A stretch of DNA of 64,000 bases, from the NCBI RefSeq assembly GCF_056746865.1, contig NZ_CM163382.1. One strand, given 5' to 3'. The translations under genes were made by a program, and so were the position numbers. The notes beneath the pieces were generated by a model. It ran no database searches, had not been told where the DNA came from, and saw nothing but the letters and a program-made list of their open reading frames with translations. This document shows positions 1-64,000 of the stretch, piece after piece. The first letter of the stretch is position 1, and every line of letters starts with the position of its first letter.

Positions 1-185
1 GCAAAAAACGAGCAGTGGTTGACTATATTTCAGGTATGATGGATACATTTGCAGTCAAGGAATGGGAAACTCACTGTCTGAAGTAACACTGCCGATTACC
101 AGAGGCGCATATTTTCCCGTTATGGTTATTGCGCCTTTATTCCGTTTCGGTGACAGGTTATTTTAAATATTCTGGAAATGCGTTG

Positions 186-512
186 ATGGGCAAGAACAAT
201 TACCCTGAAAATAAATACAGGAAATGGTTTTCCACAGCAATAACATATCTTATTACAGGTGGTTTGTGCTGGTATATGTTGTGGGCATCCGCTATATCTC
301 ATTATACTGTTTTACAAAATACGGTACCTGAATGGACAACATATTTTTGCACCGGTATAATCACCGGATCTCTTTCTTTTATTTATGCATTTTATATCCG
401 CACCTTTAACAGAACATTAAAGTCTTTATTAAATGCATTCACGGGGGGATTTTGTCTTGGATTTATACTGAGTCCTGATGAATCCCCTAATGATTTTGAT
501 AAAAATCATTAG
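186..512 (+). CDS. hypothetical small membrane protein (about 108 aa)
   Basis: Track ORF 129..512 begins at TTG; first in-frame ATG at 186; several hydrophobic segments; no family recognised; 3-prime end runs into the 475..524 palindrome. Confidence 0.3.
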   Translation: MGKNNYPENKYRKWFSTAITYLITGGLCWYMLWASAISHYTVLQNTVPEWTTYFCTGIITGSLSFIYAFYIRTFNRTLKSLLNAFTGGFCLGFILSPDESPNDFDKNH

Positions 513-800
513 GGGATTCATCAGTGCTTGACCTTGTTTAAAAGCTGTAATATCGCAATTTACTAACTCAATATCTAAATCCATTGGCTTGGATGTACCT
601 CCTGCCTCAAGGAAGCTTTTTGAAAGCTGTCCAAAATCAATAGACTGATCAGCTGATTTCTGAGAAATGCTGCATGGAGCATCAACAACAGTTCCGTTAA
701 AAGTTACTTTACCCTGCCCCTGTGGAATAGTTGGAGCAGCATTTACACCAAAAGACACCACTGCCATAGCTACCGCACCGGCAATAATCGACTTAATCAT
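429..800 (-). pseudogene. papA: papA-like major pilin gene, 5-prime fragment (3-prime end replaced)
   Basis: Translation MIKSIIAGAVAMAVVSFGVNAAPTIPQGQGKVTFNGTVVDAPCSISQ...DIELVNCDITAFK matches PapA N-terminus; similarity stops near 537, tail is unrelated; ATG at 800 with upstream AGAGG. Confidence 0.75.
475..524. repeat. 50-bp perfect palindrome made of two head-to-head IS10-like terminal inverted repeats
   Basis: CTGATGAATCCCCTAATGATTTT-GATA-AAAATCATTAGGGGATTCATCAG read directly; left arm matches the IS10/Tn10 outside end as I recall it. Confidence 0.55.
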
Positions 801-1006
801 AAATAACAACCTCTTTTTCATTACTGAACACACCAGAGATATCTGGCAATTTAAAATGACCCGATTACCTTTAATAACCAGATCAATACAAATAATATTC
901 TCGTATTTTCAGGGCAGGTTATTTATCGACAGAATACTGATATAACCTGTCTGCTTTCTGATAAGGACTTCTTTTTATCTGTAAGATAACTCCGGAATGC
1001 CATCAT

Positions 1007-1321
1007 TCAGTCAAATGCCGACGACTCATCTGTATAATAAGGTGCAAGCCTTGCTGCAAGAGCATTCAGCCGTATAAGTCTCCCAAGTGTTGTACTGAAA
1101 TACCCATTATTCATCTGGTATTTCTCGCAGACCTCCTTACGGGAGTGCCCACCTACCAGATAGTCCTTCATAGCCAGAATGACCCTGTCACTGTGAATAG
1201 AAGAAATACCTATCAGTAAAAAAAAATGCATTTCAGACATAGAGCCGGGCAACAGTACGCTCTCGCGTATATTCAGCAAAAACGCATTTCCTGACCGACT
1301 GATGACTTCATGATGCGCCAT
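1007..1321 (-). CDS. papB: PapB-family fimbrial operon regulator
   Basis: 104-aa product MAHHEVISRSGNAFLLNIRESVLLPGS... matches PapB/SfaB/FaeB family; sits upstream of the pilin gene on the same strand. Confidence 0.85.
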   Translation of the reverse strand: MAHHEVISRSGNAFLLNIRESVLLPGSMSEMHFFLLIGISSIHSDRVILAMKDYLVGGHSRKEVCEKYQMNNGYFSTTLGRLIRLNALAARLAPYYTDESSAFD

Positions 1322-1426
1322 GTTTCCCCCTTCTGTCGGGCCCCTGGATATATGCTTCCGGCCCGGAAATACTCTTCACGCAATAAGTTAAATTTAGTTT
1401 TTTATGTTGTAAATATTGATTTAAAC

Positions 1427-1532
1427 GATCTTTTAACCCACAAAATAAAATTAAACTAGAATAAAACACTAATAATAAGAATGCGCTCAGATAAAAACAT
1501 CATAGTAAATTGAATTTACAGCATAAAAGATC
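1427..1532. promoter_or_regulatory. pap-type phase-variation switch: two GATC (Dam) sites 102 bp apart in the papI-papB intergenic region
   Basis: GATC at 1427-1430 (CGATCTTTTA) and 1529-1532 (AAAAGATCGT) read directly; spacing and flanks fit the Lrp/Dam pap switch; intergenic length 422 bp. Confidence 0.7.
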
Positions 1533-1641
1533 GTCTAAATGCATTTTTACGGACTTTCTTTTCACAGAAAAATAAAACGCAAAATGTGATACATATCAAA
1601 TAAAGCAAATAAAAAGCAAATTCACTAAATTGCACAAATAA

Positions 1642-1668
1642 AGCAAACACAGCAAACACAGCAAACAC
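1642..1668. repeat. 3 x 9-bp perfect tandem repeat (AGCAAACAC)
   Basis: Read directly upstream of papI start. Confidence 0.8.
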
Positions 1669-1743
1669 AGAGAATAAAAATACCTTTCCGTTGATAACAG
1701 AAAGCATGATTTTTATTATTCGAAGAAACTTTGTTACAGTGAG

Positions 1744-1966
1744 ATGAGTGAATATATGAAGAATGAAATACTGGAATTTCTGAACAGGCATGATGGAGGG
1801 AAAACGGCAGAAATTGCGGAGGCGCTGGCGGTAACGGATTACCAGGCCCGCTATTACCTGTTATTACTGGAAAAAGCAGGTATGGTTCAGCGCTCACCAT
1901 TAAGACGGGGCATGGCAACATACTGGCTTCTGAAAGGAGAGAAGCAGGCGGGGCAGAGTTGTTCAC
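1744..1966 (+). pseudogene. papI: papI-like regulator gene, C-terminus replaced at junction with ISCR2 fragment
   Basis: [16 protein letters not shown]...RRGMATYW matches PapI; homology ends after ...AGQSCS (about 1966), then the frame runs into IS91-family sequence. Confidence 0.7.
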
Positions 1967-2612
1967 TTTGCAAACTCTGCCGACCAGTGGTGATCCGTTC
2001 GGTGACGGGATTGGCAAGGTAGCCGGGTCCAGCCTGCACGCCGGCGTGGCGGCCAGGGCCGATGAACGCAAGAAGCTCGAACGGCTGTGCCGGTACATCA
2101 GCCGCCCGGCGGTATCCGAGAAGCGGCTGTCGTTAACACGAGGCGGCAACGTGCGCTACCAGCTCAAGACGCCGTACCGGGACGGCACCACGCACGTCAT
2201 TTTCGAACCATTGGATTTCATTGCAAGGCTGGCCGCCCTGGTACCGAAGCCCAGAGTCAACCTAACCCGCTTCCACGGGGTGTTCGCACCCAACAGTCGG
2301 CACCGGGCGTTGGTCACGCCGGCAAAACGGGGCAGGGGCAACAAGGTCAGGGTGGCTGATGAACCGGCAACACCAGCACAACGGCGAGCGTCGATGACAT
2401 GGGCGCAACGGCTCAAGCGTGTTTTCAATATCGACATCGAGACCTGCAGCGGCTGCGGCGGCGCCATGAAAGTCATCGCCTGCATTGAAGACCCTATAGT
2501 GATCAAGCAGATCCTTGATCACCTGAAGCACAAAGCCGAAACCAGCGGGACCAGGGCGTTACCCGAAAGCCGGGCGCCACCGGCTGAGCTGCTCCTGGGT
2601 CTGTTTGACTGA
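1966..2612 (+). mobile_element. ISCR2-like (IS91 family) transposase gene, 3-prime fragment
   Basis: C-terminal translation ...NIDIETCSGCGGAMKVIACIEDPIVIKQILDHLK... is IS91/ISCR-family; lies upstream of the virD2-like/floR unit. Confidence 0.65.
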
Positions 2613-2642
2613 CGAGCCTGAAGGCCAACGATACCAATCAAA

Positions 2643-3527
2643 ATGCTGCGTTCACAGCGCCGCGGCAGGGATCCGCCGTGCTGGTTGTCGGAAAAGGAGC
2701 CGCTAGTGGGAAAGAGGAGGGTAAATTTTCAGCGTTGCTGGCTCCCCGTCAGCCGGATTGGGTTGCATCGCAGGGGTGTCGAAAGAGTCAACTGCGGTCC
2801 AAAGCTGTTGGACTTGGGTGAAAAGGGCGTTTATTCTTCCTATACGTGCCGCGTTCCAGGCGGCGACTATGAGGGCTATGTCGATGCCCATGTGCGCCGG
2901 CTGGAGGCGCTACGCCGGGCCGGTATCGTCGAGCGGATCGACGCCGACCAATGGCGCATCCCCAATGATCTGGTCAGCCGTGCCGCCGCCCATGACGCCG
3001 GCCGAGACAGTCAGGCCAGCGTTCGCGTCCTTTCCCCGGTCGATCTGAACAAACAGATCGGATCGGACGGCGCGACCTGGCTGGACCGGCGGCTGATCCA
3101 CGGCGAGACGGCCGACCTTGCGCCAACCGGCTTCGGGCAACAAGTCCGCGAAGCCATGGACCAGCGCCGCGAGCACCATATCGAACAGGGCGACGCCACC
3201 CGCAGCCGGGACAGCCGCGTCTTCTACCGGCGCAACCTTCTCGCCATCCTGCGGGAGCGCGAGGTAGCCGGCGTCGGATCGGATATGGCTTTGAGTAAGG
3301 GCCTGCCGTTCCGCGCCGCCACGGACGGCGAGAGCGTCAGCGGCAAGTTTACCGGAACCGTGCATCTATCGAGCGGCAAGTTCGCCGTGGTCGAGAAATC
3401 CCATGAGTTCACCCTTGTCCCGTGGCGGCCGATCATCGACCGCCAACTCGGCCGCGAGGTTATGGGCATCGTGCAGGGCGGGTCGGTGTCGTGGCAGTTA
3501 GGGCGGCAGAGGGGGCTGGAACGCTGA
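2643..3527 (+). CDS. truncated relaxase-like ORF (virD2-like) that usually accompanies floR
   Basis: 294-aa ORF directly upstream of floR in the ISCR2-floR module; recognised by context and recalled similarity, function uncertain. Confidence 0.5.
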   Translation: MLRSQRRGRDPPCWLSEKEPLVGKRRVNFQRCWLPVSRIGLHRRGVERVNCGPKLLDLGEKGVYSSYTCRVPGGDYEGYVDAHVRRLEALRRAGIVERIDADQWRIPNDLVSRAAAHDAGRDSQASVRVLSPVDLNKQIGSDGATWLDRRLIHGETADLAPTGFGQQVREAMDQRREHHIEQGDATRSRDSRVFYRRNLLAILREREVAGVGSDMALSKGLPFRAATDGESVSGKFTGTVHLSSGKFAVVEKSHEFTLVPWRPIIDRQLGREVMGIVQGGSVSWQLGRQRGLER

Positions 3528-3743
3528 GTGCGCCCATGCCGCATTGCGAAGCAAAAGATAATCGGATAAAATGTAGCAATTCATATTCGTAAGCGTGGAG
3601 TAATCAGATGGGAAATTCCAAGTCAGCAGACAAGTAAGCCGCAACAACCAGTATTGTTGTTGCGGCGCTCTGTAAGGCTAGTCTCATCTGATTGCTGACG
3701 AGCAGACGTCGCCCGGTATTCCTTAATCGAGGGTTGATTCGTC

Positions 3744-4958
3744 ATGACCACCACACGCCCCGCGTGGGCCTATACGCTGCCGGCAGCACTGCTGCTGATG
3801 GCTCCTTTCGACATCCTCGCTTCACTGGCGATGGATATTTATCTCCCTGTCGTTCCAGCGATGCCCGGCATCCTGAACACGACGCCCGCTATGATCCAAC
3901 TCACGTTGAGCCTCTATATGGTGATGCTCGGCGTGGGCCAGGTGATTTTTGGTCCGCTCTCAGACAGAATCGGGCGACGGCCAATTCTACTTGCGGGCGC
4001 AACGGCTTTCGTCATTGCGTCTCTGGGAGCAGCTTGGTCTTCAACTGCACCGGCCTTTGTCGCTTTCCGTCTACTTCAAGCAGTGGGCGCGTCGGCCATG
4101 CTGGTGGCGACGTTCGCGACGGTTCGCGACGTTTATGCCAACCGTCCTGAGGGTGTCGTCATCTACGGCCTTTTCAGTTCGATGCTGGCGTTCGTGCCTG
4201 CGCTCGGCCCTATCGCCGGAACATTGATCGGCGAGTTCTTGGGATGGCAGGCGATATTCATTACTTTGGCTATACTGGCGATGCTCGCACTCCTAAATGC
4301 GGGTTTCAGGTGGCACGAAACCCGCCCTCTGGATCAAGTCAAGACGCGCCGATCTGTCTTGCCGATCTTCGCGAGTCCGGCTTTTTGGGTTTACACTGTC
4401 GGCTTTAGCGCCGGTATGGGCACCTACTTCGTCTTCTTCTCGACGGCTCCCCGTGTGCTCATAGGCCAAGCGGAATATTCCGAGATCGGATTCAGCTTTG
4501 CCTTCGCCACTGTCGCGCTTGTAATGATCGTGACAACCCGTTTCGCGAAGTCCTTTGTCGCCAGATGGGGCATCGCAGGATGCGTGGCGCGTGGGATGGC
4601 GTTGCTTGTTTGCGGAGCGGTCCTGTTGGGGAGCGGCGAACTTTACGGCTCGCCGTCATTCCTCACCTTCATCCTACCGATGTGGGTTGTCGCGGTCGGT
4701 ATTGTCTTCACGGTGTCCGTTACCGCGAACGGCGCTTTGGCAGAGTTCGACGACATCGCGGGATCAGCGGTCGCGTTCTACTTCTGCGTTCAAAGCCTGA
4801 TAGTCAGCATTGTCGGGACATTGGCGGTGGCACTTTTAAACGGTGACACAGCGTGGCCCGTGATCTGTTACGCCACGGCGATGGCGGTACTGGTTTCGTT
4901 GGGGCTGGTGCTCCTTCGGCTCCGTGGGGCTGCCACCGAGAAGTCGCCAGTCGTCTAA
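3744..4958 (+). CDS. floR: florfenicol/chloramphenicol MFS efflux protein FloR
   Basis: 404-aa product MTTTRPAWAYTLPAALLLMAPFDILASLAMDIYLPVVPAMPGIL... matches FloR over full length. Confidence 0.95.
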   Translation: MTTTRPAWAYTLPAALLLMAPFDILASLAMDIYLPVVPAMPGILNTTPAMIQLTLSLYMVMLGVGQVIFGPLSDRIGRRPILLAGATAFVIASLGAAWSSTAPAFVAFRLLQAVGASAMLVATFATVRDVYANRPEGVVIYGLFSSMLAFVPALGPIAGTLIGEFLGWQAIFITLAILAMLALLNAGFRWHETRPLDQVKTRRSVLPIFASPAFWVYTVGFSAGMGTYFVFFSTAPRVLIGQAEYSEIGFSFAFATVALVMIVTTRFAKSFVARWGIAGCVARGMALLVCGAVLLGSGELYGSPSFLTFILPMWVVAVGIVFTVSVTANGALAEFDDIAGSAVAFYFCVQSLIVSIVGTLAVALLNGDTAWPVICYATAMAVLVSLGLVLLRLRGAATEKSPVV

Positions 4959-4985
4959 CCGACGACTGGTAGCAGGCCCGCTCCG

Positions 4986-5291
4986 ATGCGGCGCACTAAC
5001 CATCGAAACCTCGTGAATGTCGGTATCCTGTCTGGCAGGATACCGCTCATTTCCCTTGTTCAGTTCATCGCCGTCGCCGAGCATCTGAATTTTCGGCATG
5101 CGGCCAAGGCACTTGGTATCAGCCAGTCGAGCGTCAGCGCGCGTGTGAAAGCGCTGGAGGATAACCTTGGTGTCCTGCTATTTGAGCGCCATGCGCGGGG
5201 CGTTCGGCTAACAGACGCAGGCAGGCACTTCATGGAGCGTGTCACGGCGGGTGTCGATCAACTCGATCACGCAGTGAAGACCGCGGAGTGA
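4986..5291 (+). pseudogene. LysR-family regulator, N-terminal HTH fragment (floR-associated)
   Basis: 101-aa product with LysR-type HTH (FIAVAEHLNFRHAAKALGISQSSVSARVKALE); too short for a full LysR protein. Confidence 0.6.
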
Positions 5292-5402
5292 CGGGCACTG
5301 GCTGGCAATGTCTAGCAACGGCAGGCATTTCGGCTGAGGGTAAAAGAACTTTCCGCTAAGCGATAGACTGTATGTAAACACAGTATTGCAAGGACGCGGA
5401 AC

Positions 5403-5588
5403 ATGCCTCATGTGGCGGCCAGGACGGCCAGCCGGGATCGGGATACTGGTCGTTACCAGAGCCACCGACCCGAGCAAACCCTTCTCTATCAGATCGTTGA
5501 CGAGTATTACCCGGCATTCGCTGCGCTTATGGCAGAGCAGGGAAAGGAATTGCCGGGCTATGTGCAACGGGAATTTGAAGAATTTCTC
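5403..5588 (+). mobile_element. ISCR2-like transposase gene, 5-prime fragment truncated at tetA junction
   Basis: N-terminal IS91-family motif TLLYQIVDEYYPAFAALMAEQGKELPGYVQREFEEFL; similarity ends about 5588 where the tetA 3-prime end begins. Confidence 0.55.
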
Positions 5589-6757
5589 CAAAGCCCGCGA
5601 CGCAGCGCCGGCAGGCAGAGCAAGTAGAGGGCAGCGCCTGCAATCCATGCCCACCCGTTCCACGTTGTTATAGAAGCCGCATAGATCGCCGTGAAGAGGA
5701 GGGGTCCGACGATCGAGGTCAGGCTGGTGAGCGCCGCCAGTGAGCCTTGCAGCTGCCCCTGACGTTCCTCATCCACCTGCCTGGACAACATTGCTTGCAG
5801 CGCCGGCATTCCGATGCCACCCGAAGCAAGCAGGACCATGATCGGGAACGCCATCCATCCCCGTGTCGCGAAGGCAAGCAGGATGTAGCCTGTGCCGTCG
5901 GCAATCATTCCGAGCATGAGTGCCCGCCTTTCGCCGAGCCGGGCGGCTACAGGGCCGGTGATCATTGCCTGGGCGAGTGAATGCAGAATGCCAAATGCGG
6001 CAAGCGAAATGCCGATCGTGGTCGCGTCCCAGTGAAAGCGATCCTCGCCGAAAATGACCCAAAGCGCGGCCGGCACCTGTCCGACAAGTTGCATGATGAA
6101 GAAGACCGCCATCAGGGCGGCGACGACGGTCATGCCCCGGGCCCACCGGAACGAAGCGAGCGGGTTGAGAGCCTCCCGGCGTAACGGCCGGCGTTCGCCT
6201 TTGTGCGACTCCGGCAAAAGGAAACAGCCCGTCAGGAAATTGAGGCCGTTCAAGGCTGCCGCGGCGAAGAACGGAGCGTGGGGGGAGAAACCGCCCATCA
6301 GCCCACCGAGCACAGGTCCCGCGACCATCCCGAACCCGAAACAGGCGCTCATGAAGCCGAAGTGCCGCGCGCGCTCATCGCCATCAGTGATATCGGCAAT
6401 ATAAGCGCCGGCTACCGCCCCAGTCGCCCCGGTGATGCCGGCCACGATCCGCCCGATATAGAGAACCCAAAGGAAAGGCGTCGTCGCCATGATGGCGTAG
6501 TCGACAGCAGCGCCGGCCAGCGAGACGAGCAAGACCGGCCGCCGCCCGAAACGATCCGACAGCGCGCCCAGCACAGGTGCGCAGGCAAATTGCATCAACG
6601 CATACAGCGCCAGCAGAATGCCATAGTGGGCGGTGACGTCGTTCGAGTGAACCAGATCGCGCAGGAGGCCCGGCAGCACCGGCATAATCAGGCCGATGCC
6701 GACAGCGTCGAGCGCGACAGTGCTCAGAATTACGATCAGGGGTCTGTTGGGTTTCAC
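5558..6757 (-). CDS. tetA: tetracycline efflux MFS transporter TetA, class A, GTG start, variant last 9 residues
   Basis: VKPNRPLIVILSTVALDAVGIGLIMPVLPGLLRDLVHS... matches TetA(A); divergent to tetR with operators between; C-terminal ...RGLWRNSSNSRCT differs from my recollection of canonical TetA(A). Confidence 0.9.
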   Translation of the reverse strand: MKPNRPLIVILSTVALDAVGIGLIMPVLPGLLRDLVHSNDVTAHYGILLALYALMQFACAPVLGALSDRFGRRPVLLVSLAGAAVDYAIMATTPFLWVLYIGRIVAGITGATGAVAGAYIADITDGDERARHFGFMSACFGFGMVAGPVLGGLMGGFSPHAPFFAAAALNGLNFLTGCFLLPESHKGERRPLRREALNPLASFRWARGMTVVAALMAVFFIMQLVGQVPAALWVIFGEDRFHWDATTIGISLAAFGILHSLAQAMITGPVAARLGERRALMLGMIADGTGYILLAFATRGWMAFPIMVLLASGGIGMPALQAMLSRQVDEERQGQLQGSLAALTSLTSIVGPLLFTAIYAASITTWNGWAWIAGAALYLLCLPALRRGLWRNSSNSRCT

Positions 6758-6805
6758 GTCTGGCCTCCGGACCAGCCTCCGCTGGTCCGATTGAACGCGC
6801 GGATT

Positions 6806-6854
6806 CTTTATCACTGATAAGTTGGTGGACATATTATGTTTATCAGTGATAAAG
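6806..6854. promoter_or_regulatory. tetA/tetR divergent promoter region with two palindromic tet operators
   Basis: TTTATCACTGATAAG and TTTATCAGTGATAAAG palindromes read directly between the divergent genes. Confidence 0.6.
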
Positions 6855-6862
6855 TGTCAAGC

Positions 6863-7513
6863 ATGACAAAGTTGCAGCCGAATACAGTGATCCGTGCCGC
6901 CCTGGACCTGTTGAACGAGGTCGGCGTAGACGGTCTGACGACACGCAAACTGGCGGAACGGTTGGGGGTTCAGCAGCCGGCGCTTTACTGGCACTTCAGG
7001 AACAAGCGGGCGCTGCTCGACGCACTGGCCGAAGCCATGCTGGCGGAGAATCATACGCATTCGGTGCCGAGAGCCGACGACGACTGGCGCTCATTTCTGA
7101 TCGGGAATGCCCGCAGCTTCAGGCAGGCGCTGCTCGCCTACCGCGATGGCGCGCGCATCCATGCCGGCACGCGACCGGGCGCACCGCAGATGGAAACGGC
7201 CGACGCGCAGCTTCGCTTCCTCTGCGAGGCGGGTTTTTCGGCCGGGGACGCCGTCAATGCGCTGATGACAATCAGCTACTTCACTGTTGGGGCCGTGCTT
7301 GAGGAGCAGGCCGGCGACAGCGATGCCGGCGAGCGCGGCGGCACCGTTGAACAGGCTCCGCTCTCGCCGCTGTTGCGGGCCGCGATAGACGCCTTCGACG
7401 AAGCCGATCCGGACGCAGCGTTCGAGCAGGGACTCGCGGTGATTGTCGATGGATTGGCGAAAAGGAGGCTCGTTGTCAGGAACGTTGAAGGACCGAGAAA
7501 GGGTGACGATTGA
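6863..7513 (+). CDS. tetR: tetracycline repressor TetR, class A
   Basis: MTKLQPNTVIRAALDLLNEVGVDGLTTRKLAERLGVQQPALYWHFRNKRALLDAL... matches TetR(A). Confidence 0.9.
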   Translation: MTKLQPNTVIRAALDLLNEVGVDGLTTRKLAERLGVQQPALYWHFRNKRALLDALAEAMLAENHTHSVPRADDDWRSFLIGNARSFRQALLAYRDGARIHAGTRPGAPQMETADAQLRFLCEAGFSAGDAVNALMTISYFTVGAVLEEQAGDSDAGERGGTVEQAPLSPLLRAAIDAFDEADPDAAFEQGLAVIVDGLAKRRLVVRNVEGPRKGDD

Positions 7514-7986
7514 TCAGGACCGCTGCCGGAGCGCAACCCACTCACTACAGCAGAGCCATGTAGACAACATCCCCTCCCCCTTTCCACCGCGTCAGACGCC
7601 CGTAGCAGCCCGCTACGGGCTTTTTCATGCCCTGCCCTAGCGTCCAAGCCTCACGGCCGCGCTCGGCCTCTCTGGCGGCCTTCTGGCGCTCCTGCTGCGG
7701 CGTCCGCTCGTGGGCCGTGGCGCGGGTCCGCGCGCCGGCCTCGTGCGCCTGGCGCTCGCGGGCGAGGTCCAGGGCGGCCGTCTTCACGTTCTGCCTTGCG
7801 CAGATGAGATAGATCTAGCGTGGACTCAAGGCTCTCGCGAATGGCTCGCGTTGGAAACTTTCATTGACACTTGAGGGGCACCGCAGGGAAATTCTCGTCC
7901 TTGCGAGAACCGGCTATGTCGTGCTGCGCATCGAGCCTGCGCCCTTGGCTTGTCTCGCCCCTCTCCGCGTCGCTACGGGGCTTCCA

Positions 7987-8067
7987 GGGGTCGTTTGCGG
8001 GAAGGGGCGGAATCCTACGCTAAGGCTTTGGCCAGCGATATTCTCCGGTGAGATTGATGTGTTCCCA
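7987..8067. repeat. Tn3-family terminal inverted repeat downstream of strB (Tn5393-type right IR)
   Basis: GGGGTCGTTTGCGGGAAGGGGCGGAATCCTACGCTAAG starts at 7987, outermost GGGG facing away from strB, about 70 bp past the strB stop. Confidence 0.5.
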
Positions 8068-8092
8068 GGGGATAGGAGAAGTCGCTTGATAT

Positions 8093-8929
8093 CTAGTATG
8101 ACGTCTGTCGCACCTGCTTGATCGCGGCCGCGATAGCTAGATCGCGTTGCTCCTCTTCTCCATCCGCGTTCCAAGCTGCGGAAAGGCACCCATAAGCGTA
8201 CGCCTGGTCGAGCAGGCGACGCGGATCGACGTCCAGCGCACGAGAGAATGCGTCCGCCATCTGTGCAATGCGTCTAGGATCGAGACAAAGGTCGTCTCTG
8301 TCAGCCGGATCGTAGAACATATTGGCGGCGCCAAAGCCCACTTCACCGACCAGACCGACGGGATCTATCACCAGCCAGCCGCGACTGGAGAACATGATGT
8401 TTTCATGATGCAGATCGCCATGTAGCCCACGCAGTTCCGAGGCATTGCTCATCATTTGATCGGCTATAATCGCCGCGTGGACGTACTCAGTTTGACAACC
8501 TGCGTTTTGATCATCGCGCGCCCGCTGAAACAAAGCTGCAAAGCGATCCCGGATCGGGAGAAGGGCAGAAGGCAGGGGTTCCTCAGATGCGGCATACAGC
8601 TTCGCCATTAGTTCCGCTGCAATTTCGGTCGCCTGGTAGTCGCCGTGCTCGGCAACGATGTGAGAGAGCATTCGCTCCCCGGCATATTCGAGCAACATCA
8701 GATTGTTCTCACGACCGAGCAACCGGACTGCTCCCCTCCCATTGCGCCATACCAGATAGTCGGCCCCGCGCAGTTCATCAGCAATGTCTTCTATAGGTTT
8801 CAATCCCTTGACGATTGCAGGAGTCCCGTCTGGCAATGAAACTTTCCAAACGAGGCTGGAAAAGGTGTCCGCAATGAGAACAGGTTGCGAAACGTGCCAA
8901 TGAGCAGGAAAAACAGGCGGCATGAACAT
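8093..8929 (-). CDS. strB: aminoglycoside 6-phosphotransferase APH(6)-Id (StrB)
   Basis: MFMPPVFPAHWHVSQPVLIADTFSSLVWKVSLPDGTPAIVKGL... full-length match; start ATG overlaps strA stop (ATGA). Confidence 0.93.
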   Translation of the reverse strand: MFMPPVFPAHWHVSQPVLIADTFSSLVWKVSLPDGTPAIVKGLKPIEDIADELRGADYLVWRNGRGAVRLLGRENNLMLLEYAGERMLSHIVAEHGDYQATEIAAELMAKLYAASEEPLPSALLPIRDRFAALFQRARDDQNAGCQTEYVHAAIIADQMMSNASELRGLHGDLHHENIMFSSRGWLVIDPVGLVGEVGFGAANMFYDPADRDDLCLDPRRIAQMADAFSRALDVDPRRLLDQAYAYGCLSAAWNADGEEEQRDLAIAAAIKQVRQTSY

Positions 8930-18949: not shown

Positions 18950-19505
18950 AATAAATCCTGTACCATCGTTGGACTCTCCCTCCAAAAGTTGGACATCCAA
19001 CTGATTAAGGTTAGTTTTTATGGCAAAGCCAAAATATTTTCTCTAAACCGAATAAGCTGTAGTTAATCATTATATTGCCGGACACGATGGTACACGTCGT
19101 ACCGCTGAACGTTTTGGTGTTGAAGAAACATCAGAGCGATGCTGGGTCAAGGGCTGGCAACTCCACGGTATTGATGGTATTACATGGCAAAATGACCGCG
19201 GCTCTCCTGAGTTTCGACTGACAGTTGTCCTGAAGGTTTGAGTGAAGAACTTACCATGCGCTAGGCCACTACACAGTTTAATATATCAAATGAAACCATT
19301 ATCTGGCACTGGGTGAAGGTTTACAAAGATACTGGTGAAGAAGGACTTATGAACATAAAACCAGGCCGGAGCAAGGACATGACAAAACTGTCACGAACGG
19401 CGCAAAAGTGGCTCTTCCTTGGATGTATCTCTATATTTTCATACATCTGTTATCACTTAACCTGTTACTGTCCTTCAAACGCAGGAGATTCAGGGGGCCA
19501 GTCTA
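18950..19505. mobile_element. IS3-family (IS150-group-like) orfA remnant with frameshifts, ending in an IS2-like terminal fragment
   Basis: Fragments ...VVNHYIAGHDGTRRTAERFGVEE... and ...WVKVYKDTGEEGLMNIKPG...; GGAGATTCAGGGGGCCAGTCTA at 19483-19504 equals the IS2 end. Confidence 0.45.
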
Positions 19506-20084
19506 ACCGCTAAGAACATGTTCCCGAAAATTGAGATAAACACGTTATGACAGCAACGTAAAATAAAACAGCGTTTTTTAGTCATAATGAACATGTAGAG
19601 TCCGTTTGTTCATACTCTGTGATTATCTCCATACGTTCATCTCTGGCGCTGCCAGATAGCGTTTTCGTTCTTACAGTCAATGCGCACCCGATACTGAATA
19701 TCGGCTTTCTTCCCCCGGGCGGTGAGATGCACTGTGACTAAATTATCACCTTTACTTACCAGCTCACGAAGATTCACCCAGACAACAGGATGCTGCTGAC
19801 TGAAGATCACCTAGTCATCTTTCCAGTGAAGCACCTGTTTCTGGAGATAGTCCCGTTTGACGCTGGCTGCAACAGCCGATGATTCCTGCCCTTCACATCG
19901 TGGAAAACTGACGGTTCTGTTTTTATCAGTAGCCAGTGATGATACACAAATACCGAAGGTGAGCAGAATTGAAGAGAGTGTTTTGTTTATTTACAGAACC
20001 CCATCATGGATAGCTCATTGTATTATTACTTTACATTTTAACAACATAAAATATCACTTTCAGAAGCAACAATCACATAACTTC

Positions 20085-21197
20085 TTATCCATTATTAATC
20101 ACCTTATACAACGGGAGCATCGCCGCGCCGCATGACGCACTCTGTGCTCCCATCGAAGAGGCAGCTAACTTCACTCTGGGGCGGTTGGGATCGAGGCAGG
20201 CTTCCATCAGTTGATTCAGTTCCTGCACCAGACGACTGATAATCGGTTTCGGCATCGCGCCACCGAGTACGATGATTTGCGGGTCTACCCACTGCACACA
20301 GCTGAAGAGCGTCTGCTCCACCTGGCCACGACAGCGTTCAAACCAGCTTTCCAGCAGTGGGTGCTGCCCGGCTATCAGCTCCGGTAGCTTAGTTTCACTG
20401 AATCCTTCACGCTCCAGTGTGGCAAGCAAATCCTTATACGACGGGCGCGGTGTACCGGATGGAAACGCCATCCCGACTTCACCGGCATTGCAGAACCCGC
20501 CGCGTAGCATTTTATTCCCGGAGATAATACCCGCGCCGATACCGTAGCCAAGGTCGATAAAGGTTAGATCGCTGTACGCATTCCATTTGCCGCTGTACAG
20601 TTCACCTACCGCCGAGGCGTTGGCATTATTTTCCACCCACGTCGGCCACGGCAGGTTGTCGGCAAACGCCTGCTGGAGATCTACCTCACGCCAGCTCTCC
20701 AGCCACGGTACGCTGTGGCGCTTGCGACCATCCGCTTTCAGAAATCCGGGCACTGCATAGCCAATGCCGAGAATACGTGCGTGCTGGAGCTGGCGCTTTT
20801 TCAGCATTTTCTCCACCAAGGTTTTGATCTGCGCGAGAGAGGCCTCCAGTGGCTGATTCTCCTGATGTGCTTCGCAAAGCGACAGCAGCTGGCGACCACT
20901 GAGATCGACCACCGTCATATCGATAAAACCGGGACTGAACGACAACCCGATAGCACAACCGCCGCCGGGGTTAAGGCGCAACGGCAGCGACGGCTGGCCG
21001 CGCTGCCCGGTATTGCGCTCCCCTTCCACCACCAGGCCGGAGAACATCAGCTCTCGGCACTGTTGGGTGATCGCCCCCGCCGTCAGTCCCGACAGCCGTG
21101 CCAGTTCAGCCCGCGTCACCGGGGCGTGGAGACGGATCAGTTCCAGCAGCAGGCGCTGCGAACCACGTAGTTCAAGGCGTTCAGAGTGGGCGTTCAT
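20085..21197 (-). CDS. ROK-family transcriptional regulator (NagC/Mlc-like)
   Basis: 370 aa with N-terminal HTH and ROK sugar-kinase-like fold motifs. Confidence 0.75.
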   Translation of the reverse strand: MNAHSERLELRGSQRLLLELIRLHAPVTRAELARLSGLTAGAITQQCRELMFSGLVVEGERNTGQRGQPSLPLRLNPGGGCAIGLSFSPGFIDMTVVDLSGRQLLSLCEAHQENQPLEASLAQIKTLVEKMLKKRQLQHARILGIGYAVPGFLKADGRKRHSVPWLESWREVDLQQAFADNLPWPTWVENNANASAVGELYSGKWNAYSDLTFIDLGYGIGAGIISGNKMLRGGFCNAGEVGMAFPSGTPRPSYKDLLATLEREGFSETKLPELIAGQHPLLESWFERCRGQVEQTLFSCVQWVDPQIIVLGGAMPKPIISRLVQELNQLMEACLDPNRPRVKLAASSMGAQSASCGAAMLPLYKVINNG

Positions 21198-21212
21198 GGT
21201 GTCCTTATTTTT

Positions 21213-22043
21213 CTAGTTCCAGCGCAGGCCTGCTTCTTCAATCAGTCCCTGCAAATACGGAATATCATCGTGGCTGAGCATATCAATCAGCCCCGCCTGC
21301 ATCCAGCCGATAATCACCGGACGACTGTCACAGCCGAATTTATAGTCGTACTGCTCCAGCGGCGTCATGCCGTTTTTCATTTCATGCAGATACATCCGCA
21401 CGCCCAGTCCGGCATTTTTGTAGGCCCGCAGGTCGTCGATATGGGCGAACTCGAACTCAAAGCAGACGCATCCGGCATTGGACTGCTGTACAGCCGCAAG
21501 CTGGTTATTGTAGCGCTCCAGCGTCACCACCTGTAACGCCAGTTGCGGGATTTGCGCCTTCACCCGGTTGATCAGCACATGGTTGAAGCCCAGCAACTGG
21601 ATATGGCCGAGGGCATCCAGATGCTCATGCAGCAGTGCGACCAGCGCCGCCACAAACTCGTCATGGCGGTTGCGCTGTTTGACCTCAACAATCAGCCCCA
21701 TGCTGTTTTCCACCGCCCAGCGCAGCACGTCCGCCAGCAAGGGGATGCGCGTTCCGGCAAACGACGGATGGTATTTCACGCCAAAGTCGCACGCCAGCAG
21801 CTGCGGGTACGTCATCTGCTCCACAAATCCGTGTCCGGTGGATACCCGGTCGATACGGTGATCGTGCGTGACCACCAGTTGGTTATCCGCCGTCAGGTGG
21901 ATATCGATTTCAATACAGTGGGTTCCCGCCAGGCGGGCGGCTTCAAAGGCCGGGAATGTGTTCTCCGGCGCGCAGCTGGAATAACCTCGGTGGCTGTTGG
22001 CCAGCACGATCCCCTCTGCCGCCCGGTGAAAGTTAAACGCCAT
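21213..22043 (-). CDS. glycerophosphodiester phosphodiesterase family protein
   Basis: GP-PDE motifs HRG...PENT...EIDIHLT...HD in the 276-aa product. Confidence 0.8.
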   Translation of the reverse strand: MAFNFHRAAEGIVLANSHRGYSSCAPENTFPAFEAARLAGTHCIEIDIHLTADNQLVVTHDHRIDRVSTGHGFVEQMTYPQLLACDFGVKYHPSFAGTRIPLLADVLRWAVENSMGLIVEVKQRNRHDEFVAALVALLHEHLDALGHIQLLGFNHVLINRVKAQIPQLALQVVTLERYNNQLAAVQQSNAGCVCFEFEFAHIDDLRAYKNAGLGVRMYLHEMKNGMTPLEQYDYKFGCDSRPVIIGWMQAGLIDMLSHDDIPYLQGLIEEAGLRWN

Positions 22044-22258
22044 CTTCTTTTCCTCTCGAATGTAAGATGGTAATTAACTTTACTACTTAAATTTAAATGT
22101 GAAAGATGTTTTTGTTATTTTATGGTTAACCCATTGTTTTATATGCTTTTAATTTGATATTTAGATCATTTTTTAGCTTTAAGGATCTGTGTCACATAAA
22201 TTTAATGTTTAGTATGTAAATTTAATAATCATCTTTTTAACCGATGGAAGAGAGACTC

Positions 22259-23326
22259 ATGTCAAAACTGGTTCTGGAACAGGTGACCAAAACCTTCGGC
22301 GAATTCTATGCCGCCAGAGAAATCTCGTTCTGCGCCGAAGAGGGGGAGTTCGTGACCCTGCTTGGGCCGAGCGGCTGCGGTAAAACCACCCTGCTGAAAA
22401 TGATCGGCGGTTTTCACCAGCCGGACAGCGGACGCATTCTTATTGGCGATAAAACGGTCAACGCCCTGCCGCCAGAAAAGCGCAATACCGCCATGTGTTT
22501 CCAGTCCTATGCGCTGTTTCCGCACCTCAACGTGGCACACAACATCTGCTTCGGCCTGAAGCAGAAAAAAGTCGCTATCAGTGAACAGCAGGACCGGCTG
22601 ACGGAGGCGCTGAAGCAGGTGGGGCTGGAGAGCCAGCGCCTGAAAATGCCCGCCCAGCTCTCCGGCGGCCAGCAGCAGCGCGTGGCGCTGGCGCGGGCGA
22701 TGATCACCCGCCCGGACGTGATCCTGTTCGACGAACCTCTCTCCAACCTTGATGCCAAGCTGCGCGAAAGCGTGCGTTTTGAAATCAAGGAACTCCAGCG
22801 GCAGTATCAGCTCACCTCGATCTACGTCACACACGACCAGGCGGAAGCGCTGGCGATGTCGGATAAAATTGTGGTGCTGAACGCCGGTAATGTTGAGCAA
22901 ATAGGCAAACCGGAAGAGATTTACTACCGTCCGGCCAACCGCTTTGTGGCCGACTTTATCGGCGCGGCCAATATCGACACCGCGCAGGTCACGCCCTCAG
23001 AGCAGCCGGGCTATTACCGGGTACGCTGTGCCCTCGGCGAGTTTTATGTGCATTCCGTACAGCCGCCACGCACAGAGCACTGCTATATCTGCTGGCGACC
23101 GGAAGATGCGCAGTATGTCAGCCAGCCTCAGGCAGGCAACAACCACTTCTCCCTGACGCTCGACAAAATGGCCTTTATGGGCAACCTCACCGAAGCCTGG
23201 GGCCACAACGACAGCGGGTTATCGGTCCGCTTACAGCTAATTAAAAAGCCGCCCGTCGCCCCCGGCGAGAGTGCCTGCTTCCGTCTGGCGGAAAACGCCA
23301 TCCATTTTCTGGAGCCGGTATCATGA
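22259..23326 (+). CDS. ABC transporter ATP-binding protein (PotA/FbpC/MalK type)
   Basis: Walker [10 protein letters not shown], signature [14 protein letters not shown], Walker [12 protein letters not shown]. Confidence 0.85.
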
Positions 23327-24189
23327 AAAACTGGCGCAATGATGCGGTCGCCTGGCTGCTGATGCTCAGCGGGCTGGGCACGATCCTACTACTGATGGGA
23401 TCGACGTTTTATGTGGTGATCGTCCAGAGCCTGGGCTGGTTCAACATCGAAGGCGACAGCAATTTCTCGCTGGAATACTGGCGCAATATGTTGCAGGACG
23501 AAGTGTTGCAAAGCGCCCTGTTCTACTCAGTGAAAGTGTCACTGCTGGGGGCGTTCGGCTCGGTGATTTTCGCCTATCCGCTGGCGCTGTGGCTGCGTAA
23601 ACCGATGGCCTATAAAGAGGGCATTATCGCGGTGCTGCGTGCGCCGATGTTTATCCCCGGTCTGGTGGCGGCGTTTCTGTTCGTCAATATCGTCGCTTAT
23701 CACGGCATTATCAACGAACTGCTGCTGGCGCTGGGGATTATCAGCGAGCCGCTGCGGATGCAGAACGATGACTTCGGCTGGGGCGTGGTTATCCTGCAAA
23801 TCTGGAAAAACCTGCCCTTCGCCCTGATCCTCGTCGGCGGCGCAGTCAACGCCATCCGTAACGACGTGCTGGACGCCGCCAGCAATCTCGGTGCCAGCCG
23901 CTGGCGCAGTTTTACCGGCGTGGTGGTGCCGCTGACGCTGCCCGCCGTGCAGGTGACGCTGATTCTGGTATTTATCGGCGCGCTGGGCGACTTCGCCTTC
24001 TTCTCGGTGGCCGGGCCACGCAACACCTACTCGCTGGCGCGGCTGATGCAGGCCACCGCCATGGAGTACGGCGAGTGGAATAACGCGGCGGTGATTGCGG
24101 TGATCATTATGGTCACGGCGGCCATCTGCACGTTGCTGATTGCCACACTGATTACCCCGTTCGCCACCCGCAAAGGAGAGGTCAAATGA
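23323..24189 (+). CDS. ABC transporter permease
   Basis: 288-aa polytopic membrane protein; start overlaps ATPase stop. Confidence 0.8.
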   Translation: MKNWRNDAVAWLLMLSGLGTILLLMGSTFYVVIVQSLGWFNIEGDSNFSLEYWRNMLQDEVLQSALFYSVKVSLLGAFGSVIFAYPLALWLRKPMAYKEGIIAVLRAPMFIPGLVAAFLFVNIVAYHGIINELLLALGIISEPLRMQNDDFGWGVVILQIWKNLPFALILVGGAVNAIRNDVLDAASNLGASRWRSFTGVVVPLTLPAVQVTLILVFIGALGDFAFFSVAGPRNTYSLARLMQATAMEYGEWNNAAVIAVIIMVTAAICTLLIATLITPFATRKGEVK

Positions 24190-25022
24190 GCCACACTGCC
24201 AACGGTCGCCGGGTGGTGACGATTTCGCTGATCTTCTTCGTGGTCGCTAATCTGATCTGGCTGGGTATGCCGTTCGGCATGGCGATCCTCTGGTCGCTGG
24301 TTGACCCGGCCCATCCGTGGAGCTACCCGGATATCTTCCCGCCGGTGCTGTCGTTCAGCCGCTGGCTGCTGGTATGGGAAAAGACTTCGCTTTCCGAGGC
24401 GCTGTTCAACAGCTACACCATTGCGCCTGCGGTAGCGGTCGCCAGCCTGCTGCTGTCGCTACCCACCGCGTATGCCTTCGGGCGCATGACCTTTCGCGGT
24501 AAGGCGGTGGCGGAGATGCTGACGCTGATCCCGCTGGTGATGCCGGGGATGCTGATCGGGATTTTTTTCAGCGCCATGCTGATCAACCTCAATATCGACA
24601 ACGCGTTTATCAGCATTGTTATCGGCCATACGGTACTGACGCTACCCTATTCGATCCGCATTATGTCTGCGGGGTTTAAGTCTGTGCCGCAGGATCTGAT
24701 CGACGCCAGCCGCGACCTGGGCTCCGGCGCGTGGGACACCTTCTGCAATGCCTATCTGCCGCTGTTAAAACCGAGCTTCCTGGCGGCGCTGATTTTTTGT
24801 CTGGTGCGAAGCCTGGAAGAGTTCGGCATCTCATACGTGCTGGGCGCGCCGGACTTTATCACCGTTCCGACCATTCTTTACTCTTTCCTTGGCTACTCCT
24901 TCGTCCGCCCGGATGCGGCGGTGGTGTCGATGATTCTGGTGATCCCCAATGTCATCCTGATGGTCATCATTGAGAAGTTGCTGAAGGGGAACTATCTGTC
25001 GCAATCCACGGGAAAAGCCTGA
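24186..25022 (+). CDS. ABC transporter permease
   Basis: 278-aa polytopic membrane protein; overlapping start. Confidence 0.8.
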   Translation: MSHTANGRRVVTISLIFFVVANLIWLGMPFGMAILWSLVDPAHPWSYPDIFPPVLSFSRWLLVWEKTSLSEALFNSYTIAPAVAVASLLLSLPTAYAFGRMTFRGKAVAEMLTLIPLVMPGMLIGIFFSAMLINLNIDNAFISIVIGHTVLTLPYSIRIMSAGFKSVPQDLIDASRDLGSGAWDTFCNAYLPLLKPSFLAALIFCLVRSLEEFGISYVLGAPDFITVPTILYSFLGYSFVRPDAAVVSMILVIPNVILMVIIEKLLKGNYLSQSTGKA

Positions 25023-25043
25023 CCTTTTACAGGAGATAATGTG

Positions 25044-26120
25044 ATGAAAAAAACAGTGATGATTCTGGCGGGCGGCCTGCTGTGCAGCTCGCTGGCAACG
25101 GCGGCGGATAGCCCCGACCTGATTGCCCAAGCGAAAAAAGAGGGCAGCGTGACCTTTAACGTCTGGTACTTACAGCCGCAGTGGCGCAGCTTTGTGAAGG
25201 ATTTTGAGCAGCAGTACGGCGTTAAGGTGCGCATCCCGGAAGGGAATATCGACGGAAACGTGAACAAGTTGCTGGCAGAAGCGGGGAAAAAAAGGGGTAA
25301 AATAGATGTTATCGCCTTGTCTGTTGCGCAACTGCCAGTGGCAATGGGAGCGAAAGCGCTGGCGAAGGTGGACGATTTGCCGGGCTATGGCGACGCCATT
25401 CACCAGATTCAGAACGTTGACACCCAGGGTTATGCCGTGGCGTTCTGGGGCAACCAGACCGGATTTGCTTACGACCCGCAGCAGATGGGTGACCGGGCGC
25501 TGCCACAAACGCTGGAGCAGTTGCAGAGCTTTATCGACGCCAACCCGAAAAAGTTCGGCTATAACGACCCGAACAACGGCGGCGCGGGGGAAGCCTTTAT
25601 CCAGCGCATCGTCACTACTCAGGGCGACACGTTTAACAGCGAAGCGGAGAGCGTTGACCCGGCAGTGGTGAAAAACTGGCAGAAAGGCTGGCAGTGGTTT
25701 GCTGCTAATAAGGACAAAATTACCCGCACGGCCTCCGGTGCTGATAGTCTGACACGCCTGAATGACGGCGAGCTGATGCTGACACCATCCTGGGAAGACC
25801 ATCTTGTCGGACTACAAAAAACCGGGGCTATCAATTCGCGGCTGAAATTTTACGTACCGGAGTTTGGCATGCCTGGCGGCGGTAACATCGCTGCCATTGC
25901 CGCCAACAGCCCACATCCGGCGGCATCACGCTTATTCCTCAACTGGCTGATTCAGCCTGAAACGCAACATGCACTGAGTAAAGTCTTCGGCTCCACGCCG
26001 ATGAACAAACAGCTCCGTCCGGATCTGAATGAGATCCCGGAGCCCACGGTGGAGTTTTATGGCAAAGCGTACAGTACACAGCTCAAAAAAGATTTCGTTC
26101 GTGAGGTCATGATGCAGTAA
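25044..26120 (+). CDS. ABC transporter periplasmic substrate-binding protein
   Basis: Signal peptide MKKTVMILAGGLLCSSLATA; size and position fit a solute-binding protein; substrate unknown. Confidence 0.7.
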   Translation: MKKTVMILAGGLLCSSLATAADSPDLIAQAKKEGSVTFNVWYLQPQWRSFVKDFEQQYGVKVRIPEGNIDGNVNKLLAEAGKKRGKIDVIALSVAQLPVAMGAKALAKVDDLPGYGDAIHQIQNVDTQGYAVAFWGNQTGFAYDPQQMGDRALPQTLEQLQSFIDANPKKFGYNDPNNGGAGEAFIQRIVTTQGDTFNSEAESVDPAVVKNWQKGWQWFAANKDKITRTASGADSLTRLNDGELMLTPSWEDHLVGLQKTGAINSRLKFYVPEFGMPGGGNIAAIAANSPHPAASRLFLNWLIQPETQHALSKVFGSTPMNKQLRPDLNEIPEPTVEFYGKAYSTQLKKDFVREVMMQ

Positions 26121-26215
26121 GCTTCATTTCGCGCACAGCCATCCCCCTGAAATCTGGCTGACTGTTATTTCGCAACAGTTATTGAGTAAATCTTTAACCT
26201 GTTAACAGAGGGTTT

Positions 26216-26740
26216 ATGAAACGTAAACTTATTGCCTTTGTGATTCTGGCTACATCATCCTGTGGATATGCAGCCACCAAAGATGTAACAATGAATCTTG
26301 TTGATAGTGACGGAAAAGAGCGAAATATTGGTAAAATAACCATCCAGAAGACACCCTACGGGCTGCTGTTCACCCCTGATCTTCACTCCTTACCCGCCGG
26401 CATTCATGGTTTTCATGTACATGAAAACGCAAGTTGTGCTCCTGCCCTGAAAGATGGAAAAACTGTCGCTGCTTTATCTGCAGGTGGTCACTTTGACCCG
26501 GAAAAAACAGGGAAGCATCTCGGTCCATGGTCTCCTGATGGCCACCTGGGTGATCTCCCTGCGCTTTATGTCACTCATGACGGAAAAGCAACCTACCCGG
26601 TGCTTGCGCCAAGACTATCTGAATTAAAGGAGCTCGATGGCCGTTCGCTAATGCTCCACGCAGGAGGTGATAATCATGATGACCATCCTGAACCTCTAGG
26701 TGGCGGTGGTGCAAGAATTGCCTGTGGTATCATCCCATAA
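26216..26740 (+). CDS. sodC: periplasmic Cu/Zn superoxide dismutase
   Basis: Signal peptide plus Cu/Zn-SOD motifs [12 protein letters not shown] and [12 protein letters not shown]. Confidence 0.85.
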
Positions 26741-26868
26741 TCAATCAGGTAAGGGATATCCTCCCTTACCCTTAATCTTCCCTGGCTGCATGTGCATATC
26801 TTTCAGTTACTGTGAGATACCTGTATTACGGTGTCTTTTTAGCTCACAGAAATATCAGACAGCCCGTT

Positions 26869-27093
26869 TCAGTGTTTTATTACCTTAATCTTTTTACGGC
26901 ATTCTTCAGCTCTTGCGCATGCTATTTTTTCACCTGTTTCATAACATTGCTGGCAGCCTAATCCAAATTTCATCGCCATATCATAACCTTCCCGAAAACC
27001 TCGGAACCACGCGTTACGAAGGTATTCATCATATTCCCCGCAGTCAATAATAACCATTTTATTTTCATGGGATTTTCCGGTATTCTCACTCAT
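26869..27093 (-). CDS. hypothetical small Cys-containing protein (74 aa)
   Basis: ATG at 27093 with GAGG RBS; five Cys; no family recognised. Confidence 0.3.
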   Translation of the reverse strand: MSENTGKSHENKMVIIDCGEYDEYLRNAWFRGFREGYDMAMKFGLGCQQCYETGEKIACARAEECRKKIKVIKH

Positions 27094-27907
27094 TTTCGAT
27101 ACCTCAATGCTTACAACAGAAAAGTATACTTTTACGAAGTTCGCCTTTGCAGGACTATATAAAGTTATCACTGGATGCAAGAGCCGGAAATCCTGTATAT
27201 CAGGATCAACTTTGTAATTCAATAACATATTATCCAGTGAAAAAGTAAGTATATTTAAGCTGGGGAAGGAGAAGGGGGACTTGATTTGATATTTTCATCA
27301 ATAATATTATTTTTCCTCCTCCATTATTCATTCAGACCTGGTTCCGGGCGTAATTCCGATTTCTCTGTTGAAGCGATGCATTTATATTTAAATATTCACC
27401 TGTCATTGAATTTTATTTGAAATAGGAGAAAATCTCCTCCTGTACTACAGATAACCCGGAATGTTCCTCGAAAGAAAATTCTGGCGCAGAATTCACGCCC
27501 GGTTCTGTTCAACATCATGCAGGATAACGATACCGAAACGTTAAACTCTGGCAATTCTCGTGTTATACACAGGCAGGAGTGATTACTACGGTAAGAATTG
27601 CTGAAAAGGGGAGAACACTGAAGGCCTTATTCGCGAAGAATAAAGGAGACATTTCATGTAAATTATTATCAGAGATAACCTTCTCCAGGCGCTTTTGTTC
27701 GCTTCCTGAATTGCTACCTGATACATATTTACGGGATGCCAGCCTGGTGACTATAACTCCGAAAAGACCGATTATTGTATTGCGTGCATCCGGCATGTTT
27801 ACAATGTACGCTGGTATCTAACGGAGTCTGACACAGATGCACGCAGGTGTATATTTTAACGTAATTATCCGGAAAGAACAGTATATTTTAATGCGGGAGT
27901 TGCATGA

Positions 27908-28800
<893 letters not shown>

Positions 28801-29334
28801 ATTGAGCACTGCAGTGTTCAGAGCACAAAGAAGAAAAAAGATGTGTGCGAATGCCTGTAATGTGTTAAAAGAATGTTCCGCGTTTCCGGTACGCTTTTCG
28901 TAACTAACAATGCAGGGTGACGTAACGCTGGTTGTGCCGGAAACGCGTCCCTCCCCCTATCTTTCCTGTTTGGATTTGCCCCTATATTTCTGGATTATCC
29001 GACAAAACCGGCGTGAAGTATTACTCTCGTCGCCCAGCACCATAAGGATAACGCCCATAAAATCATGAAACTTTTCTTCCAGATTGGATACAATCAGGCC
29101 GAAACGGTGATGAATATTATCCAAATCTGATGGTTCGTAGCGTTTTCAGCCCCCAGATTCTGAGTTGCCTGTAGGGATGATTTCAATTCCCGATTTGTCT
29201 ATCGCATAGAGAAAAAGAATTTCATTTCTGTTCACCAGAACCCATGTAACCCACTCCAATTCGTTATTTATCTCACTGATTGCCCTTCATTTATCTCATT
29301 GATGCACCGAAAGGTAAAACTGCCATCCGGTGCA

Positions 29335-30264
29335 TCACGCTCGATGCATCAAATCCTGATAAATCCCCGTCAGTATTCCTTGTAAGCTAAATTCTCTTTT
29401 TATCCACTGAGTGACTTGACCGCTTGCCGAATGCCTGGTTGCCAACAGCATTCGTGAATCCTGACGTGGGTTGCGGATCTGCCGTGTCACCAGCAATGAC
29501 TTTTCCATCGCTTCACGCACCATATAGTCTGGCAGAAAACCGATTCCCTCCCCCAGGATCTGGCACTGAAGCTTAGTATTAAAGTCGGGAACCAGAATCG
29601 ACTCTTGCCCGTGTAACAGCCAGCCGACTTTTTTGTTTATAGTGTTTGCAGTGTCTTCCACCATGATGTTCGGGTACAGACGTAACTGACTCTCAGAAAT
29701 GGGCTCAGGAATAAACGCCAGCGGATGATCCGGAGAAATCGCGAACAACCAACGAATCATGCCGATTTCAATGTAATCAATTCCACCACCGTCCAGTAAC
29801 GTATCGGGCGCGCCAATGGCGATATCAGCCTGGTTATTAATGAGTGAATCCCAGACGCCATTATACACCTCTGTAGTAATAGCTATCTGGCAGGTTGGAA
29901 AGTGTTCCCTGAGCACTTGCAGAAGCCGAGCTGTATGCTGAGGGGTATACAACAGTTGATTAATACAAATGCGCACCCGGGATTTAATTCCCTGAGCGAT
30001 GGCATCAACTCTACGTATGATGGAGTGGTAATCGTTGAGCAGGTCAGTTGCTTTGCAAAAAAGGTAGTGCCCGGGCTCGGTCAGCTCAATGCTACGGGTA
30101 GTTCGGGTAAAAAGCACCACGTCAAGCCCCATTTCCATACGCTTGATAGTGTAACTAATTGCCGATGTGGTTAAGCCCAGTTCCTTCGCCGCCTTGCTGA
30201 AACTTCTATAGCGGGCAGCCATAGTAAATGCCAGTAAGTTTTCTTCCGTAAATATTGAATTCAT
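29335..30264 (-). CDS. LysR-family transcriptional regulator (AllS/YahB-like)
   Basis: LysR HTH (FTMAARYRSFSKAAKELGLTTSAISYTIKRME) and substrate-binding domain; divergent from the yah-like operon. Confidence 0.75.
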   Translation of the reverse strand: MNSIFTEENLLAFTMAARYRSFSKAAKELGLTTSAISYTIKRMEMGLDVVLFTRTTRSIELTEPGHYLFCKATDLLNDYHSIIRRVDAIAQGIKSRVRICINQLLYTPQHTARLLQVLREHFPTCQIAITTEVYNGVWDSLINNQADIAIGAPDTLLDGGGIDYIEIGMIRWLFAISPDHPLAFIPEPISESQLRLYPNIMVEDTANTINKKVGWLLHGQESILVPDFNTKLQCQILGEGIGFLPDYMVREAMEKSLLVTRQIRNPRQDSRMLLATRHSASGQVTQWIKREFSLQGILTGIYQDLMHRA

Positions 30265-30651
30265 CTTTCTTTCCTCTGGCGACAATACACATACACAACA
30301 TGATGATTGTTGAATGTATTTGTAATTCTTATAACCGACAATCAGTTTTGAAAAAATTAACACCGTATTTACATTTAATTTGAAGGAAATCACACATCTG
30401 AATTTTAATTACAGGCAGCTATCCGTGCTGCAGACCACCTTTATTTATATGACTGCGGATTAATGGCTAAAATATCCCCAGCTATAATAGAAATATTGCA
30501 CTATATCACACTCTCTTATTATTGTTAATTTTGTTTCAATAATTCATGGTCTAATGATGAGTAAATTTTAAATGGATGGTGCTCTATGCATTCTGTTGCT
30601 ATTCTTGGCTTGTTATATTTGTAAAATCTTAAAAAGAGCAGGAGATCGATT

Positions 30652-31257
30652 ATGTCCAATAAAGAACTCATTACAGAATTTCTGCTGGCGGCAGAACAAG
30701 GTAATTCCGATGGATTAAAATCATGCCTTGATAAAAAGGTTGATATTAATGCGACTAACCGCGAGGGGCGTACTGCAATTATTATTGCCAGTCTGAATAA
30801 ACATTATGACTGCGTTTCTTTATTGATTTCCGCAGGTGCTGATATTAATAAACAAGATCAAACTTGTTTTAATCCCTTCCTGATTGGCTGCCTGAATAAT
30901 GATTTAACACTGTTGCGTACGGTATTACCGGCTAACCCCGACCTTAATTGCCTAACCCGTTTTGGCGGTGTTGGTATTACACCTGCCTGCGAAAAAGGCC
31001 ATGTCGAGATTGTACGTGAATTGCTGATGCGTACTGATATCAATGTCAACCATACTAATTTTGTTGGCTGGACGCCGCTCCTAGAGGCCATCGTGCTGAA
31101 TGACGGCGGTGAAAAGCAGCAGGAGATCGTCAAACTGTTGCTTGAGCATGGCGCAAACCCGCACATGACGGATAAATACGGTAAAACCCCGCTGGAGCTG
31201 GCGCGAGAAAAAGGCTACCACAAAATTGCCGAGTTGCTGATTTCGGCTGGAGCCTGA
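30652..31257 (+). CDS. ankyrin-repeat protein (YahD-like)
   Basis: 201 aa with ankyrin repeats (GRTAIIIASLNKHYDCVSLLISAGADIN; GWTPLLEAI; GKTPLELAREKGYHKIAELLISAGA). Confidence 0.8.
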   Translation: MSNKELITEFLLAAEQGNSDGLKSCLDKKVDINATNREGRTAIIIASLNKHYDCVSLLISAGADINKQDQTCFNPFLIGCLNNDLTLLRTVLPANPDLNCLTRFGGVGITPACEKGHVEIVRELLMRTDINVNHTNFVGWTPLLEAIVLNDGGEKQQEIVKLLLEHGANPHMTDKYGKTPLELAREKGYHKIAELLISAGA

Positions 31258-31342
31258 CAACAGGAGCACGATTATCGCTATATTATCACGGCAATCTTTT
31301 CGGGCACTAACCGCAGACTGCGCGTTTCTCACTTTTCGGGGA

Positions 31343-32191
31343 ATGGGCCAGGTTGAACAGGTTTTTTCCCATGCGGTAAATCTGTTAATACCTGAACAGC
31401 AGCGACTGCTGACGTTACTGAGTGAGGATTGTGATAACGCACCTAACAGTTGTCGTTTAGCACTGACACATTATGAAGACCTTTTTCACCCCGGTGAACA
31501 GGTCAATTTTAGCGGGTCTGGAATAACTGTTGGAAATGATAAATGGATAGAAATAACCGGTTGTCAGATGTGGCGAATACCACGGTGGACATCTGATTCA
31601 GCAAGCCTTGCCAAAGTCGGCTGGCAGCATTGGGAAGAGTTTATCCGCCAACAACTAAGAAGCAACGACACATTATTTCTGTACCAGGGTGACAATCCAT
31701 TTTATCAGGAAATTTCTCGCCAATTACTCAACCGCCGAAAAAATTTGCTGAAGGCGTTGTGTACAGGAGAAAACATCACTGCGGCAGTCAACCAGTTAAT
31801 TGGTCTTGGAATAGGGCTGACGCCATCATCGGATGATTATTTAGTAGGTTTAAGCACTATTTTATTTATTCAAGGACATCCACTAAGGAAGTATAGATAC
31901 GATTTCTTAGCAGCATTACAACTTGCAGGAAATAACATAACGCTTCTCAGCAAAATAACGTTAGAGGAAGCATTTAATCAGCGTTATCGGGAAAGAGTCG
32001 GACGGCTACTGAACCAATTTATTACTGAGCCACAACCCATTTCTACGCAATATGTTACTGACATAAAAAATATAGGCTCAAGTTCTGGATGCGACATGCT
32101 GTATGGCATGGCGGATGCCTGCGCCCTGAGCCACAGGTCCGGAGGTAATTATGTCAATCAGGATAGTTGTAAAAAAAAACACGTATTTTGA
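31343..32191 (+). CDS. DUF2877-like protein (YahE/YlbF-like)
   Basis: 282 aa; size and position match the yahE/ylbF partner of FdrA-like genes; called by synteny and recollection. Confidence 0.5.
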   Translation: MGQVEQVFSHAVNLLIPEQQRLLTLLSEDCDNAPNSCRLALTHYEDLFHPGEQVNFSGSGITVGNDKWIEITGCQMWRIPRWTSDSASLAKVGWQHWEEFIRQQLRSNDTLFLYQGDNPFYQEISRQLLNRRKNLLKALCTGENITAAVNQLIGLGIGLTPSSDDYLVGLSTILFIQGHPLRKYRYDFLAALQLAGNNITLLSKITLEEAFNQRYRERVGRLLNQFITEPQPISTQYVTDIKNIGSSSGCDMLYGMADACALSHRSGGNYVNQDSCKKKHVF

Positions 32192-33698
32192 TTCTGTTTC
32201 ACTGATGTCTATCTCCACGCGCGCAAATAAGCTTGATGGAGTTGAGCAGGCATTTGTTGCTATGGCGACAGAGATGAATAAGGGGGTGCTGAAGAATCTC
32301 GGTCTGCTGACCCCTGAGCTGGAAGAGGCGAAAAGTGGCGATCTGATGATTGTCATTAAAGGTACCAGCGAGGAGGCGAACGAGCGGACGCTAATAGCGA
32401 TTGATGAGCTGTTTGCGCATAAAGAACAGGGAGGCCAGCACGAAGCACGCTATGCCACGATTGCCAGTGCGAAGAAGCATGCTCCAGAGAGTAATCTGGC
32501 GGTGATCTCTGTCAATGGCCTGTTTGCTGCTCGTGAAGCTCGTCAGGCACTACAAAATAACCTCAATGTTATGCTGTTTTCTGACAACGTCTCTCTTGAG
32601 GACGAGCTGGAACTCAAGCATCTGGCACATGAAAAAGGGTTGTTGATGATGGGGCCTGATTGTGGAACCGCCATCATTAACGGCGCAGCGTTGTGTTTTG
32701 GCAATGCAGTGCGTCGCGGCAACATCGGAATCATTGGTGCCTCCGGTACGGGTAGCCAGGAGCTGAGCGTACGCATTCACGAATTTGGCGGCGGGATTTC
32801 CCAGCTGATTGGGACAGGTGGACGCGATATGAGTGAAAAAATTGGCGGCCTGATGATGCTTGACGCGATTAGCATGCTGGAGGCCGATCCACAAACTGAG
32901 ATCATTACGCTTATATCCAAACCTCCTGCACCAGCGGTAGCCCGTAAGGTGCTGGAACGTGCGCGCACCTGTCACAAGCCTGTGGTGGTGTGTTTCCTCG
33001 GACGTGAGTCCACCCCTGCGGATGAAGAAGGCCTACAGTTTGCCCGCGGTACTAAAGAGGCTGCCTTGAAAGCGGTACTGTTGACTGGTGTGAAAAAAGA
33101 GAGTCTGGATTTGCATCCGCTCAACTGGCAGCTGATTGAAGAGGTTCGCTCCCGTCTGACTCCACAACAAAAGTATATCCGTGGCCTGTTCTGTGGTGGC
33201 ACGTTATGCGATGAAGCGATGTTTACTGCCATGGAAAAACTCTCGGATGTGTATAGCAATATTCACCCGAATCCGGCGTTCCGCCTTACAGATCTCAACC
33301 GTAGCGTGGCGCATACCTTCCTCGATTTCGGCGATGATTATTTTACCAACGGCAAACCACATCCGATGATCGATCCCACCAATCGCATTACCCGGCTCTT
33401 GCAGGAAGCACAGGATCCTGAAGTTGGCGTGATCGTGATGGACTTCATTCTTGGATTTGGATCACATGAAGATCCGGTTGGAGTGATGCTGGATACAATT
33501 GTTGAAGCCAAAGAAATTGCTGCCGCAGACGGTCGCCCGCTTGAGATCCTCGGCTATGTGCTGGGAACCGACCTTGATACACCGTCGCTGAAAAAACAGT
33601 GTCAGATGTTGACCGATGCCGGGGTTATTTGGGCAAGCAGTAGCACCAACACCGGATTACTGGCACGTGAATTTATATTTAAAGGGGAGGAAGGCTGA
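32151..33698 (+). CDS. FdrA/YahF-like CoA-ligase-fold protein
   Basis: 515 aa, MSIRIVVKKNTYFDSVSLMSIS... typical of FdrA/YahF; RBS GGAGG before ATG. Confidence 0.75.
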   Translation: MSIRIVVKKNTYFDSVSLMSISTRANKLDGVEQAFVAMATEMNKGVLKNLGLLTPELEEAKSGDLMIVIKGTSEEANERTLIAIDELFAHKEQGGQHEARYATIASAKKHAPESNLAVISVNGLFAAREARQALQNNLNVMLFSDNVSLEDELELKHLAHEKGLLMMGPDCGTAIINGAALCFGNAVRRGNIGIIGASGTGSQELSVRIHEFGGGISQLIGTGGRDMSEKIGGLMMLDAISMLEADPQTEIITLISKPPAPAVARKVLERARTCHKPVVVCFLGRESTPADEEGLQFARGTKEAALKAVLLTGVKKESLDLHPLNWQLIEEVRSRLTPQQKYIRGLFCGGTLCDEAMFTAMEKLSDVYSNIHPNPAFRLTDLNRSVAHTFLDFGDDYFTNGKPHPMIDPTNRITRLLQEAQDPEVGVIVMDFILGFGSHEDPVGVMLDTIVEAKEIAAADGRPLEILGYVLGTDLDTPSLKKQCQMLTDAGVIWASSSTNTGLLAREFIFKGEEG

Positions 33699-35116
33699 TG
33701 AGCCAGACACTGTTTAATCAGCCGCTGAACGTTATTAATGTCGGTATCGAAATGTTCAGCGATGACATGAAAAAGCAGAATGTACCGGTAACCCAACTTG
33801 ACTGGACACCGCCAGGCCAAGGAAACATACAAGTGGTAACGGCACTGGACGACATTGCCGCTTCACCACTGGCAGACAAAATTGCAGCTGCTAATCAGCT
33901 GGCGCTGGAACGCATTATCCAGTCGCATCCTGTGCTAATTGGCTATGATCAGGCGATCAACGTCGTGCCGGGTATGACCCGTAACACTATCCTTCACGCC
34001 GGGCCGCCAATCCACTGGGAAAAAATGTGCGGCGCAATGAAGGGCGCAGTAACCGGGGCTCTGGTATTTGAAGGACTGGCGAAAGATCTGGATGATGCCG
34101 CCGAACTAGCTGCTTCAGGTGAAATCATCTTCTCTCCGTGCCACGAACATGACTGTGTCGGCTCAATGGCGGGTGTCACGTCTGCATCGATGTTTATGCA
34201 CATCGTCGAGAACAAAACCTATGGAAACCGCGCATATACCAATATGAGCGAGCAGATGGCAAAGATCCTGCGTATGGGCGCTAACGACCAGAGCGTTATA
34301 GAGCGTCTTAACTGGATGCGAGATGTACTGGGACCTATGTTGCGCGATGCTATGAAGCTGGCGGGCGAAATCGATCTGCACTTGATGTTAGCGCAGGCGC
34401 TGCATATGGGCGATGAGTGCCATAACCGCAACAACGCCGGGACGGCGCTGCTGATTCAGACGCTGACGCCGTGGATTATTCAGACTGGCTACCCTGTTGA
34501 GCAGCAGCGTGAGGTGTTCGAGTTTGTCCTCAGTAGTGATTACTTCTCAGGACCAACATGGATGGCAATGTGTAAAGCCGCAATGGACGCTGCGCACGGC
34601 ATTGAATACAGCACCGTGGTGACAACGATGGCACGCAATGGTGTTGAGTTCGGTCTTCGTATTAGCGGTTTGCCGGGCAAGTGGTTTACCGGTCCGGCGC
34701 AGCAGGTGATTGGGCCGATGTTTGCGGGCTATAAGCTAGAGGATTCCGGACGTGATATCGGTGATAGTGCAATTACCGAAACCTACGGCGTTGGCGGTTT
34801 CGCTATGGCGACGGCACCAGCTATTGTGTCACTGGTGGGCGGAACAGTTGAGGAAGCTATTGATTTCTCACGTAAAATGAGAGAAATCACTCTCGGAGAA
34901 AACCCCAACGTCACCATTCCCCTGCTTGGTTTTATGGGCGTACCGACCGCTATCGATATTACGCGTGTAGGCAGTACAGGCATTCTGCCGGTAATTAACA
35001 CAGCCATTGCGCACAAAGACGCAGGGATCGGCATGATCGGCGCAGGAATTGTTCACCCGCCGTTCACTTGTTTTGAAAAGGCGATCCTCAACTGGCGTGA
35101 CCACTACTGCCAATAA
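33698..35116 (+). CDS. DUF1116-like protein (YahG/YlbE-like)
   Basis: 472 aa; start overlaps FdrA-like stop; size and synteny match yahG. Confidence 0.6.
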   Translation: MSQTLFNQPLNVINVGIEMFSDDMKKQNVPVTQLDWTPPGQGNIQVVTALDDIAASPLADKIAAANQLALERIIQSHPVLIGYDQAINVVPGMTRNTILHAGPPIHWEKMCGAMKGAVTGALVFEGLAKDLDDAAELAASGEIIFSPCHEHDCVGSMAGVTSASMFMHIVENKTYGNRAYTNMSEQMAKILRMGANDQSVIERLNWMRDVLGPMLRDAMKLAGEIDLHLMLAQALHMGDECHNRNNAGTALLIQTLTPWIIQTGYPVEQQREVFEFVLSSDYFSGPTWMAMCKAAMDAAHGIEYSTVVTTMARNGVEFGLRISGLPGKWFTGPAQQVIGPMFAGYKLEDSGRDIGDSAITETYGVGGFAMATAPAIVSLVGGTVEEAIDFSRKMREITLGENPNVTIPLLGFMGVPTAIDITRVGSTGILPVINTAIAHKDAGIGMIGAGIVHPPFTCFEKAILNWRDHYCQ

Positions 35117-35228
35117 CAATAACCGGGGCTAACGCAGTTAGCCCCACAGTAGCGGAAAACGTTGTTTACCTTCAGGGCTGGGCGATCTCCATGATCGCAA
35201 ACGATGCTTAACCTGTTAAGGAGATTCC

Positions 35229-36779
35229 ATGAACAGCATAAAACTAGAATGGAAACGTGGTGACTGGGCGGCTTACTTTGGACTGATGACCAACAATCTG
35301 ACTAACCTGCTGACAATGATGGGTCTGCTAATTTTTGTCGTCGGAATCCCTACTGAAATTGTCTATGGACGCATTGCGCCTGCCTTTGGTCTTGCAGTGC
35401 TGGCGGCCAGTGTCTGCTACTCCTGGTTTGGTCTACAGATGGTGAAGAAAACCGGTCGTAGCGATGTAACGGCGCTGCCGTCTGGACCGAGCGCACCCTC
35501 AATCTTTACCGTGACATTCCTGGTGCTGATGCCGGTTTATCAGCAAACCAAAGATGCCAACTTTGCTATTCAGATAGGATTGGTGTGGTGCTTTGTCGAA
35601 GCGTTGATCCTGGTCGGTGGCTCCTTCCTGGGTGAGACTATCCGCAAGATGATCCCGCGTACAGTGCTGCTTTCTTGTCTGTCCGGACTGGGGTTATTAC
35701 TGCTGGCAATGAACCCGATGCTGCAAGCGTTCGAAGCGCCGACAGTTTCTTTCATCGTCCTGTTATTGATCTTCATTAACTGGTTCGGTAAGAAGCCGAT
35801 TTTTCCCCATATTCCTACCGGTTTGCTGTTGCTGATTGCTGGTACGTCCCTAGCGTGGATATCCGGTTTACAAAGCCCGGAAGACATTAAAGCGTCGATG
35901 TCTTCCTTCGGCTTCAACCCGCCGGAAATTCATGTAAGGAGCTTCCTGCAAGGTTTGCCGCACGCTCTGCCATATCTGGCTTCTGCAGTTCCTTTGGGCC
36001 TGGCTAACTACATTTTTGACCTCGAGAACATTGAAAGTGCGCACGCGGCTGGTGATGAATACAACACCCGTAAGGTCATGATGGCGAACGGCTTTGCCTC
36101 CATGCTCGGTTGCATGCTGGGTAATCCGTTCCCGGTAACCGTATATGTTGGGCATGCAGGCTGGAAAGCTATGGGCGCTAGTATCTGCTATACCCTCGCA
36201 TCAGGCATCACTATGTTTCTGGTGCCATTGTTTGGGTTGGGCGCGTTTATGCTCGCCATTATTCCCATGACTGCTATAGTGCCAATTCTGGTTTTTATCG
36301 GTGTGGTAACCGCCAATCAGGTGGTGCGAGAAACTCCTAAAGTCGAGGTTCCCGTCATTTTCATCTGTCTGTTCCCATGGGTCGCCAACTGGGCATTGAC
36401 CATCGTTAACAGCGTGATGGGCGCAGCCGGAACATCCGCTGAGAAACTTGGTAGCGACCTGTTGCACAGCAAAGGCGTCTATTACGATGGACTGATGCAT
36501 CTGGGAAGCGGTGCACCGCTGGCCAGCATGCTGTGGGGATGCATTGCTATCTTTGCCATTATGAATAAGCCGCTGCGCGGGGCGATAGCTGCATCCTTTG
36601 GAGCACTGTTATCGCTGTTTGGCGTGATTCACTCCCCAGCGGTTGGCTTTGCGGAAGGCGGCTCGATTGTGTTTGTTGTGGCCTACCTGATGATGCTTGC
36701 TATGTTTGCCCTCAAGCATGTTATTGATAGCCGTGAAACAGTGGCTGCGTCTGAGCAGGAAGAGACTAAAACGACCTGA
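35229..36779 (+). CDS. putative permease (possibly nucleobase/AzgA-like; family uncertain)
   Basis: 516-aa polytopic membrane protein inside the yah-like operon. Confidence 0.5.
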   Translation: MNSIKLEWKRGDWAAYFGLMTNNLTNLLTMMGLLIFVVGIPTEIVYGRIAPAFGLAVLAASVCYSWFGLQMVKKTGRSDVTALPSGPSAPSIFTVTFLVLMPVYQQTKDANFAIQIGLVWCFVEALILVGGSFLGETIRKMIPRTVLLSCLSGLGLLLLAMNPMLQAFEAPTVSFIVLLLIFINWFGKKPIFPHIPTGLLLLIAGTSLAWISGLQSPEDIKASMSSFGFNPPEIHVRSFLQGLPHALPYLASAVPLGLANYIFDLENIESAHAAGDEYNTRKVMMANGFASMLGCMLGNPFPVTVYVGHAGWKAMGASICYTLASGITMFLVPLFGLGAFMLAIIPMTAIVPILVFIGVVTANQVVRETPKVEVPVIFICLFPWVANWALTIVNSVMGAAGTSAEKLGSDLLHSKGVYYDGLMHLGSGAPLASMLWGCIAIFAIMNKPLRGAIAASFGALLSLFGVIHSPAVGFAEGGSIVFVVAYLMMLAMFALKHVIDSRETVAASEQEETKTT

Positions 36780-36805
36780 ATAGCCTGCAAACGGAAGATA
36801 ATTCT

Positions 36806-37768
36806 ATGAAAGAACTTGTGGTCGTTGCCATTGGTGGCAACAGCATTATCAAAGATAACGCCAGCCAGTCGATTGAGCATCAGGCGGAGGCGGTGAAGGC
36901 CGTCGCCGATACGGTTCTGGAAATGCTGGCTTCCGATTACGACATTGTGCTGACCCACGGCAACGGGCCGCAGGTCGGTCTGGATTTACGCCGCGCGGAG
37001 ATAGCCCACGAGCGCGAAGGGCTACCCTTAACGCCGCTGGCGAACTGTGTGGCGGATACGCAAGGCGGCATTGGCTATCTGATCCAGCAGGCGCTGAACA
37101 ACCGGCTGGCGCCTCTCGGCGAGAAAAAAGCCGTCACCGTGGTGACTCAGGTGGAAGTGGATAAAAACGATCCGGGGTTTGTCCATCCCACCAAGCCCAT
37201 CGGTGCATTCTTTAGTGAAAACCAGCGTGATGAACTACAAAAGGCAAACCCTGACTGGCGTTTTGTTGAAGATGCCGGACGGGGCTATCGCCGCGTGGTC
37301 GCCTCGCCGGAACCGAAACGTATTGTCGAAGCACCTGCCATTAAGACTCTGATCCAGCAAGGCTTTGTGGTGATTGGCGCGGGCGGCGGTGGCATTCCGG
37401 TGGTGCGTACTGACGCAGGGGATTACCAAAGCGTGGACGCGGTTATCGACAAAGATCTCTCTAGCGCGCTACTGGCTCGCGAAATTCACGCCGACATTCT
37501 GGTGATCACCACCGGCGTGGAAAAAGTGAGTATTCATTTTGGGAAACCCAACCAGCATGCACTGGATACAGTGGATGTCCTAACGATGGCCCGTTACATG
37601 CAGGAGGGTCACTTCCCGCCTGGGAGTATGTTACCGAAGATTCTTGCCAGTCTGGAGTTCCTGGAACGTGGAGGTAAAAGAGTGATTATCACCACGCCTG
37701 AATGCCTGTCCGCGGCACTGCGTGGCGAAACAGGCACCCATATTATCCACTCCCAAGAGGAGACGTAA
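36806..37768 (+). CDS. carbamate kinase (YahI/ArcC-like)
   Basis: MKELVVVAIGGNSI...LTHGNGPQVG... amino-acid-kinase family carbamate kinase motifs. Confidence 0.85.
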   Translation: MKELVVVAIGGNSIIKDNASQSIEHQAEAVKAVADTVLEMLASDYDIVLTHGNGPQVGLDLRRAEIAHEREGLPLTPLANCVADTQGGIGYLIQQALNNRLAPLGEKKAVTVVTQVEVDKNDPGFVHPTKPIGAFFSENQRDELQKANPDWRFVEDAGRGYRRVVASPEPKRIVEAPAIKTLIQQGFVVIGAGGGGIPVVRTDAGDYQSVDAVIDKDLSSALLAREIHADILVITTGVEKVSIHFGKPNQHALDTVDVLTMARYMQEGHFPPGSMLPKILASLEFLERGGKRVIITTPECLSAALRGETGTHIIHSQEET

Positions 37769-38866
37769 ATTAAGGAAAGCGACCGCCGCCGTGAATTTTT
37801 AATGTTCATTGCAGATTATCGTGGGCTGGAAATGATAACGGTTGGGGAGTTATTGTTTAGTTGCTAAAACAGAACGATAACCAACCCCAACCGTTCTCAA
37901 TTTCGAATACTATCTTTTCCATTTATCTCTGGATAGGCTTTGACGTCGTCCCTACTGAGTAAAATCCCCCTCATCATCCACCTAAAACCGATTGAAAACG
38001 GTCATTACTCTTGTGGCAAACAGGCTAAAGCCGTTCACGATGCTTCACTTCGCACCTTATCGTAATGAACAATACTGGTATTTCCAGTTCAGTTACGCCT
38101 ACCCGTCTACCGCATTCTTTGCCCTAACTGCGGCATAGTTCGGGATTATATCAGCTGGCTAAAGCCTTATGCTCATCAGACCACATGACTCATTGAGCAT
38201 GTTGAGGCGTTACTCAAAATCTTGCCGATTAAACATATTTCGTAATTTCTTACCCTGCACTAACATATCATCAATACTATCGACAAACGTCAGTTGCAAA
38301 TAGAGGTCACAGGGTCTGATTGATGTACTGTCAAGGCCGGGTCATGAAAGAGTTTGCCCTGTTCAAAGCTCATCGTTACGCACCGTCGTAGCCGATGCGG
38401 ATACTCATCAATCCTCTGGATAGGTGAGGTGCGTAGTAGAGAAGCTCGGTCGTTTTTCGTTAATCTGAATCAGTACTGTCAACATATTCAAGTCGTTAAT
38501 ATGGATATGAATACCTCCTTTGACCTAGAGGTACAGATGCACTACCCCCCAAGCTGTCAACGACGGATGAAAAGTGGCTCTTCCGCAACCTGGATGGAGA
38601 TTTTCATGCCAGTGGACTCATGACCCTCTGCCTGAGTAGTTCAAATCCGGCTCGACCATACATCTGGCCTTTCAGCATTTTTAGCCAATTTACATGACTT
38701 TCGACCACCCCCCATTATTCCAGCGACTGCTGATTGCCTCACATATAGCCGCAGCATCAGCTACCATCCTTGCAGCCACGCGCCGAAGTTACCACTTTCT
38801 CGTTGCTCTTTTAACCACTCCCTCCATGGGTCCAGAAGTCCTCGCTCTGGAGGCCGGGTTGACATT

Positions 38867-39730
38867 TCAGGGAATGTTCCTGAACACACCCAGAGACTGA
38901 CTGTCACACGTGATAAGCCTGTAATACGGGATATTTCCCCTGAACCCACATCCCTTGTTATGTAGTGCCATAACCTCTGTCCAACGCTGATGCCGTTTTT
39001 GGCGGGTTTGCTGTTTAAGGCGTTCCGGACGACGGAGCGATGCTACAGGCACAGACAGTACTGGCTTAGGTGATTTCTTTGGTGACAACCCACTGGCAAC
39101 AAGACGTATCAGAGGCATCTGTCTGTACATCATTCGTTCAGGCGCATCGCCAATATTTTTTAGCAGGTGCCATCGATCAGCTATCTGTCTGGCCTGAGGT
39201 GCACCTTCACGTGCTGCTGTCGCATAGACTCCGCCACGGTCACGTGAGACAACCTGTATTTCCGGATATTTTCTGAACCAGGTCGCCAGCGTACTCTGAT
39301 CGCAACCGGGAAGCAGGACGAGGGGACGGTGAGTATCAAGATTGACAATTAACGTGCCGTAATGGTGGCCCCGATGCCACGCCCACTCATCAATACCGAC
39401 ATGAGGCGCGCCCGACTGTTTCGTCTCCGGGGTATTAATAACCCTGCGAAGAAGAGTATCAGCACTGCAACGGAGCCCCACTGCCGTTGCTGCCTGTTTC
39501 CCGGCCTCACCTCCGGCTATTAATCCCAGTTGATGTTGTAAATTTTGTAACACCTGTGAAGAATGCTGGGAGTGAACCGGCGAAGGGGGCAAGCGACCCG
39601 GCAAAAATTTTACGTGAACAAGCCGGGTTACGGCAGTACCAGTGGCGGACGGAAAATACAAGCCATAGCGTCTGCCCTGAGCAGGGTAGATGCTGTATCC
39701 GGCGCCGACGATAACTATGAACAGAGTCAC
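38867..39730 (-). pseudogene. ISL3-family-like transposase fragment
   Basis: ...VGIDEWAWHRGHHYGTLIVNLDTHRPLVLLPGCDQSTLATWF...ADRWHLLKN... resembles a DDE_Tnp_ISL3 core; gene incomplete and abutted by IS1. Confidence 0.45.
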
Positions 39731-39907
39731 TACGCTTAAAGCATTCAGGACTTGTGCTGTTTTGCGTTTTCCGTGGAGATGGAGGGTTATACCGTCAGAG
39801 CTAATAATTTGTCGACTGCATCTCCATCCGCAAGGTAACTGTAGAAGTGTCTGGTGATGCTGCCAACTTACTGATTTAGTGTATGATGGTGTTTTTGAGG
39901 TGCTCCA

Positions 39908-40183
39908 GTGGCTTCTGTTTCTATCAGCTGTCCCTCCTGTTCAGCTACTGACGGGGTGGTGCGTAACGGCAAAAGCACCGCCGGACATCAGCGCTATCTC
40001 TGCTCTCACTGCCGTAAAACATGGCAACTGCAGTTCACTTACACCGCTTCTCAACCCGGTACGCACCAGAAAATCATTGATATGGCCATGAATGGCGTTG
40101 GATGCCGGGCAACAGCCCGCATTATGGGCGTTGGCCTCAACACGATTTTACGTCACTTAAAAAACTCAGGCCGCAGTCGGTAA
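39908..40183 (+). CDS. insA: IS1 InsA
   Basis: [43 protein letters not shown]... Confidence 0.9.
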
Positions 40184-40605
40184 CCTCGCGCATACAGCCG
40201 GGCAGTGACGTCATCGTCTGCGCGGAAATGGACGAACAGTGGGGCTATGTCGGGGCTAAATCGCGCCAGCGCTGGCTGTTTTACGCGTATGACAGGCTCC
40301 GGAAGACGGTTGTTGCGCACGTATTCGGTGAACGCACTATGGCGACGCTGGGGCGTCTTATGAGCCTGCTGTCACCCTTTGACGTGGTGATATGGATGAC
40401 GGATGGCTGGCCGCTGTATGAATCCCGCCTAAAGGGAAAGCTGCACGTAATCAGCAAGCGATATACGCAGCGAATTGAGCGGCATAACCTGAATCTGAGG
40501 CAGCACCTGGCACGGCTGGGACGGAAGTCGCTGTCGTTTTCAAAATCGGTGGAGCTGCATGACAAAGTCATCAGGCATTATCTGAACATAAAACACTATC
40601 AATAA
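40102..40605 (+). CDS. insB: IS1 InsB frame (expressed as InsAB by frameshift)
   Basis: ...[44 protein letters not shown]... Confidence 0.85.
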
Positions 40606-40620
40606 GTTGGAGTCATTACC

Positions 40621-40770
40621 GTGTTCCCGACAGACGACTCGGTGAAAAAAGTGGTGTGGCTGGCAATCCAGTCTGCGTCCCAGAAATGGACGATGCCGTT
40701 GAAGGACTGGCGAATGGCAATGAGCCGCTTTATTATCGAGTTCGGTGACCGCCTGGACGGTCACTTCTGA
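40621..40770 (+). pseudogene. IS256-family (mutator-type) transposase, C-terminal fragment
   Basis: ...KKVVWLAIQSASQKWTMPLKDWRMAMSRFIIEFGDRLDGHF stop; starts at the IS1 boundary. Confidence 0.5.
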
Positions 40771-41291
40771 GAAAAGGCATTTACACAGAATCCTAAACAG
40801 GCTCATTCAGACAGCTTTTTATTTCACTATGGCTATCCCAGAACAATCAGTACAAATAATAAAAGACATATCACAGCAACACTCCACACTGACAGCGCAA
40901 AAATAAATGCCGCCTTTGTTATCTTCATATACAAGCAACCTGTCCTGATAATCACCAGCTCATGTTTTATTCTTAACCATTCGTCACAAATACAACAAAA
41001 AATAACAGCAGCAGCACCGATATCACAATATAAGATACATTATTCAACACCTGAATCCCCCGCCGCTTCTCTCCCCTTTATAAAACGCCCCTTCCGGAAT
41101 CCAGACCGCTGCAGTGCACGACGAAGATGACCGTATACCGTCTTGTCATTCTGCCCCGTCTCTTCTGTAATCTCCGCAATACTTAAACCTCTGTAATACC
41201 GGTTCAGTACCGCTCTGCGCTCTTCCAGCGTCAACACACCTCCGGCCGCTCTCAGATTCAGCATCGACTTATTCAGAATATGGATTTGCCC

Positions 41292-42197
41292 CTATATTTC
41301 CAGACACCTGTTATCACTTAACCCATTACTGGCCCGCTGCCGTAGATATTCCCGTGGCGAGCGATAACCCAGTGCACTATGCGGATGCCATTCGTTATAA
41401 TGCTCGAACGCCTCTGCAAGGTTCTTTGCTGCCGTTAACCCGTCTGGTTTAGGCATGATACTGATGTAGTCACGCTTTATCGTTTTCACGAAGCTCTCTG
41501 CTATGCCGTTACTCTCCGGACTCCGCACCGCCGTGTTCTTCGGTTCAAGCCCCAACATCCGGGCAAACTGCCGTGTTTCATTAGCCCGGTAGCATGAACC
41601 ATTATCCGTCAGCCACTCTACTGGAGACGCCGGAAGCTCGTTGCCGAAGCGGCGTTCCACCGCTCCCAGCATTACGTCCTGTACTGTTTCACTGTCGAAG
41701 CCGCCCGTAGTGACTGCCCAGTGCAGTGCCTCACGGTCACAGCAGTCCAGCGCGAACGTGACTCGCAGTTTTTCTCCGTTATCACAGCGGAACTCGAACC
41801 CGTCAGAGCACCATCGTTGATTGCTTTCTTTCACGGCCACTTTGCCAGTATGTGCCCGTTTCGATGGCGGTACAGCGGTTTTTCGCTCAAGCAACAGCGC
41901 ATTCTGGCGCATGATCCGGTAAACACGTTTGGCATTGATCGCAGGCATACCATCAAGTTCGGCCTGTCTGCGAAGCAGCGCCCATACCCGACGATAACCA
42001 TACGTGGGCAGCTCTCCGATAACATGGTGTATACGGAGAAGCACATCCGTATCATCTGAGTGACGGCTGCGGCGACCATCTTTCCAGTCATCGGTTCGTC
42101 TGAGAATGACGTGCAACTGCGCACGCGACACCCGGAGACAACGGCTGACTAAGCTTACTCCCCATCCCCGGGCAATAAGGGCGCGTGCGCTATCCAC
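41292..42197 (-). CDS. insD: IS2 transposase InsD (orfB)
   Basis: ...[34 protein letters not shown]...[22 protein letters not shown]... Confidence 0.9.
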
Positions 42198-42565
42198 TTT
42201 TTTGCACGCCCGTATTCAACGGCTTCTTTAAGGAGTTCATTTTCCATCGTTTTTTTGCCGAGCAGGCGCTGGAGTTCTTTAATCTGCTTCATGGCAGCAG
42301 CAAGTTCAGAGGCAGGAACGACCTGCTCTCCTGCGGCCACAGCAGTAAGACTTCCCTCCTGGTATTGCTTGCGCCAGAGAAATAACTGGCTGGCTGCCAC
42401 ACCGTGTTGCCGGGCAACAAGGGAGACCGTCATTCCCGGTTCAAAACTCTGCTGAACAATAGCGATCTTTTCCTGTGTAGTACGCCGTCTGCGTTTCTCC
42501 GGTCCTAAGACATCAATCATCTGCTCTCCAATGACTAGTCTAAAAACTAGTATTAAGACTATCAC
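42155..42565 (-). CDS. insC: IS2 InsC (orfA)
   Basis: [56 protein letters not shown]... Confidence 0.9.

Positions 42566-64000: not shown

Follow-up and report, generated by a model that had tools for sequence, protein, structure and literature searches.

The window analysed here is a 64,000-nucleotide stretch of contig NZ_CM163382.1 (assembly GCF_056746865.1). It opens with the end of an anti-phage-type dGTPase gene of the dgt family, a truncated gene for a predicted membrane protein (gene X') and a 50-bp palindrome. These are followed by a papA fragment, an intact papB, the papB-papI intergenic region and a papI gene that is fused to part of an ISCR2 transposase gene (Table 1). Beyond the ISCR2 part the order is DUF3363/virD2'-floR-lysR-ISCR2 fragment-tet(A)-tetR-strBA-sul2. 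The pap DNA extends from 525 to 1964, and it differs from the intact papGII operon of N68 at one private base (788) and in the copy number of a 9-bp repeat. This near-identity shows that the likeness to pap is not a chance resemblance.

Table 1. Features at the pap locus, in window coordinates.
Feature	Position	Strand	Remarks
dGTPase gene (dgt family, anti-phage type), 3' end	1..86	+	Annotated in Sanji, ECCNB12-2 and pNDM5_LS003
Truncated gene X' (predicted membrane protein)	186..474	+	First 96 of 189 codons
Tn10 "nearly precise excision" scar	475..524		50 bp; two IS10 outside ends, near-perfect palindrome
papA'	525..800	-	Codons 1-92 of 182; signal peptide and N-terminal part of the pilin
papB	1321..1007	-	Intact, 104 aa
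papB-papI intergenic regulatory region	1322..1743		422 bp; holds the Dam/Lrp switch
GATC proximal (GATC-prox equivalent)	1427..1430		In ACGATC; "proximal" inferred from the distance to papB
GATC distal (GATC-dist equivalent)	1529..1532		In ACGATC on the minus strand
CRP-like site TGTGATACATATCAAA	1585..1600		Read from the sequence
9-bp tandem repeat AGCAAACAC	1642..1670		3 copies, where PapB site 1 is described
papI promoter-like site, TTGATA-17-TATTAT	1691..1719	+	Consensus scan, 10/12 matches; consensus match only
papI' fusion ORF	1744..2022	+	92 aa: PapI residues 1-74 plus 18 residues from ISCR2 DNA
Microhomology patch at the papI/ISCR2 joint	1945..1964		Seen by aligning the window with intact papI, full ISCR2 and a Shigella plasmid
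ISCR2 (IS91-family) transposase gene, 3' part	1965..2612	+	Pfam Y2_Tnp profile positions 97-179 of 183

The papB product matches the Pfam PapB family (PF03333, E=1e-36), and the gene is nucleotide-identical to the copies in the intact operon (N68, L005) and in EC31, APEC O2-211, Sanji and others. The sequence-only reading had called papB intact, and these comparisons agree. The identity holds in every examined context that retains papB, namely the pheV island, the dgt island and an IncI plasmid, with isolates from the USA and China. Residues R61 and C65, which are needed for DNA binding by PapB (PMC7734786), are both present by direct reading of the translation.

The pap regulatory region is described as about 416 bp long and as containing six sites for Lrp and two GATC sites (PMC9820224, PMC11316696). 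At the locus papB and papI' diverge across a region of the pap-type switch layout, and this region is identical to that of the intact N68 operon except for the number of repeat copies. GATC occurs between 1300 and 1760 at only two places, 102 bp apart and both in ACGATC contexts (TTAAACGATCTTTTAA and, on the reverse strand, AGACGATCTTTTAT). The sequence-only reading had proposed such a pair with pap-like flanks, and the intact N68 operon has the same one. According to Hernday et al. in 2003, ACGATC is reportedly required for the PapI response (Lrp sites 2 and 5). The CRP consensus is TGTGA-N6-TCACA, and the CRP-like site matches 9 of its 10 specified bases. Its location fits the published CRP site, which has the GATC sites on one side and PapB site 1 on the other (PMC11316696). 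Tandem Repeats Finder scored the 9-bp repeat at 3.2 copies with 100% identity. The copy number is 1, 3, 5, 8 or 14 across otherwise near-identical loci, with 14 in N68, and a literature search found no report of polymorphism in this repeat. An Rfam search of window 1-4000 gave no match.

The native part of papI (1744-1964) comprises 74 of 77 codons. The terminal Ser-Thr-Thr is lost, and the fusion reading frame stops at 2020-2022 after a tail that brings in two extra cysteines. The loss of the last papI codons at an ISCR2 junction had been placed at about 1966 from the letters alone, and alignment puts the joint at 1964/1965, after codon 74. The fusion protein is RefSeq WP_001349530.1. Its match to Pfam FaeA (PF04703, E=1e-30) spans residues 5-64. 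The break lies outside this conserved domain, 10 residues past its end. The PapI structure 2HTJ has an 81-residue chain of which only residues 1-72 align (to PapI' residues 5-76), and the solved construct therefore has extra, non-native residues past the native end. A single-sequence AlphaFold model of PapI' (mean pLDDT 59.8, low confidence) weakly suggests that the fold ends near residue 63. The parts that remain make up a complete regulatory cassette: papB, both promoters, the CRP site, PapB site 1, the two Lrp/Dam GATC sites and the full winged-helix domain of papI'.

Most likely, the cassette could still take the Lrp/Dam OFF state. In pap-type switches PapI moves Lrp from the proximal to the distal sites, and protection by Lrp and methylation exclude each other at the two GATC sites, which makes the ON and OFF states heritable. 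A papI-null strain fails to switch from OFF to ON (PMC4546395). If the altered C-terminus inactivates PapI', the switch would stay locked OFF, with no more than basal synthesis of PapB. We regard it as a serious possibility, at somewhat less than even odds, that the relic is inert, either because PapI' is non-functional or because H-NS and Lrp silence the region; papB expression would then be negligible and the cell would not be affected. The lack of the native C-terminus and the 18 foreign residues with their cysteines fit this explanation. It is also consistent with the general lack of a substitute for PapI in the carriers. In 24 of the 30 best-matching carrier chromosomes listed, megablast with the 1.7-kb query finds no further match, even to a part of it, which means that at this sensitivity they have no second pap/sfa/foc-type regulatory region to supply a PapI homologue. 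Moreover, papB and the switch have been lost in some lineages, where nothing points to compensation. IS1 abuts the equivalent of window position ~1697 in three loci (L013, L017 and L022), and these are without the papI -35 box, the repeat, the CRP site, both GATC sites, papB and papA'. On the other hand, the whole FaeA/PapI domain is intact, the solved PapI construct also carries residues beyond the native end, and every cis element is the same as in the intact operon. A full-length papI::gfp fusion was expressed as a PapI::GFP reporter (PMC4546395), a result that speaks to expression and not to function. If PapI' is active, a subpopulation could flip to the ON state, which would yield PapB together with a truncated PapA' that has no chaperone and would be degraded in the periplasm. 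No fimbriae would be made, and if the cell were affected at all, the cause would be a trans effect of PapB on type 1 fimbrial switching.

The joint between papI and ISCR2 was resolved to the base. The last papI-specific base is 1959, the TGTTC at 1960-1964 is shared, and the first ISCR2-specific base is 1965; the microhomology sits within a patch that is similar at 18 of 21 positions. RefSeq annotates the ISCR2 part as "ISCR2 family transposase, missing N-terminus", and the full element was found in L007. The joint is at neither oriIS nor terIS, the genuine ends of the element. It is inside the transposase reading frame at TGTTC, which identifies it as an illegitimate-recombination joint and not a transposition end. 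A floR-linked ISCR2 variant that already carried a papI-identical 20-mer, so that homology drove the joint, was considered and judged unlikely. The variant query was found at 99% identity or more in at most 21 of 2,767 plasmids, NZ_CP058772 was the only one seen to carry the variant, and the canonical sequence is usual.

Downstream of the joint, papI', the ISCR2 fragment, DUF3363 and floR all lie on the plus strand. A simple scan of 1965-3744 found no strong plus-strand terminator, only a 5-bp stem at 2400, and the papI promoter-like site is a good one. We consider it very unlikely, nevertheless, that transcription from the papI promoter, phase-linked and activated by PapB and CRP, crosses the ISCR2 fragment and DUF3363 and enters floR. 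The floR gene has a promoter-like site of its own at 3544-3572 and gives resistance in thousands of plasmids without papI, ISCR2 contexts without pap are seen, and 1.8 kb of untranslated or poorly translated RNA would be prone to Rho termination. If such read-through did occur, it would add a heterogeneous component to florfenicol/chloramphenicol resistance.

On the other side of papB, papA breaks at 524/525 after codon 92 (...NCDITAFKQGQA), where the N68 allele, which encodes a 182-aa PapA, continues with KQGQA. A truncated papA had been recognized in the sequence-only reading. The truncation stands, and the break that it put at about 537 is moved by the N68 comparison. The papA' translation equals residues 1-92 of N68 PapA except for V5I, and the reading frame runs on through the palindrome until a stop at 429-431, which makes the product 123 aa long. 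Its Pfam Fimbrial match covers only profile positions 2-54 of 151, and RefSeq annotates a partial papA. The locus has no complete papA, no papC usher, no papD chaperone, no tip subunits and no papG adhesin, and the genes from papH to papG are absent. Past the palindrome there are only the truncated membrane-protein gene and the dGTPase gene, in line with the earlier statement that no usher or chaperone follows. A papA that ends at codon 92 next to these neighbors is not part of a functional fimbrial operon. The description of an orphaned switch with both flanking genes truncated thus holds, with the cause and position of the papA break corrected. What cuts papA is the 50-bp palindrome, which the sequence-only reading had overlooked.

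The palindrome is an exact match to the Tn10 of EC31, made up of nucleotides 1-23 of the left end and the last 27 of the right end, and the deletion endpoints are a 10-bp direct repeat, TAATGATTTT. Ross, Swan and Kleckner (1979) and Foster et al. (1981), which are cited in bioRxiv 10.1101/2023.06.07.543989, are said to have described such a remnant of Tn10 "nearly precise excision" as a 50-bp palindrome of the IS10 outside ends. Like that remnant, the scar holds both IS10 outside ends and can be derived by deletion between short direct repeats near them. Unlike the classic remnant, which keeps the 9-bp duplication on both sides, this one has flanks that come from gene X and papA. The adjacent 9-mers are unlike, TACTGAGTC on the left and TGCTTGACC on the right, and a common 9-bp target duplication was not found on the two sides of the scar. 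The right 9-mer is the target duplication of papA::Tn10 in EC31, and the left one marks where gene X is broken, so a further rearrangement must be assumed. In the papA' transcript the scar RNA is predicted to form a 23-bp stem (-39.7 kcal/mol, z = -8.8).

An intact gene X of 189 codons adjoins dgt in L011, and the 98% homology to it ends at window 474, right after TACTGAGTC. The gene X' frame stays open across the scar and stops at 510-512. Gene X had no convincing match in Pfam, and the dGTPase orthologue in L011 matches the PADLOC dGTPase model (E=2e-109). A native island context for the relic was rejected on the left side, where the flank is a dgt defence island that is intact in L011.

A precursor of the locus is found in EC31, where the order is pheV-int-...-tia-papG-F-E-K-'C-H-papA3'-Tn10-papA5'-papB-papI'-ISCR2 fragment-glmM'-sul2 and the 9-bp duplication TGCTTGACC flanks a whole Tn10 on both sides. 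APEC O2-211 from the USA has the same arrangement, and a full IS10 is at this papA position in 35 complete genomes. Among 5,426 complete E. coli genomes, 187 have the papI-ISCR2 joint and 128 have the scar joint. At least 1,000 contigs encode the fusion PapI protein, and it was found in 5,084 index blocks. One copy of the relic, together with dgt and floR, is on the IncI plasmid pNDM5_LS003 (NDM-5). Window 1-12401 is 99.7% identical to the island of Sanji. No complete E. coli genome is collinear past 12.4 kb, where the window joins a different island, and no complete genome has the join itself. The report on Sanji, an ST167 E. coli, describes a 69.2-kb chromosomal insertion with an 8.9-kb sul2-strAB-tetRA-floR cluster that is also found in six other, non-ST167 genomes; a term search of its main text found no mention of the pap remnant, the Tn10 scar or the papI-ISCR2 fusion (PMC6392093). 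A full-text literature search for papB/papI with floR, ISCR2 or ST167 found no description of the relic.

These comparisons suggest an order of events. Tn10 inserted into papA at codon 92/93 and duplicated the target TGCTTGACC, and the ISCR2-sul2 module became joined to codon 74 of papI by illegitimate recombination at the TGTTC in its transposase gene; both joints are seen in EC31. From the end sequences, in the lineage of the window a second copy of Tn10 or IS10 probably entered the membrane-protein gene beside the dGTPase gene, and recombination between the copies would have replaced the distal pap genes. None of the genomes retrieved carries Tn10 or IS10 within gene X. Tn10 was then reduced to the 50-bp scar, and floR, tet(A) and strAB were inserted between ISCR2 and sul2. 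The last three steps may have come in another relative order. We therefore favor, at roughly three chances in four, the view that the segment is a recent, decaying relic of a papGII P-fimbrial operon from a pheV-type pathogenicity island, kept because it is wedged between resistance determinants and not for making pili. So read, it is an ordinary pathogenicity-island remnant that hitchhikes with resistance genes.

Apart from the private base at 788, there are no substitutions among the relic copies or against the intact allele, and consequently there is no selection signal. This point bears on the idea that the cassette is a domesticated regulator that selection has kept. On that view, PapB would be produced in a proportion of cells that varies epigenetically and would repress type 1 fimbriae or other adhesins, to the benefit of resistance-island hosts in, for example, colonization or conjugation. 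Two independent breakpoints, Tn10 in papA and ISCR2 in papI, spare papB and the whole switch, and papB is unchanged in the pheV island, the dgt island and the IncI plasmid wherever it is retained. That PapB represses type 1 fimbrial switching is established, and it locks fimS, inhibits FimB switching and raises fimE expression (PMC11316696). We find selection of this kind unlikely all the same. Youth alone explains the conservation, the IS1-deleted variants without papB persist in several assemblies, and the relic always adjoins strongly selected resistance genes, which are enough to explain its frequency.

Viewed as a regulatory unit, the relic resembles the canonical papI-papB switch of the N68 papGII operon in its divergent genes, its ACGATC pair at 102 bp, its CRP-like site and its PapB site 1 repeats. 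It differs from that operon in having no structural or assembly genes, in the foreign tail of PapI' and in its 3 repeat copies against 14. A second likeness is to pMB2, a resistance plasmid with an orphan papB/pefB paralogue (Monarrez & Okeke 2020, PMC7734786). In both cases a PapB-family regulator has mobile and resistance genes as neighbors but no fimbrial operon, and an effect in trans on chromosomal fim is proposed or shown. The pMB2 protein acts in trans, damps fim-dependent aggregation and possibly modulates conjugation (PMC7734786). The two differ in that the pMB2 protein shares just 29% identity with PapB and lacks a neighboring pap-type switch, whereas the relic has a true PapB with its whole control region and papI.

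The only function that is plausible for the relic is to supply the regulator PapB. Expression of PapB from the switch and cross-regulation of type 1 fimbriae are plausible; the sequence-only reading had supposed such expression and an effect on other fimbrial operons in the cell. The full combination, in which the switch still works on the multidrug-resistance island and PapB shuts off type 1 fimbriae in a heritable subpopulation of resistant E. coli, strikes us as quite improbable. Were it true, read-through from the papI promoter might add cell-to-cell variation in floR, the rate of switching would depend on the hypervariable 9-bp repeat in PapB site 1, and gain of the island would rewire adhesin phase variation in lineages without P fimbriae.

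The favored reading, a decaying remnant, has consequences for surveys and for tracing lineages. Where genome surveys take papB, papI or papA as a virulence gene for "P-fimbrial adhesion", the relic will be counted although it is unable to make pili. One worldwide survey of carbapenem-resistant E. coli reports papB, classed as an adhesion factor, in 25% of isolates (PMC10771496). The locus provides a clean, datable series from pathogenicity island to resistance island, running from the intact operon through Tn10 plus ISCR2 and the 50-bp scar to the IS1 deletion, and the papI-ISCR2 and scar joints can be used as lineage markers. If PapB is expressed from the relic, carriage of the resistance island would alter type 1 fimbrial phase variation.

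The pap relic lying between a Tn10 scar and an ISCR2 fragment (window 525–1964) was compared with the head of the intact papGII operon of strain N68. The two differ only at base 788, where a change private to the window gives PapA V5I, and in how many copies of a 9-bp repeat they have; all else is identical. Pfam models match the papB product (PapB, PF03333, E = 1e-36) and residues 5–64 of the papI product (FaeA/PapI, PF04703, E = 1e-30), and the Fimbrial model (PF00419) covers the papA fragment over profile positions 2–54 of 151 only. The papB–papI intergenic region holds just two GATC sites, at 1427 and 1529; they are exactly 102 bp apart and both embedded in the hexamer ACGATC as in N68, which bears out the pap-like pair proposed from the sequence alone. 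Judged by this identity, the region is true pap DNA and more than pap-like. The required cis elements (both GATC/Lrp sites, the CRP-like site, and the papI promoter-like site) are all present and the same as in the working operon. PapB retains R61 and C65, which are required for DNA binding (PMC7734786).

Features of the pap relic and its regulatory region (window coordinates; a prime marks a truncated gene)
Feature	Position	Strand	Basis or remark
papA', first 92 codons	800..525	minus	translation
papB, intact, 104 aa	1321..1007	minus	translation + Pfam
papB–papI intergenic region, 422 bp			two GATC sites within
CRP-like site	1585–1600		
9-bp tandem unit AGCAAACAC	1642–1670		between CRP-like site and papI promoter
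papI promoter-like site	1691–1719		
papI start	1744	plus	translation

The copy number of AGCAAACAC differs among otherwise identical or near-identical loci (also L002, L004, L005, L012, and L018). There is one copy in CP088753, three in the window, APEC O2-211 (L012), and the ST167 strain Sanji, five in L018, eight in EC31 (L004), and 14 in the intact N68 operon (L005). The repeat coincides with the described location of PapB site 1; its copy number therefore alters both the count of PapB-binding repeats and the spacing from CRP to the papI promoter. No literature on AGCAAACAC copy-number polymorphism was found.

Alignment with intact papI and full-length ISCR2 showed that native papI sequence extends to window 1964, which is 74 of 77 codons; the loss of the last codons (Ser-Thr-Thr) at an ISCR2 junction was correctly called. 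The frame then takes in 18 codons from ISCR2 before it stops at 2020–2022. A joint at a genuine ISCR2 end was rejected: the join is internal to the transposase gene, whose 3' part alone remains. The joint patch of papI (CAGGCGGGGC-AGAGTTGTTC) matches ISCR2 (CAGGCGGGGCGAAAGGTGTTC) at 18 of 21 positions, and the crossover falls inside a common TGTTC at 1960–1964. These positions point to illegitimate recombination at microhomology, not transposition. GTTC is the tetranucleotide target of IS91-family elements and is included in the shared pentamer, making an aberrant rolling-circle event a possible alternative to simple microhomology joining. The ISCR2 copy upstream of floR on Shigella flexneri plasmid NZ_CP058772 (about 3000–3020) has a papI-type 20-bp patch, CAGGCGGGGCAGAGTTGTTC (compare window 1945–1964), that differs from canonical ISCR2 by a 1-bp deletion and two substitutions and has ordinary ISCR2 sequence on either side. 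A query with this variant matched at most 21 of 2,767 plasmids at ≥99% identity, and the variant itself was seen on NZ_CP058772 only. The patch looks like a papI-derived conversion tract that moved out of the chromosomal joint to a plasmid.

The sequence-only reading was right that papA is cut but placed the site at about 537; the breakpoint is 524/525, and the allele goes on ...AFKQGQA. Two IS10 outside ends, which together form a near-perfect palindrome of 50 bp (475–524), cut papA; the palindrome is equal to the first 23 bp of the left Tn10 end of EC31 plus the last 27 bp of the right end. The Tn10 deletion endpoints behind it are a 10-bp direct repeat, TAATGATTTT. This anatomy (50 bp, short-repeat endpoints) is that of Tn10 nearly precise excision, as reported by Ross et al. 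1979 and Foster et al. 1981. As RNA, the scar folds into a 23-bp hairpin (−39.7 kcal/mol, z = −8.8) where the papA' transcript ends. The left flank is not papA but gene X, a membrane-protein gene next to a dGTPase defence gene and interrupted directly after TACTGAGTC; thus, the scar unites flanks of two Tn10 insertions, the left of one and the right of the other. Intact X (189 aa) is present in strain Es_ST80, and no genome with X::Tn10 was retrieved. Window 1–474 reads from the dGTPase gene into this predicted membrane protein, cut here at codon 96. The dGTPase orthologue matches the PADLOC dGTPase model (E = 2e-109). In Sanji-type carriers, the dGTPase gene sits in a defence-rich island (type I R-M, MazG-like, thymidylate synthase), and the intact dGTPase–membrane-protein pair occurs in Es_ST80.

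By sequence comparison, complete genomes retain earlier states of the relic. Avian strain EC31 has an island at tRNA-Phe (pheV) with the order int-AAA protein-PEtN transferase-tia-papGII-papF-papE-papK-'papC-papH-papA3'-Tn10(tetB)-papA5'-papB-papI'-ISCR2 fragment-glmM'-sul2, and its Tn10 has a 9-bp duplication, TGCTTGACC, on each side. APEC O2-211 (USA) is disrupted at both places in the same way, and its PapI fusion is the identical 92-aa protein. The Tn10 interior (tetB-gltS segment) lies in opposite orientations in these two strains with flanks alike, which indicates inversion between IS10 copies. A full IS10 abuts papA' at the same site in 35 complete genomes. Two Tn10 or IS10 copies would have recombined, deleting papH to papG, and collapse to the 50-bp scar would have followed. 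Compared with EC31, the window has gained DUF3363/virD2'-floR-lysR-ISCR2 fragment-tet(A)-tetR-strBA between the ISCR2 fragment and sul2.

Among 5,426 complete E. coli genomes, 187 have the papI-ISCR2 joint and 128 the X'-scar-papA' joint. Carriers came from poultry, pigs, cattle, dogs, gulls, a giant panda, river water, and humans, among other sources. The fusion PapI is RefSeq WP_001349530.1 ('MULTISPECIES'; at least 1,000 contigs, 5,084 index blocks). The dgt-X'-scar-papA'-papB-papI'-ISCR2 fragment-floR piece is also on the conjugative IncI plasmid pNDM5_LS003 (6455–12529) beside aac(3)-IIe and blaNDM-5; the scar palindrome there (8076–8102) is short by 27 bp (window 503–529). Window 1–12401 corresponds to the island of strain Sanji, a '69.2-kb insertion' that carries a resistance cluster of 8.9 kb and was also found in six non-ST167 genomes (PMC6392093). 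A term search of the main text of that paper returned no mention of the pap remnant. The Sanji-type island stops within a shared transposase fragment (12269–12401), a join found in no complete E. coli genome of the collection. The different island beyond it encodes a 1,291-aa S6 (SPATE) autotransporter (12840–16715), then AbgT, a ROK regulator, an ABC transporter, and sodC.

No other match to any part of the 1.7-kb query was present in 24 of the 30 carrier chromosomes that matched best; at megablast sensitivity, these 24 are without a second pap/sfa/foc-type regulatory region. The description as an orphaned switch is structurally right; its proposed function is a hypothesis. The N68, EC31, APEC O2-211, and Sanji copies differ by zero substitutions over about 1.4 kb; conservation on this scale reflects youth, and there is no evidence that selection maintains the relic. 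Erosion is ongoing. In three assemblies (L013, L017, and L022 at 5201–6001), IS1 abuts the papI leader at window ~1697, and the papI −35 box, repeat, CRP site, both GATC sites, papB, and papA' are gone, leaving the papI' fusion ORF alone. Ahead of IS1 in these assemblies lies the tet(B) portion of Tn10.

The main rival to a working switch is that PapI' is inactive and the switch locked OFF, since papI-null strains fail to switch ON (PMC4546395). PapI' keeps the whole conserved domain, and residues 1–72 of the solved 81-residue PapI construct 2HTJ, which has non-native residues after the native end, align to PapI' 5–76. With the cis elements, PapB residues, and PapI' domain intact, the cassette probably retains the ability to settle in the OFF state and, in part of the population, to flip ON. 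The ON state would yield PapB and PapA', a 123-aa product with a signal peptide but without most of the pilin fold. Chaperone-usher subunits without a chaperone are degraded in the periplasm, and PapA' without PapD would share this fate. PapB acts on fimS and fimE (PMC11316696), and no cellular output of the relic other than this action is plausible. A precedent is the papB paralogue stranded as an orphan on a resistance plasmid (PMC7734786).

These comparisons confirm the original observation, correct the papA breakpoint, and newly identify two junction mechanisms. The relic is a well-resolved case of a familiar type: mobile elements associated with resistance have pseudogenised a pathogenicity-island operon, and an orphan regulator cassette is what remains. 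The chief implication for practice is that matches to papB, papI, or papA in virulence-gene screens of such strains (e.g., PMC10771496) are no sign of P fimbriae.

Follow-up and report, generated by a model that had tools for sequence, protein, structure and literature searches.

A perfect palindrome of 50 bp marks the point at which papA is truncated in the stretch of DNA analysed here, 64,000 nucleotides of contig NZ_CM163382.1 (hereafter the window). We hold with high confidence that this palindrome is the scar of a nearly precise excision of the tetracycline-resistance transposon Tn10, and that it is a hybrid of two IS10/Tn10 insertion sites. The scar is today an inert, non-coding junction. 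It joins a dead pap stub (papA'-papB-papI), together with the ISCR2/floR/tet(A)/strAB/sul2 resistance region, to another segment of the island. Tn10 scars of this kind are an already known phenomenon.

Nearly precise excision of Tn10 was described around 1980. It proceeds by replication slippage or copy-choice and is aided when the long inverted IS10 copies pair by snap-back. The published Tn10 genetics is said to show that the process is independent of transposase. Its genetics was reportedly worked out by Ross, Swan and Kleckner in Cell in 1979 and by Foster, Lundblad, Hanley-Way, Halling and Kleckner in Cell in 1981. A passage in a later review describes nearly precise excision as copy-choice recombination between short direct repeats that is stimulated by replication. 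A literature search for a "Tn10 remnant" or an "IS10 remnant" returned no paper. As far as the sequence of the window goes, it is compatible with slippage and with a break-join route alike.

The palindrome and its flanks

The two arms of the palindrome (475-497 and 502-524) are 23 nt long and 100% complementary, and the spacer between them is GATA (498-501). The whole reads CTGATGAATCCCCTAATGATTTT GATA AAAATCATTAGGGGATTCATCAG. In single-stranded form, it makes a perfect hairpin with a folding energy of -24.7 kcal/mol (z = -10.6). The 23-mer arm is found in only these two places within the window, even with 3 mismatches allowed, and matched in 0 of 100 shuffles. The window as a whole contains no IS10 inside end and no IS10 outside end beyond 475-524, and no transposase lies between the two outside ends of the palindrome. 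An earlier note on this DNA had described two inverted IS10 outside ends with GATA between them and no transposase, and this description is borne out. The IS10 end sequence given in the note was also right: the arms agree with both outside ends of the Tn10 of plasmid R100 at 23 of 23 positions.

Both breaks beside the palindrome are flush with the outside ends, as seen by comparison with intact papA and with the intact gene on the left. Intact papA of strain SF-166, which reads ...TTTTTAGC TGCTTGACC..., is identical to the window from base 525 rightward and diverges completely leftward. The palindrome thus lies at the papA truncation point, as the earlier note had said, with the papA break flush at 524/525 and not at the distance of 12 bp from the end of PapA similarity that was given there. 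The palindrome itself was correctly located, but the feature does not extend to 536, since bases 525-536 are already papA. On the left, a gene for a hypothetical membrane protein starts with an ATG at 186 and is broken after 474. This gene is intact in strain Rb-50 (189 codons), where it sits downstream of a dGTPase-family gene and reads ...TATACTGAGTC up to the break and TGAACTG beyond it. The truncated frame runs on into the palindrome and ends there at a TAG (510-512), so the overlap with the stop of a small ORF had also been correctly noted. The 9-mers on the two sides of the scar, TACTGAGTC to the left and TGCTTGACC to the right, are identical at 4 of 9 positions, and the scar therefore has no target duplication. 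Compared with Rb-50, about 46.6 kb of the window (475-47055) replaces about 2 kb of that island. The features are collected in Table 1.

Table 1. Features at and beside the palindrome, with positions in the window
Feature	Position	Strand	Remark
Truncated hypothetical membrane-protein gene (96 of 189 codons, to 474) plus 12 scar-encoded codons	186..512	+	Stop inside the scar
TACTGAGTC, putative 9-bp target of a second, separate IS10/Tn10 insertion in the hypothetical gene; one copy	466..474	.	
Very probable Tn10 nearly-precise-excision scar, 50 bp	475..524	.	Equals the reverse complement of the in-silico R100 Tn10 deletion product
Terminal 13 bp of one Tn10 end (CTGATGAATCCCC), outside the 24-bp repeat	475..487	+	R100 comparison
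Single recombinant copy of the 24-bp repeat, TAATGATTTTGATAAAAATCATTA	488..511	.	R100 repeats match at 23/24
Terminal 13 bp of the other Tn10 end (GGGGATTCATCAG on the + strand)	512..524	-	R100 and XH993 comparison
TGCTTGACC, 9-bp target of the original Tn10 insertion in papA; one copy here	525..533	.	XH993
papA', N-terminal 92 codons of the P-fimbria major subunit gene; C-terminal 90 codons missing	525..800	-	
papB regulator gene, intact	1007..1321	-	Context
papI-like regulator ORF, 3' end runs into truncated ISCR2	1744..2022	+	Context

Derivation from the ends of Tn10

The Tn10 of plasmid R100 (L010) is 9,147 bp long and carries two inverted IS10 copies at its ends. One end is CTGATGAATCCCCTAATGATTTT TATC AAAATCATTAAG; in the other, read from outside, GGTA takes the place of TATC. 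Within each outside end, bases 14-37 form a near-palindrome. Since the IS10 copies are inverted, this creates a 24-bp direct repeat just inside each Tn10 terminus. The consensus of the repeat is TAATGATTTTTA[T/C]CAAAATCATTA, and the two R100 copies, TAATGATTTTTATCAAAATCATTA and TAATGATTTTTACCAAAATCATTA on one strand, match at 23 of 24 positions. When the R100 Tn10 is deleted in silico between these repeats, 13 + 24 + 13 = 50 bp remain. This rule was derived directly from the R100 transposon, and the canonical Tn10 ends of both R100 and strain XH993 were found to contain the 24-bp repeats. The F' plasmid of XL1-Blue was rejected as a source of Tn10 ends, as it carries a lone IS10.

The deletion can leave either allele of the repeat. 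The reverse complement of the TATC product is exactly the sequence at 475-524, and the reverse complement of the TACC product is the 50-mer of PKF11. The sole position that varies among the scars is the single mismatch between the two repeats. The window has GATA (equivalent to TATC), with the A at 499 being the allele of the TATC-type outside end, which in R100 belongs to the gltS-side IS10; the alternative allele is G. The GGTA/TACC allele is present in PKF11 and in L011, L012 and L013.

The scar thus shares with the Tn10 nearly-precise-excision remnant its length of 50 bp, the inverted IS10 outside ends and the identity with the product of a 24-bp-repeat deletion. It also has the predicted central allele, lacks transposase and tet genes, and lies at a site that is known in the occupied state.

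Occupied and scarred states of the same sites

In R100, Tn10 resides in a ParB-like gene between ssb/DUF905 and psiB, with the duplication CGCTCTGCC on both sides. At this same site, other F-type plasmids (L011, L012 and L018) have the 50-mer alone within the same duplication CGCTCTGCC. The flanks of L011 and L012 are 99.96% identical to R100 on both sides. The allele is GGTA/TACC in L011 and L012 and GATA in L018. The presence of both alleles at the R100 site indicates that both crossover outcomes arose from one ancestral insertion.

The papA site is also known with Tn10 in place. In strain XH993 (L016), the order is papC-papH-papA(3' part)-Tn10-papA(5' part)-papB-papI, with TGCTTGACC on both sides of Tn10. 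The right end of this Tn10 meets papA' at the same base as the scar of the window. In the orientation of the window, its left end has GGTA and its right end GATA, and one of its IS10 copies is split by IS100. Strain GPEC172 (L005) has Tn10 at the same papA' junction, with the left IS10 truncated. Among 5,426 complete E. coli genomes, IS10 is joined to papA' at this junction in 35, and 128 contain the scar junction of the window in full.

The two occupied strains differ in the orientation of the central segment of Tn10: the side turned towards papA' is that of gltS in one strain and that of tetC in the other. Both strains have the GATA allele at the outside end beside papA'. The inversion between GPEC172 and XH993 fits recombination between two inverted IS10 copies.

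Origin of the hybrid flanks

The classical Tn10 scar retains the 9-bp target duplication. The 50-mer lies inside such a duplication at seven other sites, and the copy in the window does not. The earlier note had proposed a check for target duplications, and its outcome is divided in the same way: other copies mostly have a perfect 9-bp duplication, and the window copy has none. Simple loss of the interior from the state seen in XH993 would leave a scar inside papA between two copies of TGCTTGACC. The flanking 9-mers are instead TACTGAGTC and TGCTTGACC, so at least one further rearrangement must be assumed. The left flank belongs to the hypothetical gene instead of papA, which makes the scar a hybrid between two sites of insertion. 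Moreover, this different gene is broken flush at the outside end, which indicates that a separate transposase-made junction was combined with the papA junction.

Two other replicons illustrate how such a hybrid forms. The scar of PKF11 has the GGTA allele and papA' on its right, and on its left it borders the 3' part of an IS3-family (IS1133-like) element, which adjoins a Tn3-family resolvase gene. In a plasmid (L020), the same left flank borders a scar that has its own duplication, CACTCGGCT, followed by strA-strB. Comparison of the two shows that hybrid scars arise by joining the halves of two insertions. The simplest route to them is homologous recombination between two IS10 or Tn10 copies followed by deletion between the 24-bp repeats, and this is also the most likely route for the window. 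A further scar without a target duplication is seen in a Klebsiella oxytoca plasmid (L021, 1501-1550). Located about 540 bp past tetR(B), it is a hybrid joint as well and lies within the would-be interior of a Tn10, the remnant of which still carries tet(B).

A Tn10-occupied relative is known for the right junction of the window, and none was found among the 5,426 genomes for the left junction. A direct precursor, in which the hypothetical gene meets a full IS10 outside end (GGATTTATACTGAGTC + CTGATGAATCCCCTAATGATTTTGGTAAAAATCATTAAGTTAAGG), was searched for in this E. coli collection with a chimeric 400-nt query and had no match at 80% coverage or more. A simple local deletion would have been likely had pap lain beside the dGTPase/hypothetical gene pair in XH993, which it does not. 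There, pap belongs to a tRNA-Phe island, and beyond papG lie tia and genes for a phosphoethanolamine transferase and an integrase. Because this island lacks the dGTPase/hypothetical pair, the left flank of the window must come from another island segment.

The following course of events is proposed. Tn10 first inserted into papA after codon 92 at the target TGCTTGACC, a step that is demonstrated by the state of XH993. The end of Tn10 turned towards the remainder of the pap operon would then have come to abut codon 97 of the hypothetical gene. Most likely, this was caused by homologous recombination with a second IS10 or Tn10 copy located there (target TACTGAGTC), by which the intervening DNA was removed or exchanged. 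As the last step, the Tn10 interior including tet(B) would have been lost by deletion between the 24-bp repeats, with a crossover that kept the GATA allele. The product of the interior deletion is directly visible in the window; the order of the steps is the one that we infer.

The window scar departs from the classical remnant, which is enclosed by both copies of the 9-bp duplication and is open to precise excision at a later time. With flanks from two insertion sites, it is at the same time a deletion or recombination joint and cannot revert, and the lack of flanking direct repeats means that precise excision is closed to it. In this respect it resembles the deletion joints formed by homologous recombination between IS copies, which are likewise flush, with flanks from two sites that each contribute one half of a different duplication. 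Unlike those joints, what remains in the window is 50 bp of a composite transposon and not an IS copy, so a second, repeat-mediated deletion step is required.

Alternative explanations

The earlier note had offered three readings of the palindrome, and one of them was a transposase-less miniature element. Accordingly, the 50-mer might be a minimal non-autonomous element (MITE) that is moved in trans by IS10 transposase and was inserted as a 50-bp unit. It has two complete 23-bp outside ends, most other copies lie within perfect 9-bp duplications, and IS10 is common in E. coli, so that transposase is often available. The IS-derived MITEs of Enterobacteriaceae (MITEEc1/ERIC, MITEKpn1 and the Tn3-derived TIMEs) are similarly short and transposase-less with the terminal inverted repeats of their family, and a target duplication of family length flanks most other copies of the 50-mer as well. 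Of the features expected of a MITE, the terminal inverted repeats of a parent transposon without its transposase are present; a target duplication at the window copy and multiple dispersed copies per genome are both absent. The flanks of the window copy belong to unrelated loci. The ParB-like gene of R100 and papA are both known with a full Tn10 at the same base and within the same duplication, which means that Tn10 produced the duplications at these two sites. At one site, both alleles are found within a single duplication, as expected of repeated deletion and not of the copying of an element. Copies are nearly always one per replicon among the matches listed, and the representative genomes of 100,044 species yielded one contig only. 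Two ends that are 4 bp apart also could probably not bend into one synaptic complex in cis. Unlike the IS-derived MITEs, then, the 50-mer is not amplified within genomes, nothing shows it to have moved as a unit, its duplications go back to insertions of the full Tn10, and its internal sequence comprises only 4 bp. The near-single copies, the two sites known to be occupied by Tn10 with the same junctions and the one contig among 100,044 species speak against the miniature element of the earlier note, and we regard movement as a 50-bp unit as very unlikely.

Another reading concerns the enzyme. The interior could have been removed by IS10 transposase, through aberrant cleavage and rejoining or abortive transposition, and not by slippage of the host replication machinery. 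Both outer junctions are indeed transposase-made and flush, and the sequence alone is silent on which enzyme removed the interior. The inner break points, however, fall exactly within the 24-bp repeats, and the sole variable base is the mismatch between them, which together are the signature of a deletion mediated by repeats. Transposase makes its cuts at the outer termini rather than 13-37 bp inward of them, and a transposase-made scar is accordingly highly improbable. The earlier reading as a footprint of an aberrant IS10 event came closest of the three; more precisely, the palindrome is in all probability the deletion scar of a composite Tn10 with inverted IS10 copies. The note had also counted it against its own readings if the palindrome were part of a longer known element. 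This applies in a historical sense, as a residue of the known element of 9,147 bp. The very stable fold at the end of two truncated ORFs could further suggest a selected functional hairpin, such as a terminator or a regulatory stem insulating the resistance region, which merely resembles IS10 ends. This is contradicted by the base-for-base identity with the Tn10 termini and by the presence of the same 50-mer in unrelated contexts, including the inside of coding genes, and we consider the chance of it negligible. A terminator was rejected, since on neither strand is the stem followed by a T-run.

The third suggestion of the earlier note, a cruciform-prone rearrangement hotspot, found no support, and the 128 complete E. 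coli genomes with the identical, unchanged junction give no sign of instability of the scar. A related idea is that the scar is still partly active. Transposase from other IS10 copies in the cell would bring one of its intact outside ends into synapsis with the end of an IS10 located elsewhere, be it on another replicon or on a sister chromosome, and such events, instead of prior homologous recombination, would have made the hybrid flanks of the window, PKF11 and L021. We think this improbable. If it were true, the 50-mer would be a persistent site of rearrangement in resistance islands.

The pap stub and the neighbouring island

Several features of the surrounding sequence were observed alongside the scar. 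The structural operon has been lost, yet papB and the papI-like ORF are intact. The intergenic region between papI and papB has two GATC sites (1427-1430 and 1529-1532) that are 102 bp apart, which corresponds to the spacing in the Dam/Lrp phase-variation switch of pap. In the same region, just upstream of papI, the 9-mer AGCAAACAC is repeated three times in tandem (1642-1668). The PapI-like ORF encodes 92 amino acids, compared with 77 amino acids for the annotated PapI of SF-166 (234-bp CDS). Within 1744-2612, the papI-like ORF overlaps, at its 3' end, an ISCR2 transposase gene that is truncated on the 5' side (annotated at 1950-2612 in the matching record). Tn10 thus bounds the pap stub on one side and ISCR2 on the other. 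ISCR2 is followed by floR, tet(A)/tetR, strB-strA and sul2.

Farther along, a direct repeat of about 1.1 kb with 94.7% identity (11332-12459 and 45925-47054) encloses a virulence-island segment of 33.5 kb. In related genomes, this segment encodes an S6-family autotransporter peptidase, an AbgT transporter, sodC, the fdrA cluster and a YadA-like adhesin. Strain ECCNB12-2 is collinear apart from lacking this segment. A copy of IS5 is located at 56082-57277, with a transposase ORF of 338 amino acids at 56115-57131, and is absent at the same position in ECCNB12-2.

Distribution and meaning of the scars

Both forms of the 50-mer are widespread in E. coli. The GATA form is complete in 150 of the 5,426 complete genomes, and in 128 of these 150 it lies at the papA junction. 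In the remaining GATA genomes that were examined, it lies on IncFII-type plasmids and, in two E. coli W derivatives, in the epmB-yjeJ spacer. The GGTA form is complete in 299 of the 5,426 genomes, mostly in the plasmid ParB-like gene among the matches listed. In PLSDB, 63 plasmid records from Escherichia, Shigella, Salmonella, Klebsiella and Enterobacter have the GATA form. Among the matches listed, each record has the 50-mer in one place, apart from a few records with several. When the representative genomes of 100,044 species were scanned for the 50-mer pattern, one contig was found (L011). This contig, NZ_JABBXF010000164.1 of 4,944 bp, is labelled Streptomyces morookaense, and over its whole length it is 99.96% identical to R100 around the Tn10 site. 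It is almost certainly an enterobacterial plasmid contamination of a Streptomyces assembly.

A 9-bp target duplication is the hallmark of IS10 and Tn10, and perfect 9-bp duplications are present in 7 of the 10 distinct junction types that were sampled. The duplications around the 50-mer at other loci are TGTTAAGTT, TATCAGGCC, CGCTCTGCC, TGCCAAACT, AGCAAAGTG and CACTCGGCT. The scar in E. coli LY180 (L003, 3001-3050), which is shared by KO11FL, has the duplication TATCAGGCC and lies in the epmB-yjeJ intergenic spacer. The E. coli plasmid pEM20-18-50_3 of 47.8 kb (L013, 2501-2550) has a GGTA scar with the duplication TGCCAAACT located 617 bp upstream of mcr-1.1. On this plasmid, Tn10 was formerly located beside the colistin-resistance gene mcr-1.1. 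Nearly all copies among the matches listed have no annotated feature beneath them, and none is annotated as a Tn10 remnant.

The origin from Tn10 explains a conspicuous, unannotated palindrome and dates the truncation of papA to the insertion of Tn10. The scar itself reveals no new biology, and its practical value lies in annotation. Each copy of the 50-mer is a record of a past Tn10 and of a lost tet(B), and the central base together with the flanking 9-mers can be used to mark lineages among resistance islands and F-type plasmids.

Follow-up and report, generated by a model that had tools for sequence, protein, structure and literature searches.

Tandem repeats in adhesin control regions

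Tandem repeats that sit in the control regions of adhesin genes have been described in other bacteria. In Neisseria meningitidis a TAAA tract upstream of nadA modulates adhesin expression, and in Haemophilus influenzae TA repeats between the divergent hifA and hifB promoters have the same role. The units of the nadA and hif tracts are 1-4 bp long and present in many copies, switching within a clone takes place at high frequency, and effects on expression have been measured. The pap switch is the textbook case of epigenetic phase variation through Dam, Lrp and PapI, and the regulatory DNA behind it is commonly taken to be an invariant one-copy reference. Does this DNA vary in length as well? 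In the window, by which we mean the whole 64-kb stretch of DNA that was analysed, the triple AGCAAACAC repeat upstream of papI is one allele (N=3, where N is the number of units) of a copy-number-variable 9-bp repeat. It resembles the nadA and hif tracts in being a tandem repeat in an adhesin control region, in varying among strains and in shifting the spacing of regulator sites. It differs from them in its 9-bp unit, in its copy numbers, which are mostly 1-5, and in its rate of change, which is apparently low. One mark of a contingency locus, a control-region tandem repeat of strain-variable copy number, is found in the array; by the defining traits of such loci, rapid change within a clone and an influence on expression, it is at most a candidate.

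The intergenic VNTRs used in MLVA are another useful comparison. They are likewise perfect short repeats whose copy number differs among near-identical haplotypes. Compared with them, the pap array lies inside the regulator-binding region of a virulence operon, and it is available only in pap-positive or relic-carrying strains. Closest of all known systems is the reference form of the pap regulatory region itself, and we regard the array as a probable length variant of its PapB site 1. A literature search, with most primary pap papers outside its reach, returned no description of this repeat polymorphism and no match to the exact string AGCAAACACAGCAAACAC.

The array among the landmarks of the pap regulatory region

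Positions 1642-1668 read AGCAAACACAGCAAACACAGCAAACAC, that is, (AGCAAACAC)x3 with zero mismatches by direct sequence reading. Tandem Repeats Finder (TRF) reported 1642-1670 with period 9, 3.2 copies, 100% matches and no indels; the call runs on to 1670 because the AG after the array keeps the 9-bp register. The 3' end of the array is 75 bp upstream of the papI ATG at 1744, and no other perfect period-9 array of at least 3 copies is present within the 64-kb window. The genes papB (minus strand) and papI (plus strand) are divergent, with 422 bp between them, and this part of the window is 99.8-100% identical to loci annotated with papA, papH, papC, PapB and PapI, including that of the E. coli type strain ATCC 11775. 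By this arrangement and identity the window carries a bona fide pap regulatory region, which is present in about 1,244 (1,244-1,245) of the 5,426 complete E. coli genomes.

The landmarks follow each other in the order papB, papBA promoter, proximal GATC, distal GATC, CRP site, array, papI promoter and papI. The proximal GATC, the Dam site on the side of the papBA promoter, is at 1427-1430, and the distal GATC, the Dam site on the papI side, is 102 bp away at 1529-1532. A CRP-like site, TGTGA-TACATA-TCAAA, occupies 1585-1600 with its centre at 1592.5 (all three by sequence reading), and its TGTGATA core is invariant across the alignment of pap and sfa. A sigma-70 consensus scan predicts the papI promoter at 1691-1719 on the plus strand (TTGATA, a 17-bp spacer and TATTAT, 10/12 matches), which would put the papI start near 1726, about 7 nt past the -10, a position taken from the consensus scan only. 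The spacing of the GATC pair is 101-103 bp in pap, sfa/foc, fae, pef and clp-like regions, in DNA that is otherwise unalignable. This spacing comparison covered window positions 1427-1532 and the loci L005, L006, L007, L050, L051 and L052.

What kind of DNA does the array belong to? The high-affinity PapB site 1 has been placed in the interval from the CRP site to the papI promoter (review PMC11316696), and PapB and FocB, in oligomeric form, bind to AT-rich motifs (PMC5956150). In the window this interval holds an A-rich tract with a period of about 9 bp, at 1596-1690, which we infer to be PapB-binding site 1, an upstream activating region, from TRF, CAAA spacing, autocorrelation and the review (PMC11316696). 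The CAAA motif occurs at 1597, 1606, 1617, 1635, 1644, 1653 and 1662, with spacings of 9, 11, 18, 9, 9 and 9, and TRF reported a second, weaker period-9 array at 1597-1665 with the consensus CAAATAAAG and 70% matches. For the interval from the CRP site to the -35 in one-copy pap, the top self-similarity lag is 9 (0.46, z 2.0; 17 lags tested), and lag 9 is again at the top in the sfa region, which is 72% identical (0.49, z 2.9; 17 lags tested). The 9-bp periodicity that underlies the tract is therefore a modest signal (z 2.0 to 2.9). Xia and co-workers are said to have described the PapB motif in 1998 as a repeat of 9 bp in which T/A triplets keep a conserved position. The CAAA spacing, the lag-9 signal and the repeats of sfa/foc are consistent with such a motif. 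Relative to the inferred papI start, the array here spans about -84 to -58, and the single unit of an N=1 locus about -66 to -58; both fit the region of PapB site 1, from the CRP site to the papI promoter, about 40-90 bp upstream. The array thus appears to lie inside the tract assigned to PapB site 1, and its units would be bound by PapB.

The geometry of the region depends directly on copy number. Every further unit lengthens the stretch from the distal GATC to the papI promoter by 9 bp, from 144 bp at N=1 to 162 bp for the three units of the window. From the CRP centre to the inferred papI start there are 115.5 bp at N=1 and 133.5 bp in the window, and 232.5 bp at N=14 if the values of N=1-6 are extrapolated. 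The spacing between CRP site and papI start in the papers of the Low laboratory is reportedly the same as the 115.5 bp computed here at N=1. Each unit shifts the distance from CRP to papI by 9 bp, or 0.86 helical turn, and integral helical turns are not favoured among the observed copy numbers. This argues against a strict phasing requirement, unless PapB oligomers bridge the gap.

A preliminary description of this DNA had recognized the pap regulatory region and a perfect triple 9-bp repeat about 75 bp before papI. The former is borne out by the identity to annotated pap loci, and the latter is confirmed by the sequence itself, by TRF and by the start of the papI ORF. It had also proposed that copy number sets the spacing between the distal GATC/Lrp sites and the papI promoter. 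This holds as geometry, at 9 bp for each unit, but the array lies beyond the CRP site as seen from the distal GATC. The elements most directly affected by copy number would then be the length of the PapB operator and the spacing from CRP to papI, besides the Lrp/GATC spacing.

Copy number in intact and truncated pap loci

The one-copy pap reference, which is dominant in UPEC such as ST131, shares with the window the genes and their order, the 102-bp GATC pair, the CRP-like site and the predicted papI promoter, and it has a AGCAAACAC unit at the same place as the array. The window differs from it in having three units, or 18 bp more, in a few substitutions to the left of the array, and in missing the operon downstream of papB. 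Among E. coli loci the states N=1, 2, 3, 4, 5, 6, 8 and 14 were seen, and every copy is perfect. A first alignment of six pap loci had 1, 3, 4, 5 and 6 units between identical flanks. A rank-spread sample drawn from the complete E. coli genomes had 54 pap rows, 40 of them with N=1, 9 with N=3, 3 with N=4 and 2 with N=5. Among the matches listed by a blastn ranking with the 6-copy allele, three genomes had N=6, one had N=14, three had N=8 and 25 had N=5, and at least 28, strain S88 included, had N=4; N=7 was in none of the matches listed. It should be noticed that these frequencies rest on the rank-spread sample and on top-ranked lists out of about 1,245 loci. The distant mode of blastn ranks the loci by copy number, while in megablast 27-bp gaps split the alignments, so that 3-copy loci were tied with 6-copy loci.

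Two states are rare. N=2 was looked for in complete genomes and not found, and it was seen only in one metagenome contig (L035). A search of metagenomes with a flank-plus-unit pattern gave 36 contigs, of which 29 have N=1, 1 has N=2, 2 have N=3, 3 have N=4 and 1 has N=5. N=14 belongs to strain N68, an isolate from CSF with an intact operon, and is represented by a single assembly; it was confirmed, as was N=8, by sequence reading. In the same strain RefSeq has a 'papI protein' ORF on the minus strand (L058, 2010-2300), antisense through the 14-copy array, with a translation that repeats as FAVFAV... and so on. This ORF is very likely a spurious gene call that resulted from the expansion.

How fast does copy number change relative to the surrounding DNA? 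The flanks of loci with N=3, 4, 5, 6, 8 or 14 are separated from those of the window by at most 2 substitutions in 1,390 bp, in an ungapped comparison that covers the near-identical allele group; the mismatch counts of Z22-2, ST131, E19 and AH20E044 were left out of it, as some of them are probably indel offsets. Since N differs at two or fewer flank substitutions, copy number is by far the fastest-changing character of the region and has changed repeatedly. Expansions are found on at least 3 distinct flank backgrounds. The PapB/CRP-to-papI interval is thus length-polymorphic in about one quarter of the loci with the region, relics included, and its length differs by up to 117 bp between near-identical operons. 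The preliminary description had named three copies in all reference pap-family regulatory regions as the finding that would speak against it, and N was found to run from 1 to 14. From the alignment of the family that it had proposed, two things are gained, the variable copy number in pap and the imperfect repeats of sfa/foc; fae, pef and clp-like regions did not align.

In the sfaC-sfaB region of sfa/foc (S and F1C fimbriae) the layout is homologous, with the GATC boxes and the TGTGATA core of the CRP site kept, and imperfect 9-bp repeats (AGTAAATAC/ACCAAATAC) stand at the position aligned to the array. It differs from pap at a DNA identity of about 72%, and the exact unit, a perfect array and a change of copy number are all absent in the two loci read. 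The fae, pef and clp-like regions are too diverged to align and the AGCAAACAC unit is absent from them; close to their distal GATC there are imperfect repeats of 8-9 bp, rich in A and C. As a separate observation, the two sfa/foc alleles (L006 and L007) differ in a poly-A run upstream of the CRP-like site (alignment columns 258-270), which is A12 in SCU-484 and shorter in ERP001. The family thus has a further tract of variable length.

The pap operon of the window is itself not intact. Identity to intact pap stops at 524/525, after papA codon 92, and at 1964/1965, after papI codon 74. At the left end of the relic there is a perfect 50-bp palindrome (475-524) in which two 23-bp IS10/ISVsa5 terminal inverted repeats enclose GATA, and a complete ISVsa5 occupies its junction in L003, L056 and L059. 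The palindrome resembles the 50-bp remnant that a 'nearly precise excision' of Tn10/IS10 leaves behind. Between the two junctions lie a 5' remnant of papA (525-800, minus strand) with the first 92 of 182 codons, and an intact papB (1007-1321, minus strand), whose 104-aa product matches PapB from intact operons exactly (WP_000930062.1 in intact and relic loci alike). A chimeric ORF papI' (1744-2022, plus strand) spans the right junction, with 92 aa from 74 native PapI codons up to 1964 and 18 codons of the ISCR2 side; in other copies of the relic its RefSeq annotation is that of a FaeA/PapI family regulator (WP_001349530.1). The right end is formed by a 5'-truncated fragment of the ISCR2 transposase gene (1965-2612, plus strand), which is followed by a DUF3363 gene, floR (3744-4958) and lysR. 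Neither papH, papC nor any later pap gene is present beyond the relic, and a complete papBAHCDJKEFG operon in cis is absent. Therefore, the pap operon of the window is a dead relic, papA'-papB-papI', caught inside an antibiotic-resistance island with floR, and the array travels in it as a passenger. The window has no fimbrial output that could still be regulated in cis, and its array is irrelevant to fimbrial biology.

The relic is widespread. Both of its junctions are present in 166 of the 5,426 complete E. coli genomes and in the IncI NDM-5 plasmid pNDM5_LS003, and the fragment 525-2612 is shared by L003, L053-L057 and L059. Two sub-lineages can be told apart. The floR type, to which the window, L053, L055 and L057 belong, has the 50-bp remnant and N=3, and the smaller sul2 type has the full ISVsa5, with N=4 in 8 genomes, N=5 in 1 and N=8 in 3. 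All 60 copies of the papI::ISCR2 junction among the matches listed have N=3. This suggests that slippage is slow in an array of three copies and faster in longer ones. An array of three copies would then not be hypermutable, and the 3-copy relic sub-lineage looks stable.

The relic may nevertheless have consequences of another kind. PapB has been reported to repress the switching of type 1 fimbriae (PMC11316696). Multidrug-resistant strains with the relic might express the orphan PapB as a stray fimbrial cross-regulator, and the orphan papB of the floR/sul2 island, together with its autoregulatory region, could dampen type 1 fimbriation in these strains. The first 12 kb of the window are a resistance mosaic, and the first 25 kb have no full-length match in the set of complete genomes. 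Positions 12269-25000 match chromosomal islands in many E. coli genomes, with an S6-family autotransporter peptidase (a 1,291-aa ORF at 12840-16715), an AbgT transporter, a ROK regulator and an ABC transporter.

Origin of the array and its possible effect on papI

With the repeat, its place among the landmarks, its polymorphism and the relic status of its operon established, how did the array arise? A single copy was most likely ancestral, because it is the majority state and the sole state in the most diverged pap alleles that were read. An AG stands at either boundary of the unit (AG-CAAACAC-AG), and this microhomology at the flanks of a single AGCAAACAC unit would have allowed a first duplication by slippage. 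Recurrent replication slippage would then change the length of the array. Each unit would add an in-register A-triplet module, resulting in a longer PapB operator, and would put 9 bp more between the papI promoter and both the CRP site and the distal Lrp/GATC sites. In intact operons this might alter the activation of papI and with it the switching. On the whole we consider it probable that the array is the N=3 allele of a VNTR in the tract of PapB site 1, that it came about by slippage and lengthened the operator, and that it is carried in the window as a passenger of a floR-island relic.

Could the array be explained without slippage? The surroundings are A-rich and contain weak repeats, so the array may look like a product of chance or of low complexity in AT-rich intergenic DNA, with no identity of its own. 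However, simulation produced no perfect 9x3 array, either in 300 first-order-Markov versions of the 64-kb window or in 20,000 sequences composed like the AT-rich 422-bp intergenic region, and homologous loci share the AGCAAACAC unit in 1-14 perfect copies. Chance does not account for the triple repeat; such an origin is ruled out by the simulations and the homologous arrays, and we give it practically no credence. Target duplications of IS10 are 9 bp long. The unit has just this length and an IS10 remnant lies 1.1 kb away at 475-524, which would agree with a footprint of IS10/Tn10, but intact pap operons that have no IS10 nearby carry arrays of 3-14 copies as well. Moreover, the units, up to 14 of them, are directly adjacent with no IS sequence between them, and the unit departs from the IS10 target consensus NGCTNAGCN. 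A target-duplication origin, ruled out by the IS10-free intact operons with arrays, is hardly credible. It is also true that repeats are prone to mis-assembly, and the differences in copy number would then be artefacts of sequencing or assembly. Against this, arrays of 27-126 bp are spanned by single reads, and the states N=4, 5, 6 and 8 recur in independent assemblies, in the numbers given above for the matches listed. States recur in independent metagenome contigs as well, so that only N=14 depends on one assembly, and we think artefacts a very improbable explanation.

A more serious question is whether the array is under selection as a tuning element, similar to a contingency locus, in which copy number would act on PapB occupancy, or on the spacing and helical phase between CRP and the promoter, and so set the transcription of papI, the OFF-to-ON rate of P fimbriae and heritable frequencies of piliation. 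The array is located in the papI-activating region, and the distance from CRP to papI is altered with each unit. Near-identical intact operons of ExPEC and APEC have 3, 4, 5, 6 or 14 copies, and N=2 is almost never seen. But the array also varies (N=3, 4, 5 and 8) in relics without fimbrial genes, and therefore neutral slippage is enough to explain the variation and selection is not needed. Integral helical turns are not preferred, and the 3-copy relic lineage appears stable. We thus regard selected tuning as rather unlikely. A related proposal, about which we are equally doubtful, is an expandable PapB operator with each unit as the site of one PapB protomer, in which case the alleles with N=1, 3-6, 8 and 14 would differ heritably in papI level and OFF-to-ON rate. 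If true, slippage would act as a genetic dial on the epigenetic Dam/Lrp switch, concentrated in the ATCC 11775/S88-type allele of human ExPEC and of APEC. An effect of copy number on papI expression or switching is plausible from the geometry. The alleles form a natural series for the control of papI by PapB oligomerisation or by CRP distance. What is more, the array is a cheap typing marker for pap operons of the ATCC 11775/S88 type and for following the floR/sul2 island in which the relic travels.

A single further perfect tandem array of short units was found in the 64-kb window, a hexanucleotide repeat, (AGCCTG)x4.5, at 45913-45939. It encodes the N-terminal (QA)n of a 606-aa ORF (44242-46062, minus strand), which has six tandem repeats of about 39 aa and by eye resembles a trimeric autotransporter adhesin.

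Follow-up and report, generated by a model that had tools for sequence, protein, structure and literature searches.

The tet(A) gene of the window, the 64,000-nt stretch of contig NZ_CM163382.1 (assembly GCF_056746865.1) analyzed here with coordinates counted from its first letter, ends in nine codons and a stop that are read antisense from a truncated ISCR2 element. Very probably, this is a widespread allele that owes its 3′ end to an old illegitimate recombination, the product of which now persists as a neutral scar marking a sul2-strAB-tetAR-ΔISCR2 resistance module. The translated window protein ends ...RRGLW-RNSSNSRCT, compared with ...RRGLW-SGAGQRADR in Tn1721-type TetA, both tails being nine residues long. 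A preliminary description of this DNA had placed the 3′ end of tet(A) at a truncated ISCR2 and had given a different canonical C terminus; alignment, blastn, and codon mapping bear out the first point, and the tail of Tn1721-type TetA agrees with the second. That description also put the end of ISCR2 similarity at about position 5588, which lies inside the 5586-5591 overlap and is accurate to within 3 bp.

The junction was located by a three-way DNA alignment and blastn comparison of the window, the Tn1721-type locus of p14EC017b, and an intact ISCR2 (ISVsa3) locus that lies beside floR-lysR (NZ_CP019443.1). Window positions 4900-5591 are 100% identical to the intact ISCR2 locus and positions 5586-7812 are 100% identical to the tetA-tetR segment of p14EC017b, with the window tracking ISCR2 up to ...GAAGAATTTCTCCAA and Tn1721 from CTCCAAAGCCCGCG... 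onward. The first tetA mismatch to the Tn1721-type gene falls at nucleotide 1173 (window position 5585), where AGA (Arg) replaces AGC (Ser), and codons 391-399 together with the TAG stop differ between the two genes. The stretch of ISCR2 origin starts at the third base of codon 391, runs through codon 399 to the end of the stop, and is antisense to transposase codons 52-61 of ISCR2; the last nine codons plus stop (5558-5587) correspond to transposase codons 52-62. In translation, the minus-strand reading frame that terminates at 5558 closes with ...LPALRRGLWRNSSNSRCT (in a longer reading, ...CLPALRRGLWRNSSNSRCT) before its stop, while the tet(A) of the p14EC017b locus, which is convergent with pecM/EamA, closes with ...RRGLWSGAGQRADR. 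The ISCR2-tetA junction is a deterministic feature and involves no statistical signal. Database matches to tet(A) only, as sampled, all begin at 5586, and matches to ISCR2 only stop at 5591 or 5594. The coordinates of the junction and of the surrounding features are collected in Table 1.

Table 1. Features of the tet(A)-ISCR2 junction and the surrounding resistance island, in window coordinates.
Feature	Position	Strand	Remarks
Left island part	1961-5291	+	Annotation; 99.7% identical to pMR0617aac
ISCR2 3′ fragment	about 1961-2612	+	Annotation
DUF3363/virD2-like gene	2643-3527	+	Annotation
floR	3744-4958	+	Annotation
Truncated lysR	4986-5291	+	Abuts the ΔISCR2 fragment
ΔISCR2 (ISVsa3) fragment	5285-5591	+	307 bp; 100% identical to intact ISCR2 of NZ_CP019443.1
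tet(A), class A tetracycline efflux gene	5558-6757	-	399 aa; GTG start, TAG stop at 5558-5560
ISCR2-origin stretch	5558-5585	-	28 nt; replaces the last 28 nt of Tn1721-type tetA; 100% identical to intact ISCR2
Recombination junction	5586-5591		6-bp microhomology CTCCAA common to ISCR2 and the tetA 3′ end; blastn overlap
Tn1721-type internal fragment	5586-7986		2401 bp; tetA, promoter-operator region, tetR(A), transposase/relaxase remnant
Transposase/relaxase remnant	7545-7787	-	243 nt; adjoins tetR and travels with the tetAR segment
Tn5393 inverted repeat, outer end	from 7987		GGGGTCGTTTGCGG...; abuts the Tn1721-type segment
strB/aph(6)-Id	8093-8929	-	Annotation
strA/aph(3″)-Ib	8929-9732	-	Annotation
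sul2	9793-10608	-	Annotation

Apart from its tail, the gene is an ordinary tet(A). The E. coli Sanji chromosome is identical to the window over positions 1-12000, and PGAP annotates there the same tet(A) CDS, with its GTG start and 399 codons; RefSeq carries the exact window protein as WP_032153701.1 under the name Tet(A). Against the NCBIfam Tet(A) model NF012193 (cut-off, 840 bits) the window protein scores 891.1 bits and is a member by score. The divergent tetR(A) (6863-7513, plus strand) is separated from tetA by a promoter/operator region that is 100% identical to the Tn1721-type region by blastn, with promoter-like sites predicted in both directions at 6808-6860, so that the regulatory arrangement is also that of Tet(A). 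The Tn1721/RP1-type C terminus ...LWSGAGQRADR is the one hallmark that the window protein lacks, and it is not a family-defining feature, as the family model ends at residue 384 and databases call the tail variant Tet(A). We note that an in-frame ATG upstream yields a 424-aa open reading frame at 5558-6832 (minus strand) and that this longer form has been deposited as Tet(A) (e.g., BCN98145.1) beside the 399-aa GTG-start form, which makes start-site annotation inconsistent for tet(A).

The ISCR2 remnant retains the end of the element upstream of the transposase gene and the first 63 transposase codons (5403-5591). It has neither a complete transposase gene (1494 bp where intact, as in loci L003 [NZ_CP019443.1] and L001) nor both functional ends; what is absent is the remainder of the gene and the distal (oriIS) end, and the fragment is therefore inactive. 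PGAP records an IS91-family transposase pseudogene at 5403-5612 (plus strand) that overlaps tetA. On the other side, the tet segment carries no intact transposition genes, neither the 38-bp terminal inverted repeats nor the tnpA/tnpR of Tn1721, and both of its boundaries, 5586 and 7986, are internal to that element; it differs from pSal6919a by just 2 SNPs over 5586-7987. Its small minus-strand remnant beside tetR is labeled "transposase" in RefSeq and "relaxase/helicase" or "relaxase" elsewhere, and many Tn1721-derived copies are cut at the equivalent of window position 7812 while others run on to 7987. There the segment meets the outer end of the Tn5393 inverted repeat (GGGGTCGTTTGCGGGAAGGGGCGG...). 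The complete order is ISCR2 3′ fragment, DUF3363/virD2-like gene, floR, truncated lysR, ΔISCR2, tetA (minus), tetR(A) (plus), strB (minus), strA (minus), and sul2 (minus).

The right-hand part of this arrangement is familiar from small plasmids. Positions 7987-10608 are collinear with 6.2-kb and 8.4-kb plasmids, and small-plasmid matches on the ISCR2 side start at 5285. The Shigella sonnei plasmids pKKTET7 and pSS046_spA share both the ΔISCR2-tetA junction and the RNSSNSRCT tail with the window, and pSS4 (AF534183) groups with them by its description; the order common to these plasmids is sul2-strA-strB-Tn5393 inverted repeat-tetR-tetA-ΔISCR2. An 8401-bp S. sonnei plasmid aligns without gaps to window positions 5285-10704 with 4 mismatches. 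At the protein level the window has T93 where the S. sonnei plasmids have A93, and pKKTET7 additionally has Q80. The window module differs in being chromosomal and in being extended on the ISCR2 side by lysR-floR-virD2-ΔISCR2, where the S. sonnei plasmids have a small-plasmid backbone. The 6.2-kb sul2-strA-strB plasmids of the pSFxv_3 type share the ISCR2 end from 5285 and the sul2-strA-strB-Tn5393 inverted repeat segment, but in these 524 bp of ISCR2 is joined straight to the Tn5393 inverted repeat without tetAR; the window and the 8.4-kb plasmids retain just nucleotides 1-307 of ISCR2, and the 2401-bp tet fragment stands where the pSFxv_3-type plasmids have nucleotides 308-524.

Larger elements carry the extended arrangement. 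The large conjugative plasmid pMR0617aac (NZ_CP024459.1) has the same ISCR2-virD2-floR-lysR-ΔISCR2-tetA-tetR-strB-strA-sul2 order, with 10 SNPs over 1961-10909, and differs from the window in that the left ISCR2 of the window is truncated and the whole unit lies within a chromosomal papI-like gene. These floR-tetAR-strAB-sul2 regions presumably also include the islands of ARI-B type on IncC (A/C2) plasmids. Tn1721-type tet(A), as in p14EC017b and pSal6919a, shares tetA nucleotides 1-1172, tetR and beyond, the 399-aa length, and the regulatory region, and departs from the window in that its last nine residues are SGAGQRADR and pecM follows, in the place where the window has ISCR2. The window T93 (position 6481) and a tetR SNP (position 7407) are common to the canonical-tail Tn1721 copy of p14EC017b, and strain 14EC017 also has a chromosomal junction allele (records p14EC017b and NZ_CP024134.1). 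The occurrence of T93 and A93 on both tail backgrounds suggests that exchange may have taken place between tet(A) copies.

The alignments show how the two sequences were joined. A crossover in CTCCAA connected nucleotide 1172 of tetA, within a Tn1721-type tetA-tetR segment, to nucleotide 307 of ISCR2, with loss of the last 28 nt of tetA and of pecM from the Tn1721 side and of everything past nucleotide 307 from the ISCR2 side; the tetA reading frame now runs on into DNA antisense to the ISCR2 transposase gene and meets a TAG after 27 nt. Most simply, homology in the Tn5393/strAB region probably held the partners together at one end and the exchange was completed at CTCCAA at the other, which would have converted a sul2-strAB-ΔISCR2 structure into sul2-strAB-tetRA-ΔISCR2. 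The parent predicted by this scheme, pecM-tetA(canonical)-tetR-...-Tn5393 inverted repeat-strB, was built in silico, and at least 25 plasmids match it over its full length (100% coverage), e.g., pSG17-135-HI2. Such structures may themselves have arisen later, by recombination of the junction-bearing module with a Tn1721 copy, which makes the order of events provisional. The finding that all sampled tet(A)-only matches break at 5586 fits one ancestral event. The resulting sul2-strA-strB-tetR-tetA-ΔISCR2(-lysR-floR) module would then have spread between plasmids and chromosomes through recombination and other elements, and the frequency of the allele would follow from the junction having become fixed in a successful module.

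Other origins for the junction are improbable to differing degrees. ISCR2 is IS91-like and is believed to mobilize adjacent DNA by rolling-circle transposition, and floR-lysR adjoins its retained end in a setting where ISCR2 copies are plentiful, so an aberrant transposition or mis-termination by the element itself might have produced the junction in place of host recombination at a microhomology. We regard this as quite unlikely, because the break lies 307 bp within the element, inside its transposase gene and at neither functional end. The Tn1721 side is likewise an internal point without an inverted repeat, illegitimate recombination typically shows a microhomology such as the 6 bp seen at this crossover, and the single position (5586) in the sampled matches, with 100% identity among the listed junctions, fits one ancestral event and not a recurrent, element-driven process. 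Transposition of Tn1721 as the source was rejected on similar grounds, as its inverted repeat is found at neither boundary. There is next to no chance that the RNSSNSRCT tail is ancestral and the Tn1721 tail derived, or that sequencing or assembly created a chimeric junction: nothing beyond the difference between the two tails speaks for it. The tail DNA is contiguous with 307 bp of ISCR2 and is 100% identical to a stretch of that element existing intact without tetA in many records, which led us to reject an ancestral tail, and an assembly artifact was rejected because many laboratories and platforms yield the same junction, base for base, in independent records that number in the hundreds (575 complete genomes, 1057 plasmids).

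We infer that the window protein is a working, ordinary TetR-regulated tetracycline/H+ antiporter. The alignment to the Tet(A)/(B)/(C) family model ends at residue 384, ahead of the swapped residues 391-399, which places the swap outside the conserved core. By hydropathy, the final hydrophobic segment ...WAWIAGAALYLLCLPAL (ending ...CLPAL) is followed by RRGLW and then by the tail, so that the swap also lies beyond the last hydrophobic segment; the established Tet/MFS topology puts the C terminus in the cytoplasm. Both tails are polar, with mean hydropathies of -1.84 for RNSSNSRCT and -1.56 for SGAGQRADR and net charges of +2 and +1, respectively, and the new tail also gains a cysteine. The RNSSNSRCT-tail allele is the sole tet gene of the 8.4-kb S. 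sonnei plasmid, and the tetracycline resistance of S. sonnei lineage 3 has been ascribed to the spA plasmid (PMC8113504, PMC5943296). From these features the tail swap is most likely functionally neutral or nearly so. The functional significance implied by the preliminary description finds no support: the family model stops short of the tail, and under the Tet(A) model NF012193 the canonical-tail protein scores 891.5 bits against 891.1 bits for the protein with the RNSSNSRCT tail.

Our literature search found no isogenic comparison of MIC, stability, or fitness between the two tails. The one functional study of tet(A) variants that it found mentions "tet(A)-1" along with Tet(A)v5, a derivative, and gives MIC data (PMC10745318), but the cloning primer used in that study, GCTTGCCGGAAGTCGCCT, maps to the Tn1721-type 3′ flank (p14EC017b locus 2921-2938) and is absent from the window. 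Since it anneals only in that flank, those MIC data cannot be assigned to the RNSSNSRCT tail. The same paper ties the residue profile R5, M55, V75, A84, A201, S202, and F203 to reduced tigecycline susceptibility (PMC10745318). The window TetA body carries all seven residues, as do canonical-tail alleles, and the profile is therefore unrelated to the junction. A search of solved-structure sequences with Tet(A) returned nothing nearer than NorA.

A 3′ end that spread because it was itself beneficial is very unlikely. Under this reading the new tail, or the convergent context of an ISCR2 promoter, alters the stability, toxicity, expression, or substrate range of TetA (e.g., toward glycylcyclines). 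Of the complete E. coli genomes with tet(A), about 31% have the junction, the tail gains a cysteine and one positive charge, and the 118 bp ahead of the transposase start codon of ISCR2 (5285-5402) is kept and points antisense into tetA. Terminator prediction around the junction gave only two hits, both within tetA and at chance level, and thus no terminator-like site between the retained upstream region and tetA; the body of the protein also has the reduced-tigecycline-susceptibility profile, though canonical-tail alleles share it. It is likewise very unlikely that the tail (extra cysteine, +2), or antisense transcripts entering tetA from the retained ISCR2 transposase promoter, would reduce the amount or toxicity of TetA or extend its activity to newer tetracyclines. 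The frequency has a simpler account in linkage to sul2, strAB, and floR, the tail lies outside the conserved core, and the canonical-tail allele is still about twice as common. Canonical Tn1721 already has pecM convergent with the 3′ end of tetA, so convergent transcription is not new. If the 3′ end were nonetheless non-neutral, a fitness edge would have helped the sul2-strAB-tetAR-ΔISCR2 module to reach about one-third of tet(A)-positive E. coli; a neutral scar, the reading that we prefer, raises no new biological question.

The allele is abundant. Of 5426 complete E. coli genomes, 575 matched a 181-nt junction probe (5500-5680) at ≥80% coverage, and 1871 carry the 3′ part of tet(A) alone; these counts underlie the proportion given above and the roughly 2-fold excess of the canonical-tail allele in complete E. 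coli genomes. The junction is borne by 1057 PLSDB plasmids, including the S. sonnei spA/pKKTET7 plasmids. Among the genera represented in the matching PLSDB records are Escherichia, Klebsiella, Salmonella, Shigella, and Vibrio; the full-length junction matches listed, which are all 100% identical, include Shewanella. In a 15-billion-protein collection, the exact 399-aa protein occurs on at least 1000 contigs under the name "MULTISPECIES: tetracycline efflux MFS transporter Tet(A)."

It is also already in the reference sets, and the novelty implied by the preliminary description does not hold. AMRFinderPlus, via PLSDB, assigns 100.0% identity over all 399 codons, tail included, to the alleles of pMR0617aac and the 8401-bp S. 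sonnei plasmid, both of which terminate in RNSSNSRCT on translation. The form matched at 100% is A93, from which the window differs only by T93 (its own allele, by translation, combines T93 with the RNSSNSRCT tail). The canonical-tail allele of pSal6919a likewise scores 100.0%, and the NCBI reference set must consequently hold both ends. The reservation attached to the preliminary description, that reference Tet(A) might already end in the same residues, is thus half right: Tn1721-type tet(A) lacks them, whereas the AMRFinderPlus reference has them.

The ResFinder set points the same way. By translation, pKKTET7 (NC_008439.1) has the RNSSNSRCT tail, and pSS4 of S. sonnei (AF534183) is an 8384-bp plasmid resembling pKKTET7 (PMC4951496); AF534183 is also the ResFinder reference tet(A)_6 (PMC6483562, PMC8601536). 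Given that likeness, AF534183 probably carries the RNSSNSRCT tail. Coverage values of 97.8% are listed for tet(A)_6 (PMC6483562), and 97.8% is (1275 - 28)/1275, the value expected for a Tn1721-type gene against a tail-bearing 1275-nt reference, 1275 nt being the length of the upstream-extended tet(A) reading frame. The figure is consistent with a tail-bearing AF534183. The tet(A) of the window is an old, extremely common, database-referenced allele that is already known; it is known from database content (RefSeq, AMRFinderPlus, and the ResFinder accession), as a full-text literature search found no explicit description of the ISCR2 origin of the Tet(A) tail.

The junction matters chiefly in practice. 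Both tet(A) 3′ ends are in circulation and are used as database references, so tools with a single reference show the other allele at about 97.7 to 97.8% coverage or identity, values open to misreading as truncation or as a "variant." Primers for PCR or cloning that anneal in the Tn1721-type 3′ flank, such as the one discussed above, miss the tail-bearing allele. The junction offers a clean sequence tag with which to trace the sul2-strAB-tetAR-ΔISCR2 module through plasmids and chromosomes. The suggestion in the preliminary description that it might serve as a lineage marker stands in this sense, as a mark of a widespread resistance module, and not for any narrow lineage.

We also note several features of the island and its chromosomal setting. 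The unit of ∼8.95 kb (1961-10909; ΔISCR2-virD2-floR-lysR-ΔISCR2-tetA-tetR-strB-strA-sul2) interrupts a papI-like gene on the chromosome that belongs to a degenerate pap operon. Its flanks show no insertion sequence or direct repeat, and the joins are ambiguous by 2 to 3 bp (GTT) only. About 200 bp past sul2 (10708-10910) is found on many plasmids too, with an IncQ-type repC annotation in one record, which places the end of the resistance segment at about 10909 and not at the end of the small-plasmid match (10707). A papA pseudogene without its C terminus and a PapB-like regulator (531-800 and 1007-1321, both minus strand) adjoin the island, and the fimbrial operon was already degenerate beforehand. 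Window positions 1-12000, flanks included, are present in 127 complete E. coli genomes at ≥80% coverage; the 15 records listed are all chromosomes with 100% identity, and strain E166 has the insertion site unoccupied.

Follow-up and report, generated by a model that had tools for sequence, protein, structure and literature searches.

Agrocinopine and xanthosan are nutrients on which plant pathogens feed. The acc system of Agrobacterium (accR, accA-E, accF and accG on pAtK84b), which serves agrocinopine A/B, brings together an ABC importer and a cytoplasmic GDPD-family phosphodiesterase that acts on a sugar phosphodiester. E. coli pairs an ABC importer with a cytoplasmic GDPD-family enzyme in a comparable way (UgpBAEC-UgpQ, GlpT/GlpQ), and glycerophosphodiesters are what GDPD enzymes canonically act on. 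The xanthosan system of Xanthomonas consists of AvrBs2, XanR, XanT and XanP, the last of which hydrolyses xanthosan to galactose-1-phosphate (Wang et al., Science 2025, PMC12807533). Here we analyse a 64,000-nt stretch of DNA (the window), which is a mosaic island of the E. coli chromosome. Judging from the predicted proteins and their genomic contexts, positions 20085-26120 probably constitute a horizontally acquired, ROK-controlled module for the uptake and cleavage of an agrocinopine- or xanthosan-like sugar phosphodiester, arranged as two divergent operons that share one spacer.

A rare block of divergent operons in a mosaic island

Seven genes had been assigned to positions 20085-26740 of the window in a first-pass annotation, and we found that all seven ORFs are indeed present and intact there, each with a strong family match. 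The gene for the ROK regulator (20085-21197, minus strand; PF00480, E 4e-24, with an N-terminal wHTH of the HTH_24 family) is the second of an operon that begins with the GDPD gene (21213-22043, minus strand; PF03009, E 8e-27), the two being separated by 15 nt. The annotation had described the regulator and phosphodiesterase genes as divergent; they do diverge from the ABC operon, across an AT-rich control region of 215 nt (22044-22258, 25% GC), but lie on the same strand as each other. The ABC operon, on the plus strand, comprises genes for the ATPase (22259-23326; PF00005, E 4e-36), a PotB/PhnU-like permease 1 (23323-24189) and a PotC/PhnV-like permease 2 (24186-25022), both permeases with a BPD_transp_1 domain, and a periplasmic solute-binding protein (25044-26120; SBP_bac_8, E 5e-31). 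The ATPase gene overlaps that of permease 1, and permease 1 that of permease 2, by 4 nt (ATGA) in each case, and the binding-protein gene starts 18-21 nt after permease 2. There are alternative starts for the ATPase (an upstream ATG at 22244) and for the binding protein (25041); the likely starts are 22259, which is preceded by the RBS GGAAGAGAG, and 25044, both as in RefSeq. The seventh gene, sodC (26216-26740, plus strand), encodes a Cu/Zn superoxide dismutase (NF007628, 218 bits against a cutoff of 165; PF00080, E 6e-32), and a terminator scan placed a bidirectional hairpin terminator downstream of it at 26748-26770.

The complete six-gene unit (GDPD, ROK, ATPase, two permeases and binding protein) occurs in 22 of 5426 complete E. 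coli genomes, and its GC content of 55-59% stands against 36-45% in the flanks. The unit is thus accessory, as had been proposed; it is rare and horizontally acquired, and its carriers are mostly poultry-associated E. coli.

Regulator, phosphodiesterase and importer are kept together across two proteobacterial classes

Our survey took in 23 related loci of Gamma- and Alphaproteobacteria, all outside this island. Of these, 20 have a ROK gene next to the transporter genes, and 18 a small, signal-less, cytoplasmic GDPD. In Enterobacterales, Vibrio scophthalmi and Pasteurella the GDPD gene is placed upstream of the importer genes in divergent orientation; alphaproteobacteria, including Agrobacterium, have it immediately after the binding-protein gene and on that gene's strand. 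In E. coli the gene is transcribed away from the importer genes and not together with them. The association of ROK, ABC and GDPD genes has been kept from Enterobacterales to Alphaproteobacteria despite this rearrangement of gene order, which supports the view, already taken in the first-pass annotation, that regulator, phosphodiesterase and importer form a functional unit predicted to take up a phosphodiester compound and hydrolyse it in the cytoplasm.

Properties of the importer, the phosphodiesterase and the regulator

The importer has a PotABCD-type architecture: its genes, in the order A-B-C-D, encode a single ATPase, a pair of BPD_transp_1 permeases and an SBP_bac_8/6/11-type binding protein. 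Its earlier label of PotA-type is only approximate; the best models for the ATPase (PhnT2, UgpC and PotA) all score below their equivalog cutoffs. The acc transporter differs in being annotated as oligopeptide-type, with two ATPases and a 520-aa binding protein. The binding protein encoded here has 358 aa and a Sec signal (…SSLATA/ADS), and its AlphaFold model (pLDDT 90.8), compared by Foldseek, has the fold of the iron/polyamine/sugar-phosphate binding-protein group, which includes FbpA, PotD, PhnS, AfuA and VcA0625. The Foldseek matches, headed by the uncharacterised structures 5t1p, 3pu5 and 4edp and followed by FbpA/HitA, PhnS, PotD and AfuA, are at most 19% identical to it. Profile and structure searches returned no close characterised relative; the highest-scoring profile, PRK11622, reaches 60 bits where its cutoff is 203, SBP_bac_1 and SBP_bac_8 are matched generically, the UgpB model is not matched, and there is weak similarity to 2-aminoethylphosphonate binding proteins. 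The comparison with Ugp, Afu and Pot systems that had been suggested thus yields a PotABCD-like gene order, similar permeases and ATPase, and a fold common to PotD and AfuA, but every characterised equivalog cutoff lies above the score of the binding protein. The family to which the protein belongs has 425 homologues, and the E. coli protein is 38-56% identical to those relatives whose neighbouring genes are informative.

The small GDPD has no signal peptide and is predicted to be cytoplasmic. Specifically, alignment to 2pz0 and to UgpQ (2otd) showed that the catalytic residues H18/R19, E45/D47, H60 and E120/K122 are present, so that the TIM-barrel PF03009 domain retains both catalytic histidines and the Glu/Asp/Glu metal ligands. 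The best NCBIfam match is the UgpQ-type model NF006989, although the score of 107 bits falls short of the equivalog cutoff of 264. Along its whole length the protein resembles AccF, the agrocinopine phosphodiesterase of pAtK84b (33% identity across 260 of 276 aa); it scores 118 bits against AccF by BLASTP and 66 bits against UgpQ by phmmer, a comparison that is only indicative as the scoring methods differ. It shows no special affinity to the GDPD encoded in the ROK-type locus of Agrobacterium (80 bits over 121 aa).

ROK proteins are a family of sugar-responsive regulators. The one encoded here scores 74 bits, far below the Mlc/NagC equivalog cutoffs of 530-650; its Providencia and Pantoea counterparts are 62% and 58% identical to it, respectively. 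It aligns end to end with XanR of Xanthomonas (28% identity over 366 aa, E 1e-39), an identity inside the range between non-orthologous ROK regulators. The acc regulator, by comparison, is AccR, a 257-aa repressor. The spacer at 22044-22258 contains a putative operator element, GTCACAnAAnTTTAAT-N10-TAAATTTAAT, at 22191-22229, and a third copy, TAAATTTAA, at 22088-22097. Nine enterobacterial loci from seven genera share this element almost unchanged, while the remainder of the spacer has diverged, and we infer that the ROK protein binds it. The xanR-xanT spacer contains TTAATTTAAT, which lies inside an inverted repeat and is one mismatch from the enterobacterial motif.

Neighbouring genes in relatives point to hexose-phosphodiesters

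On plasmid pVS127 of V. scophthalmi, where the GDPD and the binding protein are 61% and 49% identical to those of E. coli, genes for an EEP phosphoesterase, galT, galE, ROK and GDPD are divergent from the ABC genes; galK is absent from the locus, and the presence of galT-galE fits galactose-1-phosphate as a product. A 2H-phosphodiesterase gene and a PGM/PMM phosphohexomutase gene adjoin the ABC and ROK genes in V. coralliilyticus and V. bivalvicida. In Pantoea and Kosakonia the orthologous block is accompanied by a DUF1868 2H-phosphodiesterase that is 50% identical to Xanthomonas XanP orthologues, in Pasteurella multocida by a Cof-type sugar phosphatase, and in a metagenome-assembled proteobacterium (L010) by an inositol monophosphatase family (IMPase) gene. 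Dedicated porin genes lie by the block in L010 and in one Salmonella locus (L073), and alpha-galactosidase also occurs among the neighbours in relatives.

The locus on Agrobacterium Ti/opine plasmids has ROK divergent from genes for the ATPase, two permeases, binding protein, GDPD, IMPase, a Na/Pi transporter, in some cases an aldose epimerase, sucrose phosphorylase and traR, and adjoins a T-DNA with an acs-like gene. Its downstream set matches that of the acc operon (AccF, AccG, Na/Pi symporter, galM and sucrose phosphorylase), and these Agrobacterium relatives of the E. coli transporter thereby share with acc an AccG-like IMPase (34% identity between AccG and the Ti-plasmid enzyme), the symporter, an aldose epimerase and sucrose phosphorylase.

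Four enterobacterial genera (Providencia, Salmonella, Lelliottia and Proteus) encode large exported GDPD proteins of 574-814 aa next to the block. They are distantly AvrBs2-like (27-32% identity over 160-190 aa, E 9e-14 and 3e-9) and carry Sec signals or a lipobox, unlike AvrBs2, which is a type III effector; tblastn at E <= 1e-6 matched them to no acs gene of a Ti plasmid. Some large GDPD homologues have ricin-type lectin domains, and homologues occur in Providencia stuartii, Salmonella, Corynebacterium and Trueperella, all of which are among the taxa listed with AvrBs2-like proteins (PMC12807533).

None of these accessory functions is encoded in the E. coli block, which lacks galT/galE, a mutase, an IMPase or other AccG-like gene, a 2H-phosphodiesterase and a synthase-like gene, and is not linked to an opine synthase. 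The window as a whole contains no IMPase gene; tblastn found no XanP, XanT or AvrBs2-like gene in it, and a DNA-level search found the Lelliottia-type large GDPD gene in no E. coli genome. Among the relatives, IMPase is confined to Agrobacterium and L010, and the XanP orthologues and large GDPDs to orthologous blocks in other genera. Because the accessory genes vary among taxa, the substrate probably varies too. Taken together, the neighbours point to hexose-phosphodiesters, and away from classical glycerophosphodiesters or polyamines.

A predicted route for uptake and cleavage, and its alternatives

We suggest that the periplasmic binding protein would capture a small anionic sugar (hexose) phosphodiester, that the ABC importer would carry it into the cytoplasm, and that the signal-less, AccF-like GDPD would split it into sugar and/or hexose phosphate, products that could then enter reactions native to E. 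coli, whether of the galactose (Leloir) pathway, of phosphoglucomutase or of a phosphatase. Acting at the conserved TAAATTTAAT repeats, the ROK protein would keep both operons repressed until a sugar-derived effector arrives. The substrate class, which we infer from gene neighbourhoods only, the function of the operator and the direction of regulation are all predictions. The module would represent the uptake and utilisation half of an agrocinopine (acc)- or xanthosan-type system and probably handles a similar diester; as no producer enzyme is encoded in the window, E. coli would be a consumer. The predicted route through an inner-membrane ABC importer to cytoplasmic cleavage by a GDPD differs from that in Xanthomonas, which has an outer-membrane TonB-dependent transporter and a periplasmic XanP with a Tat signal.

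The first-pass annotation implied a glycerophosphodiester, and a phosphodiester is still the predicted substrate, although the glycerol type appears less likely than a sugar phosphodiester. The block could be a second, Pho-independent Ugp/UgpQ-like system that scavenges glycerophosphocholine, -ethanolamine, -inositol or -glycerol set free when phospholipids of the host or the diet break down, to yield glycerol-3-phosphate, and the complete set of catalytic residues in the GDPD, together with its preference for the UgpQ-type model, is in keeping with this; the amine-plus-phosphorus ligands of 2-aminoethylphosphonate binding proteins resemble glycerophosphoethanolamine, and the IMPase or EEP neighbours of some relatives could suit glycerophosphoinositol. 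However, the UgpQ score is well under its cutoff and the indicative comparison is higher for AccF, the gene order and the binding-protein model matches are PotD/PhnS-like, the regulator is a sugar-responsive ROK protein and not GlpR or Pho control, there is no glycerol-3-phosphate context, and the 23 related loci, in which neither glp nor ugp genes were seen, have as neighbours galT-galE, a phosphohexomutase, sucrose phosphorylase, an alpha-galactosidase and a XanP orthologue. We therefore regard glycerophosphodiester scavenging as unlikely, though far from negligible. Another account invokes cyclic or monoester phosphates derived from host head groups. An exported large GDPD of the phospholipase D or PI-PLC kind would free inositol- or glycerol-cyclic phosphates, or similar compounds, from lipids or glycoconjugates of host or microbial origin; after import through the ABC system the ring would be opened by the small GDPD or by a 2H enzyme. 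This draws on the Sec-exported or lipoprotein nature of the large GDPDs, on the lectin domains of some homologues, on the IMPase and EEP neighbours and on the 2H-phosphoesterases, which are classical ring-openers of cyclic phosphates. The XanP-type 2H enzyme, on the other hand, cleaves an ordinary sugar phosphodiester ring to galactose-1-phosphate (PMC12807533), galT/galE, mutase and sucrose phosphorylase are ill-suited to inositol or glycerol products, and no inositol catabolic genes were seen next to the gammaproteobacterial loci, making this account distinctly improbable. We give almost no credence to a PotABCD-type importer for a polyamine or other non-phosphorylated solute that has a phosphodiesterase beside it by chance. 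PotABCD-like importers serve polyamines, opines and phosphonates, the order of ATPase, two permeases and binding protein and the permease similarities do match PotABCD, and homologues appear in some databases as 'putative spermidine/putrescine' binding proteins; but HMM classification of the binding protein gave no match to PotD or PotF models at E <= 1e-5, so the polyamine assignment that would have spoken against phosphodiester uptake did not materialise, and the adjacency of GDPD and ROK genes in most of the related loci, across two proteobacterial classes, is not chance.

sodC is a distinct module

The sodC product scores above the NF007628 equivalog cutoff, contains a Sod_Cu domain, and has an N-terminal signal peptide that can be read directly from the translation; it scores 221 bits against Salmonella SodCI (6d52/1eqw) and 191 bits against E. 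coli SodC (1eso). It is a SodCI-like periplasmic enzyme whose gene is a distinct module and not part of the six-gene unit. The earlier proposal that it supplies the oxidative-stress part of the module is not supported. None of the 23 related loci contains the gene; the clear similarity with the Salmonella block stops at about 26143, just past the binding-protein stop, with loose similarity to about 26165, in a junction (26144-26165) where GC content falls and within which copies of the sodC module that have no ABC block begin (26152); and the sodC piece is found in 125 E. coli genomes, mostly without the transporter, against 22 with the six-gene unit. It also occurs without the block on Escherichia plasmids.

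That all seven genes form one co-selected, co-transcribed host-adaptation operon, combining nutrient uptake with protection from the oxidative burst, is accordingly very unlikely. The sodC gene begins just 95 nt beyond the stop codon of the binding-protein gene, and the terminator scan found no canonical terminator between the two genes, but a weak hairpin (CAGCCA, 13 nt, TGGCTG) followed by a T-rich run can be read directly after the stop. In E. coli the sodC module is often accompanied by nested 3' remnants of the binding-protein gene, which shows the junction to be old. We favour a separately mobile gene joined downstream of the ABC operon, from which it may be read through. Its higher score to SodCI and its mobility among islands and plasmids recall Salmonella SodCI and other horizontally acquired sodC genes; SodCI is encoded by the Gifsy-2 prophage, whereas the sodC gene here, which has no functional tie to the transporter, resides in IS-rich islands and plasmids.

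Six genes of the E. coli island are arranged as two divergent operons

All seven open reading frames recognised in the first-pass annotation are present and uninterrupted, and each has a strong family assignment. On the minus strand lie genes for a ROK regulator (20085–21197) and a GDPD phosphodiesterase (21213–22043), separated by 15 nt, and on the plus strand lie genes for an ABC ATPase (22259–23326), two ABC permeases (23323–24189 and 24186–25022) and a periplasmic binding protein (25044–26120). Adjacent ABC genes overlap twice by 4 nt, with the binding-protein gene close behind. The short gap between the two minus-strand genes, together with the overlaps among the ABC genes, indicates that the block consists of two divergent operons around a spacer of 215 nt (25% GC). 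A gene for a Cu/Zn superoxide dismutase, sodC (26216–26740, plus strand), begins 95 nt past the binding-protein gene and is followed by a hairpin terminator (26748–26770). We consider it highly probable (roughly 0.85) that the six genes spanning 20085–26120 form a ROK-linked unit for the uptake and cytoplasmic cleavage of a phosphodiester.

The importer, phosphodiesterase and regulator stay together in relatives

Homologues of the binding protein (n = 425) occur chiefly in Enterobacterales, Pasteurellaceae and Vibrionaceae, with remoter ones in Alphaproteobacteria and on Agrobacterium plasmids; the locus of importer, phosphodiesterase and ROK regulator is represented in the genera Salmonella, Klebsiella, Yersinia, Providencia, Proteus, Pasteurella and Vibrio as well as in E. 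coli. A peptide-pattern scan of genome contigs, which was not a systematic survey, returned at least six true relatives among the matches listed, four of them alphaproteobacterial. At 23 related loci outside the E. coli island, a ROK gene adjoins the transporter genes in 20 and a gene for a small GDPD protein in 18, so that the functional tie between importer, phosphodiesterase and regulator proposed in the first-pass annotation is well supported.

In Salmonella the identical six-gene arrangement, encoding proteins that are 90.5–98.6% identical, lies within an integrative element that also encodes a TraI_2 relaxase and an integrase. The same arrangement is inserted between rsmJ and dtpB in Klebsiella, E. 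fergusonii and two divergent E. coli, and is also present in Providencia, Proteus, Lelliottia and a second Salmonella lineage, in Pantoea and Kosakonia, and on a Vibrio scophthalmi plasmid. Pasteurella multocida has a divergent GDPD gene with the ROK gene downstream, while at four alphaproteobacterial loci and on the Agrobacterium plasmids the ROK gene is divergent and the GDPD gene comes after the binding-protein gene in the same orientation. Two Vibrio species lack the GDPD gene but have genes for a ROK protein, a 2H-phosphodiesterase and a phosphohexomutase, and in Basfia and Aggregatibacter the transporter genes stand alone.

sodC belongs to a separate module

The first-pass annotation had joined sodC to the same module, pairing phosphodiester uptake and hydrolysis with protection against oxidative stress. 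Several observations contradict that pairing: sodC adjoins the relatives of the block at 0 of the 23 loci; clear homology to the orthologous Salmonella block ends about 23 nt past the binding-protein stop codon (loose similarity continues to about 26165), and GC content falls where this homology ends; and a 924-bp piece carrying sodC (26041–26964) is found in 125 of 5426 E. coli genomes as well as on plasmids of E. coli and E. albertii, in most cases with no transporter genes beside it. The mobile piece comprises a SodCI-like sodC, a small hypothetical gene and an IS3 remnant, and the SodC protein of the window is closer to Salmonella SodCI than to E. coli's own SodC. In many copies, nested pieces of the 3′ end of the binding-protein gene survive (995, 414, 320 or 80 bp), and APEC O2-211 still has an orphaned, almost whole binding-protein gene. 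These nested remnants indicate that the junction between block and sodC is old, and that the transporter has repeatedly been eroded or deleted while sodC was retained.

We therefore reject sodC as a member of the operon on the evidence of its distribution and of the junction. A weak hairpin with a long loop is all that follows the binding-protein stop codon, and transcription of sodC by read-through from the ABC operon is conceivable. In all probability sodC is an unrelated passenger, and its pairing with a nutrient system in this window would be a local accident of island assembly.

Gene neighbourhoods suggest a sugar phosphodiester as the probable substrate

Our searches of the literature found nothing on the block itself, and the proteins place it at a distance from the classical systems. 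The GDPD protein has a complete set of catalytic residues, yet it scores 107 bits against a UgpQ-type model whose cutoff is 264, and the ROK protein is remote from Mlc and NagC. A reading of the transporter as a polyamine importer was rejected because the binding protein matched no PotD or PotF model in a search that included the polyamine models. Compared with the sequences of solved structures, the binding protein gave weak matches (E ≥ 2e-5) to uncharacterised and ferric-binding proteins, which assign no substrate. Its AlphaFold model is confident (pLDDT 90.8), and the nearest structures found with Foldseek in the PDB are at most 19% identical and bind iron, polyamines, phosphonates, sugar phosphates or oligosaccharides.

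We infer the substrate from gene context, which forms the core of the case. On plasmid pVS127 of V. scophthalmi, the GDPD-ROK operon runs on into galE, galT and a gene for an EEP phosphoesterase, with no galK; a transferase and an epimerase without a kinase imply that the pathway receives galactose-1-phosphate directly. In V. coralliilyticus and V. bivalvicida, the phosphohexomutase and 2H-phosphodiesterase genes beside the transporter and ROK genes point to a hexose-1-phosphate product. We note that 3′ of the ABC-ROK genes in these two species (12453–15392 in locus L007 and 12465–15404 in locus L009, respectively) are genes for a conserved 533-aa protein without a Pfam match and a GT4-type glycosyltransferase, possibly parts of a different producer pathway.

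In Xanthomonas, AvrBs2, a GDPD-derived enzyme akin to agrocinopine synthase, synthesises xanthosan, a cyclic galactose-phosphate dimer; xanthosan is taken up by XanT and hydrolysed to galactose-1-phosphate by XanP, and the cluster also encodes the ROK regulator XanR (Wang et al., Science 2025, PMC12807533). The ROK-GDPD operon of Pantoea and Kosakonia has an additional gene for a DUF1868 2H-phosphodiesterase that is 50% identical to Xanthomonas proteins encoded in a cluster with AvrBs2, a ROK regulator and a TonB-dependent transporter. These Xanthomonas 2H proteins have HxT and HxS motifs one residue off the positions reported for XanP.

A second link leads to the agrocinopines. On Agrobacterium Ti and opine plasmids, the operon with this transporter family encodes a GDPD protein, an enzyme of the inositol monophosphatase family (IMPase), a Na/Pi transporter, in some cases an aldose epimerase, a sucrose phosphorylase, in some cases an alpha-galactosidase, and TraR; it adjoins the T-DNA, and the gene at the T-DNA edge (364 aa) shows a weak GDPD (acs-like) signature. 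The classical operon for agrocinopine, acc, read here from pAtK84b, has the same enzyme set and a different transporter and regulator. According to the pAtK84b annotation and our own alignments, the Ti-plasmid IMPase shares 34% identity with AccG, and the E. coli GDPD protein, over its full length, shares 33% with AccF. On pTi_CFBP2407 (loci L071 and L075) and an A. vitis F2/5 plasmid (L072), the ROK gene is divergent from a PotD-type importer, followed by GDPD, IMPase, Na/Pi transporter and sucrose phosphorylase genes and traR. The Ti/opine-plasmid locus is a version of the agrocinopine operon with another transporter and regulator, and it may serve as the catabolic locus for the product of the acs-like T-DNA gene and as a conjugation-inducing opine system.

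Other relatives contribute genes for an IMPase, an EEP phosphoesterase, a Cof-type sugar phosphatase or a dedicated porin. Porin genes directly adjoin the module in a Salmonella lineage (L073, 11231–12280) and in a metagenome-assembled proteobacterium (L010, 11949–13163), which suggests a dedicated route of entry across the outer membrane. Genes linked to glycerol-3-phosphate or to polyamines were found at 0 of the 23 loci. On balance we favour a sugar (hexose) phosphodiester of the agrocinopine or xanthosan kind over a classical glycerophosphodiester as the substrate, and the compound may differ between lineages. The system combines an AccF-like enzyme and a possibly XanR-like regulator with a type of transporter found in neither known system, and this reading offers a functional hypothesis for genes so far annotated only generically.

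A conserved repeat lies in the spacer between the operons

The 215-nt spacer holds three copies of TAAATTTAA(T). The segment GTCACATAAATTTAATGTTTAGTATGTAAATTTAAT (22191–22226), 30–70 nt upstream of the ATPase start, is nearly invariant at nine loci from seven enterobacterial genera, whereas the remaining spacer has diverged; its two repeats are spaced by 20 bp, about two helical turns. The xanR-xanT spacer of Xanthomonas (102 nt, 55% GC) contains TTAATTTAAT within an inverted repeat, and by a rough estimate the chance of so good a match is well under 1%. The spacer repeats are putative ROK operators that would govern both operons. In the GC-rich xanR-xanT spacer of Xanthomonas prunicola (L078, 7231–7332), a candidate XanR operator is the inverted repeat TTTAATTAAG-cag-CTTAATTTAA, which is similar to the enterobacterial TAAATTTAAT repeats.

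Large GDPD proteins adjoin the block in four genera

Genes for large GDPD proteins of 574–814 aa immediately adjoin the block in Providencia, Proteus, Lelliottia and the second Salmonella lineage. In locus L073 (Salmonella) they occupy 12405–16012, and in L067 (Providencia) 2888–4816. These proteins are homologous to one another (38–45% identity) and distantly related to AvrBs2 (27–32% over 160–190 aa), as judged from a pairwise alignment (27% over 193 aa), a tblastn match (32% over 161 aa) between a 645-aa Proteus homologue and the AvrBs2 gene, and a PSI-BLAST statement in the xanthosan paper (PMC12807533). Homologues occur in Providencia stuartii, Salmonella, Corynebacterium and Trueperella, taxa that are in that paper's list of those with AvrBs2-like proteins (PMC12807533). 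A tblastn search of plasmids with the 642-aa Providencia GDPD protein matched no acs gene of a Ti plasmid. Unlike AvrBs2, the large GDPD proteins have Sec signals or a lipobox, and some relatives (proteins P0165 and P0166, the latter attributed to a Renibacterium salmoninarum metagenome-assembled genome) contain ricin-type beta-trefoil lectin domains, which hint at a carbohydrate-targeted extracellular activity. Together these features suggest that the large GDPD proteins may act outside the bacterium on glycoconjugates, and not inside host cells.

To our knowledge, sugar phosphodiesters have been established as private nutrients only in plant pathogens, namely as the agrocinopines of Agrobacterium and, since late 2025, as xanthosan in Xanthomonas. 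The xanthosan paper speculates that animal pathogens with AvrBs2-like proteins might do likewise, and names no uptake or catabolic genes (PMC12807533). The ROK-regulated, PotABCD-like ABC importer with its AccF-like phosphodiesterase is a candidate locus for that speculation. Its physical neighbours include AvrBs2-like proteins in four genera and XanP orthologues in two genera, and on Ti plasmids the T-DNA. With this candidate locus, the private-nutrient idea would become directly testable in tractable enteric bacteria. A tentative proposal, which we think more likely wrong than right, is that this transporter family provides the missing arm, for uptake across the inner membrane and for utilisation, of an animal-host version of the 'made-to-order nutrient' strategy known from AvrBs2/xanthosan and the agrocinopines. 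The adjacent exported AvrBs2-like GDPD enzymes of Salmonella, Providencia, Proteus and Lelliottia would then convert glycoconjugates of the host or microbiota, or nucleotide sugars, into a private sugar phosphodiester. The island of the mostly poultry-derived E. coli would hold the consumer half only, its carriers scavenging or cheating on a nutrient made by other bacteria or using a sugar phosphodiester from the diet or host. Neither a large GDPD gene nor a XanP-like gene is present in the E. coli window, and the Lelliottia large GDPD gene had no match at the DNA level (blastn) in any E. coli genome, a comparison that a diverged homologue elsewhere in these strains could escape.

The block is a rare insertion in a mosaic island

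The region has a 100% match in the chromosome of E. coli AR_0085 and in about 20 further strains. Within its IS-rich mosaic island the block stands out by GC content (55–59%, versus 36–45% in the flanks). The complete six-gene unit is rare, being present in 22 of 5426 complete E. coli genomes; 20 copies are at least 99.6% identical, and the other two only 77%. Chicken or chicken meat was the source of at least 12 of the 20 near-identical copies.

The left edge of the imported block is marked by a pseudogene of the yebF family, interrupted by an internal stop (19637–19936, minus strand), which lies immediately upstream of the ROK gene. The same mosaic island carries a gene for a 1291-aa serine-protease autotransporter (12840–16715, minus strand), closest to the haemoglobin protease Hbp/Tsh (1263 bits to 1wxr), and adjoining it a low-GC gene for an AbgT-family transporter (17027–18586, minus strand). 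A cluster of about 60% GC (about 2942–6980), situated between lsrK and IS66 copies, encodes ascorbate-type PTS IIA, IIB and IIC components, a carbohydrate kinase and a class II fructose-bisphosphate aldolase, and looks like a further foreign sugar-utilisation cassette. Downstream of a LysR gene, the stretch from about 30652 to 37768 encodes an ankyrin-repeat protein, a DUF2877 protein, FdrA, a DUF1116 protein, a 516-aa hypothetical protein and a carbamate kinase.

Follow-up and report, generated by a model that had tools for sequence, protein, structure and literature searches.

A mobile copy of a permease-containing yah carbamate-kinase operon, truncated in yahJ, in Escherichia coli

The window analysed here (64,000 nucleotides of contig NZ_CM163382.1) contains a block of seven genes at positions 29335-37768. 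All seven open reading frames that a preliminary description had read from the sequence, for a LysR regulator, an ankyrin protein, DUF2877, FdrA and DUF1116 proteins, a permease and a carbamate kinase, were confirmed together with their domains. The divergent yahB-like gene (29335..30264, minus strand) encodes a 309-aa LysR-type regulator (Pfam HTH_1 and LysR_substrate) with amino acid identities of 85% to K-12 YahB, 40% to AllS and 87% to the Citrobacter orthologue; this frame is more likely to be the gene than a 352-aa ORF starting with GTG, because the PGAP annotation and the orthologues agree on it. The remaining genes lie on the plus strand, beginning with a yahD-like ankyrin-repeat gene as the first gene of the operon (30652..31257; 201 aa; Pfam Ank_2/Ank/Ank_4), whose product is 72% identical to K-12 YahD and 90-92% to its Citrobacter counterparts. 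It is followed by a yahE-like gene for a DUF2877/AllH-family protein (31343..32191; 282 aa; PF11392 AllH, formerly DUF2877, E 1.2e-22), the least conserved of the set with 53% identity to K-12 YahE, and by a yahF-like FdrA/AllF-family gene (32151..33698; 515 aa; CoA_binding and Ligase_CoA; NCBIfam FdrA, 490 bits), with 83% identity to K-12 YahF and 38% to AllF. The yahG-like DUF1116/AllG-family gene (33698..35116; 472 aa; PF06545 AllG, formerly DUF1116, E 6e-90) encodes a protein 90% identical to K-12 YahG, 46% to AllG and 95-96% to the Citrobacter proteins (omega 0.03). A gene for a 516-aa permease (35229..36779) and a yahI-like carbamate kinase gene (36806..37768; 320 aa; AA_kinase; NCBIfam carbamate kinase PRK12352, 625 bits; 93% identity to K-12 YahI, 38% to AllK) complete the block.

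All seven frames are of full length compared with their orthologues and free of frameshifts, and omega values of 0.03-0.19 revealed purifying selection across all block genes; since the copies in E. coli are near-identical, little can be read from this intactness about selection inside the species. A scan of the block for promoters and terminators returned nothing above chance, so the operon structure is read only from synteny and from how the genes are spaced.

Base-by-base comparison with K-12 and Citrobacter identified the first 11 codons of yahJ, twin-arginine motif included, directly after the kinase gene (37769..37802, plus strand). The start codon of this remnant is ATT in the block and ATG in Citrobacter, the homology to both K-12 and Citrobacter stops at 37798-37802, and the truncating junction is identical in plasmid and chromosomal contexts. 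This truncation at the kinase end was not part of the preliminary description. A published list has YahJ among the predicted Tat substrates without known function (PMC7549933). Its Tat motif is conserved across genera, and it is an AtzC/cytosine-deaminase-like amidohydrolase, closest among solved structures to AtzC (E 1.9e-43) and cytosine deaminase. The block is a truncated yah-type operon, which has the set LysR / Ank-(AllH)-AllF-AllG-permease-carbamate kinase and lacks the terminal yahJ.

On the left, an IS3-family transposase remnant lies at 28019..28649 (plus strand; PGAP annotation of an identical chromosome, 10685-11315 there, offset 17334). The right flank (37803..39849) consists of about 0.75-1 kb of DNA that travels with the block, followed by a degenerate ISEc38-like ISL3 element. 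Similarity to ISEc38 is 92-94% from about 38790 onward, an ORF at 38867-39730 matches Pfam DDE_Tnp_ISL3, and PGAP annotates the transposase pseudogene (about 38604-39808, minus strand) as 'ISL3 family transposase, frameshifted'. An IS1 copy (39850..40620, plus strand; IS1A according to PGAP and matched by the IS1A of pAPEC-O2-211A) bounds the segment common to ColV plasmids. pAPEC-O2-211A itself carries a Tn3-family insertion at 37815-37819, a stretch of 5 bp that both matches share.

Synteny comparison showed that the block is colinear with yahB-yahI of E. coli K-12 at 69-89% nucleotide identity, the orthologues in yahB-yahJ (b0316-b0324) having the same order, yahB / yahD-yahE-yahF-yahG-...-yahI. 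The interval between yahG and yahI measures 1,689 bp in the block versus 421 bp in K-12. As in the preliminary description, the K-12 alignment placed the permease at the position of yahH and found yahC missing; the K-12 locus has yahC, a REP/BIME array and yahJ, whereas the block has the permease, 11 codons of yahJ and no yahC. What is called 'yahH' in K-12 consists of four REP/BIME units in tandem, and a tblastn search of the K-12 yah locus with the permease returned no trace of it. No native yah locus of E. coli has the permease. Among 87 loci from other bacteria none contains yahC, which is specific to E. coli, and its absence is therefore the ancestral state. Because 'yahH' is a REP/BIME array, the core yah locus of E. 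coli, found in about 93% of the genomes, is a derived, degenerate form that has lost its cognate permease. The K-12 cluster is still counted in the y-ome (PMC11551758).

The order AllG-like gene, permease, carbamate kinase was found in 74 of the 87 loci, which include Citrobacter, Enterobacter, Providencia, Aeromonas and Janthinobacterium; in Neobacillus and Brevibacillus the permease lies within the same cluster in a different gene order. The AllG-like gene is inside the locus in 83 cases, yahJ follows the kinase in 71, and the ankyrin gene accompanies the permease in nearly all loci, across phyla. These results showed that the permease is ancestral and belongs to the conserved core of the chromosomal yah operon across many genera; it is not added cargo, and the view of it as an unusual insertion had to be abandoned.

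The permease has 14 transmembrane helices in two inverted repeats (7+7), with short beta-strands in TM3 and TM10, which assigns it to the UraA fold (SLC4/SLC23/SLC26). A family could not be assigned by sequence models as the preliminary description had envisaged: the protein matched none in Pfam or NCBIfam even at E<=10, a profile built from 28 family members matched no NCS2 or AzgA chain in the PDB, and ten distant relatives gave no transporter match in Pfam. Membership of NCS2/NAT (Pfam Xan_ur_permease) or AzgA was rejected on the failure of these family models, and membership of the SulP/SLC26 anion transporters on the lack of a Sulfate_transp match and of a C-terminal STAS domain, the C-terminus coming right after TM14. 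Identities of 11-16% place the protein at equal distance from UraA/UapA/SVCT1 (NCS2/SLC23) and from SLC26Dg/BicA (SulP/SLC26), so a substrate class is not transferable from either group, and the database name "xanthine permease" is unsupported, since no Pfam, NCBIfam or PDB sequence model matches.

The closest relatives of the block are the yah operons of the Citrobacter freundii complex (C. youngae, C. braakii, C. werkmanii), whose proteins are 80-96% identical to those of the block and which have a conserved chromosomal context, with pga genes upstream, rcnA/rcnR-like genes downstream and an intact yahJ. Colinearity extends over window positions 29303-37802 at about 85% nucleotide identity, permease and intergenic regions included, and on the left the homology stops at about 29303-29335. 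The divergence of about 15% rules out the sampled Citrobacter species as donor, and the block matches no sampled species as its source. Sliding-window identity further revealed an Escherichia-like recombination patch in yahI (36806-37540), which matches K-12 at 91-96% and Citrobacter at 73-89% nucleotide identity; beyond about 37540 the sequence is nearer to Citrobacter again.

Copies of the block at >=99% identity occur in 141 of 5,426 E. coli genomes, mostly from poultry, at 107 plasmid and 45 chromosomal places, on ColV/IncF plasmids and on chromosomal islands; 78 of 86 plasmid carriers are conjugative. IS debris, resistance genes and virulence genes surround it. The block is accessory and mobile in E. 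coli, and its patchy distribution, its near-identical copies on different replicons and the IS elements at the homology breakpoints are those of IS-bounded mobile cargo; no intact composite transposon, flanked by target-site duplications and ending in matching IS copies, was demonstrated at the block. The earlier proposal of mobile cargo among IS elements thus holds, with IS remnants on both sides, except for the permease as its unusual addition. The proposal had been staked on two points: the permease did prove normal in chromosomal yah clusters, outside E. coli, whereas a conserved chromosomal context of the block was not found in E. coli.

The identity, boundaries, distribution and intactness of the block follow directly from these comparisons, and it is very probable that it represents a horizontally acquired copy of a complete-type yah operon. 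Its source was, again very probably, the chromosome of a not yet sampled enterobacterial relative of the C. freundii complex, out of which IS activity cut a segment reaching from immediately past the stop codon of yahB (a minus-strand gene whose 3' end points left) to 11 codons into yahJ. Recombination with an Escherichia yahI came later, and ColV/IncF plasmids and mosaic chromosomal islands now spread the block through E. coli, mostly poultry-associated strains.

The relation to the allantoin genes bears on function. The allFGH-allK set (fdrA-ylbE-ylbF-ybcF) encodes an oxamic transcarbamylase and a catabolic carbamate kinase of anaerobic allantoin degradation (PMC11326118, PMC9843812); the carbamoyl-transfer role, which the preliminary description called proposed, was demonstrated for these paralogues in 2024, when AllFGH was shown to be the oxamic transcarbamylase, the activity reportedly requiring all three of allF, allG and allH (PMC11326118). 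Like allFGH-allK, the block unites the three protein families (FdrA-type CoA_binding/Ligase_CoA, PF06545 and PF11392) with a carbamate kinase in one operon, and its LysR protein is related to AllS. The yah-type cluster proved paralogous to that set, as suggested earlier, with 38-46% identity; at 38%, 46% and 38% for F, G and the kinase, and in a context without allB/C/D/E, the genes are not orthologues. The gene order is H-F-G in the block and F-G-H in the all cluster, and the yah type adds the ankyrin protein, the 7+7-fold permease and the Tat-exported amidohydrolase. YahE is dispensable in some genera: the operons of Enterobacter, Leclercia and Lelliottia lack the gene and are otherwise complete. 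BLASTP of YahE versus AllH gave no match. The undetectable similarity of YahE to AllH and its absence from many operons speak against an All-like route, given the need for three genes in oxamic transcarbamylase.

A second AllF/AllG/carbamate-kinase cluster of ExPEC, found in the tkt1 island of APEC O1, in GR29 of BEN2908 and on pAPEC-O2-211A-ColV, is likewise accessory and horizontally spread in the same strain types and even on the same plasmids. It belongs to a different lineage (48% identity to both YahG and YahI). Its partners are a hydrolase of the isochorismatase/RutB type and an NCS1 permease resembling CodB, and it has no ankyrin gene, YahJ or 7+7-fold permease.

By paralogy to AllFGH/AllK, we tentatively propose a route from a ureide through carbamoyl phosphate to ATP, which we rate slightly below an even chance. 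The divergent LysR protein would control the operon, and the UraA/SLC26-fold permease, a putative importer, would bring in a ureide (an acyl-urea or N-carbamoyl compound), made in the periplasm by Tat-exported YahJ in complete operons. Phosphorolysis of its carbamoyl group to carbamoyl phosphate would fall to YahF and YahG, joined by YahE in operons that have it, and the carbamate kinase YahI would convert the product to ATP, NH3 and CO2; the ankyrin protein YahD would be a conserved accessory. The mobile copy without yahJ could run the full route only if no periplasmic step is needed or if a chromosomal yahJ of the host supplies it. At 38-46% identity to AllF/G/K, the chemistry of the yah proteins could differ from acyl-urea transcarbamoylation. 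Taken as a whole, the evolutionary account and this biochemical route together appear moderately probable.

Several other readings were weighed against this one. Quite unlikely, in our estimate, is that the block and the core locus of E. coli each lack a part that the other has and complement each other, the core locus keeping YahJ without a permease and the block giving a permease and fresh cytoplasmic enzymes, so that acquisition would re-activate a pathway cryptic in ordinary E. coli, from periplasmic deamination or hydrolysis through ureide uptake and carbamoyl phosphate to ATP and NH3. If true, this would give poultry-associated strains a nitrogen-rich, probably urate- or pyrimidine-derived compound of the avian gut, and would account for the failure so far to assign functions to the yah genes of K-12. 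Conversely, the block might be an inert operon fragment that spreads only by hitch-hiking with selected neighbouring genes of the ColV virulence region or island. The truncated yahJ, the debris and the resistance and virulence genes all around, the silence of the literature searched and the >=99% identity of all copies, which implies recent spread with little time for decay, are in line with this, but seven intact frames and the retention of the block on plasmids and chromosomes despite many surrounding rearrangements make it unlikely.

Two further alternatives concern the substrate. If YahEFG were another oxamic transcarbamylase, the block would be a redundant second oxalurate/allantoin module whose permease imports oxalurate or allantoin-derived ureides or exports oxamate. 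We find this improbable: the similarity to AllF/G/K is low and that of YahE to AllH undetectable, allFGHK is already present in most E. coli, and the yah operon always brings the ankyrin protein, the permease and the periplasmic AtzC/CodA-like amidohydrolase, none of which occurs in the all regulon. Equally improbable is that the permease transports a nucleobase (xanthine, or adenine/guanine/hypoxanthine) and that the cluster directly degrades the imported purine or pyrimidine base. The source names 'xanthine permease' and 'AGZA family', the fold common to UraA, UapA and AZG, and a Brevibacillus cluster with a PucR-type regulator, an NCS1 transporter and a CDA-fold deaminase favour it.

Rather than a new kind of system, the block is a mobile form of the yah carbamate-kinase operon, itself uncharacterised. 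Two different AllF/AllG/carbamate-kinase modules can occur on ColV-type plasmids, which suggests, without proving it, selection for ureide catabolism in birds. The yah cluster is among the blocks of E. coli K-12 that have persistently escaped functional description; that its K-12 version is without the cognate transporter offers a concrete reason why screens in K-12 may have been uninformative. The versions that are complete in Citrobacter, Enterobacter, Providencia and even Bacillota, or nearly complete on APEC ColV plasmids, are better material for de-orphaning the pathway. The analysis also flags a widespread 7+7-fold transporter family, of some 2,700 clusters when grouped at 50% identity, whose name is unsupported and for which Pfam and NCBIfam have no model.

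The region from 29335 to 37768 of the window contains all seven ORFs recognized in the preliminary description, and the domains of six of them were confirmed by Pfam and NCBIfam. Named after their orthologs in Escherichia coli K-12, these six are yahB, encoding a LysR regulator on the minus strand (29335–30264; the 352-aa GTG version of this ORF is probably over-extended), yahD, encoding an ankyrin-repeat protein (30652–31257), yahE, encoding a PF11392 AllH (formerly DUF2877) protein (31343–32191), yahF, encoding an FdrA/AllF-type protein (32151–33698), yahG, encoding a PF06545 AllG (formerly DUF1116) protein (33698–35116), and yahI, encoding a carbamate kinase (36806–37768). The seventh, the 516-aa permease ORF (35229–36779), had no match in Pfam or NCBIfam, even with the cutoff relaxed to E ≤ 10, nor among PDB sequences. 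Scans of the operon for promoters and terminators returned as many hits as expected from shuffled sequence. Between yahG and the permease gene lies a 112-nt gap with a 10-bp GC-rich hairpin (35124–35146), which scored as terminator-like on the minus strand only, in a scan that was overall at chance level.

Comparison with the K-12 yah locus (yahB, yahC / yahD, yahE, yahF, yahG, 'yahH', yahI, yahJ) revealed that the two are colinear, with nucleotide identities of 74% (yahB), 69% (yahD/E), 79% (yahF/G), and 89% (yahI), which bears out the proposed mirroring of the E. coli region. K-12 has yahC, whereas the block lacks it, and the gap between yahG and yahI is 1,689 bp in the window versus 421 bp in K-12. 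The reading of 'yahH' as a permease remnant was ruled out, since tblastn detected no trace of the permease in the K-12 locus and the K-12 gap is made up of four tandem 93-bp REP/BIME units. This composition also implies that 'yahH' is not a gene, in agreement with the y-ome paper, where yahH is described as 'filled with REP23 sites' (PMC11551758). Likewise, a blastn search in 'distant' mode found no diverged native permease in E. coli, returning only copies at least 99% identical.

The permease had been taken for an extra gene "carried" by the yah cluster. Homologs of the 516-aa protein with 64–95% identity occur across Enterobacterales, Aeromonas, Pasteurellaceae, Betaproteobacteria, and Bacillota. 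We viewed the gene neighborhoods in Enterobacter, Brevibacillus, Janthinobacterium, Avibacterium, and one Citrobacter-like assembly, and carried out a tblastn census of 87 yah-type loci. The results showed that the exact order AllF–AllG–permease–carbamate kinase is present in 74 of the 87 loci, with an AllG-like gene within the same locus in 83, a YahJ ortholog 3′ of the kinase in 71, and the ankyrin gene in almost all, while yahC was found in none of the 87. The census thus shows that the E. coli core locus is the derived state, having lost the permease and gained yahC, which inverts the proposed relationship. Judged from these gene orders, the permease is a normal, ancestral part of the yah operon, and the block is a further case of a known but functionally unsolved operon type.

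Variants of this operon were also observed. Operons of Enterobacter, Leclercia, Lelliottia, and Silvania (L004, L005, L023, L026–L029, and others) are otherwise complete but have no DUF2877/AllH gene, and the spacing between the ankyrin and AllF-like genes in such operons is only ~100 nt. Three Neobacillus/Bacillus loci (L086, L088, and L090) carry two tandem permease paralogs with 53–54% and 68–69% identity to the window protein. L086 and L088 encode two YahJ-like amidohydrolases, one at each cluster end; L090 stops earlier, and there the upstream copy alone was detected. The upstream YahJ-like copy of the related Neobacillus locus L087 has no obvious Tat signal.

The window is colinear from 29303 to 37802 with the chromosomal yah locus of Citrobacter youngae and C. 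braakii at ~85% nucleotide identity, and the encoded proteins are 80–96% identical to those of Citrobacter, with omega values of 0.03–0.19 (own NG86 implementation). A single scan of GTDB species representatives yielded no donor, Citrobacter being the best match at 95% amino acid and about 85–90% nucleotide identity; with no closer representative, the donor is presumably unsampled. Homology ends on the left just past the yahB stop codon and on the right within yahJ, after its first 11 codons, and the yahJ start codon is ATT in the window; thus, the mobile copy is a truncated yah operon with yahJ cut. The left flank is an IS3-family fragment, and the right flank consists of ~0.75–1 kb of unassigned DNA, followed by a degenerate ISEc38-like ISL3 element and then IS1. 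When the right junction was searched for inverted repeats marking IS ends, only one short pair turned up (37830–37902). Within yahI, a segment of ~730 bp (36806–37540) shows 91–96% identity to K-12 and 73–89% to Citrobacter, and the final ~260 bp is again nearer to Citrobacter than to K-12. The segment is therefore a recombination patch from an Escherichia yahI, and such a patch in an otherwise Citrobacter-like block implies that the mobile copy once recombined homologously with the yah locus of an Escherichia host.

The permease gene was found in 141 of 5,426 complete E. coli genomes, with all copies at least 99% identical and with 107 plasmid and 45 chromosomal locations. Furthermore, 86 PLSDB plasmids matched, 81 from Escherichia and 5 from Klebsiella; 78 of the 86 are conjugative. 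Together with the IS flanks, these data establish that the block really is mobile cargo within E. coli; hence, the initial observation and its interpretation as mobile cargo stand, but the permease as an addition does not, that gene being an ancestral yah component. Among 40 evenly spaced carrier records, the hosts were birds in 27–28 and humans in 8, as raw counts with no base rate for comparison. Positions 12269–41280 are ~100% identical to a mosaic chromosomal island, e.g., that of strain CFSAN061770. On the plasmid pAPEC-O2-211A-ColV (L001), positions 27732–37819 are contiguous up to a Tn3-family insertion at 37815–37819, after which the same right flank resumes. The insert (L001 20485–26880), ~6.4 kb in length and located just right of the yahJ remnant, contains a Tn3-family transposase gene, a permease gene with an ArsR-type regulator gene, and IS1; the 5-bp overlap of the flanking matches would fit a target-site duplication. 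The shared right flank on plasmid and chromosomal island indicates that the yahJ truncation is older than the spread to both contexts. Upstream of the block, positions 12840–26740 are ~100% identical to cargo of chromosomal islands and encode a 1,291-aa S6/SPATE-type autotransporter, an AbgT-family transporter, a ROK regulator, a glycerophosphodiester phosphodiesterase, a four-gene ABC transporter, and a periplasmic-type sodC product. Abutting the island, positions 1959–10608 carry an ISCR clade Ia transposase fragment, floR, tet(A)/tetR, aph(6)-Id, aph(3″)-Ib, and sul2, and the colinearity with the CFSAN061770 island, which matches otherwise, does not extend to this multidrug-resistance region.

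Pfam (E ≤ 10), NCBIfam, phmmer, and a profile hmmsearch against PDB all failed to place the permease in a family by sequence, and ten remote family members examined as a bridge had no transporter Pfam domain. An exhaustive profile search (E ≤ 0.001) found 2,699 clusters at 50% identity. An AlphaFold2 model was built from a 28-sequence family alignment (pLDDT 84, pTM 0.81; confident). The modeled protein has 14 TM helices, with residues 85–87 and 303–305 as the sole β-strands. Fourteen TM helices with such a short pair of β-strands are a hallmark of the 7+7 UraA fold, which the permease is accordingly predicted to adopt. No test here supports the names 'xanthine permease' and 'AGZA family' given in databases, and a small anion is as plausible a substrate as a nucleobase. 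Two remote relatives (P0207 and P0261) are ~1,100 aa long, their transporter domain being fused to RCC1-repeat domains at the N terminus, an architecture that looks eukaryote-like.

In K-12 YahJ, a twin-arginine motif (SRREFL) occurs together with a hydrophobic stretch and an AxA site, and these Tat features are kept in Citrobacter, Enterobacter, Serratia, Providencia, Proteus, Aeromonas, and others. YahJ is on a list of predicted Tat substrates as a protein without known function, and in a mouse model of ExPEC, deletion of yahJ brought a mild competitive disadvantage (CI 0.70; PMC7549933). Its closest solved relatives are the N-isopropylammelide isopropylaminohydrolase AtzC (E 1.9e-43) and cytosine deaminase. 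In 2024, AllF–AllG–AllH was shown to be the oxamic transcarbamylase (OXTCase), converting oxalurate and Pi to carbamoyl phosphate and oxamate, and AllK (YbcF) to be the catabolic carbamate kinase (PMC11326118, PMC9843812). The window proteins share 38% (F), 46% (G), and 38% (kinase) identity with these All proteins, and a likeness of YahE to the H subunit AllH was not detectable by BLAST. By paralogy and operon logic, YahJ in complete operons may carry out a periplasmic step, after which the permease would import a ureide. Its phosphorolysis to carbamoyl phosphate would fall to YahFG, with or without YahE, and YahI would form ATP. Enterobacter, Leclercia, and Lelliottia have operons without YahE, which departs from the three-gene requirement reported for OXTCase. 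Of the 5,426 E. coli genomes, 5,042 have yahJ. The core locus, which lacks the permease, and the mobile block, which lacks yahJ, might complement each other reciprocally, which we consider unlikely. The block is mainly of practical value, since it explains what the K-12 locus is missing and indicates in which systems the pathway could better be de-orphaned.

Literature searches on yah genes, DUF1116/DUF2877, and ColV carbamate kinase yielded no functional study of this cluster; the BEN2908 and tkt1 papers deal with the other AllF/AllG cluster. This second, distinct AllF/AllG/carbamate-kinase cluster is located on pAPEC-O2-211A-ColV (L001 1–5026) and in the APEC O1 tkt1 island. It includes genes for a CodB-like NCS1 permease and for a LysR protein of its own, and shows 48% identity to the window YahG and YahI. 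Since pAPEC-O2-211A-ColV bears both clusters, some APEC plasmids carry two different modules of this type.

Follow-up and report, generated by a model that had tools for sequence, protein, structure and literature searches.

An IS1-bounded deletion in a chromosomal genomic island of Escherichia coli and a related composite transposon on ColV-type plasmids

Simple insertion of IS1 leaves a direct duplication of 9 bp, occasionally 8 bp, at both ends of the element, and insertion sequences that lack such target duplications have been put down to adjacent deletions or to recombination between IS copies (PMC11708052). In the 64,000-nucleotide stretch of DNA analyzed here (the window; contig NZ_CM163382.1), a first-pass annotation noted an IS1 copy with unequal 9-bp flanks, bordered by an ISL3-like fragment on one side and an IS256-family fragment on the other. 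The locus thus raises the question of which event placed this IS1 between two unrelated elements, how much DNA was lost in the process, and what became of the resulting junction.

IS1 and its two unrelated flanks

The IS1 is intact, IS1A-like and 768 bp long, and occupies positions 39853-40620 on the plus strand. A degenerate search for IS1 terminal repeats returned two sites in 64 kb, against none expected by chance: the left repeat (IRL, GGTGATGCTGCCAACTTACTGAT, 39853-39875) agrees with the terminal-repeat pattern at every position and the right one (IRR, 40598-40620, minus strand, finishing ...ATCAATAAGTTGGAGTCATTACC at 40620) has two mismatches to it, so that this is the sole IS1 copy in the window. 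Within it, insA spans 39908-40183 and the insB' frame continues to 40605 by way of an A6C -1 frameshift motif at 40159-40165 (TTAAAAAAC as read at 40157-40165), which together with the length and the repeats identifies a member of the IS1 family. Pfam domains Zn_ribbon_InsA (1.3e-21), HTH_Tnp_IS1 (4.7e-31) and DDE_Tnp_IS1 (4.5e-77) are all present, PGAP labels the element ‘IS1-like element IS1A family transposase, programmed frameshift’, and it looks fully functional. It is 99.5% identical to IS1A of K-12 (locus L011), with four substitutions (positions 444, 579, 687, and 721; haplotype G444/A579/T687/A721) and no indels, and positions 1-443 are those of IS1A. Since this alignment is free of gaps, the ends of the element cannot be re-aligned.

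The nine bases to the left of IS1 (GAAGTGTCT, 39844-39852) are the last remaining bases of an ISL3-family element, and the nine to its right (GTGTTCCCG, 40621-40629) are internal sequence of IS1414. Identity is limited to 3 of 9 positions, as expected by chance, and no match between the flanks was found in the 8-bp registers either. The inequality reported in the first-pass annotation is therefore borne out, and the 8-9 bp imperfect duplication that it had named as grounds for withdrawing its interpretation does not appear on re-alignment of the IS1 ends.

On the left, a degenerate and truncated ISEc38-like element of the ISL3 family lies on the minus strand at 38554-39852, as judged from Pfam and alignments. 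A minus-strand ORF at 38867-39730 matches DDE_Tnp_ISL3 (E 3.6e-17), and thousands of ISL3 elements of the ISEc38 type in E. coli match the nucleotide sequence at 92-94% identity (93-94% for ISEc38-annotated copies). Compared with ISEc38, it carries frameshifts and an internal deletion of about 347 bp, and PGAP labels it ‘ISL3 family transposase, frameshifted’. A terminal inverted repeat is left at one end only (38554-38593); inverted repeats pairing both ISL3 ends were searched for in the window and none was found, because the other end has been deleted. In complete ISEc38-type copies (loci L006 and L007), GAAGTGTCT is followed by 120 bp running from TAAGAGAGTG to GTTGACAG, and in intact copies, which include an intact-ended orthologue in locus L012, the ISL3 tail (TAAGAGAGTGCATTG...) comes directly after GAAGTGTCT. 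These terminal 120 bp, comprising the other inverted repeat and the first 8 codons with the transposase start codon, are what the window element lacks, and the cut falls exactly at the IS1 terminus. The ISL3 ‘fragment’ of the first-pass annotation is in fact a nearly whole, degenerate element from which only 120 bp are missing.

The ISEc38-type elements have a further peculiarity. Their outermost 22 nt (TGTCAACGACGGATGAAAAGTG or TGTCACGAACGGTGCAATAGTG) are the same as the outermost 22 nt of the IRL/IRR of IS100, an IS21-family element, as compared at window positions 38555-38576, the IS100 termini of loci L002 and L015 and the ISEc38 ends of L006 and L007; the ISL3-type repeat GGCTCTTCCGCAACC starts just inside this terminus. 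For this reason ISEc38-type elements have the appearance of an ISL3 element enclosed by a pair of IS100-type termini, and it is a possibility, judging from these termini, that the IS100 transposase mobilizes them.

On the right, positions 40621-40804 (plus strand) correspond to the final 184 bp of the IS256-family element IS1414 and match IS1414-annotated copies at 184 of 184 positions. They comprise the C-terminal 49 codons (40621-40770) and the right terminal repeat, which ends ...AACAGGCTC at 40804; at 49 aa the remnant falls short of what a Pfam match requires, and its family was assigned by nucleotide identity. In complete IS1414, with the copy at L001 33493-34807 (1,315 bp, with an 8-bp target duplication) as the full-length reference, ...AAAAGCGTAAA precedes GTGTTCCCG. 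The first ~1,131 bp are missing from the window, and alignment to intact elements, which the first-pass annotation had proposed as a check, places this cut, like that in ISL3, exactly at the IS1 end. The originally annotated span, 39731-40770, took in about 120 bp of the ISL3 element and the 150-bp remnant of the IS1414 ORF, but the IS1414 remnant runs to 40804. Island sequence collinear with strain PK8566 (from L012 25759) begins at 40805, the right edge of the deletion described below, and positions 40805-41280 (minus strand) hold the upstream region and the 3' part of a sigma-factor-like HTH gene.

The ~120 bp upstream of this gene are a hot spot for IS256-family events, as compared among L012 25640-25758, L010 43591-43820, L013 16270-17545 and window 40621-40804. 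PK8566 has a 61-bp inverted remnant of an IS1414 end and a palindrome there; in DG342-2, a different element of the IS256 family, which shares 75% identity with IS1414, lies 46 bp upstream; the IS1414 of TUM9803 is without its last 39 bp and is joined at the palindrome; and the window has the true IS1414 right end, at a fourth position. In ECCNB12-2 (L014 14270-24860), the sigma-like HTH gene and a YadA-like adhesin gene form a module between two IS1414 copies, sited in a prophage tail-fibre region beside the trp operon, and this unit is a candidate IS1414 composite transposon moving the adhesin module.

The ancestral island and the extent of the deletion

The state before the rearrangement was sought with a chimeric query that joined window 37800-39852 to the 120-bp ISL3 tail. 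Twenty-one complete E. coli chromosomes, PK8566 and TUM9803 among them, cover this query whole and in one piece, at 98.6-99.3% identity; in these the orthologous ISL3 end is intact, beside the same carbamate kinase gene, and there is no IS1. The gene order in PK8566 (L012) is the ISL3 element, an MFS transporter, a LacI-family regulator, a nucleoside hydrolase, MgtC/SapB, TRAP and FhuD remnants, a PIG-L deacetylase, a glycosyltransferase, an acetyltransferase, YaiO, and then the same sigma-like HTH and YadA-like genes as in the window, with ~9.6 kb of genes between the intact ISL3 end and the sigma-like HTH gene. Pairwise alignment matches window 26883-39852 to L012 3084-16052 (99.78% identity) and window 40805-41280 to L012 25759-26234 (99.79%), so that L012 16053-25758 (9,706 bp) is missing from the window. 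TUM9803 (L013) has the same gene order and, between yaiO and the sigma-like gene, an IS1414 in the orientation of the window stump. With its end 53 bp further upstream and its last 39 bp gone, that copy is not the direct precursor. No full IS1414 was found at the exact window site; five genomes have an IS1414 near the sigma-like gene, at another site or in another context, and the context of the ECCNB12-2 copy differs from that of the window.

In the window, 9,706 bp of island and ~1,131 bp of IS1414 have therefore been replaced by IS1, a deletion of ~10.8 kb bounded by this element. Its flanks lie apart in the relatives (the 21 chromosomes that include PK8566 and TUM9803) and its breakpoints coincide exactly with the IS termini. 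Since a complete element cannot descend from a truncated one, it is the arrangement of the window that is derived. The proposal that the junction arose by IS1-mediated deletion or by recombination between two IS1 copies, rather than by simple insertion, is supported by these relatives, in which 9.7 kb or more separates the breakpoints (PK8566 and TUM9803), and a missing target duplication did here flag a rearrangement. The genes lost from this island lineage are those for sugar and nucleoside uptake and a small glycosyltransferase/YaiO cluster.

The derived arrangement is not confined to the window. The truncated ISL3 element, IS1, the IS1414 stump and the sigma-like gene are found together in ~20 complete E. 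coli chromosomes, mostly of poultry source, at 99.3-100% identity. IS1414 is cut at exactly the same position in 19 records, to which TUM1886 and TUM9803 add two, and the exact three-part junction is thus common to at least 21 E. coli chromosomes. Such sharing indicates an inherited, real structure and not an assembly error.

Two genomes, TUM9803 (NZ_CP135671.1) and CFSAN061770 (NZ_CP023142.1), hold both versions of the island, the copy with the intact ISL3 element and the 9.7 kb lying far from the IS1-junction copy on the chromosome; the island, or part of it, has therefore been duplicated or acquired twice.

Several further features lie in the same island. A complete IS2 (1,331 bp, minus strand) at 41281-42611 interrupts the sigma-factor-like HTH gene; flanked by the 5-bp duplication GAATA (41276-41280 and 42612-42616), it is, unlike IS1, a simple insertion, and it is absent from AR_0085, PK8566 and TUM9803. 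An IS421 (IS4 family) at 42849-44219 sits where AR_0085 and TUM9803 also have it, but in the opposite orientation, with only the ~39-bp terminal repeats aligning in both senses, which reflects either in-place inversion or independent insertion at the same site. At least six tandem copies of a 99-bp unit lie at 44711-45483 within the YadA-like adhesin gene; their number varies by strain, the gene measuring 1,167-1,674 bp in PK8566, DE17, TUM9803 and AR_0085. Finally, window 10895-12388 and 45476-46983 share three collinear direct-repeat blocks, 88-92% identical and 34.6 kb apart, a likeness that points to a second, diverged copy, elsewhere in the island, of the sequence downstream of the YadA-like gene.

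A composite transposon on ColV-type plasmids

Some 80-100 ColV/ColBM-type IncF plasmids share sequence with the window as far as the right end of IS1 and no further. These plasmids carry tsh, an eit-like ABC transporter and RepFII, and their hosts are avian and extraintestinal E. coli. In pMS1050-1, two inverted IS1 copies with their IRL ends inward bracket the counterpart of window 27732-39852 (plus strand), a 12.1-kb cargo segment (12,121 bp) that comprises an IS3 remnant, a LysR regulator, an ankyrin protein, DUF2877, fdrA, DUF1116, a hypothetical/permease gene, the carbamate kinase gene and the truncated ISL3 element. The halves of a serine acetyltransferase gene lie outside the two IS1 copies and bear a perfect 9-bp direct repeat (CATGCAGGA). 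The unit on pMS1050-1, with two IS1 copies and an outer duplication, is a bona fide IS1 composite transposon; the window has a single IS1. The right arm of the composite is the counterpart of the IS1 at 39853-40620 and is interrupted by IS100 in the plasmids examined; the composite measures 13.7 kb, or 15.6 kb with IS100 in that arm.

The left boundary is equally sharp. With window 27200-28260 as a probe, 106 of 106 plasmid matches start exactly at 27732, and 112 chromosomes are contiguous across 27731/27732, among them islands without any cargo, such as that of DG342-2. The window likewise has no IS1 at 27731/27732.

Compared with both intact-ISL3 chromosomes, the window and the plasmids have derived alleles in common at 38008, 39356, 39367, 39413 and 39729, which argues that the truncated ISL3-IS1 junction arose once. 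The left boundary just described and TUM1886 both bear on the direction of its later movement. The TUM1886 chromosome (L015) has the window-type junction with the IS1414 stump, and in L015 16053-18779 its IS1 is interrupted by IS100 at the exact ColV-plasmid site, with IS1 positions 404-409 (CTAAAT) duplicated; the strain also carries a ColV-type plasmid with the same composite. At 27748 and 27851, both no more than 120 bp from the plasmid boundary, the chromosome has the plasmid-type base, and it runs on to the left with no IS1. Taking these alleles from a plasmid would call for a crossover confined to 16 bp, so shared ancestry is the simpler reading, and under shared ancestry the transposon of the plasmids would stem from a chromosome that already had the junction. 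The SNPs and the IS100 insertion in common thus suggest that the plasmid copy came from such a chromosome. An analysis of SNP switch points in the cargo for a plasmid/chromosome hybrid found no clean switch, and the cargo SNPs give no clean rooted tree. Leaving artefacts aside, we consider it quite probable that the junction was chromosomal first. We would also put at slightly better than even the fuller history, in which the scar IS1 became the right arm of an apparently unnamed composite that took the 12.1-kb catabolic cluster of the island from chromosome to ColV/ColBM-type plasmids, a transfer that could be followed base by base by way of a TUM1886-like intermediate.

A literature search on the ColV carbamate-kinase segment and ISEc38 found nothing specific, so the composite may be undescribed. 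It documents how a segment of a chromosomal island would have come to ColV virulence plasmids on an IS1 composite, and could serve as a lineage marker for plasmids and islands of avian-pathogenic E. coli.

Origin of the scar and comparison with known systems

We searched for the products and precursors that the deletion could have left behind. The reciprocal and precursor queries joined the 5' part of IS1414, ending in GTGTTCCCG, to the IS1 IRL, and the IS1 IRR to GAAGTGTCT and the ISL3 tail; between them, these two chimeras would detect either outcome of IS1-IS1 recombination, deletion or inversion. No reciprocal junction was found in 5,426 complete E. coli genomes, which gave split, non-adjacent matches only, as expected if the excised product was lost. 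The other IS1 copies with reciprocal flanks for which the first-pass annotation had suggested looking are likewise absent from the window and from these genomes, a result that fits a lost excised product and does not tell the sub-mechanisms apart. No simple-insertion precursor, that is, an IS1 with its own 9-bp duplication at either breakpoint, was found in the 5,426 genomes or in PLSDB, and PLSDB had no intact-ended copy of the ISL3 element beside the carbamate kinase gene, the best match stopping at the IS1 boundary. With both precursor and reciprocal junctions missing, the intermediates are not observable. A 6-bp motif common to both breakpoint regions, AAGTGT, is probably coincidental (~3-4% by a rough, post hoc count), and no transposition model needs it.

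We interpret the IS1 as the scar of an IS1-promoted deletion in a chromosomal genomic island, not of a simple insertion, and favor an adjacent deletion, to which we assign a probability of roughly 0.5. The ancestral state, seen in PK8566 and TUM9803, had the carbamate kinase gene, a complete dead ISEc38-like element, ~9.6 kb of genes and the sigma-like HTH gene. IS1414 would then have entered directly before the sigma-like gene, on its upstream side and at the equivalent of window 40804/40805, and IS1 would have landed in one of two sites, IS1414 or the ISL3 end. By transposing once, intramolecularly and replicatively, into the other of the two sites, this IS1 would have excised the interval between them (9,706 bp of island and ~1,131 bp of IS1414) as a circle, subsequently lost, so that a single IS1 stayed behind. 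Its flanks would derive from two different targets, which accounts for the lack of a target duplication. The two last steps are visible as structures on the plasmids, and their direction is presumed: a second, inverted IS1 would have inserted at 27731/27732 in a descendant chromosome, and the IS1-cargo-IS1 unit would have transposed into the serine acetyltransferase gene of a ColV-type IncF plasmid.

A tentative second explanation is that two direct IS1 copies, one at GAAGTGTCT in the ISL3 end and one at GTGTTCCCG in IS1414, each having made a 9-bp duplication, were recombined by RecA, with loss of ~10.8 kb and retention of one hybrid IS1. The end sequence would be the same as that of an adjacent deletion and as that observed; these strains have 28-39 IS1-containing places per chromosome, and recombination between IS copies is listed as a frequent cause of missing duplications (PMC11708052). 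The IS1 also equals IS1A over positions 1-443 and has its four differences within 444-768, as a chimera might. This clustering of all four SNPs in the right 325 bp (p ~0.03 if uniform, in a post hoc test) is weak, though, and gene conversion among IS1 copies could also yield it. Moreover, recombination presupposes that IS1 inserted twice, separately, in one orientation and no more than 11 kb apart, and neither single-insertion intermediate is found in the 5,426 complete genomes or PLSDB. By a modest margin, we favor the adjacent deletion because it needs one insertion and one event, as opposed to two insertions and one event.

The junction could, in an unlikely third scheme, have come to the chromosome from a plasmid. 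Two simple IS1 insertions in a PK8566-like island would have created the ISL3-IS1 junction as part of a composite, and the composite would have passed to a ColV plasmid without the ISL3 tail, which stayed in place; the right-arm IS1 of the plasmid would later have formed a cointegrate into chromosomal IS1414, or the plasmid would have recombined with an IS1 resident there, and recombination between plasmid and chromosomal cargo would finally have removed the plasmid backbone together with the 9.7 kb. Such a course would account for a chromosome without IS1 at 27731/27732, and the left junction is about four times commoner on plasmids than on chromosomes. IS1 is able to form cointegrates, and TUM1886 and strain 135 carry both a plasmid and a chromosomal copy, so that exchange is possible. 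Yet the plasmid IS1 would have had to strike at a distance of only ~11 kb from the chromosomal copy of the cargo that it carries, the crossover behind the plasmid-type alleles of TUM1886 (27748 and 27851) would have to lie within 16 bp given that plasmid homology starts at 27732, and the junction of IS1 with the ISL3 tail expected from the postulated first insertion was found nowhere in the 5,426 E. coli genomes.

The only point in favor of a simple IS1 insertion, with its 9-bp duplication decayed by point mutation or its ends mis-called, is the 3 of 9 chance matches between the flanks, and this reading is refuted by the ISL3 tail and the 5' continuation of IS1414 in other genomes, the flanks being two different insertion sequences that each continue there into their own missing part, and by IS1 ends that align base for base with K-12 IS1A; we give it next to no weight. 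A repeat-induced mis-join at an IS1 copy, of the kind at which short-read assemblies break, is just as improbable, the identical junction being present in at least 21 independently assembled complete chromosomes and its left half in ~100 complete plasmids.

Element, scar and plasmid unit each have known counterparts. The junction IS1 resembles IS1A of K-12 in its 768 bp, its 23-bp terminal repeats and its insA/insB' frames with the A6C site, and differs from it by four substitutions and by having no target duplication, owing to the later rearrangement. IS1 composites include Tn9, with direct IS1 copies, and Tn1681, with inverted ones. As in these, two IS1 copies bracket the cargo of the ColV composite with a 9-bp duplication outside; unlike them, it carries a metabolic cluster (fdrA, DUF1116, carbamate kinase) and a dead ISL3 element and no resistance or toxin gene, its right arm is interrupted by IS100 in the plasmids examined, and only one arm is present in the window.

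Adjacent deletions promoted by IS1 are classical, and Reif and Saedler reportedly described IS1-promoted deletions of the gal region in 1975. The window deletion shares with classical IS1 deletions and with the IS150 adjacent deletions of the Lenski long-term lines (PMC11708052) that the IS is kept, that the deletion extends exactly from its terminus, that there is no target duplication, and that an ancestor with the intervening DNA is available for comparison. It differs in being natural and fixed, in lying in a pathogenicity-island-like region and in having both endpoints inside other insertion sequences; there is also no time series with a precursor insertion. Deletions and plasmid reorganization by IS26 (PMC4471558) are similar in that replicative intramolecular transposition leaves a single IS with unmatched flanks, although IS26 belongs to the IS6 family and makes an 8-bp duplication. 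The class of deletion mechanism is ordinary, and what the present locus adds is its reconstructed history.
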